Assembly (NCBI GenBank): GCA_032718475.1 | Contig: JAUCBJ010001928.1 | Coordinates: 1-64,000 of the forward strand | DNA length: 64,000 bases | Source: Nemertoderma westbladi | Taxonomy: Eukaryota; Animalia; Xenacoelomorpha | Reading direction: 5' to 3' | The notes under the pieces: model-generated | Databases searched by the model: none | Seen by the model: only the letters and a program-made list of their open reading frames with translations | What the model was told of the DNA's origin: nothing | Translations under genes and position numbers: made by a program | Shown: positions 1 through 64,000 of the stretch, piece after piece | Layout: the number at the start of each line of letters is the position of its first letter | Numbering within the stretch: position 1 is the first letter of the stretch

Positions 1-1
1 T

Positions 2-310
2 TTGCAAGCATTTGTGGATAGCTTAATACGCGGTGAAGCCGATCCAACCATTACGGAGGACGATGGTCGTTATATCGAACCGCCGATGTCCCAAGAGCAA
101 CTTGCGCGTGAATTGGACTATCGAAAATCCACCGCGCGCTATACGCATCGTAATAGTACGTATATGGACTTCCTAGCTACCGGCCATCCTATCGATTTAC
201 ATGATACGGACGATGTAGACACCGAAAGGGAAATGGTTCTATTTAAATATCATACCCAGCGGAGTCGGAACGATAAACCGAGAATAGATCACGAAAAATT
301 ACATTCGTAA
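2..310 (+). pseudogene. N-terminal fragment of the BEL accessory gene (ORF3), truncated by frameshift and deletion
   Basis: QAFVDSLIRGEADPTITEDDGRYIEPP... matches ORF 18786-17107. Confidence 0.9.
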
Positions 311-347
311 CAGACAGGGAAGACGAACCAATATGCCTAGAATCTGA

Positions 348-1397
348 GGAGATTCAGCCTATCGCGCCCGGAACAGCGACAACGATTACATCCTAGAATG
401 GTATCAAGGTCCACAGTGTCTCACTGCGTACGATTATCGACATGCCAACTATGTTTCTAGGCAACGTTGTCGGTTATGCGCATCGAGAGACCACGATACG
501 CCCATGGACACCAACATCCGCTGTTCCTATTTCAAAGAACAACCGACTATGGAAATTTATTGCGCATATTGCAGACTCAATAACCTGCATATCTTTGCGG
601 TTTGCCCTCAATTTATGACTCAATGTCACCATTGTCAACTAAAGGGACATGCTAGTTTCGACTGCCCTTTTAATCACGATTTGGAAAGCGTAGATGAAAT
701 GATCACACTGCGTTACATCAAAGCTTGGGAAGCGAACGTTGATTTACATTGTGATTCGCGCCATCGCTATTATCCCGGACGCGCTTACGAAGGAGTTTAT
801 GCGTTCCATCCTTATCTATTCGCTTCGGTTGAACAGAAATCACGCATATCAAGTTACGAGCTACTGAAGCGCGTCGGAGAATGTATTTCAACCAAATTCG
901 TACGCAAATTTCTCAGGAGTGTTAATCCTAGCGACCTTCATTCCTATAACTTAATCAATTATATCCGTCAGGATCCGGACTATGGAGACTTGTTTGTTAA
1001 CTCACACCCCGAGTTACAGGAAGTATATCGACGGCCTTACGAATACCGAGCCCGCGAACGCGAGTTGGAAAGGACCATTAAACCCCGGAAGTTTCTAACT
1101 GCCTATGGTCCACCCACGGCCCTCGTTCAGACCACTCGTAAAGGACCCGTAAGAGCGGCTGTCTTGAAACGAGCTCTCAAAGCCGTTAGACCCCTCTCAC
1201 CTGACGTTGATGTCAATCAACCCGGTACTTCGACTGACGGATACACCGACCATAATCCTACACCCTTTGATGCAATCATATTGCACCCTTCACCCAGGAG
1301 TTATAGCCCTCCTTGTAAAGTGGCTCGCCCCAAAGAGAAAAGGACTCTGGCTAGCTTTAAAAAACTGCGTAAACGCCGTCCGCGCAAGAAAGACTAA
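348..1397 (+). CDS. C-terminal zinc-knuckle/NLS part of the BEL accessory gene (remnant after deletion)
   Basis: Frame is open from 348 (RNSDNDYILEWYQGPQCLT...), includes CAYCRLNNLHIFAVC and CHHCQLKGHASFDC, and ends KKLRKRRPRKKD. Matches 15572-14571. Confidence 0.75.
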   Translation, partial: GDSAYRARNSDNDYILEWYQGPQCLTAYDYRHANYVSRQRCRLCASRDHDTPMDTNIRCSYFKEQPTMEIYCAYCRLNNLHIFAVCPQFMTQCHHCQLKGHASFDCPFNHDLESVDEMITLRYIKAWEANVDLHCDSRHRYYPGRAYEGVYAFHPYLFASVEQKSRISSYELLKRVGECISTKFVRKFLRSVNPSDLHSYNLINYIRQDPDYGDLFVNSHPELQEVYRRPYEYRARERELERTIKPRKFLTAYGPPTALVQTTRKGPVRAAVLKRALKAVRPLSPDVDVNQPGTSTDGYTDHNPTPFDAIILHPSPRSYSPPCKVARPKEKRTLASFKKLRKRRPRKKD

Positions 1398-1474
1398 CTG
1401 TTTAGAGTATTTACGTATATTAGAAACTGTGATTTGTATATTTTATAGACTCAAATCCCATTTTCTGGGAGCGG

Positions 1475-2732
1475 TGTAAAAGCTTCTGTGGGATATAACT
1501 GGCCCCTTTGCTTCACAATCCAGTTTCCCCCCAGGTGCTGGAATACTCTAAAAAAGGTTCTCTAACTGTATATATATTCCCCTCGCCCGCAAGGTACCGT
1601 TACAGGTGTTTTAACGGACATAAAAGTCATTCTGCTATATACGTGTTTTAGCGGACATGGTAAGGCAAAAAACCCGCAATACGGCAAATACTTTTACACA
1701 GCTTAGCCGTGATGATTCAGATTACGACATCTAGCAGCTGGTTGCTTAAATGGAAACAGCCATTGGACGCATGGTTCTTTGTTTGGCTTCAGCCAATCAG
1801 AGCGATTCTCTCTGTCGATGTGGAGCTTTGAGCCGATCATACTGGGATTGTTCAGTCTTACAGTTTTTTACTGATACTTTGTTGTTATTGCTGTCTAAGC
1901 CAGAAACAACGGCTCTAGCAAGAAACATTAGTAGGCTTAAGATTATAGAGCGTATGACTGTTATCAGTTCGACGGTTCATAACAACTCACATATCGGTCC
2001 ATATCAGTGCATATCATATCTTAACCTACCGTCTTAATGTTTTTACTGTTGTCATATCTTATATCAGTGGATTGAATATTATTTGGAGAACATTTATAAA
2101 GAACCCAAATTTCCCAATTTTCTTGATACACTACAGGTTAGAGAGGCGGGTTATATATATAGCGATTGCGACTTATATTATTGTGGTGTGTATTGAATTT
2201 AATGCTATTTGATAAGCCCTACATGAGTCCGTTGCTATTCTCTTTATATATGATAAAATTCATTGACGGTCGGCAAATTAGTGAGCAGTATTGTGCGTTA
2301 CCGGTAGTGTGCATGATTGTGGCTGATAACTAAGCATTTCCTAAAGAATGCGCCTCATACGTGAATCATAAGCCTTACCGACTTACCGTTGTGATTAGTG
2401 TAAGTCATATCTCTGTCTATCTAGATAGAGCGCCACGTCCTAAAGGAACTGTTAATATTTCCCGAAAGTGAATAATATTAGTCAGAAATTATTTATTAAC
2501 GATCAATCGAATAATACAATACCGTAAGCTTCACTGCAATAATAATCTAAGCCCTCAGAATCCAGTCTCCCGGGATTATCCAGCGGGTGAATGGACGCGC
2601 ACTAGGCTGGCTTCTGCTAATGTTGTGTTTATTGGTATTAAATATTGTCATCTTCTAGAGTCGATTTATAAACCAAAAAGACATATAAATTTTGGCAGGT
2701 TAAACTGCTAAAGGTCTTCAAAAGCGCGTACA
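1475..2732 (+). repeat. 3' LTR of BEL copy 1 (1,258 bp)
   Basis: TG...CA termini; homologous to the reverse complement of 13233-14492 but clearly diverged. Confidence 0.93.
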
Positions 2733-3474
2733 GGGGACCTTAGGAATGTGAAAGCCAAATTCCTTTACAAAGCATTTCAATGACCAGCCAGCACTACTTT
2801 GCCGAACTGCAGCGGGTAGAACGTTTGTCGCTTTATGCTATTGTGTTATATAAAGATAGCGGCAGGAATACAGAGAAATGATACGAGCTCACTAATTGGC
2901 TGTTCCCACAGATATGTTTTAGGCACTGTGGGTGCCCATATGGTCAGGGCGCCCGCCCAGTCTGCCCAAATCCAATATGTAATCAATTGGTACTGCAAGC
3001 CAAGCAAAGCTTACCACAGTTCCTTATGTATGTACCTGCACCACATAGTCTGCAAGTGCTAACGCGGGAATTCTTGGTAAAGTGACACCATACCAGTGAT
3101 TTCTGAAAGTACTAATGTGCTAACTCAGTAACAGACTTTAGCAACACCAATTCTGCACCACCCGCAAGAGGGCTCTAAGTGTTCTAAAGTACTAATTTAG
3201 GTAGGGGATCTCTACCTGGCACGGTGGATAACTCAAGCAGTCCGTGATACCTGGACTGATAGGAATAATCTCGGCTACATAGTCGGGAACTCCGATTGCG
3301 CCATGAAATACTGGGATGACTGCCTGAAAGTCATCAAGAATGATTCGTATCTCATGCGCAAGGGTGATCAGCCTGCCTTAGATGGCGTGTTAATAAGGAG
3401 TTGAGGGCATCTCACAATGAATTTTAATGAAAATTCGCCACTGGACAGGTGTTCAACAACACGCCACGACAGTT

Positions 3475-6306
3475 ATATGGACCGTTACATCACCAATATG
3501 GACCGTTACATCCCCAATATGGACCGTTACATCAACAATATGGACCGTTACATCAACAATATGGACCGTTACATCACCAATATGGACCGTTACATCAACA
3601 ATATGGACCGTTACATCACAAATATGGACCATTACATCAACAATATGGACCGTTACATCACCAATATGGACCGTTACATCACCAATATGGACCGTTACAT
3701 CAACAATATGGAACATTACATCAACAATATGGACCGTTACATCACCAATATGGACCGTTACATCAACAATATGGACCGTTACATCACCAATATGGACCGT
3801 TACATCAACAATATGGACAGTTACATCAACAATATGGACCGTTACACCACCAATATGGACCGTTACATCACAAATATGGACCGTTACATCTCAAATATGG
3901 ACCGTTACATCTACAATATGGACCGTTACTTCAACAATATGGACCGTTACATCCCCAATATGGACCGTTACATCACCAATATGGACCGTTACATCACAAA
4001 TATGGACTGTTAAATCACAAATATGGACCGTTACATCACCAATATGGACCGCTACATCGCCAATATGGACCGTTACATCACCAATATGGACCGTTACATC
4101 AACAATATGGAACATTACGTCAACAATATGGACCGTTACATCACCAATATGGACCGTTACATCACAAATATGGACCATTACATCCATAATATGGACCGTT
4201 ACATCACCAATATGGACCGTTACATCACCAATATGGACCGTTACATCACCAATATGGACCGTTACATCACAAATATGGACTGTTAAATCACAAATATGGA
4301 CCGTTACATCAACAATATGGAACATTACATCAACAATATGGACCGTTACATCACCAATATGGACCGTTACATCAACAATATGGACCGTTACATCAACAAT
4401 ATGGACCGTTACACCACCAAAATGGACCGTTACATCACAAATATGGACCGATACATCTCAAATATGGACCGTTACATCTACAATATGGACCGTTACTTCA
4501 ACAATATGGACCGTTACATCCCCAATATGGACCGTTACATCACCAATATGGACCGTTACATCACAAATATGGACTGTTAAATCACAAATATGGACCGTTA
4601 CATCACCAATATGGACCGCTACATCACCAATATGGACCGTTACATCACCAATATGGACCGTTACATCAACAATATGGACCGTTACATCAACAATATGGAC
4701 CGTTACACCACCAATATGGACCGTTACATCACAAATATGGACCGTTACATCTCAAATATGGACCGTTACATCTACAATATGGACCGTTACTTCAACAATA
4801 TGGACCGTTACATCCCCAATATGGACCGTTACATCACCAATATGGACCGTTACATCACAAATATGGACTGTTAAATCACAAATATGGACCGTTACATCAC
4901 CAATATGGACCGGTACATCGCCAATATGGACCGTTACATCACCAATATGGACCGTTACATCAACAATATGGAACATTACGTCAACAATATGGACCGTTAC
5001 ATCACCAATATGGACCGTTACATCACAAATATGGACCATTACATCCACAATAAGGACCGTTACATCACCAATATGGACCGTTACATCACTAATATGGACC
5101 GTTACATCACCAATATGGACCGTTACATCACAAATATGGACTGTTAAATCACAAATATGGACCGTTACATCAACAATATGGAACATTACATCAACAATAT
5201 GGACCGTTACATCACCAATATGGACCGTTACATCAACAATATGGACCGCTACATCAACAATATGGACCGTTACACCACCAAAATGGACCGTTACATCACA
5301 AATATGGACCGATACATCTCAAATATGGACCGTTACATCTACAATATGGACCGTTACTTCAACAATATGGACCGTTACATCCCCAATATGGACCGTTACA
5401 TCACCAATATGGACCGTTACATCACAAATATGGACTGTTAAATCACAAATATGGACCGTTACATCACCAATATGGACCGCTACATCACCAATATGGACCG
5501 TTACATCACCAATATGGACCGTTACATCAACAATATGGAACATTACGTCAACAATATGGACCGTTACACCACCAAAATGGACCGTTAGATCACAAATATG
5601 GACCGATACATCTCAAATATGGACCGTTACATCTACAATATGGACAGTTACTTCAACAATATGGACCGTTACATCCCCAATATGGACCGTTACATCACCA
5701 ATATGGACCGTTACATCACAAATATGGACTGTTAAATCACAAATATGGAGAGTTTCATCACCAATATGGACCGCTACATCACCAATATGGACCGTTACAT
5801 CACCAATATGGACCGTTACATCAACAATATGGAACATTACGTCAACAATATGGACCGTTACATCACCAATATGGACCGTTACATCAACAATAAGGACCGT
5901 TACATCACCAATATGGACCGTTACATCACCAATATGGACCGCTACATCAACAATATGGACCGTTACATCAACAATATGGACCGTTACATCACCAATATGG
6001 ACCGTTACATCAACAATATGGACCGTTACATCAACAATATGGACCGTTACATCTACAATATGGACCGTTACATCAACAATATGGACCGTTACATCAACAA
6101 TATGGACCGTTACATCTAAAATATGGACCGTTACATCTACAATATGGACCGTTATATCAACAATACGGACCGTTAAATCAACAATATGGACCGTTACATC
6201 ACAAATATGGACCGTTACATCAACAATATGGAACATTACATCAACAATATGGACCGTTACATCACCAATATGGACCGTTACATCAACAATATGGACCGTT
6301 ACATCT
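3475..6306. repeat. 21-bp tandem satellite (consensus ATATGGACCGTTACATCACCA, ~135 units) with 861-bp higher-order repeat
   Basis: The variant unit ACTGTTAAATC recurs at spacings of 273/294/294 bp (sum 861 = 41 units). ORFs 3891-4325 and 4752-5186 are offset by 861. Confidence 0.97.
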
Positions 6307-7789
6307 ATTTCATCTAGTGCAGAATTTAATAACAATTACAAATCTAAAAACCGCTTAGTAAGATCTCTTTTAGTTCTTGAGTTATTGCTGTTTTTCCGTA
6401 TGACAGACAGGCAGACTAGATTTCACCAAACACAAAACTGACATCAAAATACCTCCGCCAGAAATAATTAACCATCCAGAACACAGACAGACAATTTTGG
6501 TGGGAATGTTTAAACTTAGAAGGCAATTATATCGGAAATTGACATTTTCAATTCCAAATTACTACTCCTCCGTCATTATTCAACCAATTTTTTTCGTCTT
6601 TGGCTCTTTCGAACGAGCTTTGGCAGCTCTTTAAAAGTTATCTTATATGGAATTTTGATAAATATTACCATTTTGTGTAATTGGCAAATTGTAATTAAAA
6701 ATATGATAATTAATTAATTAAAATGACTATTTGAAAATTCTATAAGATAACAGGCCTACAGTTCAGCTCAGCAGTTATAGGCCTACGGTAATATATAATT
6801 TACATTTTAATTAGGGTTTGGTCATGGGCCACCATTCTGCTGGGAATAAAATAACCACAAGTGTAATGTTCTGTGGATCAGCATAAGCAGCATCCGGCTC
6901 ACCATTATAAAAGTACCCACTTATACTTTGATTGGTAAAAGGGAGGACCTCCTGGTTCAAAATACAAGTCACTGACAGTGGTTGGTTTGACTTCTATACA
7001 TTTTGAGATTGTTTTTTTTAATGTTTTTATTAAATATGTTAAATCGAATGAGTAGAGTGGAAAGATAGTGTTGCTGCATTCATGAATTCCGCCTTTAAAT
7101 TACTTATTTTACAAATCGATAATCAAATCGATTTGAAATTGAAATCAAGGAAGTTTTACACGCGCCAGAAAAGGTGGTTCACTACAATTAAGTATTAGTG
7201 ATAATCTGGACAATTGTATTAGGTTTGTGTGTTGTCATACCTCTGATTTACTAAATAATTAATATATGGCGATATCTCAGACCATTAATATAAGCAAAGC
7301 TCTTATTATTAATTACATCACGATTGAGAGTTGTCACAAATTGAATACTGTAGTGATATCAATATAATTAGACCCAAAGACTTGTCACTATACGTTTCCC
7401 CTAAAGGGAAACACAATCACCAGACTTGAGTCCTTACATAATTAATTAGTCAGTCAGTTACTTGTTATACTGTGTTGTCACGCCCTCCCGGTATCGTATC
7501 TCAGTCAAATACAATAGATATCAAATGCCGTATCGAAACAAATAAGTTATATAGCAAATCAATACATGGGAAGGAAACAAAGGGGAACTAATCGATACAG
7601 TGAGCGGCCCTCGGTGACAGGTACACTTGTAATTAAAAGCCCACAGTGCATGGAATCTCTGCGTAGTTGCAAAAGAGTCAAATTGAAATGATATGAAATT
7701 GAGATTGAAAGAACATATTTTACTAAAAGCGCTAACAGATAGTCTTAGCGGGAGACAATCTGGGTCGCATTTCTTGGTTGAAGTACCGG

Positions 7790-8160
7790 TAATTCAAGCT
7801 TATCTAAAAGAAACATAATTTTTATTCCACTGAATGGGCATGCAACACATTTGTTGCAGCCGTTTGATGTTGCTGTTTTCTGTGGAGTAAAACGTGAATG
7901 GAAAGTCATCATGAGTGTTGGAGAAAAGAGGTAAGCTATTCTAAAGTATTCCAAAGAATCAGTTTCCAGGTATGTTAGCATGATTATGGATGAAGCTTAC
8001 ATAAAAAAAAACCCTGCATACAGGAATTCGTGCTTCCGGCATTTATCCTCCAAACCCAAATAAGGTTTTGAAGCGACTACCCCGTGAGATACCAAATGCA
8101 GAGACGCAAAACTCAGTACTCAACATCGCTACTATAAAAGTGTTGAAATCGTCGTTGAAT
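7790..8160 (+). pseudogene. Degenerate pogo/Tigger-family (DDE_1) transposase fragment
   Basis: HATHLLQPFDVAVFCGVKREWK and GIRASGIYPPNPNKV motifs, interrupted by stops and frameshifts. Confidence 0.75.
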
Positions 8161-8484
8161 ACAGAGCAGTGCAGTGGGCTGACAGCAGCAGCTGGTTCCA
8201 CCAACTCTCACTAACAAGTTAGTGCCACTAACCGCTTAGGGTGGTGTTAGTGGCACTAAGATAAGTGGCACTTAATTTAACTGTCCCACCACGACCACTA
8301 ACACTAACCCTATGCTTAGTGGCACTTACTGCCTCCCTAAAAGCCGCACTAAGCTTATTTTATTTCAAACAAAGCTGTTTCCTGGGTGATTTATCATAAT
8401 CATTAAAAATACATATTAATATGCAACATCAACTTTTGTATTTTTGCAAAAGTTTTTACCAATGACCTTATTTACACTTTTTGC

Positions 8485-9588
8485 AGGCAGGAGTTCAAAA
8501 GGGTCGCTCATGCTACGAACATATACTGGCAATACGTTTGTTGATAGACTATGTGAGGGCTAAGAAAGTGAAATTATTTATATTATACGTGGATTTCTCC
8601 AAAGCATACGACAGGGTATCAAGAGTAATCCTTATAAGTAAACTTATATCACTCGGATGCGGGTTAAATATGATAAACGCAATTCGCGCGGTATATAGGC
8701 ATACATACCTACAGCTAAATCACACCGATATAAATGTAAGCACAGGCGTCCGCCAGGGATATCCATCCAGTTTATTCCTGTTTACATTATATATAGATGC
8801 ATTAAAATTACATTGTTTAATAACTTGTGTAGTAGTAACGATTATTTATCTACTATCCATGCCTTACTTTTTATGGATGACACCGCTATTTTTGCCTCTA
8901 CCCGTCAACGTTGTTTGCAAAAGCTACAAATTTTGTGCGATTTCTGTAAAGCACATACTATGATTATTAATGTAGATAAAACAAAGTTTATGGTGATAAA
9001 CGGTAGCCACGCAGACAGAGAACCTTTATGTGCTGAAGGCAATGTGATAAAAAATACAGATACTTATGTGTAACTCGGGGCTATATTTACGCAGGATGGC
9101 AAATTGTCATCATGTTTGCAATACCATGCAAAAGAATGCGAGAAACATGTACGAAAATTCTCAATTTTCTGTGCCGTTAACAGTGCCATTTCAGTTAAAA
9201 CTGAAAGTGTTTAATTGTGCAATACTGGCTTCCATTTTGTATTCATCTGATACGTGGCTTTCCACTGTAGGTAGGAAACCAATACGTAATATGTATATAC
9301 GTTTGGTCAAAATCTTATTAAATGTACGAAATACAACGCCAAACTTACTATGTTTAGTGGAGTTGGGTTTAGCTGATGTTGACGCGGTAATCGATAACGC
9401 TATTAGAAAGTCGTTTCTTAAACAGATGTCAATTTGGGACGCTTCAGATCCATTGAGGCATATTTATGACATGTGTAGAACCGAAAACACGCTCTATTAT
9501 AGATTTTTGGATGGGCTTGTGAATAATCATAGGGATATAGTTAATAATAGTCGTGTAAAGGTTAAAAATAATGTACTGGAAATGGCCA

Positions 9589-9619
<31 letters not shown>

Positions 9620-10312
9620 GATATTAACACCCCGAGCGGGGTAACAGGTTATGTTTTATTTAATTAACTATTAGTATTATACAGTGTACTTTAAAATACG
9701 AAATTAAAATAATTTAAAATATAATAGGTAAAAATAATACTAAAAGGGAATAATCCGAAGACAGAACTAGAGGCTTCCTAGAAGGGATAGGTGAGGGCAA
9801 CTCGCACATCTAATCGCATGGAGCCGGTTGGAAGCAGGACCCCCGCAGTAGATACAGGTGCAGGCATCCCCAAGTTCGTGAAATGGGGTTTTATTTCGGC
9901 ATATTTTCCAATATGAAATGGCCACAATTAAAAGTAAGTTTAAAATATACACAGAGTTAAATCCCCAGTTAACTGTGCATGCAATTTACGGTAAAAGCTC
10001 ATGTTACATTCCCGATTATAAACGAGTAAATGTGTCTCGTTTTAGATTGAGCTCACATCGTCTCCGCATTGAGATGGGCCGTTGGTCGCGAACCCCCCGC
10101 GAACAGCGTCTTTGCTCATGCGGCAACGACTTGCAAACTGAATTACACGTTTTACAAGATTGCCCTCGAACGGCCAATGTAAGAAACAAATACGTAGGAA
10201 GTAAATTTGATACTTTTGTAGAATTTTTTAATAACGGCGTAGATGAAATTTGCAACATAGTAACATAAATATGTAATATTTTTCAGTGAATGGTTTATTT
10301 ATTATTATTATT
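8485..10312 (+). mobile_element. 5'-truncated non-LTR retrotransposon (RTEX/L2-like) RT pseudogene inside the Harbinger
   Basis: YVDFSKAYDRV, GVRQG, LLFMDD and C-terminal RFRLSSHRLRIEMGRW...CSC...HVLQDC; frameshifted; (ATT)n tail at ~10298-10312. Confidence 0.88.
9594..9914 (-). mobile_element. Short 5'-truncated poly(A) retroposon (L1-like ORF2 3' end) inserted in the LINE
   Basis: 15-bp TSD GAAATGGCCACAATT (9579-9593, 9915-9929); ~28-nt poly(T) on +; encodes CIYC-x8-H-x3-C. Confidence 0.85.
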
Positions 10313-11119
10313 AGTAATATTTATTAGTGCAATAGGTGCGATCGAAATTTGATTTTACGGTGCTCATTTTATACTGTACCTAAGATGACTAATAAAATTG
10401 ACTTACAATTGAAGACCCAGAACAATAAAATTAATGAATTCTAATTTTTGGTATTTAAGTATTATTATTATGGGAAACATAGTATTACCCTGATAATTAG
10501 TTGAATGAAGTTACAATTAATATTGTGCGAATTATACGTATTTAAGTAGATCAAATTTATTTGTATTAATTATTTAATATTATTAATTATATGAACCACG
10601 TTTAGATACTGTACTACTGTAAAGGTAACTCATAAATTGGACTGATTTCCTTGCCGTGATAATTTAATTATTTTGTTCGGTATTACGTATTAGCTATATT
10701 TACCTAATATTGTATAAATTGTGAATAACCATATCAGTCAATAAATATATATATATATTCATTTGGTATTTGTTATTTATATTAGTGTCGGCACTTATTT
10801 TTCTATTATCATTTGCGTAATAATAGTAGAATATTTAGTTGATGGAATCATTAGCCGTGATTTATAATTACTACGATTATCAATACGAAGTATATTTTTA
10901 AGATATGCCGAAGGTCAATTTTATCGGTAGCCATTAATTTACTTTATGTTGTCTTACAATTATTGAACCATGTTATTTTAAATTTATTGAAAATACTCAG
11001 TGGAATTTCTATTATTATAATTAATTTTGTAATTTAAACTCGTGTCAAATTTCATTATCTTGAGTAATATGTAACTCCAATGACCTTATTTTCAACAATG
11101 TTATTGCTTATCTACAACA

Positions 11120-11479
11120 GGATGAGCTCAGGGTCATTTGTGTGGGCCGCAAGGATGGGAAACATAGATACAAGCGGCTGAACAACCATAGTCGTCAAGG
11201 TAAGTCAGGTTAGGGTATCATTACGAGTAAATAGGAGAGGAGAAAGTAATAGCTGTGTTGCCGGAAAACCAGTCTATAACAGCGGCACTGACCATGACAA
11301 ATGACAAGGATACTGTCGCGGAACTTCCAAAGACTAAGTCAATAAGAAGTGGCAGGCGATCTAGAGTTGCAGAAAAAAGCCTGGAAGAGCTCCATTTCGT
11401 TGTCTTGGAGAGTGAGAAGGAGAAGCTGCCCATAGAAGGCCTTGGGCGATGCAAAATAGTTTCGCTGTCACTTTTGTGA
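11120..11479 (+). pseudogene. Possible exon remnants of the Harbinger Myb/SANT-like partner gene
   Basis: Convergent with the transposase; C-terminus KSLEELHFVVLESEKEKL looks like a coiled coil; inferred from element architecture only. Confidence 0.3.
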
Positions 11480-11613
11480 ATATGTTAAATTGACAATGGA
11501 ATTTAATTAATTAAACGAAACCAAAAAACACTTATAAATATGAGAGCACATGAATAAGTTTATTGATCGTACGGAATATTCATAATATTAATAATATTTA
11601 CAAAATAATATAA

Positions 11614-12110
11614 AATACTGCTTGGATATTGAGCGATTTGTGGCCTCTGCGGTCCATAAATGCAAAACACTTTGCTTTTCCGACTGGTACCACAACATGG
11701 GTACAGTCCAATGCACCCACTATACCATGAATTCCTGTCAATCCCATAAAGCTCTCCTGTGTCCTACACTTTTGTTCCCCTTCTGGGAACGATATGAATT
11801 TGTCAATGTTTGCAACTATATTTGGGATTACCCAGATTGCTCGACAGGCGCTGGACTTGGCCACACCGAAACAATAACCGGTGGTAATGGGCAGTTCTTA
11901 GAAGAAGCGAAGCAAGACAACCAACCCATCTCTAAATTCTTCTAGGAGATACCTGACAGATTCCTTGTCAAACCTGTAACGTTGATAAAATTCAACATCA
12001 TGGTAGACCTGGAAAGTGTTAAATCTGTCCAAAATCCGCCGTTTTGGCATTTCGTATTGTTGTCGACGAGATTCATATAATATCAACTGACGAGCCGTCA
12101 TCCGAATCAT
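11614..12110 (-). pseudogene. Harbinger (HARBI1-like) transposase, disrupted
   Basis: EFYQRYRFDKESV..., GIVGALDCTHV, DRRGHKSLNIQAV; broken reading frame. Confidence 0.87.
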
Positions 12111-12320
12111 ATATAAATGGATTTCCTTTATTGTTTTTTTGTGTTAATATGGGGGTGAAATAATAGACACCGAAAATAAAAAAAAACAATGTAGTAAAGT
12201 GTATAAAGTAAAATGTATACATGTACAGTAATGTAAAGTGGAAATAATGTGTATGTAAAGTGGTGTACAGTACATACAGTATGATAGGGTTCAATCAAAA
12301 CAAATGAAATATATTTGTAA

Positions 12321-12572
12321 CTAGCAGGCAATACCCAAGGCATGTTACCCGATATTTCCCGCTACCGGCATAGGCCTACTGGCGTACTGGTACCGGTATA
12401 GGCCTACTGACGTACCGGTACCGAATGTGAATTAAACTTTTCGAAAAGTGGCCTATAACGACCGCTGGTTAAAGTTATACACACATGCCAAGTTCCAGCG
12501 CAATCCCTCTGCCCGTTTTGGAGGAGTTCGAACACAGAGAGAGAGACAGAATTTGATTTTTATAGGTATAGA
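12321..12572 (-). mobile_element. Small non-autonomous Helitron-like element
   Basis: On the minus strand it starts A|TCTATA, has a (TC)n/TCTG microsatellite, a subterminal GC-rich imperfect hairpin, and ends CTAG|T. Confidence 0.55.
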
Positions 12573-12845
12573 TCAATCGCAAGTAAAAATATCCGACCAA
12601 CAAAAGTAAATTCAGCAGTTAATGTAGCTTTTAGGGATATCTAGAGGTCCCTAAGCAAATCGCACTAACGTGTTAGTGGCGCTTACAGTTAGTGAGCTTG
12701 GTGGAACAGGCGAAGTCATAAGGGTGGCTCAGGTTAGTGGCACTAAGCAGTTAGCACTAACACTAAGCGGTTAGTGAGAGTTGGTGGAACCGGCTGCAGG
12801 ACAGAGCTTAACTTCACTGCTAAGGAAATGATTGCTTATTTGATC

Positions 12846-12966
12846 TGGAATGCAATGCTATTTTGTTTATATGTATGTGTACGTGTGGGTGTTTTGCTGG
12901 TTTGAACTGGAATGCAATGCTATTTTGTTTATATGTATGTGTACGTGTGGGTGTTTTGCTGGTTTT
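12846..12966. repeat. ~61-bp tandem duplication
   Basis: CTGGAATGCAATGCTATTTTGTTTATATGTATGTGTACGTGTGGGTGTTTTGCTGGTTT occurs twice. Confidence 0.9.
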
Positions 12967-13083
12967 GGGTGTAGTTAGTTGGATTAACATGTGTCCTGCA
13001 CGTTAGGTCAGGTCAGGTATTCTAGGTCATTGATCAAGAAAACTTGCCACCTCCATGCAGCATAAAGGAGGTGCCATGGTTCG

Positions 13084-13232
13084 ACAACATTTGTGTCTAC
13101 TGTTGACGGTGACACAGGACCATTTGAAGTGTTATGGGGCGTCCTCCAGGGAGACACACTTGCACCATTCTTGTTCATAATTGTTGTTGACTATGTTCTA
13201 CGCATGTCCTTAGATCATCATAATGATGATGG
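13084..13232 (+). mobile_element. RTE-like LINE, left half (split by the BEL insertion)
   Basis: VDGDTGPFEVLWGVLQGDTLAPFLFIIVVDYVLRMSLDHHNDDG rejoins in frame with VMITPP...DLDFADDL at 32253 once the element and one TSD are removed. Confidence 0.92.
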
Positions 13233-14492
13233 TGTACGCGCTTTTGAAGACCTTTAGCAGTTTAACCTGCCAAAATTTATATGTCTTTTGGTTTATAAAT
13301 GTACTTTAGAAGATGACAAATATTTAATACCAATAAACACAACATTAGCAGAAGCCAGCCTAGTGCGCGTCCATTCACCCGCTGGATATTCCCGGGAGAC
13401 TGGATTCTGAGGGCTTAGATTATTATTGCAGTGAAGCTTACTGTATTGTATTATTCGATTGATCGTTAATAATTAATTTCTGACTAATATTATTTACTTT
13501 CGGGAAATATTAACAGTTCCTTTAGGACGTGGCGCTCTATCTAAGTAAACAGAGATATGACTTATACTAATCACAACGGTAAGTCGGTAAGGCTTAAGAT
13601 TCACGTATGAGGCGCATTCTTTAGGAAATGCTTAGTTATCAATCACAATCATGCACACTACCGGTAACACACAATACTGCTCACTAATTTGCCGACCGTC
13701 AATGAATTTTATCATATATAAAGAAAACAGCAACGGACCAATGTAGTGCTTATCAAATAGCATTAAATTCACTACAAACCACAACAATATAAGTCGCAAT
13801 CGCTATATATAACCCGTCTCTCTAACCTGTAGTGTATCAAGAAAATTGGGAAATTTGGGTTCTTTATATATGTTCTCCAAATAATATTCAACCAAAACAC
13901 AACAGTAAATAGCAGTATAATAATGTATGTTGAACCGATAATGTAAGACTGAAGTGAGATAAGATATGTGAATTGTTAAGATAACAGTTATACGCTCTAT
14001 AATTTAAGCCTACTAATGTTTCTTCTAAAAGTATGAAACGAATTGACTCTAGAGCCGTTGTTCCTGGCCTAGACAGCAATAACAACAAAGTATCAAGAAA
14101 AAACAGTAAGACTGAACACTCTCCTTATGATCGACCGAAAAGCTACACGTCGACAGGAAAAATCGCTCTGATTGGCTCAAGCCAAACAAAGAACCATGCG
14201 TCCAATGGCTGTTTCCATGTCAGCAACCAGCTGTTAGATGTCGTAATATGAATCATCACGGCTAAGCTATGAAAGGTATTTGTCGCATTGCAGGTTTTTT
14301 GCCTTACCATGTCCGCTAAAACACGTATATAGCAGAATGACTTTTATGTCCGTTAAAACACCTGTAAAGGTACCTTGCGGGCGAGGGGAATATATATACA
14401 GTTAGAGGACCCCTTTTAGAGTATTCCAGCGCCTTGGGGGAAACTGGATTGCGAAGCAAAAGGGCCAGTTATATCCCACAGAAGCTTTTACA
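13233..14492 (-). repeat. 3' LTR
   Basis: Direct repeat of 30987-32246; one mismatch noticed by eye (14435 T vs 32189 G). Confidence 0.97.
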
Positions 14493-14500
14493 CCGCTCCC
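14493..14500 (-). promoter_or_regulatory. Polypurine tract GGGAGCGG abutting the 3' LTR
   Basis: Identical in copy 1 (1467-1474), directly before TGTA. Confidence 0.8.
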
Positions 14501-14570
14501 AGAAAATGGGATTTGAGTCTATAAAATATACAAAATCACAGTTTCTAATATACGTAAATACTCTAAACAG

Positions 14571-15572
14571 TTAGTCTTTCTTGCGCGGACGGCGTTTACG
14601 CAGTTTTTTAAAGCTAGCAAGAGTCCTTTTCTCTTTGGGGCGAGCCACTTTACAAGGAGGGCTATAACTCCTGGGTGAAGGGTGCAATATGATTGCATCA
14701 GAGGGTGTAGGATTATGGTCGGTGTATCCGCCAGTCGAAGTACCGGGTTGATTGACATCAACGTCAGGTGAGAGGGGTCTAACGGCTTTGAGAGCTCGTT
14801 TCAAGACAGCCGCTCTTACGGGTCCTTTACGAGTGGTCTGAACGAGGGCCGTGGGTGGACCATAGGCAGTTAGAAACTTCCGGGGTTTAATGGTCCTTTC
14901 CAACTCGCGTTCGTGGGCTCGGTATTCGTAAGGCCTTCGATGTACTTCCTGCAACTCGGGGTGTGAGTTAACAAACAAGTCTCCATAGTCCGGATCCTGA
15001 CGGATATAATTGATTAAGTTATAGGAATGAAGGTCGCTAGGATTAACACTCCTGAGAAATTTGCGTACGAATTTAGTTGAAATACATTCTCCGACGCGCT
15101 TCAGTAGCTCGTAACTCGATATGCGTGATTTCTGTTCAACAGAAGCGAATAGATAAGGATGGAACGCATAAACTCCTTCGTAAGCGCGTCCGGGATAATA
15201 ACGATGGCGCGAATCACAATGTAAATCAGCGTTCGCTTCCCAAGCTCTGATGTAACGTAGTGTGATCATTTCATCTACGCTTTCCAAATCGTGATTAAAA
15301 GGGCAATCGAAACTGGCGTGTCCCTTTAGTTGACAATGGTGACATTGAGTCATAAATTGAGGGCAAACCGCAAAAACGTGCAAATTATTAAATCTGCAAT
15401 ACGCGCAATAAATTTCCATCGCCGGTTGTTCGTGGAAATAGGAATAGCGGATGTTTGTGTCCATGGGCGTAACATGGTCTCTCGATGCGCATAACCGACA
15501 ACGTTGCCGAGAAACATAGTTGGCATGGCGATAATCGTACGCAGTGAGACACTGTGGGCGCCTTGATACCAT
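14571..15572 (-). CDS. Accessory gene segment C: CCHC zinc knuckles and basic C-terminal NLS
   Basis: CRLCASRDH, CAYCRFNNLHVFAVC, CHHCQLKGHASFDC (CX2CX4HX4C), KKLRKRRPRKKD; conserved in copy 1. Confidence 0.82.
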   Translation of the reverse strand: MVSRRPQCLTAYDYRHANYVSRQRCRLCASRDHVTPMDTNIRYSYFHEQPAMEIYCAYCRFNNLHVFAVCPQFMTQCHHCQLKGHASFDCPFNHDLESVDEMITLRYIRAWEANADLHCDSRHRYYPGRAYEGVYAFHPYLFASVEQKSRISSYELLKRVGECISTKFVRKFLRSVNPSDLHSYNLINYIRQDPDYGDLFVNSHPELQEVHRRPYEYRAHERELERTIKPRKFLTAYGPPTALVQTTRKGPVRAAVLKRALKAVRPLSPDVDVNQPGTSTGGYTDHNPTPSDAIILHPSPRSYSPPCKVARPKEKRTLASFKKLRKRRPRKKD

Positions 15573-17278
15573 TCTATGATGTAATCGTTATCACTGTTCC
15601 GGGGCGCGATAGGCTGAATCTCTTCAGATTCTAGACATATTGGTTCGTCTTCCAAGTGCATAGCTGAAGTGGGCGCGTCTGTCTCTTCAGGTGGACCTAT
15701 TGTCTGAATTTCCACGACAGAATAACCTGTGGGGATTCGAGGTCTTTGTATAACTGAGGAGTGCAAGTTCGATATACAAATCTCTTGGAAAATGGCGAAT
15801 CCAGCGCTATCCAACTTCTCTGCAGCTGAGTTTCTTAGGCTGAGTTTGGTCAAAGCGCGGTCTTTAAATTGGCTATCCACGTTGCGAAACGGGGTTAAAA
15901 ATCGCCGGAAACATTCGAAACGGATGAATTTATTATGTTCATCTAGCTTAGCGAGTTTGGTCCCAAGTATTAATGGATGGGTGCGTATAGTACGACTGCA
16001 CACATCGGCTAGCCAACCGGCAAGTGCGGTGTTTTCAAAGATCGTGTATATAGCTAAGGAGGGACGGAGTGGAACACTCATGAAGCTATACACGGCGCCA
16101 GGTGCGGTCAATGGTCCATCAAAGTATAATCGAGAATAATGGTCTCCGTATACCTGTTGATAGTTAATGGGATTTCCGACTTTGAAATTCCATCCGTATT
16201 CCTGAAAGGCAAGATGTCCGATGGAAGTTCGTTGCACCTTGGTAATGTTGCTAGACGTATTAGCATACATGGTGCGGAAGAAACCTCGACCTTCTGCCCA
16301 GGGAGCAATCAGCTGAGTATCAACGAAAGGGTATGGAATGTCCTCCATATTCCGAAAGTCGTTTTGGAGATCTCCATAAACAGCTGAGCCGATTTTAAGG
16401 ATTCTTTCGTTGAACAACATCTCGAGTACGGGCTGGGGTAACATCGATCCATCGATGCCCATGGCCGGTTTGCGTTCGGTGTCAATGACGTAACGCTGCG
16501 CGAGTTCGAATTGTCCATGTCGGAGATTCTTTTGTGTTTCGGTGAGAGTTTCAAAAGAATAATCAATCAACTCGGAACACGCTCGAGTAAACACGTGGGT
16601 AGAACCAGCTAATCCGCGGATGTGGATCATGTGCGTAGTTCCTAGCTCTCCGACCGGAACGCTACCTTCATTATCGTAGGTGACAACTCCATACATCTCA
16701 ATAACATTAAGAGTTTCATTCCACTCCTTGGTGGCATTCTCTAGGGTCATCCCTACTGGATGCCACAAGGTGGCGCATTGGTTAGCGTCAGGGAGATCAC
16801 TATACTTCATATGCCGAGTGGTATACGTCTCCACATTTCCATATCTTTGTATTTTCTCTTCTTCAAATAATACATCTAGATTCCAATGGACTAATCGAGT
16901 TTTAATAAATCCATCGAGGTTATAAGGAGGTTCTATATCTTTCTCGATTCGAGAAATGTTATATGGTTTTCTAAATGAGTTTACCTTTACTAACTGATCC
17001 AGATGTTTCTGCAATTGTTCGAGTTCGACAATGTCTAGAGGATTTATTAGTGGTAGAAACTTTAAATCATGTGTCGGGTCTTCTGGTTTTACCATATAAT
17101 ATTGAGTCAGATTAACGTAATAAGGGTGGTCTTTAATCCCGTAAAACGAGTTCTGTAAAGGTCTAGCGCGTATGTTGACATCGTGTACCATACGACGGAC
17201 AAGATCCGCTCGATTGTCCGGAGGTTCAACGAGTATACCGCCAACACGAGCGGCCTCGATCGGCGGACGCTGTAACAT
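15350..17278 (-). CDS. Accessory gene segment B: DEDDy (WRN/EXD/Mut-7/RNase D-like) 3'-5' exonuclease domain
   Basis: ExoI VVTYDNEG; LPQPVLEMLFNERILKIGSAVYGD (ExoII); FVDTQLIA; SIGHLA; ExoIII-like PLRPSLAIYTIFE. Confidence 0.72.
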   Translation of the reverse strand: MLQRPPIEAARVGGILVEPPDNRADLVRRMVHDVNIRARPLQNSFYGIKDHPYYVNLTQYYMVKPEDPTHDLKFLPLINPLDIVELEQLQKHLDQLVKVNSFRKPYNISRIEKDIEPPYNLDGFIKTRLVHWNLDVLFEEEKIQRYGNVETYTTRHMKYSDLPDANQCATLWHPVGMTLENATKEWNETLNVIEMYGVVTYDNEGSVPVGELGTTHMIHIRGLAGSTHVFTRACSELIDYSFETLTETQKNLRHGQFELAQRYVIDTERKPAMGIDGSMLPQPVLEMLFNERILKIGSAVYGDLQNDFRNMEDIPYPFVDTQLIAPWAEGRGFFRTMYANTSSNITKVQRTSIGHLAFQEYGWNFKVGNPINYQQVYGDHYSRLYFDGPLTAPGAVYSFMSVPLRPSLAIYTIFENTALAGWLADVCSRTIRTHPLILGTKLAKLDEHNKFIRFECFRRFLTPFRNVDSQFKDRALTKLSLRNSAAEKLDSAGFAIFQEICISNLHSSVIQRPRIPTGYSVVEIQTIGPPEETDAPTSAMHLEDEPICLESEEIQPIAPRNSDNDYIIEWYQGAHSVSLRTIIAMPTMFLGNVVGYAHRETMLRPWTQTSAIPISTNNRRWKFIARIADLIICTFLRFALNL

Positions 17279-18786
17279 AGGGGCGTCAGCGATAAGGTTT
17301 TTCGATCCTGTACTGATATCAACTGTGGAATCATAGAGGGATGACGAACGGTTTTAGAGTAGAGGTCCGTCATGAGGATTTGAGCTTCAGGTTGGGCTAA
17401 AGCGGCTTCTTCTCTTTCTTCCAGTTTCGTGTGTTTCTCTTCGATTAGATTTTCTTCCGCTTGTCTCTGTAAGCGTTCATCTAAAAATTCTTGTAGAGAA
17501 TACGTGCGTCCAAGCTCGATGTCTTTCTCGAGGTTTTGGATTTCTCTATCGAACTGTGGCAAGGCTAACTCCTTCACCGATTGGACTTGTTGTTGTAATT
17601 TACGTTTCTCTAAACAATCTTGTGTTCCCTTTCCGATTTTCTGTCGAATGGCGTCTAAAGCGTTTCTTATAACACTCTCCTCGACTTCCGTGGCGGGTTG
17701 TATCGGGTTTAATCCTGGACGATTGTAAGGATCAAAGGGCGATATTAGCTGCCCGCATCCCAATCCGGCTAAGTAGGATGGGCGGATGTCTAACGAACCC
17801 ACTACCGGAGCACCAACGATTAGTTGTTCGGGTAACACTAAGTCTTTGAACAGGGAATATAGTTCGGGAGGATCAGTGATACTGCTAGGATCAAGAGTTT
17901 GAGGTCTCACTAGGGAATGAGGAGGCCTGACCGAGTATTCCGGAACTCTGATCATGGGTTTATTCAGTGATCGTTTAAGACGAGCGATCGTGGGTGGTAC
18001 GTCGAACAGGTTTCGCTCGAAACTCCCGTAAGTATAACGCGTAAAACTATGTTTAGCGCAACGTCTCCGCGGATGTTTATGTCTTTCAATTTGTTGGTTG
18101 GGTCTAGGGCATTCGTCACAATAATACCAAAGACGCACGTCCTGTAGAGGAAAAGCGGGTGATCGTTCTCCAGTTTTGCAGTATTCTTCCATTTGTTCAA
18201 AACTATCCGGGATAACAGGTAGTGGACGATCGGCGGTAAGATACATCATAGTGAAATAGAGCCGTTTGAGTTCGACTACAGGGTCGTGATGGATACCTTG
18301 AGGATATCGAGTCTCTAAGTTCTGCTGACTAGCGACGTTGAGATAGGTTTCTCTCAAAAACTCTAAGTATTCGTTGAAGTCGATGCATTTATCCGGTTCT
18401 TCAACGTTTTCTCTTTCCAGTCTATTACGAATAGAATTTTCGTGATCTATTCTCGGTTTATCGTTACGACTCCGCTGGGTATGATATTTAAATAGAACCA
18501 TTTCCCTTTCTGTATCTACATCGTCTGTATCATGTAAATCGATAGGATGGCCGGTCGTTAGGAAGTCCATATACGTACCATTACGATTCGTATAGTGAGT
18601 GGTGAATTTTCGATAGTCCAATTCACGCGCAAGTTGCTCTTGGGACATCGGCGGTTCGATATAACGACCATCGTCCTCCGTAATGGTTGGATCGGCTTCA
18701 CCGCGTATTAAGCTATCCACAAATGCTTGTAAAGGTAGAGTATATCGCTCCCTAATACCAAGATCATCTTCTATCAACTCCGTCAT
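17107..18786 (-). CDS. Accessory gene segment A: Cys/His cluster, Pro-rich linker and coiled coil
   Basis: 559-aa ORF; YCDEC...HKH...CAKH; E/Q/K-rich helical end; no signal peptide or TM segment visible. Confidence 0.75.
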   Translation of the reverse strand: MTELIEDDLGIRERYTLPLQAFVDSLIRGEADPTITEDDGRYIEPPMSQEQLARELDYRKFTTHYTNRNGTYMDFLTTGHPIDLHDTDDVDTEREMVLFKYHTQRSRNDKPRIDHENSIRNRLERENVEEPDKCIDFNEYLEFLRETYLNVASQQNLETRYPQGIHHDPVVELKRLYFTMMYLTADRPLPVIPDSFEQMEEYCKTGERSPAFPLQDVRLWYYCDECPRPNQQIERHKHPRRRCAKHSFTRYTYGSFERNLFDVPPTIARLKRSLNKPMIRVPEYSVRPPHSLVRPQTLDPSSITDPPELYSLFKDLVLPEQLIVGAPVVGSLDIRPSYLAGLGCGQLISPFDPYNRPGLNPIQPATEVEESVIRNALDAIRQKIGKGTQDCLEKRKLQQQVQSVKELALPQFDREIQNLEKDIELGRTYSLQEFLDERLQRQAEENLIEEKHTKLEEREEAALAQPEAQILMTDLYSKTVRHPSMIPQLISVQDRKTLSLTPLCYSVRRSRPLVLAVYSLNLRTIERILSVVWYTMSTYALDLYRTRFTGLKTTLITLI

Positions 18787-19600
18787 ATTTGCTATCTGAG
18801 TTTATTAATATCAAATAAGTTTGTATTTAGGCGAGCGGGCGTCGCTGCCTACTTCTCTTTGCCCCCGGACAGTGGGATTCTCAGCGCCGATGTACCGTCG
18901 TCGCGGTGTTTACGCCAACATGTAGCAACAGCACGACAACGATAACCGGCACAAGTCACTCCACTGTCCGTCCCAAAGGCTTGGATCCACTAAGGTTCTT
19001 TCTATAGGAGAGTTGGGCTATTTTTACAATTGCGACTAGCTACTGTAAACATACTTTAGCAGTAACATTCACCTATAAACGCACAAATTCCACACAACTG
19101 TCAACAACTGCACACACACAGGCCATTTGTCCGTTAGTCAGTGCCTTCCAGAATGTCACTTTATTACTGTGTATCCTTGGATACTAACAGTGTGCTATGT
19201 ATTCTCTATGCTATGCAATGGGACAAGCTTTCTATTGTTCTTTTAACTTGCTTCTAATTCTAGCGTGGGTGTTGCTATGGTGACATTATGGAAAGCTAGC
19301 GGTAGAATTAGGGTAATTCTCATGCATATAGATCTGGGATGCTATTTAATAATAATTCTTTAATTGTCAATATCCTCTTTATGCATGATTTTATTAATTT
19401 TATCGGCTATTGACTATATGTTGGAGATTCTCGCACTCTAATACACTCAATAGGATGAATCTCCGCTCCCATGATCTATTAATTAATGGAATTTTGGGAA
19501 TGTTATAAATTGTACAAAATGACAATTTATGAAATTCATTTAAAAATATGAATTTAAATTTATTCCCGTGAATTTTATTATTTGATGTTAAAATTGACAC

Positions 19601-19866
19601 AATTTGATTCCAGAGCAGGTCTGGGGACATAGGATCCTTAATTCCATGAAATTTGTCTTTTAAGAGTATCGGGAAGTGCTACGATATCTTAATCGACTAG
19701 AATTGTTAACGGATCTGAATTTTACAGGTTTTAATAAATATTAAATTAATATTTAAGATGGGCACCGATTTATTCCAGAACTTGTCTGGGGACGTTAACC
19801 ATTGATTCTAGAATTTGTCTTTCAAGTATATCGGTGGGTGCCGCGATATCTTAATCGACTAGAATT
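19601..19866. repeat. Diverged direct repeat (~100-bp core, ~165-bp period) in the pol-ORF3 spacer
   Basis: ATTCCAGA...GTCTGGGGAC...AATTTGTCTTT...CGATATCTTAATCGACTAGAATT occurs twice. Confidence 0.75.
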
Positions 19867-20413
19867 ACAGATGGTCAAAAGGTTTAACAGATTTATTTGC
19901 GTTTTACGCTACTGTTAGAGGGACATCACGCTACTATATGTATTATTTAATCTAAGGTAGAAGAGCAATATCGCACGAAGCAATGTCAGTGTGAAGAGGC
20001 AAGTCGTTTCCAAGGTCTACCCAGAGCTTGGTTTAGCCGAGACACGAGGATCTGAACTTTGCATTCCTAATACTCTGCCTACCAATAATACTTGAATATA
20101 GTAGTGGCTTTATTGTACTTTAAGAAGTACGGACATTTCATCTTACTGTAGTCACGTCTTTATAATATGATACGGACAGTAAGGATAAAGAAAAAAAAAT
20201 TATTTCTCGCCGTCGCACTAAATATATATTATAAGTAATTACGTACGTAATAAACACTAATATATTGCACTAATCTACTAAATAATACTAAAATAACATT
20301 CTATTAAATAAAATTGAATAAAAACGATTATAATAAAGTACATAATAAAGTTCGCATATAAAAATATAATAAAATAGATAAAATAATATAGTCATACACC
20401 CACTCCAGACGTA

Positions 20414-23413
20414 TCACGTTAGGGAGTCCCTAGATGTTTGAGGAATTAGGGAGGTAGTCGTAGGAAGAGTGTCTTGCCTTCCGTAGTTTCCAGAGAGTTC
20501 TCTGTCTCTTTCCAGTAAACATAAACGACCAACTGGGCGATTGAGTTGTTGCGTCTCAAAGATGATGCCTGGCTTCTTGAAGTTACGCCGCATGACGATG
20601 AGTTCTACCGAGCGTACTAAACCATCATCTGAGATGTGTGTCTCGATGATACGACCTGTCTGCCACCGTTTACGTGGGGGGTCTGGATCTACAATAAGCA
20701 CCATATCTCCGGCGCTGACGTTTTCTTGCTGCGCAAACCACTTAGTTCGAAGTTGTAGCGTGGGCAGATAATGTTTCTCAAAATGGTCAGCGAAACGACG
20801 GGATAGCAACTGCATAAGTTGCCAAGTTCGACGGCAGTATTCATCTCCGTCGGCAATCTCCGATCGTGGGAGCATGGCTACAGGTTTCTTCAGTAGGAAG
20901 TGCGCGGGTGTTAGCGCTTCCAGGGAATCGGGACTCGATGAGACTGGCATAAGCGGTCTCTCGTTGAGATAGGCAGCGATTTCCTCCATTAACGTCCGCA
21001 AAAGTTCGTCGGTGAGATACGCGCGGCATGGCACTATAAAGTGAAATGCGGTTTTGACACTTCGAATTAATCTCTCCCAACTTCCTCCCCACCAAGGGGC
21101 GTCGGCAGCGTTGAAGGTCCAGCTAGACGCTGTTATCCTTAGATGGTCGTCTACCTGTCTTTGGTTCCAGTCCTTCACGTAAGCCTGTATCTCGTTGTTG
21201 GCACCTATGAAGTTCGTTCCTTTATCCGATCTCATGGTATTACTCGTCCCGAAGCGAGCGATCTGTCGTCGTAAACTTAAGACGAAGCTGTTAGTAGATA
21301 GATCGTTCACCATATCGAGATGGATGGCTCTACAAGTCATGCACACGAAGATGACACACCATCTCTTGACTATAGTCCTTGCACGATATACTTCAATAGG
21401 GCCAAATAAATCTACACCAGTATTAGTAAAAGGTGGTTCATAGAAGCTTACTCGTTCCCTAGGTAATTCTGCCTCTCGCTGTGTTAAAGGCCTACTGAAT
21501 GCTTTCCTACAGGGTATGCAGTTCCTAAGAACTTGGTTCAGAGCTCTACGGGGTTTATCAAAATAATAGCGAGTTCGAATTTCGCTAAGAATTCGTTCTC
21601 TACCAGCATGATAAAGTTTACCGTGAACGTCTACAATCATCTTGATTTGTACTTCAAGATTTCTAATAAGTATGGGGAATTTGGTGTCAAAGGATAAGGG
21701 CGCGTTGGTGAGTCTTCCTCCAACACGTATTAACCCATCTATCATTGTGCTCGAGAATCGATCCCTTAAGCGCATCTGTGGATTTCTCAACAACAGGAAG
21801 TACTTTTCGGAATCCTCATAGCATTGCAGGAGTCTCAGTATCTGCTTATTTGTTTCTTCATACTCCTGGTGACTAATTTTCTCCTTTAGAAAACAATCAG
21901 ATATCTTATATTTGGGTAAATTCTTAATAACATGAACTTGTGCAGATGTCAATGGAGCGTGATCACTAGTGGTCTTCGTCCTGGAGTAGTGATGATGAAA
22001 ACATCGTCTTAAATATGTGACGGCTTTACAGAGCCGATTCCAGGAACTGTAATGATGCATTGCTCTCTGCAGCATGGGTGAGATTCCTTGCGAGACGTCT
22101 GGTATTCCAGATTTCCAATCTCTATCTCTAATTTCCACAACAGACTTATTTGTGTTGAGGGATTGTGGATCCGAAACATCATTCCCGGAAGTATGTAATA
22201 CAGATAGATCGATAGTCGGTTTAAATAACTTCGATTTACTCGCCCGGGTTTTAGGTTTGACTGTCTCCGCTCCCTTGGCTTGTCTAATCTCTGCCGTAGT
22301 AAGGTGAGGAGGCCATTCATCCTCTTCCTTGCTCAGGAAGTCGGGTCCATCCAACCAATCTGGAGTATCTATCAGTTCCTATGGAGTTGCTCCCCTGGAG
22401 GCGATATCGGCTGGATTAATCGTACCAGGGCAATGTCTCCATTGATCTATCTTTGTGCGACTAAGAATAATAGCTACTCGGTTAGTAACAAAAACGCTAA
22501 ACTGACAGACTTCATTGGTTAGATACTCTAACACGAGTAAAGCGTCGGTCCAATAAACCGTTTTCTCCAGTGGATAGTCGATTTATTCCGTTACGTTCCG
22601 GCCGATGGCTGTAGCGTATAAAGCCGCCTTTAACTCCGCTCGAGGAACCTTTAACTTGTTGTTAATCAATGCCTTAGAGGTAACCAAGGCGACCTTGATT
22701 CCATCCGGAGTTTCGACTCGCAGATATGCTACTATACCTATTCCCATGTCGCTGGCGTCTCCAAACACATGGAGTTGATAGGAATACGTAGGAAGAACAT
22801 GGCCAAAATATGCACGGGAAATTATAAAGTTCTCGATGGCAGGTAGAGAATCTTCCCATTTCATCCATTTCTTTAACAATTCCCCTTTAAGCGGATCGTC
22901 CCATGAGTGGTTTTCAAGCCACATTTGTTGTACTAAACTCCGAGCAATCAATATAACTGGGCTAATAAATCCCAATGGGTCGAAATAAGTGCTCAGGATA
23001 CTTAAACAAATCCGTTTGGTCCGAACTGGATTATCTCGCTGTTTTAACTGAAAAAACAGGATGTCTCTTTCAGTGTCCCACTTCAAGCCTAGCGTCTTGG
23101 TTTCAGGAAGATCGTCCTTTATTAAGTCTAGGTCTTTCGCTCCGCGATCTTCTACCGGTATGGCTTCCAGAAACTCACGGGAGTTGCTAGTGAATTTCGT
23201 CAGTCGAAATCCACCTCTTTTCAAACACTCTACCATTCCTTTCGCGACAGCTATGGCTTCTTCTACTGATGGAAGGGACCTTAAATTGTCGTCCATGTAT
23301 ATATTGCGTTTTATGTTGTCTATCACTTCTTTGGAGAAGGAGTCTCGGTTGTCATTCGCAGTGGTTCGCACCACGGAGCAGGCGTTGGAAGATCCCAAAA
23401 GATATGATCCCAA
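20414..23413 (-). pseudogene. pol: pol 3' part: RT (YMDD), RNase H, integrase; two in-frame stops
   Basis: NIYMDD, HVFGDASD, YWTDA, NPADIASRG, HGKLYH...CIPC, GVDLFGP, RSDKGTNF, GGSWERLI; TAA at 22583-22585 and TAG at 22379-22381. Confidence 0.93.
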
Positions 23414-26400
23414 AAGCCTGGATGGTCATCCAGTACTCTACCGGTTTCTGGTTGAGGTCTCCTTCAGGCCACCACAGAAATCTCAGGCTATCTCTATCTC
23501 TATCCAGCGCCTTGACTTGTAAGAACATTCCTTCTATATCAGAGGCGAACGCGATGGAATATTGTCTTAATCTTAATAGTATTCCCAACAAAGATTGGAG
23601 TAAGTTGGGTCCTGGTAACAACTCGGAATTGAGGGATTGACCCATATATAGAGCAGAGCCATCAAATACGACTCGTACTTCATGGGGTTTACTGGGTTTG
23701 GGAACGTAATGATGTGTTAAATAATACGTTCTCTCAGTCACTGGTGTTCCTTCCGGTACTCGCTCCGCGTATCCCTTTGTTATAAATTTCTTCAGCTGAA
23801 TTTGGTACATTTCTTTCGCTGAAGCATTAGCTGTAAGGCGTCGATATAATTGAGCGATTCTTTTCTCTGCCAAGGGTCTGTTATTTATAAATCTAGGTTC
23901 TCGTTTTCGAAATGGTAGGCCGATTTCATACCTACCTTGGTCCTTTAAAAAACGTGTAGTTGTTTCCTGGATTTGCTTGGCTCTTTCTTCTTCTATCGAT
24001 AGAGCCTTATCATATGAATTGGGCTCTACCAGTTCCTGAGTAAAGAATCGTACAGCTAGTTCGTCCCGAGTTCTAGCGTTGTAGCGCTCTATCTCATCGT
24101 TTAGTTCGTCATTGTAAGCGATGGGTTCCGATGGGTGAATCAGTTGACATAGGTTCACCTGACTTTTCCAAGTTTGGTTTTCTGTAAGTAGGTCGGTTGT
24201 GTTCTCTTCATCGAAGAGTTGGTAGATGTCGTCATTATCTGAGGAGTATGGTGTTCCCTCAGTTAGTTCGTCCACCTCACTGCTCTCCACTTCCCAATCG
24301 TGTACTTGGTATGTTTGTTCTTGTGGCATTCTCTCTTCGAGAGTCCTGCGGGAAGGGCCAGTAATGTACCAACCTACTCTAGTTCTTACCGCATAGGTTT
24401 GCAGTGGCTGCGGTTGAGCAGGCCGTTTCTCTAATGTTTCGAGCGCCTCATGCGCGTTCTGGCCGATGAGTATTTGCACTCCAGGATAATCTGTCTGGAA
24501 TCGAGGTATCTTAAGATGTTGGATGCTCTCATCCTCGTCCCAATTATAAAGGTCTGCTTGAGTAGTAGCGAAGTTCTTTATAGCCACCATTTTTACCGAC
24601 CTTATACCTTGTGCTCCTAACTTATCCTGGGGGGTGGACAACACACCTACATAGTAATCTGCCGTTAAGGTAGATTTCCAAACCTGCATAATTCCTGACA
24701 TATTCAATTTAGTCCGGAATTTGGGTTGTCCAGCAAAGATATCTTCGGCTAATTCTTGATCGATGAATGTTCCTGTGCTGCCGGAGTCAAGGAGGGCGTT
24801 CACTATGTAACTTTTGTTAAGACCGTGAACTCTTACCTGCACTACAGGAAATTCTCTGATTCCTACGTTGGAAGTTGGAGCTTTCCAAGATGGTTGTTTG
24901 GCAAAAGTAGTTGGGGGAAACTCATTGTTGGTGTCCTTTTCATAAGTAAGTGCTCGATACACTGCGGTATTGATTAGATAACAGGATTCGTTGGCGTCGG
25001 AGAATTCGTCAGTATAGAATCCTTCCATCTCAGACTCCTGATCAGTGTCATTTACATCACTGAATTGGACATGTAGTTCGGGCTCACTTACCTGACTCTG
25101 TTTGTCTCGTTCGAACTCACTGTGTAACATGATGTGATGTTTCGCGCCACACTTTGCACACTTTATATCGGAGTAACAGGTTCGCCGTTGGTGTCCTGGT
25201 CTGAGGCAATTATAGCATAACCGCTTGTCCCACACAACTGCACGTCTGTCTACAAGGGATTTCTTTAGAAATTCAGCACACGCACTCAAACGGTGGGTCC
25301 CGTCACACAGCGCACAGTTAGGTTTTATGTTACTCACTTTACCTTGGGTAACTTGATGCACTCTCGTTTTTTCTTCGGGTTTTCTTCGGTGCATTCTGTT
25401 AGGAGACTGAGGGGGGGTCTTGGCAACCTGTTCTCTCCTATCGTTGTTTCGAGCCTTATATTTACTTACCTCTTTTGGGGTTTTGTCAACGTAGTAAGAT
25501 CGGTCAGTGTCTTTCCCGCTGTCTTCTTCTTGAGAAACTTGGCTTTCGCCGTCGTCAGTGTAACACACCGGTGTTATTCTTCTCCTAGAAGCGGGTTTCT
25601 CACTTACCTTATTTTCCGATGTTTTCTCTCTGGACTGCTTGATGAGTTGTAGTTTTACCTCACCATCCAAGAAGGACATGAGATCAGCCATGGTAGGACT
25701 TCGTCGTTGTTGTTCATTCATGTACAACACTTTCTTGTCCCAGCGTGTACATACTCCACCCTTTGGTAAAGTAGAGACTACGGCTCCAATAACCATTGAA
25801 CTCTGATATTCATGAGACTTACCTAACCAGTCCAATTGTCTACAGATCTCTTGAATCTCATCGGAAAACTCTATAATCCCGCTACTAAGGAAGTGTCGGG
25901 GGGCTACTAATTTTGCATACAAATACTTAGCTATGTTATCCTTGTTACCATACCTGATGTTTAATGTATCCCATACTTGTCTTAATCCTTCTGGATGTCC
26001 AATAAACTTTAACGCCATTAACTTGGGAGGTCCTTCCAAGCACTTGATGAGGAACCTAAGTTTCTCTCCGTTAGATAGTACAGAGTTCTGTATGCTGTCT
26101 TTGTAATATTCGTTGAAAGGTAACCATTTCATCTCATCTCCATTGAATTTGACGATCTCTCCCACTTTGACCGCTTGGCGGGCTGCTGTTCCAGCCATCT
26201 GCCGCGTAAAGCTTTCTTGGGCCATCGTGTTATTTAATATCGAATTATCGGTATATAAATTTCTCGGATCAGTATCAGGTCTATAGGGAATATCATTAAT
26301 AACAGGTCTATAATCACCCTTAATAGGGTTTGCTATAGGAGTTTCTACTTCACTAGCAGTATAGATGCGTGTAGTCTCCACACCTTGCACATGTAATACT

Positions 26401-28472
26401 TCAGACCTAACAGGTTGACACAATGTTACAGGGGGTATTGGTATTCCCTTTTGGATATTCACTAATTTGTCGCGTTCTAGCGCGATACTTTGCTGCACTT
26501 CTTGCAATTCGGCCCTACTTTCCCTTACTGTTCCCTTAAGCTGGTGGACAGTCTCCTGCATCTGTCCGAGCAGGAGATTCATCCCCCGCCGTCCCTCCTC
26601 TACCCACTCGACCGCCGAAGCGGGAGTCGCCAACATAGTAGCGGGCTGACGCGGGACGACGGGAGACAAATCTTTGATTTCTCTCTCAGCTTCCAGGACA
26701 GGGATATTCTCATGGACTGTTCTACCGGGTACAGGCAGTGTAGTACTGTGTAAAGGGAATTTAGAGTGAAGCTCTGGAAGTACAGGGGTCTCTAACACAG
26801 AAGTGACTTTGGGAACGACAGGCCTAATTATTTCAGGCTCATCAACTATTGTAGGGAGTCTTTTGACCTGAACAGTTTGGTCTATGGGTTCCGTACTACC
26901 TAAGTCTGTGCTAGCTAGCTGTCTTTTAACAGCTGGGGGCAAATCAGGCAATTTGTGACGGTGAGATGTTTTTCTACGCCTGCTTAGACGAGATCTATTT
27001 CCTCCGCCTTCAGGATCGGTGGTTTCGCTTTCCTCCGATGATGTGTATCCCTGGCGTTTGGGAGTAGATCGTCTCATCATCTGCATTTGCCTAGCAGTTA
27101 ACTGTTTATTTATGTTGTCTTGCGTCTCTTGCAGATTTTCCAACTCCAGTTGGGTAGTCTGCTCAGACGCTCTCCGTTCTGCTTCTGCCACTGCCCTTTC
27201 CGCCTTTGCTTCTGCCGCCGCTGCCTTTCTTTCTGCTTCTACTTCTACCGCCACTGCTTTTCTTTCTGCTTCTGCTTCTGCCGTAGCCGCCGCCTTTTGT
27301 TCCTCTATCCGTCTTTTCTTTACCTTTTCTTCTTGGACTCTAGCGAGGCGGAGTTTTTCATCAAATTCTGCTTGGTTAGCAGCTAACATTTCAGCATCGA
27401 TTGAATCTAACACACGCTGGGTTCCTTCACTATTGGGGGAAAGTCCAGACAGCCGTCTCCTCAATTCTTCGTCTCCTAGGAATCGCTGATAGTCGGACAG
27501 ATAAATGTCTATGGCGTCTCTCGTTCGTGGTTTCTCTGAGGTCTCTTCGCCTTCCACTTGAGAAAGGGTGGCATCGGTTGGTTCTTCATAAGTTAGTCTC
27601 TCAGACAGCTGGGATTTCCACTGGTCTGTTTCTTGTACTTGGAGACCTACCCGCTGGAACCAAGTTTTGACAGCAACCTGCAGTGACGTGTCCTGTCTTC
27701 TTTTGGAAGTTTCCTCAAAAGCTGATAGGATTAGTCGAATGCGTAGGGTTCTTTCGCGTACTTGATATAGCAGTTCTTCCTGCTCTTGAGGTCCTTGGGG
27801 TTGTCGAAACAGTTGTTCTTCTAATTTCTCTAAGGAGCCGAAGAATCCCTGCACATATCCTGCTGCCGACCTCTTCCAAACAGCTGGATCCATCGTATCT
27901 TTAGCCACTCCCATCCTGTGTATATCTTCCCAAGTAGCCTCGGACAGATCTAACGGGAGTCCGGGTCCGGGAAAGTTCCATTGTGACTCGACAATAGACA
28001 TCAATTCTTCCCTGGCGTATCCCGCATAATTATCCTGGGTCACTCGCTTATTTCTCGCCCAATCTGCTTGATGTTCCTCCACCGCAATCAATATAGTTGT
28101 TAGCTCTGCGGCAGGAAGGGTGAGAAGGGGGTCCGAGTAGGCTTTAGCCGTCATCTGCAATCCGCGTTCGGGGGTCAGTTCGACAGTATCCGAACTACTG
28201 GAGCTATCTGATCGCTGGGAACAAGTTTCTTGACTAGGCTGTTGCTGCTGTGGGACAGCTGCTTCCTGGTTCCGTTTGACTTGGGCCCGAGTGCCGATGA
28301 TAGACCTACGGTGTTGGATTAGCTTAGGGTCTGATACTACTACTGGAGGGATGACCTTTCTTTCAGTAGGAGGTGAGCTGAACTCCTTTCTTAATCGCTC
28401 CACACTCCTATCTGTGTCACAGATGGTTGTATCGATTAGACTGTCTGACATGTTTTGCTGAGTGTCAGACAT
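23352..28472 (-). CDS. gag-pol: Gag-protease-RT N-terminal polyprotein (1706 aa), frameshifted within RT
   Basis: KFNGDEMKW capsid-like region; CALCDGTHRLSAC, CYNCLRPGHQRRTC, CAKCGAKHHIMLH; LLDSGS protease; RVVFDGS and SDIEGMFLQV RT motifs. Confidence 0.93.
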   Translation of the reverse strand: MSDTQQNMSDSLIDTTICDTDRSVERLRKEFSSPPTERKVIPPVVVSDPKLIQHRRSIIGTRAQVKRNQEAAVPQQQQPSQETCSQRSDSSSSSDTVELTPERGLQMTAKAYSDPLLTLPAAELTTILIAVEEHQADWARNKRVTQDNYAGYAREELMSIVESQWNFPGPGLPLDLSEATWEDIHRMGVAKDTMDPAVWKRSAAGYVQGFFGSLEKLEEQLFRQPQGPQEQEELLYQVRERTLRIRLILSAFEETSKRRQDTSLQVAVKTWFQRVGLQVQETDQWKSQLSERLTYEEPTDATLSQVEGEETSEKPRTRDAIDIYLSDYQRFLGDEELRRRLSGLSPNSEGTQRVLDSIDAEMLAANQAEFDEKLRLARVQEEKVKKRRIEEQKAAATAEAEAERKAVAVEVEAERKAAAAEAKAERAVAEAERRASEQTTQLELENLQETQDNINKQLTARQMQMMRRSTPKRQGYTSSEESETTDPEGGGNRSRLSRRRKTSHRHKLPDLPPAVKRQLASTDLGSTEPIDQTVQVKRLPTIVDEPEIIRPVVPKVTSVLETPVLPELHSKFPLHSTTLPVPGRTVHENIPVLEAEREIKDLSPVVPRQPATMLATPASAVEWVEEGRRGMNLLLGQMQETVHQLKGTVRESRAELQEVQQSIALERDKLVNIQKGIPIPPVTLCQPVRSEVLHVQGVETTRIYTASEVETPIANPIKGDYRPVINDIPYRPDTDPRNLYTDNSILNNTMAQESFTRQMAGTAARQAVKVGEIVKFNGDEMKWLPFNEYYKDSIQNSVLSNGEKLRFLIKCLEGPPKLMALKFIGHPEGLRQVWDTLNIRYGNKDNIAKYLYAKLVAPRHFLSSGIIEFSDEIQEICRQLDWLGKSHEYQSSMVIGAVVSTLPKGGVCTRWDKKVLYMNEQQRRSPTMADLMSFLDGEVKLQLIKQSREKTSENKVSEKPASRRRITPVCYTDDGESQVSQEEDSGKDTDRSYYVDKTPKEVSKYKARNNDRREQVAKTPPQSPNRMHRRKPEEKTRVHQVTQGKVSNIKPNCALCDGTHRLSACAEFLKKSLVDRRAVVWDKRLCYNCLRPGHQRRTCYSDIKCAKCGAKHHIMLHSEFERDKQSQVSEPELHVQFSDVNDTDQESEMEGFYTDEFSDANESCYLINTAVYRALTYEKDTNNEFPPTTFAKQPSWKAPTSNVGIREFPVVQVRVHGLNKSYIVNALLDSGSTGTFIDQELAEDIFAGQPKFRTKLNMSGIMQVWKSTLTADYYVGVLSTPQDKLGAQGIRSVKMVAIKNFATTQADLYNWDEDESIQHLKIPRFQTDYPGVQILIGQNAHEALETLEKRPAQPQPLQTYAVRTRVGWYITGPSRRTLEERMPQEQTYQVHDWEVESSEVDELTEGTPYSSDNDDIYQLFDEENTTDLLTENQTWKSQVNLCQLIHPSEPIAYNDELNDEIERYNARTRDELAVRFFTQELVEPNSYDKALSIEEERAKQIQETTTRFLKDQGRYEIGLPFRKREPRFINNRPLAEKRIAQLYRRLTANASAKEMYQIQLKKFITKGYAERVPEGTPVTERTYYLTHHYVPKPSKPHEVRVVFDGSALYMGQSLNSELLPGPNLLQSLLGILLRLRQYSIAFASDIEGMFLQVKALDRDRDSLRFLWWPEGDLNQKPVEYWMTIQAFGIISFGIFQRLLRGANHCE

Positions 28473-28549
28473 GTTTAGCTATACAGTTGAATGCTTACTG
28501 CTATAGTTACAGTTAAAGCAAGTCTAGTAATTCAGTATGACCGTTGGCC

Positions 28550-28830
28550 TAGTACCGGTAATTTATTACAGTATTAGAATACCGGTATGCGCTTATAATA
28601 TATATATAAGTATTGTAAACTAGGTTTGTCACAGAGTACCGGTATATAATTTTAGCACAAATATATATAAATATATAATAGGCCTATCGTGAATACCGGT
28701 ATACAGCTTACACTTATAGTATATATAAGTATAATTATGAACTAGAATTAATTACAGAGTACCGGTATGATTTCAGCTCAAATTTATAGAAATAAATATA
28801 ATAAGCCTATGGTAAATACCGGTATGTCAA
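28550..28830. repeat. Degenerate ~120-bp tandem repeat with TACCGGTA palindromes in the BEL 5' leader
   Basis: ACAGAGTACCGGTAT...AATACCGGTAT blocks repeated. Confidence 0.6.
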
Positions 28831-29799
28831 TTATTTTATAATAATTGAATTTCTGAATATTTTAGGGTTACTTGGTTACTTTAACTTACTTTGTTACCGT
28901 TATTTAAGCAGTAGTCCAACTGATTTTGAGACCTAGTTGTTGTATGGCAGGCCTACTATTTATAAATCGTTTGTGTTGATTTATAATAGATATATACCCG
29001 TTTAAAAGGGTTTTTTCAATATTTGAAATAAATGTTATTATTTCTGGGGGGTCACTACACAGAAGCTGTGCGCTCTCAGTGAAGTGCTATTTATGGGACA
29101 CTAAAACAGATAATTCTAATTTACCTAAGTTACTTAATACTACAAATTACTTACGATACGGGTGAGATTAATTCTCTAATTAAACACAACAAAATATTAC
29201 GTACGAATTTTTTAGGGTAATTTTACAGGAAGTCTACAAACCAGTCTAACAAAGGGTTAGAATTCTGGTTATTATAACGGACAGGGTATTACGGTATTTG
29301 AAAATAATAAGTAGTAGTAAATATATTGCACTGTCCAGATAGGAAAATACCACCGCCTGACGACCTATAGCCGTAGCGCTATAGGTACTACGTTATGTAT
29401 CACGGAGTGTTCCTACCTAGAAGTTAATTACCGCGGACTACCAGATCCAGCGTGCCTATTAACCACTTTACAACACAAATATACTGCCTACACACTAATT
29501 ACCTCGGAAAGCACTGTACACTAAACCCTAAATTAGGTACAAGTACTGGTACAACAAATAATCAGTAGTTAAATATACTTGAACAGTTAAAAGAACCACG
29601 GCATCTGCTGGAGTGACCAGAGCACAAAGTCACCAGTCTTGTCCTACGCCAAGCAGCCCGTGTAGTACCGGGGTTAATTTAACTATAACGGTATGTATAA
29701 CAAACACAATTACTGTAGGAATAAACTTGGGGACATGAATGTTGCGAATAATCGCATAAACTCTGAATAATAAATATTACGCTACCCGTACAGAATACT

Positions 29800-30625
29800 C
29801 AAACAAAATACAGACCAAATGCTGGCAGACTACCACCAAGCCTAAATAAACTACTGTATGTGCAGATTCCAAAACGGTTAGTTAGTATGCGTTCTAACAC
29901 GGTAGTACGACTTATTCTTTAAGAGGGGATTGACCTTACAGCTATGGCTGCCCCAACTTACTAACTGGCACTTTATCAGACAAACTCTACACAAGCAGCA
30001 ATCTCTTCAGACCTAATAATAGCTAGACAACAATCCAGCCTACAAAATATCTGAGTAATAACTATTACGGTACCTGAACACACACAAACAAACACAAGCC
30101 AAAACGCTGGCAGAATACTGTCAAGCCTAAATAAACTACAGTATGTGCAGATTCCAAAATTGTTAGTTAGTATGCGTTCTAACACGGTAGTACGACTTAT
30201 TCTTTAAGAGGGGATTGACCTTACAGCTATGGCTGCCCCAACTTACTAACTGGCACTTTATCAGACAAACTCTACACAAGCAGCAATCTCTTCAGACCTA
30301 ATAATAGCTAGACAACAATCCAGCCTACAAAATATCTGAGTAATAACTATTACGGTACCTGAACACACACAAACAAACACAAGCCAAAACGCTGGCAGAA
30401 TACTGTCAAGCCTAAATAAACTACAGTATGTGCAGATTCCAAAATTGTTAGTTAGTATGCGTTCTAACACGGTAGTACGACTTATTCTTTAAGAGGGGAT
30501 TGACCTTACAGCTATGGCTGCCCCAACTTACTAACTGGCACTCTATCGGACAAACTCTACACACGCCGTAATCTCTCCAAACCCAACAACAATCCGACAA
30601 CAGTCCGGCCTACAATTATCTGAAC
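29800..30625. repeat. 285-bp tandem repeat (~2.9 copies) in the BEL 5' leader
   Basis: Identical 69-aa ORF calls at 29976 and 30261 (offset 285); flanking partial copies are diverged. Confidence 0.92.
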
Positions 30626-30794
30626 AATCTGAGCAGACTTACACGTCTTCAGCTCAATATTAACTTACTAGGAAATAAAACTGACAGAAATAGACCTAAG
30701 TAAAATCCCAATAAAAACCAGGCGTCCCCGATTTAATATCGAGACCTACCGGTATACAATAATCAAATCGAATAATACTAATGTACTTATACTG

Positions 30795-30943
30795 GAAGTA
30801 CCGGTTAGGACAGTTGGGCCTACGGACCTACAGAAGTACCGGTTCTGGCAGTTGGACCTACGGACCTACAGCAGTACCGGTTCTGGCAGTTGGGCCTACT
30901 GACCTACAGAAGTACCGGTTCAGGTTTACCGGTTGACCGGTAC
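30795..30943. repeat. ~37-bp tandem repeat (AGTACCGGTTCTGGCAGTTGGGCCTACGGACCTACAG, 3-4 copies)
   Basis: Direct reading. Confidence 0.85.
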
Positions 30944-30975
30944 TTTCAACTTTATTGCTTACTGCAATAAAGTCA

Positions 30976-30986
30976 ATGACTGTTAT
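30976..30986 (-). promoter_or_regulatory. Non-tRNA primer-binding site ATAACAGTCAT (candidate self-priming site)
   Basis: Abuts the 5' LTR; no TGG; complementary to LTR 11-mer (10/11 at 31735-31745; 11/11 in sister LTR 1954-1964). Confidence 0.65.
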
Positions 30987-32246
30987 TGTACGCGCTTTTG
31001 AAGACCTTTAGCAGTTTAACCTGCCAAAATTTATATGTCTTTTGGTTTATAAATGTACTTTAGAAGATGACAAATATTTAATACCAATAAACACAACATT
31101 AGCAGAAGCCAGCCTAGTGCGCGTCCATTCACCCGCTGGATATTCCCGGGAGACTGGATTCTGAGGGCTTAGATTATTATTGCAGTGAAGCTTACTGTAT
31201 TGTATTATTCGATTGATCGTTAATAATTAATTTCTGACTAATATTATTTACTTTCGGGAAATATTAACAGTTCCTTTAGGACGTGGCGCTCTATCTAAGT
31301 AAACAGAGATATGACTTATACTAATCACAACGGTAAGTCGGTAAGGCTTAAGATTCACGTATGAGGCGCATTCTTTAGGAAATGCTTAGTTATCAATCAC
31401 AATCATGCACACTACCGGTAACACACAATACTGCTCACTAATTTGCCGACCGTCAATGAATTTTATCATATATAAAGAAAACAGCAACGGACCAATGTAG
31501 TGCTTATCAAATAGCATTAAATTCACTACAAACCACAACAATATAAGTCGCAATCGCTATATATAACCCGTCTCTCTAACCTGTAGTGTATCAAGAAAAT
31601 TGGGAAATTTGGGTTCTTTATATATGTTCTCCAAATAATATTCAACCAAAACACAACAGTAAATAGCAGTATAATAATGTATGTTGAACCGATAATGTAA
31701 GACTGAAGTGAGATAAGATATGTGAATTGTTAAGATAACAGTTATACGCTCTATAATTTAAGCCTACTAATGTTTCTTCTAAAAGTATGAAACGAATTGA
31801 CTCTAGAGCCGTTGTTCCTGGCCTAGACAGCAATAACAACAAAGTATCAAGAAAAAACAGTAAGACTGAACACTCTCCTTATGATCGACCGAAAAGCTAC
31901 ACGTCGACAGGAAAAATCGCTCTGATTGGCTCAAGCCAAACAAAGAACCATGCGTCCAATGGCTGTTTCCATGTCAGCAACCAGCTGTTAGATGTCGTAA
32001 TATGAATCATCACGGCTAAGCTATGAAAGGTATTTGTCGCATTGCAGGTTTTTTGCCTTACCATGTCCGCTAAAACACGTATATAGCAGAATGACTTTTA
32101 TGTCCGTTAAAACACCTGTAAAGGTACCTTGCGGGCGAGGGGAATATATATACAGTTAGAGGACCCCTTTTAGAGTATTCCAGCGCCTGGGGGGAAACTG
32201 GATTGCGAAGCAAAAGGGCCAGTTATATCCCACAGAAGCTTTTACA
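30987..32246 (-). repeat. 5' LTR
   Basis: Direct repeat of 13233-14492; contains two CCAAT-type boxes (~31923-31962) upstream of the putative transcript start. Confidence 0.97.
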
Positions 32247-32251
32247 GATGG

Positions 32252-33150
32252 GGTGATGATAACTCCACCTACTGGCTCCAGAAGTCGAGGAAATCCTGCC
32301 AAGTACCTAACTGATCTAGACTTTGCTGATGACTTAGGAGTACTCTCAGAATCACTAGAGGGAGCCCAACGGCTCCTCAGCTCATTAGAACATGCTGCTT
32401 CTAGTGTTGGTCTTTTTATTAACTCCAGAAAGACCAAAATTTTGACAGTTAACTTTGAAAGTCCTCAGCAAGTCTCTGATCGGATGAGCATAAGCTCAAA
32501 AGATGGTATGCTTGAGCACGTGGATGACTTCTGTTACCTGGGATCATGGATCCGGAAGTCAGGTGAGGACCTTCGAATACGTAAGGGAAAGGCATGGGCA
32601 GCCTTGAATAGGCTTTCCAGGATTTGGAAGTCACCGAGAATTAATCGGAAACTTAAGGTCCAGTTATTTAGAGCAGCAGTAGTTCCAGTACTCCTCTATG
32701 GGAGTCCATGCTGGGCTCTAACTGCTGTGGACACCAAATCTCTGGATGGCACATTCACAAGAATGCTACGCCGGGTTCATTGTGTCAAGTTCAATGCACA
32801 CATCTCCAACCAGACACTATATAACATTGGAGGTGTCTCATTGGTTCCCCCAAGCTTGACACTAGAACAAAATCGCCTCCGCTTTTCAGGACATTGCTTT
32901 CGCCGTGAGGACCAGCCAGTGCATAATCTTGTACTTTGGCAGCCTCATGGAGTGAATAAGCATGGTGGACAGCCCATGACTTTCTTGAGACGCATCTTAA
33001 AGGACATTGGCCTTGAAGATGCGGATGATCTAGCAAATGTCATGGGTGATAGGGAGTTGTGGCGGTGCAATTTTGTCGATAAGCCGGCACAGCATTCTTA
33101 AAAATGCAGCTGCAATGCAGCATGCCGATCCTAGTAGTAGTAGTAGTAGT
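32252..33150 (+). mobile_element. RTE-like LINE, right half with (TAG)n tail
   Basis: DLDFADDL, FCYLGS, PVLLYG, RLRFSGHC; stop at 33101; TAGTAGTAG... tail 33132-33150. Confidence 0.92.
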
Positions 33151-33814
33151 CCTGCACGTGTCCACGTGTTAGTGTAGCAGTAGCTGATGCGCCAAATCCC
33201 AGCGAAACACATGAAAATGTAACCAATGTGATAATTTTACTTACAGTATTTAAATAGGGTTGCACTTCATGTCCCTGCTTAAATAAAATTATGACTACTT
33301 ACGGTTGAACAGATATGAACATGTTGTTTCTCTGTTTCCAATTAATTTTACTTGCTTGATATTGGTCTGCCAAAAATATATTTCGTTCAACCCAAGATTA
33401 TATAGTTAATATTCTGTATGACATTGGTAGATAGTGGATTTATCTAAGTTGATCTGTGGTATGTCAATATGAATATGTTATTAGTGCAGTTGTTAAATAA
33501 CAAATGTTAGCAACTAAGAAAACACTTATTTGTTTGTAAAGTAACATGCTATTCCTGGACTGGAAAGTATGTGCATTAAACAACCACAAACATAAAGAGC
33601 ATTCATTATATTACAGTACAACAAGCAAAGGTCAAATAGTTAGGCATTCCCCTAGATTTACAGGAAATCTCAACATTATCTAAAGTTTAACAATTAATAA
33701 GTTTTTCTTTTATGTTTATTTAGTTTAAAGGAAACACAAGCTTTATAGCATTAAATCCATAGAAAATAATAAGCAATTCTTGTCAAGTAGTAGAGTTTAC
33801 ATTTATGTTCCAAC

Positions 33815-35233
33815 ATGGTTATCGATGAAAATAATGTCAACAACCCTGGTTTAATCATCAACGAAGTAAATACGGATAATCAGTTTTCGGTTTCACAGGA
33901 TGACCAAAGTTTCAGCAATTTTTCTGAGGGATCTAGAGGAAGTGCGCTCCTGTCTCTATCAATGAGTCATGTCTATATATCACCTGATGTTGATGGTAGA
34001 AAGATATCCGTGATGGATGCTATATTCAACACAACAAGTGTTTGTCAAGGTATGTTTATGATCAGCCTACCATACTGCCTTTATTTGGGAGGCTATGTGG
34101 GTTTATCAGTGATCCTGTTTGGTACAGTTATATCAGGCTACACTGCCAGTCTGTTAGGTTCATGTTTATATGACATTCGCCCTGATGGCTCTCGACTTCG
34201 GACAAGAAATACTTATGAAGACATCGCTTTAGCTGCATGGAATAACAAATTCAACCTGTATATAATTCGTATTGCCCAATTTATTGATGGGTTCATGGCA
34301 TGTGTCCTGTACCTTGTACTCAGTGGTAGCCTATTAAACAAGGCATTTCCTTGGCTGACCCAACAGGCTGGGCTTGGTATACACACATGGACACTGATAT
34401 CGGCATTCCCAGTATTGTTTTGTGTTTTTCTTCAAAGTTACAAGGTTGTAGCCAAGGTGAGCTTCTGGTGTGCTCTCACAAGTTTCTTTGTTAACGCACT
34501 CATTCTAGGTTATTGCTTCTCTCAGGCTTCAAACTGGAAGTTTAGCGTTATTACTCCTTATGGCGAATCCTATGAATCCTTATCTGTTGCTATCGGTCTC
34601 ATTATTCTTAGCTATGCTGGTCACATTATCTTTCCACCTATGGAGGGATCAATGGCAAAGCCTGAAAAATATAATACAGCGTTGTTTTGGGCCTATGGAA
34701 GTGCAGGAGTTGTAAAGGCCTTCTTTGCATTAATATGTTTCATTACTTTCGCAGAAAACACAGATGAAGTCATTTCTAACAATTTCCATATTCAATGGCT
34801 CAGAATTAGTGCAGATGTGGCACTGGCTATGAAATCGCTCTTGTCATATCCATTGATGTATCTCGCAGGAGTGAGTATGTTGGAAACTTGGGTCTTACCA
34901 AATAGAAATTCTAATGTTTCAACTACAAAATATTGCAGTCTCAAGAAGTCAGAGCTAGCAGTGAGAATTTTGTATCTAATAGCTGGTCTATTAATTGCAT
35001 TGTTTTTGCCATATTTTGCTATCTTATCTGGTCTGGTGGGAAATATAACTGGAATGCTGATTTCGTTTATATTTCCATCATTGTTTAATCTGAAACTCAA
35101 CTGGGTCAAACTCCGTTTGTGGCAGAGAATAGTAGACAGTTTGATTGTAATAGTTGGGAGCGTAACTGGAGGTTTCGGTGTATACTTTTCTGCCTATGCT
35201 CTAGGAAAAGCTGTAGCTAAAGACTTACTTTAA
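33815..35233 (+). CDS. SLC32A1: Vesicular inhibitory amino acid transporter-like (SLC32/VGAT/UNC-47 family), single coding exon, 472 aa
   Basis: NTTSVCQGMFMISLPY...GGY.GL, GYTASLLGSCLYD, R.R.TYEDIA, MACVLYLVLSG, KSLLSYPL; ~10-11 hydrophobic segments. Confidence 0.85.
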   Translation: MVIDENNVNNPGLIINEVNTDNQFSVSQDDQSFSNFSEGSRGSALLSLSMSHVYISPDVDGRKISVMDAIFNTTSVCQGMFMISLPYCLYLGGYVGLSVILFGTVISGYTASLLGSCLYDIRPDGSRLRTRNTYEDIALAAWNNKFNLYIIRIAQFIDGFMACVLYLVLSGSLLNKAFPWLTQQAGLGIHTWTLISAFPVLFCVFLQSYKVVAKVSFWCALTSFFVNALILGYCFSQASNWKFSVITPYGESYESLSVAIGLIILSYAGHIIFPPMEGSMAKPEKYNTALFWAYGSAGVVKAFFALICFITFAENTDEVISNNFHIQWLRISADVALAMKSLLSYPLMYLAGVSMLETWVLPNRNSNVSTTKYCSLKKSELAVRILYLIAGLLIALFLPYFAILSGLVGNITGMLISFIFPSLFNLKLNWVKLRLWQRIVDSLIVIVGSVTGGFGVYFSAYALGKAVAKDLL

Positions 35234-36539
35234 ATCTGATCGAGATTGAATCTAAATTTTTTTGGTATTTATATGTCGTTGTTATCTATTAAATTAATTC
35301 TATTAATTTGTTAATTCTACTATTTTAATTTTAGATCAAAAGTCAAATGTTTACTATTTTACCATCAATAGTGTGCATAGGGATTATGGATTAATGTATG
35401 ACAACTACCAATAAATCGAAAGATTATAATGCTTGTATCTGTTTTGAAGTACTTATTATTTCAATATTTCAAAGTGTCACTACTGTACTCATTCTGCTAT
35501 GCAGAAAATACTGCAATTATTGGAGACAGGCCCATAGGGGGACAGGTTACTAGAAGAGTTAAGCATGCATTTCACCATATACTGTATGCTGTATACTATA
35601 TACTGTATGTTTAACATGTTTGATGTCTTATCACTTTGATAGCAACTAAACTAGAACGCAGCATTAATTCCGTTTTGATTGATGCGGTACTATTGGTACA
35701 GCAATCTTTCCATGTTCATTCATATTTTATTTTAAAACAAATAAATTGCACACCATACTCTATATTCAATTTAATATTTAGATATTTTCGGTTTTCACCT
35801 TAATGAACATGAGTACATGAAGAAATTATTAAAAATGTGGATCTCATTCCCACTGTATGAGCTCGTTCGACCTAGTCATACTAGCAAAGCCCACCACTGC
35901 ACTGCAACCTGTTCATTTACCGCAATCAGTAATAATAGAGTTTGCGGTATTTAGGTAATAACAATTGTAGTAGTTTAATTTTGTTGATGGATAACTATCT
36001 TGTATATGTGGTGATAGATTTCGTATTTTTTAGTTATTTATCCATTCTTAATCAGTATAATATTTGGTGATTGATTTAGTATTTTTTTGGTTATTTATCC
36101 AATCTTTGGTGAATTTTTCAGAATTTTTGCTGATAATATATGATTTTATGGTCGAGTCATTTTGAGTAAATTAAGTAATTTTGGTCATCGAAATTATGAA
36201 TCAGTATCCAAAATGCTATCCATCTACTAAAATATTTGTATTGTATCGAAATATAGTATCTGAATTAAGTTTAATGAGATACTTATTTATGGTACAAAAC
36301 AAATATTTTGGTGATTGATTCATAACATTGGTAATGAAAACCTTCACCTAAACCTTCATCTTTAATCATCATCAAATAAAAAAATGCTTCCACCCGCCAG
36401 AACTGAGGATTGAACCAGATTGGTCTATCTATCTATTTATAATCGACCTACTGCATTGAAGCTGCACATTGAGATGCTGGCTTAAAATAATATTTTACCA
36501 TCACCATGGAATCCACAATTGCAAGTCCAATGCAGTGTG

Positions 36540-36645
36540 CATTAAGAATTATATGCCGGCTTATCAACCAAATTGCACCGTCGCAACTCCTTATCCACCA
36601 TGGCTTTCGCGAGATTATCCGCATCTTCAAGGCCAGTTGTGTTCC
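36540..36645 (-). mobile_element. Diverged 3'-end fragment of the same RTE family
   Basis: Reverse complement reads GLEDADNLAKAMVDKELRRCNLVDKPA, matching 33005-33101. Confidence 0.8.
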
Positions 36646-37377
36646 TTTTATCCATCCTTTTACTTCCAGATTGGTACACAACAAGCATGCCACAATGAAT
36701 TTTGAGTCTCGCGCCATAAACTGTAGTGCCATTATTTGCGTATATTTTATATTTAATTCAGATGGTCCAGTTCTGTACAATATCAAACTAGATACAGAAA
36801 TGGCATATTGATCAGTCATTCTGTGTATCAAAATATAAGTAAGCACATCATCACATAACTACAATTCTGGCAAAGGGGGCTTATCTGTACATTGATTTCA
36901 AATCTGATGATAGTTTTGAGGTTTGATTGCTTCTGTCTGTCTGTTTGTCCATCAATGAGTCTGTCAAAATATATGAACTATGGGGTTTTTTTTCTGGTTG
37001 TTAATTTAAAATCTGATGTCAGTTTTGACGTACAATGGTATCCTTGTATTGTCCGTAAAGATATTTCTGTTAAAATATAAGAATGCCAAACACCAAAATG
37101 AAATTCTCAGTATGGGGGCTTTTCTGGTCGTTGACCGACTGTTCGTGCATGTCAGCCAAAATATAAGAAAGCACATCACCTATCTAAAATTCGCACGTGT
37201 TTTCATGGTCAGTATTTGGTTTTCAAAGCAGTGTTAGGCTATACTGTACTATCGACTATTGGTTCGGATATCGAGATCTACTATATCTATGCATACTCTA
37301 TTAAAATATATTCCACCGATGAAAAACATTAAATTTGCAATATTTCATGTATTAATTCATATACCTATGCAAATTAA

Positions 37378-38372
37378 GTGTAAACGTTATGCCCATGCCC
37401 AAACCCAAAACCCATACTAATGCCCAAAACCATGCACAAAACCCATACCCAAAACCCATGCCCAAAACCCATGCCCAAAACCCATGCACGAAACCCATGC
37501 CCAAAACCCATGCCTAAGTTTCAGTTAATGAATACTGAATGTGGTAGATACGTCGCCACATCCGAATTTTACCGATTTGCGAGATGTTGAATCCTCTAAC
37601 AACAACCCATAATCGGTCGAAGGAGTGTCCCACTCTTCCCACAAAGTATCACTAACAAGCGTAAATATTTTTATCCCGCCTGTTGGCTGAGGCTCTGGTC
37701 TTTGTCTCGATCTAGCAATTCCTTTTGGGGCTGTTCAGTTCATAGAGTCTTCTCTTAATCTCTGCATCTATACCGATAGGCCAAATTAAGTAATTGTATA
37801 TGATTCAGACAATCATATGCAATTACTTAATTTAAGGTATCCGATTCTATTTAGAATCGTATCATAATATGTCAATCAGAATCATATTAGAGTACTCATT
37901 AGCCAATACTCTACAGTAATTTAGCTTAATATAATATCTACGCATTAACAGCAATAGAGTAGGTCTATTAAAGGCAACCGAATATTGCTGGGAAGCTAAA
38001 TTGGCTTATAACAGCGTAAGCTACCGTACTAACAGTATCAGTGTGTAGTACAGTTTAAAAGTATTTTTAGATTATTTATTTTTCACTAATAAAAAATTAA
38101 TAAAACACTATACCATAACAGTACAGCAGTACAAAATACTTGGCTTTCTAGGCCTCCAGTTATTTGATAGCCATAAACTTCGGCTATAAGCTACCTTGGG
38201 TATGACTTTGGGTATGGCTTTTTGGTTTTGCTTTTGAGCATGGGTTTTGGGCGTGTGTTTTGGCATGGGTTTTGGGCATGGGTTTTGTGTTTGAGCATGG
38301 GTATTGGTTTTGGGCATGGGTTTTGCGCATGGGTTTGTGCATGGGTTTTGGGCATTGGAATAACGTTTACAC
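37378..38372. mobile_element. MITE/foldback-like element with subterminal 13-bp repeat arrays
   Basis: Inverted ends GTGTAAACGTTAT; (GCCCAAAACCCAT)n at 37390-37515, inverted at 38195-38355. Confidence 0.7.
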
Positions 38373-38769
38373 CCATGAAAATTCTCTAATAAACATTTTT
38401 CGCATTTTATTTTTAAATTTTTTATTTTCAATTTTTTTTTTAAAATCCGATTACAAAAAACCATAGACAATGAATGACAATAAATTAATTTAAGAATGTT
38501 TTTTTTCCTGTTGTCTTTGGATACAAGCAAAAACTCAATTTATTAATATTTTGGTGTTGTTTCGCTGTTTCCACCTTATAAAGCAAATTCTTTATTTATC
38601 TCAAAATGTGAAATTTTGCCTAATTTTCAAAAAATGTACATTATTTATCTTATATGTTGACTAAAGTTTGCATTAAGTGCTTTATTATCAACTTTTTTAA
38701 ATCGAACACCTAACTATTAAATGATATACTTTTAATAGATTTGTACCAAGTGGTGCTTTATACACACAC

Positions 38770-38900
38770 AATTCCACCAAAATTCATCTTAAAATGGTTT
38801 GCTTATAATTGGTGTTCAACAAGTAGTAGTTTAACAATTCCAACAAAATTCATCTCAAAATGGTTTGCTTATAATTGGTGTTCAACAAGTAGTAGTTTAT
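38770..38900. repeat. ~66-bp tandem duplication
   Basis: ACAATTCCA..AAAATTCATCT.AAAATGGTTTGCTTATAATTGGTGTTCAACAAGTAGTAGTTT twice. Confidence 0.85.
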
Positions 38901-40066
38901 AATCTATGATGGTGTGTGAGTTTCTTTTTATTTAACCAAGACCAGTATGATTAGGAATGCTTATAGTGAGAATGATTACTTTAAAGTGATCTCAATTTTA
39001 TTACTCATGGATGACATTTAAGCTACAGGCAGCAGTTGCATTGCCTTATTTGACTATTGTGAAGCATTGGAATGCCAATAAATTAAAATGATTATTTCAT
39101 TATGATTAATGGGGATTTCTTTCAAGATTATGTGATGTCAACTTGCTTAGGTATTAATATAAATTTTTGTACGCACTATGTTTATCTGGGTTCAATCTTC
39201 ACAGGGAATGCGGGCAACTAAAATCAGTATTAAATTGTGGGACCGAAAATTGAGGAATGAGCAAACAAATCTGCAATATTTTGTGGAAGAATACAACATC
39301 GAATTTTGTATTCAGAGGTGAATATTTACTAATGATTCCCAAGCTTTACTTTACAGTATAAAATCATAGGTTTTCAGATAGCAGAGCAGTTTTACTGAAG
39401 TATTTAAATAGTATGGTGCGATGTTTGATACTATCTGTGCATTGAGCATGAGCAGGCACAAACGGCAATTAACACCCACATACACCCCTACACACCTACT
39501 TTTATAAAACGGCCATAGTATAATTGTAACAGTTCGCTGATGGCTCGCAGTTTTGACTCGCCCCACATGTTTCTTATTGGGATTGGTATAGCCCCACTGC
39601 CACTATCATATTGATTGCTGCATGCAATGAGGAAGTCATTCTTAACAAGATTCTCAAGAATTAGCATTTGGAGATGGAAATTCCATTCCATGTGGATTTT
39701 GATATGTGAAAAACACAGCCTCAGGATTTAAATTTATTCAGAGTTGACATAACTGTTCATTCTTGAATAATGACAAGACATGATGAATTGACAAAGTGCA
39801 ACAACATATTATGACATTGCACAACATATTGAAAAAAAGGATTAAATTGCAAGTATATTTACACGAATCATAACCCATACATTCCAGAAAAAATTAAAAT
39901 AATTGTAGTACTAGTTTAAAGATGAACTGGGATGCTGTGTCAGTACTTCATCCAACATCCTGCTTTAATGTTCACTAACTATTTCTTTATGAGTTAAATA
40001 TAGTGTGAGCCAAGCTTCCCTACACATCTGATTTGATTTATGCTCTAAGAATAACATAATATTTAA

Positions 40067-40955
40067 CCCTATTTGACCCAGGAGGGGGGGGGGGGGGGGG
40101 ATTTTAGAAATTCATATGTATCTTTGAGTCAGATTTGTTGGGAAAGCAGAGATTTTGTGACTTTTCATAAAATTTAATGGTTTATCCAACAGAGCAAATG
40201 CCATTACTTATACGGCTATGTTAGTTTTCGTCTGTGGTCCCTCTCTGGGACGCATGTCCAGTATTTTTGTGTTAAAATTTTCAAAAGTTTTTCAGGCTCA
40301 CTAAAATTAATTTCGCTGCTCACGATTGTGACACTGAAATATATCGTACCTTGTCGATTTGGGCATTTTTGGATACGTGTCAATGTGCGGCGCATGAAAA
40401 ATAGAAATAGCATAAATTTGATAATCAAAAATGACATTGGGGGTTTTCCACGATGCTGATCACGAATATGACACTCGAAAATATCGTATTATCTAACCAA
40501 ATTCGATTTATGCCGTTTGAAATTTTATGCTACTTGTATTTTTCATCCCACCAGACAAGCACCAAAAACGATAGTTGCATTACCACATGATTTTGCATGG
40601 AATGATTTTGTATCATTTTTGTTGTATCATGATCATCGACCTTGAAAACCCGTATACCTTCAGAATTACAAAATCAAAGGCAAAATTTAAAGTTTGTAAT
40701 TTTGCTACTTGTACTTTTCATTCTGGGGCTCCAGAACGGCACCGAAAATGATGTTTGCATTACCAGGAATATTTTCAACTAGTTTCATCGTGATCAGCGA
40801 CCTCGGAAACCCATATTCCTTCAGAATTATCAAACCAATAAGAAGACTTTTTAGTTTAACATTTTTTACTTGTACTTTTCATACTGGGGGACCGAAATAG
40901 CACCAAGAATGATGGTTGCATTGCCAGGAAATACTCTATTGTGATCAGCGACCTA
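40067..40955 (+). mobile_element. TTAA-type (piggyBac/Kolobok-like) non-autonomous element end with three ~120-160-bp internal repeats
   Basis: TTAA|CCCTATTTGACCCAGG(G)n start; TACTTGTACTTTTCAT...GCACC.AAAATGAT..TTGCATT...GATCAGCGACCT three times; possible far end TAGGG|TTAA at 42365 is weak. Confidence 0.45.
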
Positions 40956-42664
40956 ATATCGGGATCGAACATTTAAAATGACCTGCCCAGCCCAGGGCCA
41001 ATTACGTAGTGAAAATAACCCGGGCCAGATCAAGGCCATTGTGACGGGACTGGTAGAGTTGACAGTTTCAGTCCCGACCGGTGAAGGTTGTACGCGTCGT
41101 CGCGTTTGCAAGCTGCTGGCTTGTTGCTGGATATGTGAGGCCAAAGGCCGTTGAAAATAAAGGGTTAAATTCTCAGTGTTGATAATCACAGCAGTTAATA
41201 GTAGCACAGTCTGAATGTCATAATATCCGATGCACAATAACAGTAACAACGATATAGTAATGATCTAATAACGACGACGGTCAAAACTATAGTTGTCAAA
41301 ACTATAGTATAAAACTATAGTTTGATAGATATAGATATACTGTATGATCACATAAAGGTAGATATTTTAATATCATGCGCGGTCGGCCAGAATTATTATT
41401 TGATGTAGATTAGACGAGACATATGCTTTTATATGAAGATGATCATGTGGACCTGCTTGAGTGGGAAGCTATGAATGGTGGCGATGGATGTAAAAGTGAA
41501 GCAAGTAGTAATGCGGGCATCGAAATAATGTTTGATGTTGTTGATAACATTGAGGTCAATAATGTCTGCAATTTCAAGATTGTTGAGCCAGAGATATCAT
41601 CAGATGACAACTCAGTGGATGATGTTGTTGAAAGGTATATCCCACATATTAAGAAACAGAAAGCCTCATCATATCCAGATTATGTTCCATCACCTGAATA
41701 AAGTGTCAACTAGATCAAGGTGTGAGTGGTGGTTGTGGGTGGGTTCAAGTGGTGGTGCTGGGGAGGGTGCAGTGCGACTGGTGGTGGTGGTGATTTGTGG
41801 TGGCACATTGCAACCTTCGAACCTTCTTATTTATGATACTGCCTCTGGGGTTTATTACATATCCTCGACTGGTGCAATCATTCGACAGCAGGTTCTCTGA
41901 ACGAAAACCGGAGGTCTAGTGGGAAGGGAGGTAGATATTCTACTAGAGGAGCACACAGGAATCGGATCAGGGACTTCCGATATTATCATTCCCTATGATG
42001 GAAGTCTCCTTACAAGTAAAGTGTTCCTTTTTCACTTTTCTACTTCACTTTTCATAGAAGTGTTCACTTATGAGTGTTCCAACATTCATATCGGAATAGT
42101 AAATTAAATACATGGGTAGGTAGCAATTTATGATATTATTTATGACCAGCTGATCAAGGGGGTGAGCAGGCCTTGTATTATGATGGCCTTGGCCAGATAG
42201 GCTTAAGTAATTTTATTATTAAAGAAGCATGAGAGCTATTATTTTCATTATAAATAATTTCCAACATCAGCTGCTTTTATTACCTATCATCGAACTAACA
42301 ATTATTGCTTACATTGGGTGGTTATGTAATTCACTAATTTCCATGCAGAGATTATTGTATTAGGGTTAATATGGAGTTTAATAGGGAAATAACTGAATAA
42401 TTAAAAATTTACAAATGTTCCCAATGTACAGTACGCAAAAAGAAGAATTTTCATGATATTCGAGCATGTCAGTGATTAATATATATATAATATAATATAA
42501 TCTCTATTAAAACCTGAAGTAGATTAGAGGTTAGATTAAAAAAACCTTGAAATTCGAGTAATATTACCCATATTGACGTTTGGATGATAGTTCTGTGCAT
42601 TTACAAGTCATGTGATTTTATAAGTTGAAATTGTTTTATTAATCTTTATCTTTAATTAAGCAAA

Positions 42665-42814
42665 TCATCCCTGACCATCTACCTCCATTTCATACCCTTT
42701 TATAAGATTGTAAGTGATTATTCTGAATAACATTATCCAAGCTTCTTCCACTGCAGTTGACCAAACGCTTGACAAACTTGGTTTGATTGTGTCGAAAAAC
42801 TGCCTTCCAAATAC
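42665..42814 (-). CDS. Globin X-like gene A, last exon
   Basis: cag|VFGRQFFDTIKPSLSSVWSTAVEEAWIMLFRIITYNLIKGYEMEVDGQG*; phase 0 matches the preceding exon. Confidence 0.88.
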   Translation of the reverse strand, partial: VFGRQFFDTIKPSLSSVWSTAVEEAWIMLFRIITYNLIKGYEMEVDGQG

Positions 42815-43723
42815 CTGCATAGGAACCATACGTTTACTGAATTAATAATACTAGATATATATATTATTTCATTTTTGATTATTTTTCTCAATATAGGGTA
42901 CATAAACTATTCTTAGTTATATGTATATGCAGGTATACATATTAATGGTTAACTTGCAGTGTTCAAAGGACTTACTTGTATTGTAAGTTCTATTATAATA
43001 ATTCACGAAATGAATCGGAGTTGAGCTGTTAATGCAAATGCAATTAATTATATTATAATATATATAATTTTGTACAAAAACAGAGAAAATGAGGAAGCAT
43101 GTCGCCGGTCATTGAACCATTGGTTTGTACGTTTCGGTCAATCATGCCTCGTTATGGGATATGCAACTTAAGACTGCTTGTTCAGTAGAAGTGGATTAAA
43201 TAGGAAAGCACCGATATTCAGGGGAGAGTCGCTGAACTGGTTTGCGCTACTGGCGAGGAATGACTCACATATAGCGCTGGTTCAACCACCCAGTGGCAGG
43301 CTTCCTCATTTCTGAAAAAAAATTATATTATAATATAATAATTCATAGCTGTTTGCGATCTCAAGTTTTAAGACTATACACTAATATTATGAATTTCAAA
43401 TTTTATAAAGAAATATTTTTCCTCCTTCCCTGCCCTAAATAACCATGGAGATTACACATTGTTTCATAAACATTGTATTGGCCAATACAATGCTGTAATG
43501 TCCTAGTTGAGTAATGTTACAATTTTGGAATAAAATATTAAACCTCCACTAATATTGTAAGTATCATCTTCTTAAGGAAGCTGTACGGCTCGCATCCAAT
43601 AAGTATTCAAATTAGGTTGGGTGGATTGTGCCCCCCCCCCCCCCCCCCCCCACCACTCCATCCTTAAATAAAGTGTGACATACCTACCCCTTTCGAAATT
43701 TCTGAATCCGCCACTGATGTGTA

Positions 43724-44280
43724 GTGATGTACCTCAGTCATTTGCGGTTACGTCAACCAGAAATTCCCACATTTCGCACATTTGGGGAAATGATAAACAA
43801 ATATAAAATTCCTTTTAACCATGGGTTTAAGAATATGATTCTTATAAACTCCATACCAATAGCATACCGCACTCGCCTGAAGTTAGAGTACAAGGGCCCA
43901 AAGTTACTAAATGCCTATGTGACAATTTCCTCTGAAACTCCAGCTAGACGAGCTTATCAACTTTTCATTTAAAAAAAGTCCAAATTGATGTTTGAGCCGT
44001 TGACAAATGGTCTGGAAAATTTTCAATAAATATTTCAATAGAAAATTGTAATCATTGGTGGAAAATTGCGAAAAATAGCTCCCATGATATTCGATTATGG
44101 AACTTTCCATATCATTTGTTACATCGAAGAATCCCGACAGACAGTTTTCTAGCTAGGATTAACACTTCATTCCGGGTTATGTTCTTTCTGTAGAACTTCA
44201 GAGGAAACATACACACATCTGTTTTGGGATTGCATGCATACACAAAACATACAAAAATTTTATAACAAGTCTGCGATCAT
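43724..44280 (+). pseudogene. Decayed L1/Tx1 ORF2 C-terminal (zf-RVT-like) fragment in globin intron
   Basis: LWNFPYHLLHRRIPTDSFLARI...EETYTHLFWDC with stops and frameshifts. Confidence 0.7.
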
Positions 44281-45821
44281 GGGGCTGCGGGAAACCACAG
44301 TTTTTCAGAAAAATCATAGGAAAAATCCTAGGTTTTAGTGGCAAGGTTCCAAAGCTGGTAAATGTAATTTTATTGATATCTAAATACTATATTTATTGTG
44401 AAAAATTTAGAGAAATGCTAAATCGTCTTCCTTCTGGTGTAAACTAATTCATCGTTATGCTGGAGTCACACTGTGACATCTTTATTAAGACGTGGGGGGC
44501 GGCTATATATGATTTTATGCATCGAGTCTAGCTAGCTCCTTTGGGTCATTTTTACTCGATTGACTAAATAGTCTGTTTTCCTTGGTGGTAACAGCTTATA
44601 TCAACGGCGCTATTTATATCTATAATATCATTGTTCTTTTTTGTCGGTTATTTTATACTAAATATATTAATGATGTATGTTAGACCCTAGATATGTGGTA
44701 GGTCAGCTTTTCAGTTTTATTCTTAAATAAGGTAAGTTAACAGTGTTGAGTGATTATATATGTAGTATATCATTATAGTAGAGTAGAAATTAGCTACAGT
44801 AAGTAAAGAGACTCTCTCGGGGTGAAAGAATTTGTTATTTTAAATAACAAGTAGGTTTAAAATAGACCATATAATGTTATATGTTTTTTTGTGTTAGATT
44901 GTGCATTTTAGCAAATGTGCAAATTTTGACGAAATCCGTATTTAGTGGAGGAAGTTAATAAAATTAAAAATAAAAAATAATGACCCTCTCACTAAAAATG
45001 TTGCAAACAAAATCAATCCTGAGTTCATTTCAATTCACGACATTTCAGAATAATTATAATACCTGAGCATGTTATCAAAGTATTTTGAAAAAATGAAATA
45101 GAAAATTAATAAAAATTTAAGAATAGTATTAAAAGTAAATAATGATTAATTAGAAGAAACCCTCTTTATTATTATTATTATTATATAGTTGTAATTTATC
45201 CTAATCTGTACTCCAATTCGCATTTCAGTCTACACTCACATCCCACGAGGTACTTAATTATATTGTATCTTTTAATTTTATGAGTGACGACATCACATGG
45301 AGTTTCAAAGCGGTGTATTCCTAAATCTTGCATGGTCTCAGCACTGAGTTCCTTTTGAACTGCTGGTCTTAGATTATTCTTTGCTCCCGGTTGAATTCCA
45401 TTGTTTGTGTTGCTCCCGGTTGAATTCCATTGTTGGTGCTGAGACTATGAAATTTTGAAATTTTCATTCCGAACTGCAGTAGTCAGAGGCATAGAATATG
45501 ATACCACTATTACCAATAAGTCACTGCATATGCATAACCTACTGGTAATTCCAAAACAATGTGTTAGATTCACTGGTAAGGTAGAATGGTAAGATGTATG
45601 ACAACTCAGAACAATATCCTATATGTGGTGGACCTTGGGCACCAACAGAATATTCATACCAATGGGTTATATTTCTCCATATGGGCACCAACAGAATATT
45701 CTTGCCAGTTGGTTATATCTCTATAAGTGCAGAAAGATCCAATTTCCAAAGTATTTATATGATTTTAATTTAACTTAAATTTTAAATTTGAATTTATTTT
45801 TACTTGAAATGAGTCACCAAC

Positions 45822-46038
45822 CTCTATTAAGTATGGGTTTGCCTTGTACTTTACATGTTTCTTGCCAATTTCGACAATGGATATACATGTCGGTCCATCA
45901 TCCTCCAGTCTGGCAATGACTCTGGTTAAAAACCCCATAATCCTCATACCATGTTGTTTCAGTTGCGTTTCTAATTCGGCAGGATTAGCACCAGCATGAA
46001 TAAATATTTTTTTGCACTCTGGGTGGTCTTCCAACAAC
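45822..46038 (-). CDS. Globin X-like gene A, central exon (217 nt; B12.2 to G7.0)
   Basis: ag|G LLEDHPECKKIF...LKQHGMRIMGFLTRVIARL...EIGKKHVKYKANPYLIE|gt; distal E7 and proximal F8 His present. Confidence 0.88.
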
Positions 46039-46099
46039 CTGTGGGTTTTATAAAGACTATTATTAGCTGGAATGTGTATGGAGAACTATATATGGTAGG

Positions 46100-47170
46100 C
46101 TTATATATATTTGTAAGCATAAATAAAATAATAAATAAATAAAATATTATTTTAAATAAACCTAGATCGACCTCAGAAAAAAATTCATATATCACTTTAT
46201 CACTAGCTTTCGATATAATATGTATATATTTTTCAAGTGTTGAGAACCAACTATTTATAAATCAAATAAATTAAATTAAAAATTAAATTAATTAATTAAA
46301 ATTAATTAAAAATTTAATTTAATTATTAAATTTATAAATAGTTGGTTTTCAACACTTGAAAAAGATAAACATATTATATCGAAAGCTAGTGATAAAGTGA
46401 TATAAGAATTTTTTTCTGAGGTCGATCTAGGTTTATTTATTATTTTATTTTTTTTATTTTATTAAATAAAAATATACTATTTTTTATTTATTTAATTTAT
46501 AAATAGTTGGTTTTCAACACTTGAAAAAGATATACATATTATATCGAAAAAGATATACATATTATATCGAAAGCTAGTGATAAAGTGACATATGAATTTT
46601 TTTCTGAGGTCGATCTAGGTTTATTTATTATTTTATTTTTTTTATTTTATTAAATAAAAATATACTATTTTTTATTTATTTAATTTATAAATAGTTGGTT
46701 TTCAACACTTGAAAAAGATATACATATTATATCGAAAGCTAGTGATAAAGTGATATATGAATTTTTTTCTGAGGTCGATCTAGGTTTATTTATTATTTTA
46801 TTTTTTTTATTTTATTAAATAAAAATATACTATTTTTTATTTATTTAATTTATAAATAGTTGGTTCTCAACACTTGAAAAATATAGACATATTATATCGA
46901 AAGCTAGTGATAAAGTGACATATGAATTTTTTTCTGAGGTCGATCTAGGTTTATTTATTATTTTATTTTTTTTATTTTATTAAATAAAAATATACTATTT
47001 TTTATTTATTTAATTTATAAATAGTTGGTTTTCAACACTTGAAAAAGATATACATATTATATCGAAAGCTAGTGATAAAGTGATATATGAATTTTTTTCT
47101 GAGGTCGATCTAGGTTTATTTAAAATAATATTTTATTTATTTATTATTTTATGTGTACAAATATATATAC
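46100..47170. repeat. Foldback with one arm tandemly amplified (~165-bp unit; 1 copy forward, ~5 inverted)
   Basis: 46104-46262 is the reverse complement of ~47010-47170; ATAAATAGTTGGTT recurs at ~46334, 46498, 46687, 46852, 47017. Confidence 0.9.
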
Positions 47171-48952
47171 ACTAAACCGGATCCCTTATCCCACGCCAGT
47201 TTCTTATATATTGAAGAAATATATATTCCTACAATAACTGATAGGCTTTTATATATATATATATATATAGGACTTAACACCAATATGGAAGTACGATTGC
47301 ACAATCCTGGTAATATGATTGTGGGAACCTTCTCCAGTTAGATAAATCGACTATTACAGCATTGTTATCCTGTCTTTCATACTATATGTTTAATCTTTAA
47401 TCCAGGCAAATGGAGCACCCATGAAAACAAGTATATATATAATAGTCACCCAACAGAAAACGGCACAAAATACCAAGAAACAGTTGATCAAGATTATTCT
47501 GGTAAATTTATTTCATTATTATGAAGGTTATTTGTACGTTTTATATCCAAAAATAATTAACGAAGGAAGGAGTCACTATGCATCACAAGGTTTGGCATGG
47601 CAACACATTTATAAAAGTCTACAGATATCCCAACATTAACTAAAGCAATATCAATGTTGTGTCACAAATTCAACAATATGGCATAAAAGTTAAGTTTAAA
47701 GAATCACAAATGTAACAGTTATATTTTGTAGTTATAGCCAGCCATATATACATATTTATAAATGCCTTGAAGGTTTAGATAAATATGTAAACCAAGAAAG
47801 AGTACTTTGGGTGGCCCTGTAGTAATCAATAACTGGCATTGTACTATAGCCTGTTTTTATATGCCTATAAAGAAATAACTAAATTAAAACAAAAATAATG
47901 TCTACTGTCAACTTTAGATATTAGATTTTCCATTACATTATCCCCAAATAAACTAATATATAGAGAGAGAGATGTTAAACTAAGAGCTTTGGTCTCAAAT
48001 GGTTATGAGTCTTTGAGGAAATATAATTAATGAATGTACCTTCACCAGGTTCAATAAGCGTTCAATTTAAAATCAGGATCTTTCTAGTGTACTTTACATA
48101 TCATTCACAGATAAATGAGCAAAAAAACACCAGAAGAAAACCACCACAAGTAATTATATATTATTAGGTTATTGTTACTAAAACGTTTGTTTGTAAGTTA
48201 ATAATAATCCAATTATAGGGTTGTGACTATTATTTACCTATTATATTGTTTTTAATGAATTAGTTAAATCCCTATACTTGTCACGAAGCCATATATCGTG
48301 CAAAGAGGACAAAAGCAGCAAAAAAGGATAAAAAGATAGCAGGATTAAACACTATCAATATAACTATAATAAAATAATAGGAAATATCTATCTGTTTACA
48401 TATTTGATATACAAGCAGCAGCTAGTGGTGACATTCATGCGATGTTCGATACCTAGATGGGGCAGCACTGTTTGGGTGCAGTACTTTAAATGTTGCAGCC
48501 TAGCTAAACCCTGGCTTTCATCCTTGACTGGTTGATAAATGGGGGAACCAAGATAACTTCGGTTAACAAGAGCAAAAGATTATCCCATTCATATTTGATA
48601 TAAAAGAGAACAAAATATCAAATTACACCTCTTTCAGAGTGTTATCTTCAAAATCTTTCAAAACTGAAAAATTCACAAAATTACAAATAAGTTTATTATT
48701 ATAAGCTTATATGATTTAATAGATTGTATTTATTCATAGAATGTTGTTTGTAATTTAAATAAATTCCACATATATTAATAAGTATTAAGTACACCCCATA
48801 AATCATATGTTTTATGCTATTCATATGGGATGAAATACATTGGGATGTATGACAAATACGCATTACATACACTGACTAAATATACAATACCTATATTATA
48901 TAATTATATAATATATATAATAATACATTGTGAATATAATTATTATCTCACG

Positions 48953-50199
48953 GTGGGGCTGAACCAACAACATTTTATAAAATAAAAATGCCACCCAAAC
49001 TAACTGATTTCATTTTTTGGTATACTTCAACACCCTGATTCCGACCCTGATATTTTCAAAATATTTTGCTGGTATCTTTTTCTTAAAATTACAAAATAAA
49101 TTAGTAATACTATTTATAATAATGCTATATATATTATAAAAAATGCCCAGACCAAATTATATCATTTTATCGAGAATTTCAATCAACCTGATTTCGAAAC
49201 TGTTAATTTTATATTTCGTTTAGAGTTTCTTTCTAGAGATTTTTAGATCTTTAGAGATTCTTTTAGAGTAATTAAATAAATTAAATATTAAATGATATTA
49301 ATATTATATTAGCAAACTGGCTAATATATTCAATTGTAGTGAAGTCCACTTACCCTACTGCTATTGTATTGATATTAGTATCATTCGAACCGCAATGGTC
49401 GATTTAGTGGGGGGTAGACACCATCAAAACAATGGTCGAGTTATTGCTTCTCGAGATATCGGTCAAAATGTGAGCGCGATTCACATAAATGAGCACATAA
49501 CTTCAGCAATTTAACATCAATATATCACCATATCACTAAAAATATCAATTTTTTTATACTAATATTGTTTTGATGGAGTCTACAACTATTAATTCGACCA
49601 TTGCGGTTCAAATAAGCATATTCCCTAAGTCTGTTATTTATGTCGAAGTCTGATTTTTAGTGATATGGTGATATATTGCATTAACTTGCTTACCTTAGTG
49701 TAAGTTAAGTCAGGGCTCACATTTTGACCGATATCTCGAGAAGTAATAACTCTACCGTTGTTTTGATAATGTCAACACCCACTAAATTGACCATTGCGGT
49801 TCGAATGATGCTAATATCAGTGCAATAGGAGTAAGAGAAGTTGATATTCACTACAATTTAATATTAGGCAGTTCTGCTATATAATATTAATATATTTAAT
49901 ATTATTTTAGAATATTATTACTCTAAAAGACACCGACGAAATAATATAAAATTAACAGATTCGGAACCAGGCTGATTAAAAGTCTCGAAAAATGATATAA
50001 TTTGGTCTGGGCATTTTTTATAATATATATAGCATTATTATAAATAGTATTACTAATTTATTTAGTAATTTTAAGAAAAAGGCAGCGGCAAAAGATTTTG
50101 AAAATATCATTTTTAGAATCAGGGCGTTGAAGTGCCCCAAGGAATGAAATCAGTTTGGCCGGGCATTTTTCTTTTATAAAAAGTTGGTTCAGCCCCATC
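48953..50199. mobile_element. ~1.25-kb near-palindromic foldback/MITE
   Basis: TGGGGCTGAACCAAC ... GTTGGTTCAGCCCCA ends; arms complementary over ~600 bp (for example CTCGAGATATCGGTCAAAATGTGAGC and its reverse complement). Confidence 0.85.
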
Positions 50200-50323
50200 A
50201 TGATCTGAGCAAATTGATAACTCTGTAATTTGGCATAGATGATATCTGCCAATAATGTTTCTAAGATTGTATATAATAATGGTTTAAATATATGTTTTAA
50301 TTCTTTAACATTGATCATCATCC

Positions 50324-50467
50324 TTAACCATTTAGCTCAATCTTGTAGCCCTTTATTAGATTGAAAGTGATCACTCGGAACAATATTTTCCAAGCTTCTT
50401 CAACTGCAGGAGACCAAACTTGGGATAAACTTGGTTTGATGGAGTGAAGAAACTGCTTTCCAAACAT
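50324..50467 (-). CDS. Globin X-like gene B, last exon
   Basis: cag|MFGKQFLHSIKPSLSQVWSPAVEEAWKILFRVITFNLIKGYKIELNG*. Confidence 0.88.
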   Translation of the reverse strand: MFGKQFLHSIKPSLSQVWSPAVEEAWKILFRVITFNLIKGYKIELNG

Positions 50468-51869
50468 CTGCGTCATAACAATAATATATAATACAATACT
50501 TAATTTAAATAATATTTTAGTAATAATATCAGACTTTAATTATTAATAAATGATAGTTGTAATATATATTTCAATAACAATAGTTATCATTGTCAAGTAA
50601 TGCTATGTATGATCAGTAATTATCGATTGCAGTGATATAGGCAATTTATGACACCATGATATCATACTGGTTGCTAATTAAATAATGTATTACATATGGT
50701 CTGGAGTTGATATGGGTGGGGGTGGGGGTGATGGGGGGGGGGGGGGGGGGGGGTATATAATTGTAATGATTTTGGTGGGGCAATTATGCATGATACGAGT
50801 TTCGGTGATAAATTAATATAGGTCTGATTATCTATGTTCAACTCCAGATGGTTTGCTATCTCCATTCTTTAAGCCATTGATTATTTTTATGTCCATTCTT
50901 TTGACTTTTTTGTCAGTCTTTTTTTAGGAATTGTGCATAATGAATAACTTTTGAGGTCCGTAAATGACTTTTTATGTATACATTTCTTCAAACTATCAGA
51001 CTGCTGATTTCTGGACTGTCAGAGGCTCTTACAGTTTGCCGTGGCACCTTTAAACATTATAGATTATATTTAAAAAAATTATATAAAAAAATATTCAAAG
51101 ATAACATAGCCTACAATAAAAAATTAAAAAAAATTTACAAATAAGATAGTTTTTTTTATTTTTTGTTCTAGAACAAAAAAATATTTGTTTTAGAACAACA
51201 TTTTTATAAAAAACATAATTAGAATTACGTACAATTACATTTTGTTAAGTTTTGTCATTCGTGTAGCTAATGTTTTAATTGTTTGTTACTAAACTGGGAA
51301 CACTTCCTACAAGTGTTCTAAAAAAAACTAGCTATACAAAGATAGCCTAACATACAATAAAAAATTTAAAAAATTTACAAATTAGTTAGTTTTTATTTTA
51401 TTTTTTGTTCTAGAACAAAAAATATTTGCTCTTGAACAAAATTATTATAAAAAACAAAACTAAAATTTATAGTTATGTTATTATGTTAAAATGAATGATT
51501 AAAAGAGTCATTATATTATATCAAAAAATTGCTATAATGGCACGCCAAAGTGTAAGTAAGAGTCCCCTGTCGGACTGTCAGACAGTTGATTTTGACATGC
51601 CTGTGCCAAAACATTCAAAATTTGTTGATTTCTGGACTATCGGACAGTTAATTTCACTCTGCATGTTCAATTTAAAATTTGTTGATTTCTTGACAGTTTA
51701 CTTTACAATACTTGTGGCAAAACAGTCACAATTTGATGATTTATAGACTATGAGATAGATTTCCATATGCGTTTATGGTAAAAAAAACTCTAAATTTAAT
51801 AATTTCTGGATGTTGTCGATAATAGATGACTAGCAAAACAGTCACTTTATAGCCAAAAACAATTACCAA

Positions 51870-52330
51870 TTAATGGAAAGGAACAGATTAGAGAGGGCGG
51901 CTATTCGAACCAAAACAATAAAAGATCACCTTTCTAATGAGGGAAAGGATCAGGTAACATAGGCGGCCTTTTCTAACCAAAACAATAAGAGATAAGATCG
52001 GTAAAACAATAAGAGCGGTAACAGACTGGCATTTCTAAGCCAAAACAATAAACAATATTATTACAAATTAAGGGAAATGAGCAGGTTACAGAGGCGGGCT
52101 TTTCTAACCAAAACAATTAACGATTACTTTTACAAAATGAGTGAAAGGATCAGGTTTCAGAGGCAGGCTTTTTTAAACAAAACAATAAACGGTCACTTTA
52201 CCAAATGAGGGAAAGTAGCAGGTTACGGAGGCGGGATTTTCTAACCAAAACAATAAATGATTACTTTTACCCATTAAGGGAGAGGAGCGGAGCTGGTTAC
52301 AGAAAATGGCTTTTCTAACCAAAACATGAC
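51870..52330. repeat. ~60-bp diverged minisatellite (~7-8 units)
   Basis: TTTCTAACCAAAACAATAA...GAGGGAAAGGA.CAGGTTACAGAGGCGGG repeated; an inverted single unit lies at ~59815-59890. Confidence 0.8.
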
Positions 52331-55300
52331 ATTATAATATAATGTCTGTTTATTAATTATTTTAATTTGCAGTAAAATGTACTGAAGTTGTCAACAGTTG
52401 TACGAAATTATAGTGTTTTTTCTCATGTTAATGTTAAACTCAGGTTTTCTCTACCAGTCTGCCAGTTGATAGTCTGACAGTCTGGATGTCATAATATTTA
52501 TAGGTAAAAAAAGAACAATAAAATAGGTAAAAAAAAATGGTTTGAAAAAATAGGTAAAATGATGATAAAAATAGGTAAAATGATTAAAAAGAATAGGTAC
52601 CGAAAAATAACTCCCATAAAATAATAAGCTCACATCAGGCAAGTAAAAAATTTATGGGGCATACCACAAATTGATTCTGTGATATTAAATCGCCCTTGTT
52701 GACTAAAAATAGTTGTCACAGTTTTTGTTACATCCACACTGTAGTCTATGATTGTGGTGGGGGTCAGAGACAACAGAGCCTTATATGGGATGTTAGATAG
52801 GGTGGAGTTCTGACGATGGAGGCTGTGTTGTCAATTATTGATGAGGTGATTAAGAGTGAATCGAGCAAGCCTAATTGGTGGTGAGGAACGAGTGAGGATA
52901 ACATGTAATAATTAACTTCTTATTCAATTATAATTATTTTTTGTATGCCAGCCACACAAACTGCTCAAATATTTGTCGAAATTATATTGAATCTTATTTA
53001 TTTTTTCGATGATTTGTATTATTATTAGATTTTGAGTAATGCATCAGGGGGATAACGCCTTTACCAATAGGCCTCATCTCAGATCATCAAGTTCTCACGC
53101 TGCAGGGCTGGCTGACTCTTTAGGCTTCGGGCCAGCTATACTTCAGTTATGCAGTTGAATGAAAAAGTCAATTTATAGTAGATTACAAATAGAGAATAAA
53201 AGTATTTGATATATTTACTACATATAAATATTGATAATCAAAGGAACATATGCAACTACTACTACTTCATATATCACTGTATGTCAATTTTGTCAGCAGA
53301 GGGCAAAAATCATCGGAATAAACCTTCTGTAAAACCGACATAGCTACAGACACAAACACACTTTAATGAAAGAGCATTAACAGTTTTGGATTTTCAAATT
53401 CACTCCCATTCAACCCATTCGACCCCTCATATTATTACTACCCATTTTCAATTCAAAGTGATTGGCATCACCAGTATTTCTTCACGGGCTTTGCTAATAA
53501 CCAGTGCTACTATGAGGGTCTTGACATTTAATATTAAAGTTATATTATATTTGTTTTGTGGAAAAGTAATGCCAGTGGTATCAGTAATATCTAATTGATA
53601 AGAAAGCTTAAGACGGCTTAAGGATAGTGAGGACATTCATAACACAAGAGTTAGTCCTAGAAGAGGTAGCCAATAGCAACAAACAAAGCTTTAGTAATTG
53701 AAGACTCCACAACTAAGAGAACAAACAGGGGATAAGTGTCAAGTTGACGAATATACATCTTGCTTCAATATAAATTATACCATAAAATATATAATATATT
53801 ATATAAAATAATAAAAACAAGAGTTATTCATGAGAGTAAGAAAAGTTGTCGAACTATTATTATACCAAATTTCGTAGCATACAATAATAATAAGAGGTAA
53901 TATAAATGAAAGGAAATCTGTGGAAACTTTGGAGCAGTCCATTAACTTCCACAAAGTGGATGTAAACTAACCAACCATGCTGCCATATAACGACACAATT
54001 TCTCCATTGATGGTTTCCACCATAAAATATGTACTGACAAGTCTTTCCATGTAGCATCGGAATCATTTCTCAGTCGACTCTTGGTGTGCTGCTACACTGT
54101 ATCTGATCGACTACCCCTCCAACTGAAGCTCTCTTAGGTCATGGGCTGAGGATTGATACCCCACCCCTTCTAACCAACCCAGTTGCAAAGCAACACTATT
54201 CAAATCATCTTGATCTGGTTCATCTTATTCATTTTACTTAACTGTTTATTTTACAATGCTACTGAAACTCTGAGTCTTCACAGATATAACACTGTTGAAC
54301 AGAGATGGACAGAGGCCGGGCTCGGTCTGGGCTCCTTAATTCTAATTTTTCTAAACATTACAGCATAAAATAAAATTCTAACTTTTCGATAAATTTACTC
54401 CAAAATTGTAACATTACTCAATGCCGTTAGTATTAACAGCGAGTTGTTATTTAGCACTTTACAACTTTAGAGGACATTACATACAGTATTGTATTGGCCT
54501 GTACAATTAGTATTGTATTGGTGTATTATTATTATGTAATGTCCCATTAGTGTGACTTTACAACACGCCGTCAATGGTTACCGCATAAACAATAGTTTGT
54601 ATTTATTATTAATTGCCTGACAGCCTGATAGGCCTACTGTATTACTTACCGGTAGGCGGTAGCTATTAATGACCAGTAGCTATAAACTATTGACATGGCT
54701 CTAAACACCACCATAAATATAAGCTAAATTTTTTATAAACATAATTTATGTCATTTTTACATTTATTTTATACAGCAACTAAATTAATTTCTGCAATTTT
54801 TCTATCACTTATAATATATATACAATCTTTCCATAATGTTACAATTTTGGAATAAAACTACATACATACTTGTTGCAAAGTACTTTACAGTGTTCTGATC
54901 CTCGTGGCTTTATTTTCACTCAATCACTATGTTCGTTCGTGTAATAAAGCACTCACATCATCACACTGTAAAGTGCTACTTTACACACAAGTATGTAGAT
55001 ATTTATTACATACACTGATTCCAAATACTATATCGGTTTGTCATCATGAGCCACTGTTCTGGTTGTTGGTGCATTAGATAACTCGATATATACAATACAC
55101 AAGTTGCATAGAGGTCCTTCCATAATATATTGTTTGTTGTTTAAAATGAAATAATTTGATTACGGTGTAAGTAACTGTAGTGTGATTACAGGTTTGATTT
55201 CAACAGCAGAAACTGATATAATAATAAGCTGCTGATGGCTTAGCTAACATTACAGGTACAGGAATTCACTTTGTTGGTAGTATTGTTGTTTTGCATTACT

Positions 55301-56614
55301 ATACACTATACAGTGCATATACTGTAGTAGGCCTACTTGATGTATTGGCATATTAGCAACCACAGCCGCAGTAGGTGGAGTCGTTTAGTTCTAGTACCTA
55401 ATATTTAATAAAAGTGTGATGCTTTGGGTTTTAGTTGTGTAAGGTGGTAAGCATATGTAATAGAAATGTAACTGATAACTGATAATAATTTTAATTTTCC
55501 TCATCTATAACAATTAAATTATTGCACTTGAAATATATTGACATGATATGACAAAGATAAATAATTAAGAACTGTCTGTCGTAATTTTGAATAATTAAGT
55601 AATTTTGAATAATATATAATATTCTGAGGACTGTAATACACACCCCACATAAACGGATGAATGACAGGCAGTTAGGACCGGTACCAGTATACAGTACAGC
55701 GGAGTACAATTTGAATACTGAAATTACGAAGTACGGTTACTGCTTGTACCGGTAGCAGTTGACCGCCGACCGGTGGGTTGTTATATAGTGCAGTTGATTT
55801 ATTAATATTATACTTCATTACTTTGATAATAAATAATGCTTATTACATCTCCGAAATAGCAGCCGTGCTACAGCCGGGTTGGGGGGAGAAGGCCCTCATT
55901 ACACTACACATATGTATGTATCTTGTACCTTATAGGCTCTAAGTAATATGTATGAGTCTGAGCAGAATATATAGCAAAGGTACAAATAAAAAGTTAAACA
56001 AAGACGCTAATAAATCATGAAACAACCCTAGGTACAGGAAAATTTAATAAAGATATGAAATTTAATTTTGTGATAAAAAAAGTATAACAAAAGTTTTCAT
56101 GTTTTTGTGTTTTGTTAACTGGATATATGGCCTCCCAAGTCCGGCCCGGCCCATGATGGGCTGGCCCGACCTGTGTCCATCTCTGGTTGGCCATTTGCTT
56201 CTAATTATAAGAGCTCTGCTGTTAACTGATATTTATCATGTCAGCAGTAATAAGTTCAACACAATTTTCTCATGTTTCAGCTTATGTATACACAGATGTC
56301 CGTCCTTTAATCAACAAAAAAATTATGTCCATAACGCTAACTATTCCTGAATAGAAGGGTAATTCCCAATTTAACCCTGCTGGAGTGACCCCCTTAATTA
56401 AATAAGAGCCACTCTCATGGCTTAATTAGACTAAAACAAATATGAAGTTTATTTATATTCGATTATTTCTTGATTATCATTGTTTTGTCTTGCAACCTAC
56501 AACAAATATTGTGGAGTTACCTTAATCATGCTACAAACCTGTTATATCTTTTATACATCTCTACATCATTATGCCACCCTGTTCCCAACCTTAATGTGTT
56601 GCTTTTTAACCAAC

Positions 56615-56831
56615 CTCAATTAAGTATGGTTTTGCCTTGTACCCAACATGTTTTTTGCCAAGGTCCACTATGGTTTGTCGTGTTGGCCCATCATCCTCGA
56701 GCCTAGCAATAACTCTGGTTAATAATCCCATAATTCTCATACCATGTTGTTTCAATTCCTTCTCAGCATCGACAGCATCATCATCAGTATGCACAAATAT
56801 CTCTTTGCACTCGGGGTGGTCTTCAAACAAC
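56615..56831 (-). CDS. Globin X-like gene B, central exon (217 nt)
   Basis: ag|G LFEDHPECKEIF...ELKQHGMRIMGLLTRVIARL...DLGKKHVGYKAKPYLIE|gt. Confidence 0.88.
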
Positions 56832-57104
56832 CTGTGGGTTTTATACGAATATAAGCTGAAACTATATTATGGAATTAATATATTGCTAAATCACTTGTGG
56901 AGCAATCTAGGACAGTTGCTCAAAAAGAAAATGGTTTTAGCTTAATTTCAGAGATTTTTTAAGGGGTAATTGGCTGGTGTTGTGGTGTTAACTTTCATAC
57001 TCACTGACCTGACCCTATTACCCAAAAACAGGATAATATTTATATCTGCACTTTCAATATTATAACAAACCGGCCAATAGTATATATGGGGGTAGGCATA
57101 TTTT

Positions 57105-58547
57105 CATTCAAGGCTCACCGTTAGAATTAAAGATGGACAACATGTTTGTTTATTTCAGCAGTTGCCTTGGTTATGTACATATGCAGTGAAACAAACCCAC
57201 AGTATGTATATGTATAATCCCTGCAATATACAGTAGGCCTATTCAAAACAGTAGGTTAAACACACTGCGACAATGGTAATCTAAACAGTTGTTTAGAAGG
57301 CTGTTAGTTACCGCGACTACTACTACTACTACTAGGATTGGCATCTGCATTGCATTGCAGCTGCATTTTTAAGAATGCTGTGCCGGCCTGTTGACAAAAT
57401 TTCGCCGCCACAGCTCCCTATCACCCATGACATTTGCTAGATCATCCGCATCTTCATGACCAGTGTCCTTTAAGATGCATCTCAAGAAAGTCATGGGCTG
57501 TCCACCATGCTTATTCACTCCATGAGGCTGCCAAAGTACAAGATTATGCACTGGCTGGTCCTCACGGCGAAAGCAATGTCCTGCAAAGCGAAGGCGGCTT
57601 TGTTCTAGTATCAAGCTTGGGGGAACCAATGAGACACCTCCAATGTTATGTAGTGTCTGGTTGGAGATGTGTGCATTGTACTTGACACAATGAACCCGGC
57701 GTGCAGCATTCTTGTGAATGTGCCATCCAGGGATTGGGTGTCCTCAGCAGTTAGAGCAACTACAGTAGTCTGTATATCGAAGTGACATATCTGGATATAG
57801 TTGATAGGTGCTAAAATGCATAACGGGCAACAATCAGCAACAACGGGCAATAATAAAAGTACAACAATGAGCAAAGTAAAACAATGAGCAACAACGTGTA
57901 ACAATGAGCAAAATGAGTAACAACGAGTAACACAGTGTGTTACAACGAGCAACAATGGGAACAATGATTATACTCAGCCTGACAACAATAAGTAACATAG
58001 TAACTGTAATACAGTAACAAGTAATACACCAGACTGCAATATGTACTGTAAATTACACCAACTGGATACATTAATTTTGCAGTATAATGTACAGTATCCC
58101 ATTAATCCAGAATATACACCATGTCCTGGCCGTGAATATAGTGTCGTTATTTAGGAACATATTGAATGTGAGGTTGTCGAATAACATATAGGAAAGATGG
58201 TAATTTTTCGGACCTCATCTGTACGTAAACGTAAACACCATAGAATAATATTGATAATGATTCCCTATGTAAAACCATGACAATAAATTAGCTGTAACGC
58301 GACAATTAGCCGTAGCGCGACTTTTAGAGTAGCCGTACCGCGAATTTGATAGTCGCGTTATGGCTCCTCTCCCAAAAAATTAGTCGTAACGCGACAGTAG
58401 CCGTAACGCGACGACACCTATTGAATAGGCCTCCTGTATATTGCAGGGATTTTACAGTGGGTTTCACTGGATAACCATAACCAAGGCAACTGCTGAAATA
58501 AACAAATATGCTGTCTATCTTTAATTCTCAAGGTGAGCTTTGAAATT
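57105..58547. repeat. ~140-bp inverted repeat pair (57105-57246 / 58421-58547) bracketing an RTE fragment
   Basis: TTTATTTCAGCAGTTGCCTTGGTTATG versus CATAACCAAGGCAACTGCTGAAATAAA, and flanking matches. Confidence 0.75.
57317..57760 (-). mobile_element. 5'-truncated RTE copy with (TAG)n tail
   Basis: Highly similar to 32712-33150. Confidence 0.92.
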
Positions 58548-60670
58548 TCAAGTTTCATCTTGACTAAGTATTGCTTTGAGGTAACTCACTTGACTTAAAC
58601 TCAAGAAAATCTTAGTCGAGGTAAATCTTGAAGTTGATTTCAAGGTCAATCTCAAGATTTTTTGAGTTAACCGGTCCAGATAAGTGGGATCGGCGTAACA
58701 AGCATTTTAATGACAATCCAAATTTGTCATATATGGCATACAAACACCAACATAGGACATAGAAGTACCACCAGTAGTAATTTAATATGAATGCGTCGTT
58801 TGGATGAAGACTAGAAGATTTTATGAAGAGATACTGGTACTTCATATCAAATCACAAGTTTTTACAGTATGTAAGTAAACTGAAAGCATGTGAAATTAAG
58901 TCAACCACTTCTATGTTTATCCAGTCTGCCACTTCCAAGTTTGGTGCGGTGGATCTCAAGCAAATTGGGTGATTTTGACACAGCGAATGTTTTAATTGTT
59001 CAGAATTGTCCGAAGTCAGAAGAAGTACGTTTTATCAGAACTATTTAAGGTCATTTTTGTCAGGTTAAGAATTGCCTGGGCCAAAATATGAAAATATATA
59101 GAATTCGGTTCACAGAACTATATATAATAAATATCCAATCATAAATTAATCATAATTTCAGTTAGTAATGATGTTAGTTAAAAATCATAATATTGGATAG
59201 GTAATTAAAAAAACGTTTTATATAGGCCTACAATTTATTGCAATTTCAAACTCATGAGAATATAATCATAATAATCATATTAATAATCATAATTATGTAT
59301 CTAGCTACATTTAATTATGATTGCAATTTAATAGTAATTGCATATTACTTCCTTAAAAATAATTACCTAATAATGGAGATAATGTTAATATATTAATTTG
59401 TACCTATATTTAATTATTATTACAATTTCAACCACTAGTGGTGCTACATGAGCTAAGTTAAACAAGCACATTAATATTATTATTATTATAACTAAATAGT
59501 TCAACAACAACAATATAAACAAGACTGGTATATCACAGTGTATGGGTCTCTCACAGGGAAGCACAGATTACAGCAGCAGTAAGTTGCTAGATTTAAGCTA
59601 CAGGAGTGCAGAGAAGTGCTGGGCGTTACGGCTAATGCTGCGTTACGGCTAATTCTTCGGGAGAGTTGTGGTAACGCAACTTTCAAAGTCGCGGTACGGC
59701 TAATCTATTGTCTTGGTTTTGCCAGATAGGGGGGTAAACTGGACGCAATAAAAATTCATCCCTCTCCAGGGGAAATTGGACGCAAATAACAGTTGATTAC
59801 TCTCAAAAATAAAACTGTAACCTGTTCTATTGTGTTTAGTTTATTGTTTTGGTTAAAATATAGTGCCACTGTAACCTGCTCCTTTCCCTAAATTGAGAAT
59901 TTAACATTGAGGCGGGATATTAATTCGCCAAGGCGGGTTTTGCGTCGAGTTTCCCCCCTGTCTCTCGGTTTTACATAGGGAATCATTATCAATATTATTC
60001 TATAGTGTATACGTACAGAAGATCTCAAAAAAAAAATGTAATAATGTTTTACAGCATGAGAGTATCCGGGGGGGGGGGGGGGGGGGGGTGTTACCATCTT
60101 TCCTATGTTCTTCGACAACCTAACATCCTTAGATACAGTCTCAAGCACAGGTACAGATTACGTTCAGATATGAATTTACTTTCATTTTGTCATTCCCCAG
60201 CTGCTTCGTGGTGATCCCGACTGGCATGTTGGTGTAGTGAACCACCTTTTCGTGGCCGAACCATTTTCTATCCAACACGTAATTTGTGCAATATTTCGGC
60301 AATATACTGATATACTCATGTATTCCGGTATACCTACGGTACTGTGGTACTCAATACTTATACAGCAATAATTATACAGTAATTAGAAAATTAAGTTTTA
60401 TTATTACAATCCCCCCCCCCCCCCTCTGGATACTCCCAGGTTGTAAAACATTATTACATTACATTTTTCGGACCTCATCTGTACGTAAACGCCATAGAAT
60501 AACATTGATAATGATTCCCTATGTAAGACCAAGACAATAGATTAGCCGTAACGCGACAAGTAGCCATAAATTTTAGAGTAGCCGTACCTCGACTTTCAAA
60601 GTCGCGTTACGGCTACTCTGAAAATTAGCCATAACGCGACTTTCTGTAGAGCGACAGTAGCCGTACCGCC
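58205..60670. repeat. Cluster of dispersed and inverted repeat modules with TAGCCGTAACGCGAC subrepeats (MITE-like family)
   Basis: 58205-58415 resembles 60465-60670; inverted copies at ~59620-59720 and ~59965-60075. Confidence 0.7.
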
Positions 60671-61735
60671 ACTGTGTGCCGTGCTGGGGTTTTGACAGTG
60701 AAATTCGACCGCGACCATTATTGTATAGAGCCTCGCTCAATGCTGCTTATTGTGCTGTACAATGTACATGCCATGCACCCTGTGTAACATTAGGTATGCA
60801 TAACATTCAGTGATCGAGTCTCCTTTACAATTTGTTACATAATTTAATAAATGTTATTTATTGTTACTTAAATTAATTTGATCTAAATGTTTCTGTACCT
60901 TTATTGTTTGTACTGTTAGTGAATTAAATTGTTGTTTTCTGCAATTCTTTATCCATGTGTTTTCCAATTTTATCCAATTCTTTATCGAAGATGTTCTTTC
61001 TTCTACTATATATGCAAGTATAAGCATATTGCAGTTTTTTCCAACACAAAAAAAGCTCAGAGGTTATGCGATTTTGTGAATTATACAATATTCTTTGGCA
61101 GTTGTATCCACTAGAAGATTATCAGCATCACAGCCATTCCAAGCAAAAGTGAACATTTTGGTGAAAAATAAAAGTACTTAGAAATGCTTTTTTTTGTTTT
61201 GGTTGCAAACATATTGTGCTTCATAAAACTGTTTTCAAATGTTCCATAACCCTCGCCAATTTTTTACAGTGTCGGCAATATGAGACAAAAAAATTTCGGA
61301 AATTCAATATTTTTGGCATAATTGCAAAAAACCAAAGTGGCATGATCTTTACCAAACTGACAATGCCATATATTTTTCAGAATCTTATATCTATGTAGTA
61401 AATAACCATGTTGGTTAAATAATGTACAACTAATAAATATTTTTCTAATAGCATTGTAATGAGTGGATGGAAAATATATCATGACCGTTGCGCTAACGAG
61501 CAATCCAATATTATTGGATATCCAATATTATATATGGATAGGTACTCTGCAGTACTGCTACCGCTGCTAATTATAAGTACAGCAATGCCTGACTGCTGAT
61601 AGGCCTATCAACTATGGTCTGTGCTGGGCTGAAGCCTCATTAATTTTCCAAACTTCCACCAAGTTACATGCTGGCTGGTCTGCCCTTGAAACGAATACCA
61701 ACATGATGAATAATTTGTAACCCAATCCAACTACA

Positions 61736-62989
61736 ATGACGAAATCCGGTCGACATAAACGGAGGCAGTCTTCATCATCGGGAACTTATTCAGGTAACAA
61801 CAACATTGGCTTTACATTGCATGACGAACTGGATAAACAAAGTTCTAGACTAGATGGATTTGAGGAAAGCTTCGAAGGCCTTCAATCTAAATTGTCTGGA
61901 ATTATAATCTCTGAAATTAACAAACATACCGGTAAAGAGCGGACTTATTCACCTTCGAGTGGATCCGATAAAAACACCTTCGACCACTCCAATAACAGAG
62001 CAGGCCCAATTACAACTAGGCCTAAAAGGACCGATAATGATGCTGTTTTCGTTTGTGACGCTATTTCCTCTAATGACAGTGGGTCTGATGAATCTACTGG
62101 AACCGCTCAACCATTTCTTGGCTTCTCCGATTCCGACAAGGACGCCCTAATTGTTGCAATACAAGAAAATGTCAACTTCGAATTAGAAGCTATGAAGGGA
62201 ACACTTGAGGATATCCGACGAGAGTTTAACAGGTTACGTGATTCTTCTATCACGCAATTGGATGACATTGAGCAGTACTCGCGTCGAAATTGTATCCTTA
62301 TACACGGAGTTCCTCAGACAACAGAAGAATCTTCTGAAGATAAAACCTTTGAAGTTGTTAAATCGTTCCTGAAGGACAATCTTCTGCTTGACATTGGAGA
62401 ACACGAGTTTGATCGGTGTCATCGTCTGGGGCGTCGTGACATTGTGGCTGGGTCTGGTAACGCTAGTAACGCTGAGAAGTATGGTACTAAAGCCAATATT
62501 AAACACGCGCCGATCATAGTAAAGTTTGTCCGCTATAGAGTACGAGCGAAAGTTTTCTCTCAAGCCCACCGCCTCCGGAATACTGGTTTCTATGTCACCG
62601 AATCATTGACATCATTCCGATCGGGGCTACTTCGAGATGTTCGCACTAAGGGGATTGGTTGGTCCCGTGATGGACGGATTTTCGCTATGGGAACCGCAAA
62701 TCGACCTGTTCTTATCACTGCTAGAAGTGATGTGTCATTGGTTAAGGAATTCACGGAAGAAGATCGAAAAGTTCGTCGACAACTCCTGAATGCCAATAGC
62801 AAACAAAAGTCTACGAAACCTTCCGTTGGTCCTACTGTTGAGATGAAAGATAAACCAAATCCTGCTCCAGGCCCAGCTGCACATCGAGCTACACCGAAAA
62901 CCAATCCTATAACCAATCCTATAAAAATCCCTAATATTGGGAAAGCAAACTTATCTCCCAAAGTCATTGGAAAGAAATCCGTCAAATAA
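61736..62989 (+). CDS. LINE ORF1p-like protein (coiled coil + RRM + CTD; L2/CR1/L1-type), 417 aa, no ORF2 behind it
   Basis: LDDIEQYSRRNCILIHGVP, DRCHRLG, PIIVKF, YVTESLT, WSRDGRIF. Confidence 0.85.
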   Translation: MTKSGRHKRRQSSSSGTYSGNNNIGFTLHDELDKQSSRLDGFEESFEGLQSKLSGIIISEINKHTGKERTYSPSSGSDKNTFDHSNNRAGPITTRPKRTDNDAVFVCDAISSNDSGSDESTGTAQPFLGFSDSDKDALIVAIQENVNFELEAMKGTLEDIRREFNRLRDSSITQLDDIEQYSRRNCILIHGVPQTTEESSEDKTFEVVKSFLKDNLLLDIGEHEFDRCHRLGRRDIVAGSGNASNAEKYGTKANIKHAPIIVKFVRYRVRAKVFSQAHRLRNTGFYVTESLTSFRSGLLRDVRTKGIGWSRDGRIFAMGTANRPVLITARSDVSLVKEFTEEDRKVRRQLLNANSKQKSTKPSVGPTVEMKDKPNPAPGPAAHRATPKTNPITNPIKIPNIGKANLSPKVIGKKSVK

Positions 62990-64000
62990 GGTTACAATAT
63001 TTCACAATAAAACAAACAAGGTTAATTTAATTTATTTGCCCACAACGCCAGTGTGAATAATACTAACAAATAAATAGATTTGTTATATTTTATATGCCAT
63101 ATATGTACTCAATTATTTTAATCATATTATTCAGCATGTAAATAAATAAATAAATTTGTACTATTTAGCATGTAAGTAAATAAATATGTACTTATCATTT
63201 TATCAATCAAACTAACAAGGCCGTTAAAATCTAATAGATTATTTTATTACTATCAACAAAATACTATGTATGATAATAATTATACAAACAAACTATTTAC
63301 GTATCATATAATCGTAATAATGCTTGCAAAATTATCGCACAATTATAGCTCCACCCCTTGGCTTAATCTAATAAGGCATTTTTGTTTGTATATTACAATA
63401 TGTTATTTAACAAAAGAACATTATAATACACTTGTACAAAACACAGGAGTATTGTAATATATTATTTGTGTAAGGCCCCTTTAATAGTAATTCAAGTATA
63501 TTACCCACAAAGCTCAAATTAGTTTAAAACATGGCCCGGCATGGACCGTAATAATCAGGCATATCTCGTTATACAGACTAACTTTACTTGAACCTTGATC
63601 TTTATTTGTATCTCGTATTATTTTTTTTTGTGTGTGCTTGTCTAGATAGGTTGTTTAGTGATTATTTTGTAGTATATTGTAACTTTAGGTTTTTAGCGGT
63701 ATTGTATAGGTAATAAGGGAGCAACTGGGAGGGTACTTTAGTACTTTGCTATTGCTTTTAGTACTTTTGTTTTGCTTTTTGTTTTTGTTGTTTGGACTTT
63801 GACTCATTCAAACTGTTCTTTATAGGTATCTGTAGTTTACTTTCTTATTTAGTTAGTCTCAGTAGGAAGGCCTAATTATATTGCATGACTTCCTATATTC
63901 AGTAGTGTAGATAAAAATCACACCTAAATTTTTCTAGTTGTAGTTGTTCCTCCTCTATACATTTTTTAGAGGGGATTTGCTTTCATCTTTAAACTGGTAC

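Follow-up and report, generated by a model that had tools for sequence, protein, structure and literature searches.

A predicted RNase D-like exonuclease and zinc-knuckle protein encoded by the third gene of a 19-kb BEL/Pao retrotransposon in Nemertoderma westbladi

What is encoded, and to what end, by the gene that occupies the env position of a giant BEL/Pao retrotransposon? The question is raised by a 64,000-nt window of Nemertoderma westbladi (contig JAUCBJ010001928.1, positions 1-64,000, forward strand, to which all coordinates refer), in which a complete element of 19,014 bp occupies 13233-32246 on the minus strand. Downstream of pol, on the same strand, an earlier reading of the letters alone (the sequence-only reading) had described three overlapping ORFs, and these were recovered as frames at 18801-17107, 17353-15350 and 15587-14571, here termed ORF3 (Table 1).

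Assignment of the element to Belpaoviridae (BEL/Pao), already proposed in that reading, is borne out by its LTR pair with TG...CA ends (1 mismatch in 1,260 bases), the 5-bp target duplication flanking it, the Gag-PR-RT-RH-IN order and the Pao-specific domains detected by Pfam in pol (DUF1759, PF05380, Integrase_H2C2, Peptidase_A17 at E 3e-33 and DUF5641 at E 1e-19); the RT motif is YMDD. Also, the empty-site joint (13227/32247, 5 letters shared) was present in all four sequencing runs. This copy is disrupted in both pol and ORF3, the latter at two places; that its pol is also dead had been overlooked. The element is about twice the 4.2-10 kb range given by ICTV (PMC8742986), and surveys with a 15-kb limit, a working ceiling used for BEL/Pao elements (PMC3118150), would have missed such elements. 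That size range and an 18-nt tRNA-Arg/Gly primer site are typical BEL/Pao traits, not lineage-defining criteria.

No TGG of a tRNA primer site occurs within 30 nt of the LTR, and the 18-nt tRNA-Arg/Gly site was not seen. The 11 nt that follow the LTR are complementary to a site within it, at 10 of 11 positions in the element's own LTR (66 of 3000 shuffles reach at least 10) and at all 11 in the LTR of a second copy (equalled by 0 of 3000), suggesting self-priming of the Tf1 type; the predicted primer has a pairing probability of ~0.06 in the folded leader of the 19,014-bp copy. In Tf1/sushi chromoviruses, too, the 5' LTR is followed directly by 11 nt that can pair with a site in the LTR, and there is no tRNA site; the accounts in PMC7175516 and PMC6317226 report self-priming for Tf1/sushi, Tcn1 and copia TAR but do not mention it for BEL/Pao.

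Table 1. Features of the BEL/Pao element and of a second copy in the 64,000-nt window.
Feature	Position	Strand	Remarks
Target-site duplication, upstream copy	32247..32251	-	5 bp
5' LTR	30987..32246	-	1,260 bp, TGT...ACA; 1 mismatch to 3' LTR
Predicted self-primer inside 5' LTR	31735..31745	-	complementary 10/11 to the 11 nt after the LTR
Primer-binding position, predicted self-priming site	30976..30986	-	without TGG
Leader	28479..30975	-	2.5 kb; 285-bp tandem repeat (29837-30563)
gag-protease-RT start frame	23352..28478	-	1,708 aa; frame change near 23430
RT (YMDD) and RNase H start (PF05380)	22583..23425	-	terminates at in-frame stop
RNase H end and integrase with DUF5641	20414..22378	-	second in-frame stop precedes
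AT-rich spacer	18802..20413	-	1.6 kb; ~115-bp segment duplicated (19588-19704 / 19753-19866)
ORF3 frame A	17107..18801	-	564 aa, first ATG 18786; coding to ~17330; orphan N-terminal region, Cys/His cluster, charged helical stretch
ORF3 frame B	15350..17353	-	667 aa; coding ~17330-15560
Putative DEDDy (RNase D-like) exonuclease domain	16020..16720	-	profile and alignment
ExoI D, E	16675, 16669	-	register inferred
ExoII D	16372	-	in register with RNase D
ExoIII Y, E	16048, 16036	-	in register with RNase D
ORF3 frame C	14571..15587	-	338 aa; coding from ~15560; knuckles, folded-looking stretch, P/S/T-rich linker, basic tail
CCHC knuckles	15303..15500	-	two complete, one degenerate upstream
KKLRKRRPRKK tail, predicted nuclear localisation signal	14577..14609	-	identical in copy 2
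Purine-rich tract	14493..14500	-	immediately before 3' LTR
3' LTR	13233..14492	-	1,260 bp
Target-site duplication, downstream copy	13228..13232	-	5 bp
Second copy, 3' end only	1..2732	+	92-94% identical; LTR 1475-2732

Codon usage changes frame near 17330 and within 15560-15450, giving coding lengths of 485, 590 and 328 codons, or about 1,400 in all, the protein length expected from the sequence-only reading. The second switch is a single open frame in copy 2; since the first falls within that copy's deletion, the joining of frames A and B is one that we infer. The ORF3 N-terminus is acidic, frame A has no family match in Pfam, PHROGs or NCBIfam, and residues 361-480 are a candidate coiled coil by E/K/Q/R content alone (0.35-0.47). 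The tandem knuckles lie below the Pfam cut-off (E 0.03) and, like the basic tail, agree with the earlier description. An Env or fusion glycoprotein was rejected, as it had been before, signal peptide and membrane anchor being absent by hydropathy scan: over 19 residues the three frames peak at 1.45, 1.58 and 0.76, all short of Kyte-Doolittle 1.6.

The four motifs on which an exonuclease had been proposed, YDNEG (16678-16664), ILKIGSAVYGD (16402-16370), FVDTQLIA (16327-16304) and IYTIFE (16051-16034), were confirmed in position. When 49 sequences were searched with an RNase D profile, for which 27 sequences had been picked without reference to the query, frame B ranked first (E 9.9e-6), followed by the one homologue described below (P0001, E 0.01), while the best other frame of the window reached E 0.44. 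Profile-profile comparison of frame B with RNase D by hhalign gave a probability of 89.6% (E 2e-6; reversed control 0.5%), NCBIfam RNase D matched it at E 0.004, and in the ESM Atlas 24 of 30 matches of frame B (at 0.91) and 25 of 30 of P0001 (at 0.94) belong to PF01612 clusters. A blind search of 301 bacterial genomes with a two-sequence profile recovered 57 matches in 56 genomes (E<=0.1); in the PF01612-scanned genomes, 20 of 22 fall inside the PF01612 matches listed. Pfam and PDB sequence searches with frame B returned no exonuclease match, hhalign gave it no match to the stand-alone PF01612 family of bacteria (0.5%), and two AlphaFold models had mean pLDDT of 31 and 30. Judged by profile similarity to PF01612/RNase D, frame B probably encodes a divergent DEDDy exonuclease domain, in line with the fold anticipated, whose acid signature would read D-E-D-E, a variant of DEDDy. 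RNase D is the best match among those tested, and the WRN/EXD1/EXD2/Mut-7/Egalitarian subgroup named in the sequence-only reading is a candidate placement.

The register of ExoI, placed by multiple alignment only, is uncertain: taken by itself, the pairwise match does not stand out from chance, being reached in 513 of 1000 shuffles, and MAFFT pairs YDNE with LDTE of RNase D and IDVE of P0001, whereas hhalign sets the RNase D ExoI against a stretch lacking D-x-E. With a profile made from the C-terminal parts of RNase D, no HRDC match below E 3 was obtained among 49 sequences; the protein is thus RNase D-like in kind and not a member of RNase D/Rrp6.

A single homologue was found, P0001 (648 aa, 30% identical), which lacks the long N-terminal part of ORF3 and has the same domain order, exonuclease then knuckles. 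Only one shuffle in 1000 reached the score of its knuckle match, and the P0001 knuckles also match HIV NC (E 1e-4). Both proteins carry Glu in ExoIII, the residue noted earlier for ORF3; shared with a 30%-identical protein, it is likely a family trait and not a mark of decay in this copy. Nor does it prove activity, for in Egalitarian the acids are all retained but dispensable. One alternative is that the ORF3 product is an Egalitarian-like RNA adaptor with no catalytic role, which would tether element RNA to motors or germ granules and thereby bring that RNA to the germ line without an envelope. Egalitarian transports I-factor RNA and keeps D-E-D-D-y without needing it (as described in bioRxiv 10.1101/2025.08.03.668247), the helical stretch might dock on adaptors and the gene occupies the env position, but the basic C-terminal tail predicts the nucleus, and we regard such an adaptor as improbable.

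The second copy lacks the part matching 15652-18417, which holds the helical stretch and the exonuclease, and its deletion joint also occurs in runs X1 and X4. Between the two copies dN/dS of ORF3 is 0.17 over 424 codons (p 5e-9), a value for the exonuclease-flanking parts only (frame A 0.22 over 97 codons, p 0.009; frame C 0.16 over 327 codons, p 2e-7), and these flanking parts are under purifying selection. Eleven ORF3 variants listed in the runs comprise 5 synonymous and 6 non-synonymous changes. Many diverged copies occur in sequencing runs from three studies, and each of the element's 30 bins has coverage in every one of the four runs. ORF3 is therefore not one-off captured DNA, and both an RNase D profile match and other copies holding the gene, on which the sequence-only reading had staked its case, were found.

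As an account of the locus, captured DNA devoid of function, or a pair of unrelated genes (frame A on one side, frames B and C on the other) in place of one protein, is very improbable. The two breaks in ORF3, the orphan state of frame A, the shorter P0001 and a rearranged 30-nt stretch at 17296-17327 in contigs of other copies would fit it, but the selection on frames A and C, the uninterrupted codon usage between A and B and the full coverage in every run speak against it. Taken separately, absence of function is unlikely, and division into two genes is a minor though appreciable possibility.

We tentatively favor, from anatomy and sequence comparison, an action of the ORF3 product on the element's own RNA, comprising nuclear binding, 3'-end trimming or capping and export to Gag. 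ORF3 would be expressed from an RNA of its own, spliced or internally started, and its protein would be carried into the nucleus by the basic tail and oligomerise through the helical stretch. There the knuckles and the exonuclease surface would hold the ~18-kb genomic RNA, and the D-E-D-E site would trim or cap 3' ends, such that unspliced RNA might avoid nuclear retention and decay and reach Gag. Action in trans, as proposed, would leave deleted and broken copies mobile; a broken copy with near-identical LTRs and the recurrence of the exonuclease-less form in two runs point to this.

The anatomy suits an anti-silencing or a replication role about as well as it suits this one. A nuclease or decoy that degrades, over-trims or sequesters host piRNA/siRNA or their precursors, permitting high copy number, is a possible but less probable role. 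DEDDy and related folds work in piRNA pathways, a silencing role was raised by the rotifer authors (PMC5408684), an arenavirus exonuclease suppresses host immunity (PMC7968707), and the family is abundant (39,463-149,925 contigs per run in three runs). In contrast, rotifer DEDDy ORF3s are described without a clear link to copy number or small-RNA cover (PMC5408684), and the NC-like knuckles would point to long single-stranded RNA over PIWI-loaded small RNA. It is rather unlikely that the protein is packaged by its knuckles with genomic RNA as a replication aid, its exonuclease removing mismatched or untemplated cDNA 3' bases or trimming the self-primer and thus permitting an oversized genome. 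The doubled size, the apparently unusual primer, the proofreading exonuclease encoded by nidoviruses of at least 20 kb and the DEDDy domains of Dada transposons, thought to process 3' ends, are consistent with such an aid. Nevertheless, ORF3 stands as a gene of its own, 1.6 kb away from pol and without RT fusion, the best match tested, RNase D, is an RNA-processing enzyme, ExoIII has Glu instead of Asp, and the rotifer gene, gained at least twice and absent in early-branching families, is not required for replication there (PMC5408684).

It is also doubtful that the locus represents a lineage, not described before, of giant BEL/Pao elements that prime themselves and in which the third gene specifies an active D-E-D-E exonuclease, serving either as a counterpart of nidovirus-type proofreading that makes a 19-kb genome feasible or as a nuclease against the piRNA pathway, within a widespread mobile exonuclease-knuckle accessory family spanning retrotransposon superfamilies. 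An element of twice the accepted size, maybe self-priming, would alter the description of BEL/Pao. Exonuclease ORF3s of retroelements, known since the 2017 rotifer report, are here extended to a third group of such elements; the family concerned is abundant and under selection, and its exonuclease-less derivatives offer a natural contrast. Also, the nuclease domain, being unbroken in one frame, is assayable as is.

Compared with the DEDDy domains of RNase D, Rrp6 and Egalitarian (bioRxiv 10.1101/2025.08.03.668247, PMC3985635), that of ORF3 has ExoII (D-L...DTQ) and ExoIII (PL-x6-Y-x3-acid) motifs that line up with their RNase D counterparts, but differs in the last Asp being Glu, in a ~30-residue insertion after ExoI and in a longer ExoII-III loop, and it is followed by knuckles in place of HRDC. 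The element shares with Belpaoviridae the LTRs, the PR-RT-RH-IN order, PF03564, PF05380, PF18701, the polypurine tract and an extra env-position gene, and departs from them, as the family is presented in PMC8742986, PMC3118150 and PMC13524379, in its 19.0 kb and in a third gene for a nuclease-knuckle protein instead of an F-type or gB/Gc-type fusogen. No DEDDy ORF3 in BEL/Pao and no nematode DEDDy precedent, which the sequence-only reading had mentioned, was found in the literature consulted; the rotifer precedent was confirmed, in the Ty3/gypsy elements Juno and Vesta of bdelloids and in Terminons (PMC5408684). What appears to be new here is the RNase D-like third gene in BEL/Pao, such ORF3s being already known from rotifer elements of other groups.

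Like ORF3, the Juno, Vesta and Terminon genes are non-Env third genes after pol, with an RNase D-like DEDDy domain and an altered acidic motif, in young elements, and 3'-end processing of element RNA is the first role named by the rotifer authors; they belong to Ty3/gypsy or Penelope-like elements, and their motif is DEED, as against D-E-D-E in a ~1,400-aa multidomain BEL/Pao protein (PMC5408684). By description, rotifer ORFs have no coiled-coil domains, and that account does not mention CCHC knuckles in ORF3. Egalitarian is described as binding RNA via its DEDDy domain (bioRxiv 10.1101/2025.08.03.668247). CERV of C. elegans Cer1 is likewise an env-position, non-membrane protein with a helical leucine zipper, a candidate NLS and a Cys-rich zinc finger, and export of genomic RNA requires it (PMC10309623). 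CERV belongs to a Ty3/gypsy element, measures 517 aa and has a G-protein-like domain and no exonuclease according to the same source, so that it may serve, by analogy only, as a model for the action of ORF3 on the RNA of its own element.

On its minus strand the window carries a 19,014 bp LTR retrotransposon whose 1,260-bp direct repeats start with TGT, end with ACA and are bordered on both sides of the element by the same 5 bases. A 2.5-kb leader precedes the coding frames, in which DUF1759, a trace of an aspartyl protease, a reverse transcriptase (RT) with YMDD, PF05380 (the BEL/Pao RNase H according to a passage in PMC3985635), Integrase_H2C2 and DUF5641 were recognized; this predicted complement is the BEL/Pao domain set. 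The N terminus of Gag is greatly extended, with ~770 aa ahead of DUF1759. At this size the element exceeds both the 4.2-10 kb given for Belpaoviridae by the ICTV (PMC8742986) and the 15-kb ceiling stated in part of a large BEL/Pao survey (PMC3118150).

Features of the Nemertoderma westbladi window and their coordinates
Feature	Coordinates	Strand	Description
BEL/Pao element	13233-32246	-	19-kb LTR retrotransposon
LTRs	13233-14492, 30987-32246	-	direct repeats
Tandem repeat	29837-30563		285 bp, 2.6 copies, within the leader
Tandem repeat	30795-30921		38 bp, 3.3 copies, within the leader
ORF3 frame A	18801-17107	-	third gene
ORF3 frame B	17353-15350	-	third gene
ORF3 frame C	15587-14571	-	third gene
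Copy 2	1-2732	+	second family member, 3' end only; 2,764-bp internal deletion removing the exonuclease
Flanking repeat	32160-33101, 13228-13232		another repeat, into which the element is inserted; flanking RT fragment (RVT_1 E 2e-5)
Satellite	3475-6305		21 bp, ~135 copies, open frame of 1,006 codons
RT fragments	8466-9644		degraded (RVT_1 E 4e-11), probably from a non-LTR element
Transporter frame	33794-35233		479 uninterrupted codons, amino-acid transporter (PF01490 E 1e-62), probably a host gene
Inverted repeat	48948-50203		large, imperfect, 77% over ~1.3 kb
Open frame	61721-62989		422 codons, Pfam match absent

This copy is dead in gag-pol (20414-28478), owing to one frame change in the RT near 23430 and two in-frame stops in pol at 22583 and 22379; an assembly error may lie behind these lesions. 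Since the two LTRs differ by only 1 base in the window self-comparison despite the broken gag-pol, this defective copy was probably mobilized not long ago in trans, on the proteins of other copies. Also, the insertion site is found empty in 25 contigs of sequencing run X1.

A 1.6-kb spacer separates pol from the third gene (ORF3), which occupies the env position and totals ~1,400 codons across three overlapping frames. Codon usage, trained on pol, follows frame A to ~17330, then frame B to ~15560-15450 and then frame C. Copy 2 reads through the B/C switch in a single frame, so that frames B and C are, by this comparison, one gene that this copy has in broken form. At A/B the switch falls inside the deletion of copy 2, and we infer that A and B are fused into one protein. 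Programmed frameshifting at A/B was rejected because no canonical slippery heptamer was seen on inspection by eye, and an intron because the sole joint found there in run contigs is without GT-AG ends on the coding strand. The sequence-only reading had proposed a DEDDy exonuclease in place of Env, and its motifs (YDNEG, ILKIGSAVYGD, FVDTQLIA and PL...IYTIFE) were all recovered where it had placed them. Its dismissal of Env likewise held, since a hydropathy scan of the third gene found no membrane-like segment.

Frames A and B had no meaningful match by sequence in Pfam, PHROGs or PDB, and two AlphaFold models were of unusable quality. Weaker tests of frame B agreed with one another. Its NCBIfam matches were two in all, both to models of RNase D (E 0.004 and E 0.03). 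In the ESM Atlas, PF01612 clusters made up 24/30 of its hits at 0.91, with ~150 features in common, a level that counts as no more than a lead by the figures the tool supplies. The exonuclease proposal was supported by a profile built on 27 RNase D domains picked independently of the query, which ranked frame B first among 49 sequences (E 9.9e-6) and gave an hhalign probability of 89.6%, against 0.5% for the reversed query. An alternative RNase D profile gave 93.5%; as it included loci picked by the query, the independent figure is the one relied on.

A single protein among 1.84 billion representatives, P0001, matched frame B at E<=0.001 (E 3e-6; 31% over 150 residues). It is encoded on an ENA contig of 9,449 bp, has the same domain order as ORF3 (exonuclease, then CCHC knuckles) and drew 25/30 PF01612 hits in the ESM Atlas (0.94). 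Three sets of word-index candidates (495, 7,989 and 3,149) yielded no further homologue, the second set returning the query itself and nothing else, nor were related loci found in the metagenome or viral contigs searched, and phage searches returned matches at chance level only. When a profile of frame B and P0001 was searched blind through 301 bacterial genomes, it matched 56 of them; in the genomes also scanned for PF01612, 20 of its 22 matches fell within PF01612 matches listed there, each in a frame about as long as an RNase D, while one of the other two lay in an unlisted 1,004-aa frame and one was noise.

RNase D aligns in register with both ExoII (D at 16372, then DTQ) and ExoIII (PL-x6-Y-x3-E, 16048/16036). 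ExoI is, on these alignments, the weak point of the assignment: MAFFT puts YDNE level with RNase D and P0001, and by eye the region parallels the helix-strand-strand-strand of P0001 with an insertion of ~30 residues, but its pairwise score is at chance level and hhalign favours a stretch without D-x-E. Taken together, frame B very probably has the DEDDy exonuclease fold, and there is a good chance that its four-acid site is intact. The last acidic position is Glu in both frame B and P0001, and D-E-D-E is therefore likely a family signature. Profile comparison gave no match between frame B and the bacterial stand-alone PF01612 family, and an HRDC domain was rejected, as a search with a profile of RNase D C-terminal parts found none.

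Parts of the third gene were present in 6 of the 7 listed runs, from 4 studies. None of those containing it was an RNA run, which does not bear on whether the gene is expressed. In 4 runs from 3 studies all 30 element bins were covered in every run, which rules out one-off captured DNA; each run had 1,333 to 149,925 element-matching contigs, a measure of contig depth and not of copy number, with pieces 10-15% diverged within the exonuclease. Comparison of this copy with copy 2, which is without the exonuclease and so covers the parts flanking it, yielded dN/dS of 0.16 in frame C (327 codons, p 2e-7; 0.11 over the first 150) and 0.22 in frame A (97 codons, p 0.009). Among 40 listed variants of 2,689, the 37 coding ones were synonymous and non-synonymous at 5:6 in ORF3 and 16:10 in gag-pol. 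Two of the four runs, X1 and X4, also contain the exonuclease-less joint of copy 2 (15652/18417), which suggests that this form is an amplified non-autonomous derivative. That the third gene is functionless appears highly improbable.

No TGG primer-site start follows directly after the 5' LTR of this element; the ICTV gives tRNA-Arg/Gly priming for Belpaoviridae (PMC8742986). Rather as in Tf1, whose self-primer is described in part of PMC7175516 as exactly 11 such complementary bases, the 11 nt past the 5' LTR (30976-30986) are complementary to a site within the LTR, at 10/11 in this copy (position 502, 31735-31745) and at 11/11 in copy 2 (position 480, 1954-1964). Among 3,000 dinucleotide shuffles none reached 11 and 66 reached 10 or more, the latter being the criterion for self-priming in a passage of a plant survey (PMC6317226). 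Two results speak against it: a broader search for the best duplex gave no significance, 40/60 shuffles being as good, and the predicted fold of this copy's leader gave a pairing probability of ~0.06. On balance, Tf1-type self-priming of the element stands at about an even chance. In a passage of PMC3601003, hairpin priming comes up for chromoviruses, DIRS and a hypothetical ancestor and for nothing else, and our literature search found no published case of a self-priming BEL/Pao element.

In the third gene a nuclease-fold domain is combined with knuckles of the NC kind, a charged, helical segment and a basic tail, which points to a soluble RNA-binding protein, probably nuclear. Such a protein would act on the element's own ~18-kb RNA, by binding, 3' trimming or protection, or export. 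We commit to this role tentatively and by analogy, following two precedents: CERV of Cer1, the best-studied env-position protein of the same general build, is needed for export of unspliced genomic RNA (in a passage of PMC10309623), and the DEDDy domain of Egalitarian binds RNA with catalysis dispensable (in part of bioRxiv 10.1101/2025.08.03.668247). That the product instead counters host silencing seems unlikely, and slightly more so that it is a packaged replication aid, which nidoviruses would suggest by analogy; a transport adaptor is improbable. The parts fit the first three of these readings about equally well, and the preference for action on the element's own RNA is a tentative one.

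The observation of an exonuclease-knuckle third gene in BEL/Pao is real. Our literature search, from which papers with the slash-spelled 'BEL/Pao' may have escaped, found no BEL/Pao exonuclease ORF3; such a gene has no mention in PMC8742986 or in the available portions of PMC3118150 and PMC13524379. The rotifer precedent named by the sequence-only reading is published, DEDDy ORF3s being described for Juno and Vesta, and also for Terminons, in part of PMC5408684 and reviewed in passages of PMC6431247, PMC5718144 and PMC6338049; Dada DNA transposons also carry a DEDDy domain (in a passage of PMC3706591). An exonuclease ORF3 as such is already known; novelty appears to lie in the superfamily that hosts it, in the size and the architecture, in the D-E-D-E signature and in the possible self-priming.

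Follow-up and report, generated by a model that had tools for sequence, protein, structure and literature searches.

A BEL/Pao insertion of 19,014 bp on the minus strand of the window (the whole 64,000-nt stretch of DNA analysed here) raises the question of how an element without a tRNA-type primer-binding site starts reverse transcription. The initial annotation described the end of its 5' LTR (...GTACA) as followed without a spacer by a sequence other than TGG, and indeed the LTR runs directly into ATAACAGTCAT at 30986–30976. The CCA of the mature tRNA 3' end pairs with TGG. Here TGG is absent from the first 266 nt past the 5' LTR and is first encountered at leader position 267; therefore, the mature tRNA 3' end cannot bind at 30976–30986.

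The assignment of the element is clear from its anatomy (Table 1). Two TG...CA LTRs, a target duplication and a polypurine tract, all features of BEL/Pao membership, are present, and the domain order DUF1759, Peptidase_A17, Integrase_H2C2, DUF5641 corresponds to the Gag-PR-RT-RH-IN arrangement of the BEL/Pao (Belpaoviridae) type. The best protein relatives, 30–44% identical, carry the same families. With domains and relatives of BEL/Pao and no Ty3/gypsy chromovirus ancestry, the element stands outside the Tf1/sushi group. In the window self-comparison the LTRs differ at 1 of 1260 bases, and with near-identical LTRs and a 5-bp target duplication this is a young insertion. The pol region is broken and spread over three frames; therefore this copy was likely mobilised by the proteins of another copy. 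The leader between the 5' LTR and gag-pol is 2.5 kb long and holds tandem repeats.

Table 1. Coordinates, in the window, of features of the 19-kb element and of the LTR of its sister copy.
Feature	Position	Strand	Remarks
5' LTR	30987..32246 (32246-30987 in element sense)	(-)	1260 bp, TG...CA; end reads ...GCGTACA
3' LTR	13233..14492	(-)	1260 bp, TG...CA; one base different from 5' LTR
Target-site duplication CCATC	32247..32251 (left copy), 13228-13232 (right copy)	(-)	
Two CCAAT boxes (LTR 287, reversed, and LTR 318) and initiator-like TCAGTC (LTR 378)	31864..31960	(-)	
Candidate self-primer in 5' LTR (LTR position 502-512)	31735..31745	(-)	10/11 complementary to ATAACAGTCAT; then C
Identical candidate 11-mer in 3' LTR	13981..13991	(-)	10/11 complementary to ATAACAGTCAT
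Candidate poly(A) signal	31077..31082	(-)	only A(A/T)TAAA hexamer in LTR, putative function; downstream of candidate primer
U5 hairpin near LTR 3' end	31006..31029	(-)	9 pairs
Primer-binding position ATAACAGTCAT	30976..30986	(-)	adjoins 5' LTR, zero spacer, no TGG
Leader hairpin	30949..30973	(-)	10 perfect pairs, 13 as folded RNA; directly after primer site, leaves site free
Leader tandem repeats	29817..30921	(-)	38 bp x 3.3 at 30795-30921; 285 bp x 2.8 at 29817-30623
Frame with gag, protease and first part of RT	23352..28478	(-)	DUF1759; Cys-His knuckles, protease motif by eye
Rest of RT and RNase H region, different frame	22583..23425	(-)	Peptidase_A17, E 2.6e-33
Integrase frame	20414..22378	(-)	Integrase_H2C2, DUF5641
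Three overlapping extra frames, pol to 3' LTR	14571..18801	(-)	middle one 15350-17353; lead only
Polypurine-tract-like GGGAGCGG	14493..14500	(-)	precedes 3' LTR
Sister element 3' LTR	1475..2732	(+)	~89% identical by BLAST
Homologous 11-mer in sister 3' LTR (LTR position 480-490)	1954..1964	(+)	11/11 complementary to ATAACAGTCAT; then C

The extra coding region of about 4.2 kb (14571–18801, minus strand) lengthens the element to 19 kb, about twice the ICTV range. One of its frames has a weak zinc-knuckle match (E 0.03), while no Pfam family is found in the extra frames at E 0.001 and no solved structure in PDB matches the middle one (15350–17353, minus strand). Residues 170–480 of this middle frame resemble 3'-5' exonucleases (ESM Atlas 0.92; 153 of 256 features common; PF01612 on 38% of the top cluster). 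DEDDy exonuclease frames occur in bdelloid LTR elements, according to an excerpt of PMC5408684, and one might guess that the exonuclease-like frame trims the primer end. A weak reverse-transcriptase fragment (RVT_1, E 1.8e-5; DUF6451) adjoins the 5' LTR at 32160–33101 on the plus strand; an older retroelement may have been the target of the 19-kb insertion. Elsewhere in the window, an uninterrupted Aa_trans amino-acid transporter frame of 479 residues is located at 33794–35233 (plus strand, E 1e-62), with no database match at E 1e-60, and a tandem array of about 135 copies of a 21-bp unit, open in several frames, at 3475–6305. The sister copy at 1–2732 (plus strand) is internally deleted, with 1–323 corresponding to 18733–18412 and 318–2732 to 15653–13233.

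The initial annotation had also reported an exact complement of the primer-binding position in the sister LTR and a 10/11 version at the homologous sites of both LTRs of this element, downstream of two CCAAT boxes, all of which are present (Table 1). The own-LTR pairing with ATAACAGTCAT comprises 8 pairs, one A·C mismatch and 2 pairs; the sister 11-mer, placed by LTR alignment at the site homologous to own 502–512, differs from it at one base, precisely that completing the pairing. As the 5' end and primer site of the sister element fall beyond the window, the 11/11 match is one between two different elements. Dinucleotide shuffling of the sister LTR, repeated 3000 times, never yields the exact 11-mer; this perfect pairing exists only across two elements, however, and when the own LTR is shuffled as often, 72 of the 3000 sequences contain a complement with at most one mismatch. 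With offsets 0–5 and splice junctions allowed, 8 contiguous pairs are reached in 23 of 200 own-LTR shuffles, and 11 in none of 200 sister shuffles. In terms of duplex energy, no 11-mer of the sister LTR pairs better than the one at this site (−12.4 kcal/mol), but in the own LTR the site is outside the best five, other sites pair equally well and ACTGTT is repeated several times. Taken alone, the complementarity in the window is modest evidence, its strength resting on the two-element comparison.

A splice-built primer was also considered for the 19-kb element and rejected, since no GT-AG junction in the own or sister LTR beats the contiguous site at offsets 0–5. A 23-base GT...AG stretch at 31779–31801 (minus strand), which precedes the candidate primer by about 33 bases, is missing from the same place in the sister LTR; it is short for an intron and possibly due to chance.

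Relatives were gathered by integrase alignment, yielding 80 metagenome loci and 14 loci in genome contigs. The latter (L081–L094) are BEL/Pao elements in contigs filed as prokaryote genomes, probably host DNA carried into prokaryote bins. At 30–45% protein identity to the 19-kb element, 29 of the 31 readable non-TGG relatives have a primer site that pairs with the own LTR over 11–15 bases, the letters differing each time, contiguously in 12 cases and across a GTRAG...YAG (GT-AG) junction in 17; the remaining two reach 10 (L001) and 9 bases (L015). None of the six TGG-type relatives has such a match, the longest pairing being 4–6 nt. Because of this difference, we consider it likely that the 19-kb BEL/Pao family self-primes its reverse transcription, and the sequence comparison strongly indicates self-priming in the wider non-TGG BEL/Pao group. 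Thus the initial proposal of self-priming in a BEL/Pao element remains the best reading, while its specific Tf1 form, with the first 11 nt of the RNA as the primer, is contradicted in the relatives.

These counts combine several sets. Where the LTR end is fixed by two LTR copies, all six non-TGG elements pair 11–15 bases with the own LTR, a length that in each case 0 or 1 of 200 shuffles attain; the two TGG-type elements pair 5. Thirty-one further regions were scanned with the LTR end left free after a CA and chosen by best match, and 19 of them gave 11–15 bases (0 of 40 shuffles in 15 regions, 1–4 of 40 in four). The ten regions in which the 5' part of the LTR could not be located (L004, L010, L014, L020, L021, L047, L053, L066, L074, L076; best 0–9 nt) were excluded from the counts, with the families of L047 and L076 resolved through other analysis; also excluded were loci of insufficient length or lacking a 5' end, and L026, a duplicate of L028. 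Four more 11-base matches come from L044, whose LTR end was placed by eye (1 of 200 shuffles), L085 (0 of 100), and L081 and L084, given without a null. TGG-type L086, L087, L091 and L093 show pairing of 4–6 only. Among the 30 non-TGG relatives compared, integrase identity exceeds 80% only for the pair L041/L061.

The primer-forming junctions are real, as the L041 5' copy and the L076 3' LTR lack exactly the intron. In L041, at least 83 nt of exon lie upstream of this junction. No TATA box is found 25–35 nt before the primer in any of 23 relatives or in the 19-kb element, the nearest being at −56 to −167 in 9 of the 23. As the primer of the relatives thus looks internal, a transcript start upstream of 31745 is compatible with self-priming. 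Such a start is possible about 125 nt upstream of the candidate primer, at the putative promoter stretch that holds the CCAAT boxes and TCAGTC, which we take to resemble an initiator motif.

Other features accompany the primer. It is followed by C in 19 of the 23 relatives and in both LTR types of the window, and A(A/T)TAAA lies downstream of it in 15 of the 23 and in the 19-kb element, while zero spacer is common to the latter, L009 and L079. The loop from the primer to the LTR end is 71–294 nt in the 23 relatives versus 748 nt in the 19-kb element. Fish, echinoderm, amphioxus and copepod proteins fall in the non-TGG group, which possibly corresponds to the Sailor/Suzu-type clades. In L086, a second pair of identical 193-bp repeats (844–1036, 13234–13426) encloses the TGG-type BEL element, and the repeat holds the complement of the 15 bases past its first copy (0 of 100 shuffles), making this another self-complementary LTR element.

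In RNA folding, the stretch 30930–31030 has a z of −3.4, and hairpins flank the primer site on both sides; the perfect 10-bp leader hairpin reported earlier is real. When the R-U5-leader RNA, whose folding the initial annotation had suggested, starts at 31745, the 8 terminal pairs form with a probability of about 0.65, but with three upstream 5' ends the pairing probability falls to 0.06–0.13. For this copy, the predicted folds mildly favour a Tf1-like start at 31745.

The family is abundant and diverse, with 10,229 contigs of run X1 aligned to the LTR. Contigs from two studies were aligned to 30930–31790, and among the 40 of 49 variant places listed none is inside either 11-mer. Flanking places vary: 30973, three bases outside, in 31–39% of depth, and 31733, two bases outside, in 58–75%; at LTR place 31227 the variant share in family contigs is 53%. 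Compensatory changes between the LTR 11-mer and the primer-binding site, which had been suggested as a check, are absent from the 40 of 49 places listed. The nine further places include two or three T>C changes, of the kind that the sister's letter would give, and the five G>A places of run X1 do not include a change at 30978 pairing with the own-LTR letter. Contig depth falls about tenfold over 31690–31734, just downstream of the primer, where the own and sister LTRs diverge most. The variation listed is compatible with a primer under constraint and, just behind it, a strand-transfer end that is free to vary. An exact 24-nt LTR pattern has no match in public genome or viral contigs, and no integrase relatives were found in viral contigs.

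The place of the element in the tree bears on the origin of this priming mode. In a quick tree of integrase only, the 19-kb element forms a long, uninformative branch, and in a tree of RT, RNase H and integrase it is sister to the self-type clade (SH-aLRT 92). A careful search on the same regions with more TGG rows (45 rows, 19 self-type, 5 TGG-type, no outgroup) places it outside a 98/93 self-type clade; a 99/92 branch sets both the element and this clade apart from all 5 TGG-type rows. By path length it is closest to TGG-type L070, and in AU tests topologies that unite the element with TGG-type groups are not rejected (p 0.48, 0.8, 0.8; in one test the unconstrained quick search had itself ended in a suboptimal tree). 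From these trees it is plausible that the element and a large BEL/Pao group inherited the mode in common, and the independent or acquired origin originally suggested for this lineage is judged less likely, the tree not being decisive.

Several other explanations have to be weighed. We consider it unlikely that the 11-mer match arose by chance in a long AT-rich LTR, in a divergent lineage that primes by another route, be it the leader hairpin, some other self-pairing or a protein primer. The one difference of the sister 11-mer exactly completes the pairing, the register, the length of 11 and the following C agree with the relatives, and no splice junction in either LTR provides a better partner. 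Speaking for chance are the shuffles that equal the own-LTR pairing (2.4–11.5%), the recurrence of ACTGTT in the LTR, a loop far longer than those of the relatives and a tree position that the AU tests do not settle. Hairpin sites instead of a PBS, proposed for fungal GalEa elements as cited in a passage of PMC6934838, provide a precedent for such another route.

Alternatively, the site could bind a fragment of a host tRNA, with the LTR match being chance or a by-product. Such a fragment could be the 5' half left by cleavage within the anticodon loop, the kind of primer known from copia-type half-tRNA priming. The complement of the site holds CTGTTA, which presumably resembles the anticodon loop of tRNA-Asn, but this likeness covers 6–7 bases. 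Such priming exists in Osser, Bryco and Bianca, and the imperfect own-LTR match would suit it; the same source, in the part available, describes half-tRNA primers for Ty1/copia only (PMC6317226). We regard this explanation as quite improbable: it does not account for the 11/11 match found at the homologous position of the sister LTR, and the sites of the relatives vary in sequence yet track their own LTRs. No tRNA gene is found in the 64,000-nt window, and Rfam over 30600–32300 yields no meaningful match (one row, E 2.8). Finally, the pairing could be real and selected but form a stem with a structural or regulatory role, as in packaging, dimerisation or the control of translation, while another RNA primes, or a normal TGG site could have been deleted here, which we hold to be very improbable. 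Complementarity by itself is no proof of priming, and long-range stems of R, U5 and leader are common in retroelements; in the non-TGG relatives, however, the pairing sits where the primer must bind, and it is absent from the TGG-type ones. A deletion, also raised at the outset, finds no trace: the LTR–leader junction is deeply covered by family contigs, with no deletion or joint among the rows listed.

Under the preferred reading, priming by the element's own transcript, the RNA would fold back so that LTR bases 502–512 (31745–31735) pair with 30986–30976 after the LTR. On the model of Tf1, the element's RT would use its RNase H to cut between 31735 and 31734, the freed 3' end of the primer would be extended through U5, and the strong-stop DNA would stop at the cut and jump to the 3' R region. 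The R region would span from the primer to a poly(A) site after 31077, and the primer stretch would be restored from the 3' LTR. The mismatch in the own LTR might be tolerated, or the defective copy might be primed by co-packaged sister-type RNA. Judging from the relatives, the 5' fragment that primes with its 3' end is probably longer than the first 11 nt. A broader scenario is tentative, and we put it somewhat short of an even chance: a large part of BEL/Pao would have swapped tRNA priming for a self-primer cut from inside the transcript, often splice-assembled, with the 19-kb family early-branching, intron-free and convergent on the Tf1 geometry, including the first five bases of the site.

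To our knowledge, proof of self-priming exists for Tf1 only; in gypsy and copia it has been predicted for a few lineages. If it is true for BEL/Pao, a third superfamily primes with its own RNA, and the mechanism arose repeatedly. This would account for BEL/Pao elements without a detectable primer site, which annotation based on tRNA would miss or down-rank, and host tRNA fragments would presumably lose a handle for blocking priming. By title or abstract start, no report of BEL/Pao self-priming was found in the open-licence literature; Repbase, GyDB and subscription papers may mention the pairing. Term look-up in PMC3118150 and PMC6238403 gave no mention of any primer site, and the passages obtained from PMC3601003, PMC5443660, PMC6934838 and PMC3286476 concern other elements.

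According to ICTV, Belpaoviridae are tRNA-primed, with an 18-nt site to which host tRNA-Arg or tRNA-Gly binds by its 3' end, and have genomes of 4.2–10 kb and LTRs of 0.2–1.2 kb, their replication being poorly understood (PMC8742986). The element agrees with this description in the Gag-PR-RT-RH-IN order, BEL/Pao domains, LTRs, polypurine tract and 5-bp duplication, and differs from it in having no tRNA-type site, a length of 19 kb, 1.26-kb LTRs and extra frames (PMC8742986). The tRNA site is not a general feature of BEL/Pao, being absent from the 19-kb element and 31 relatives.

In the excerpts of PMC6317226 and PMC4600332, Tf1/sushi and Tcn1 are described as self-priming, and TAR copia is predicted to be so. 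For the TAR lineage of Ty1/copia (Houba, Osr-1), the prediction rule given in the former is at least 10 bases complementary to the LTR, 0–5 bases after the LTR; the sister LTR conforms to this rule, and the own LTR only with one mismatch (PMC6317226, in part). TAR elements are plant copia, of an origin separate from that of the 19-kb BEL/Pao element. In Tf1, the PBS pairs with bases 1 to 11 and RNase H cleaves directly behind them, before base 12, as a section of PMC7175516 describes. The Tf1 site starts with ATAAC directly after the LTR, as given in part of PMC11042837, so that Tf1 and the 19-kb element both have no spacer and agree in the first five site bases; we take the agreement in these five bases as convergence or chance.

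The likely self-priming here would be a variant of a known mechanism, outside the Tf1/sushi group. Similar to Tf1/Tf2 of Schizosaccharomyces pombe, Tj1, and the Tf1/sushi and Tcn1 groups (Ty3/gypsy), the 19-kb element has no tRNA site, 11 post-LTR bases complementary to the LTR, and adjacent hairpins that may be comparable. Unlike these groups, it belongs to the BEL/Pao superfamily, has a 748-nt loop and one mismatch, and is known from sequence alone; moreover, the primer of its BEL/Pao relatives is internal or splice-built, unlike that of Tf1. From the non-TGG BEL/Pao group it differs in branching outside the supported clade, in the absence of an intron in the primer and in a far longer R-U5, while both have a self-complementary site, C after the primer and a similar polypurine tract (GGGAGCGG in the 19-kb element, GGGGCCGG in the non-TGG relatives).
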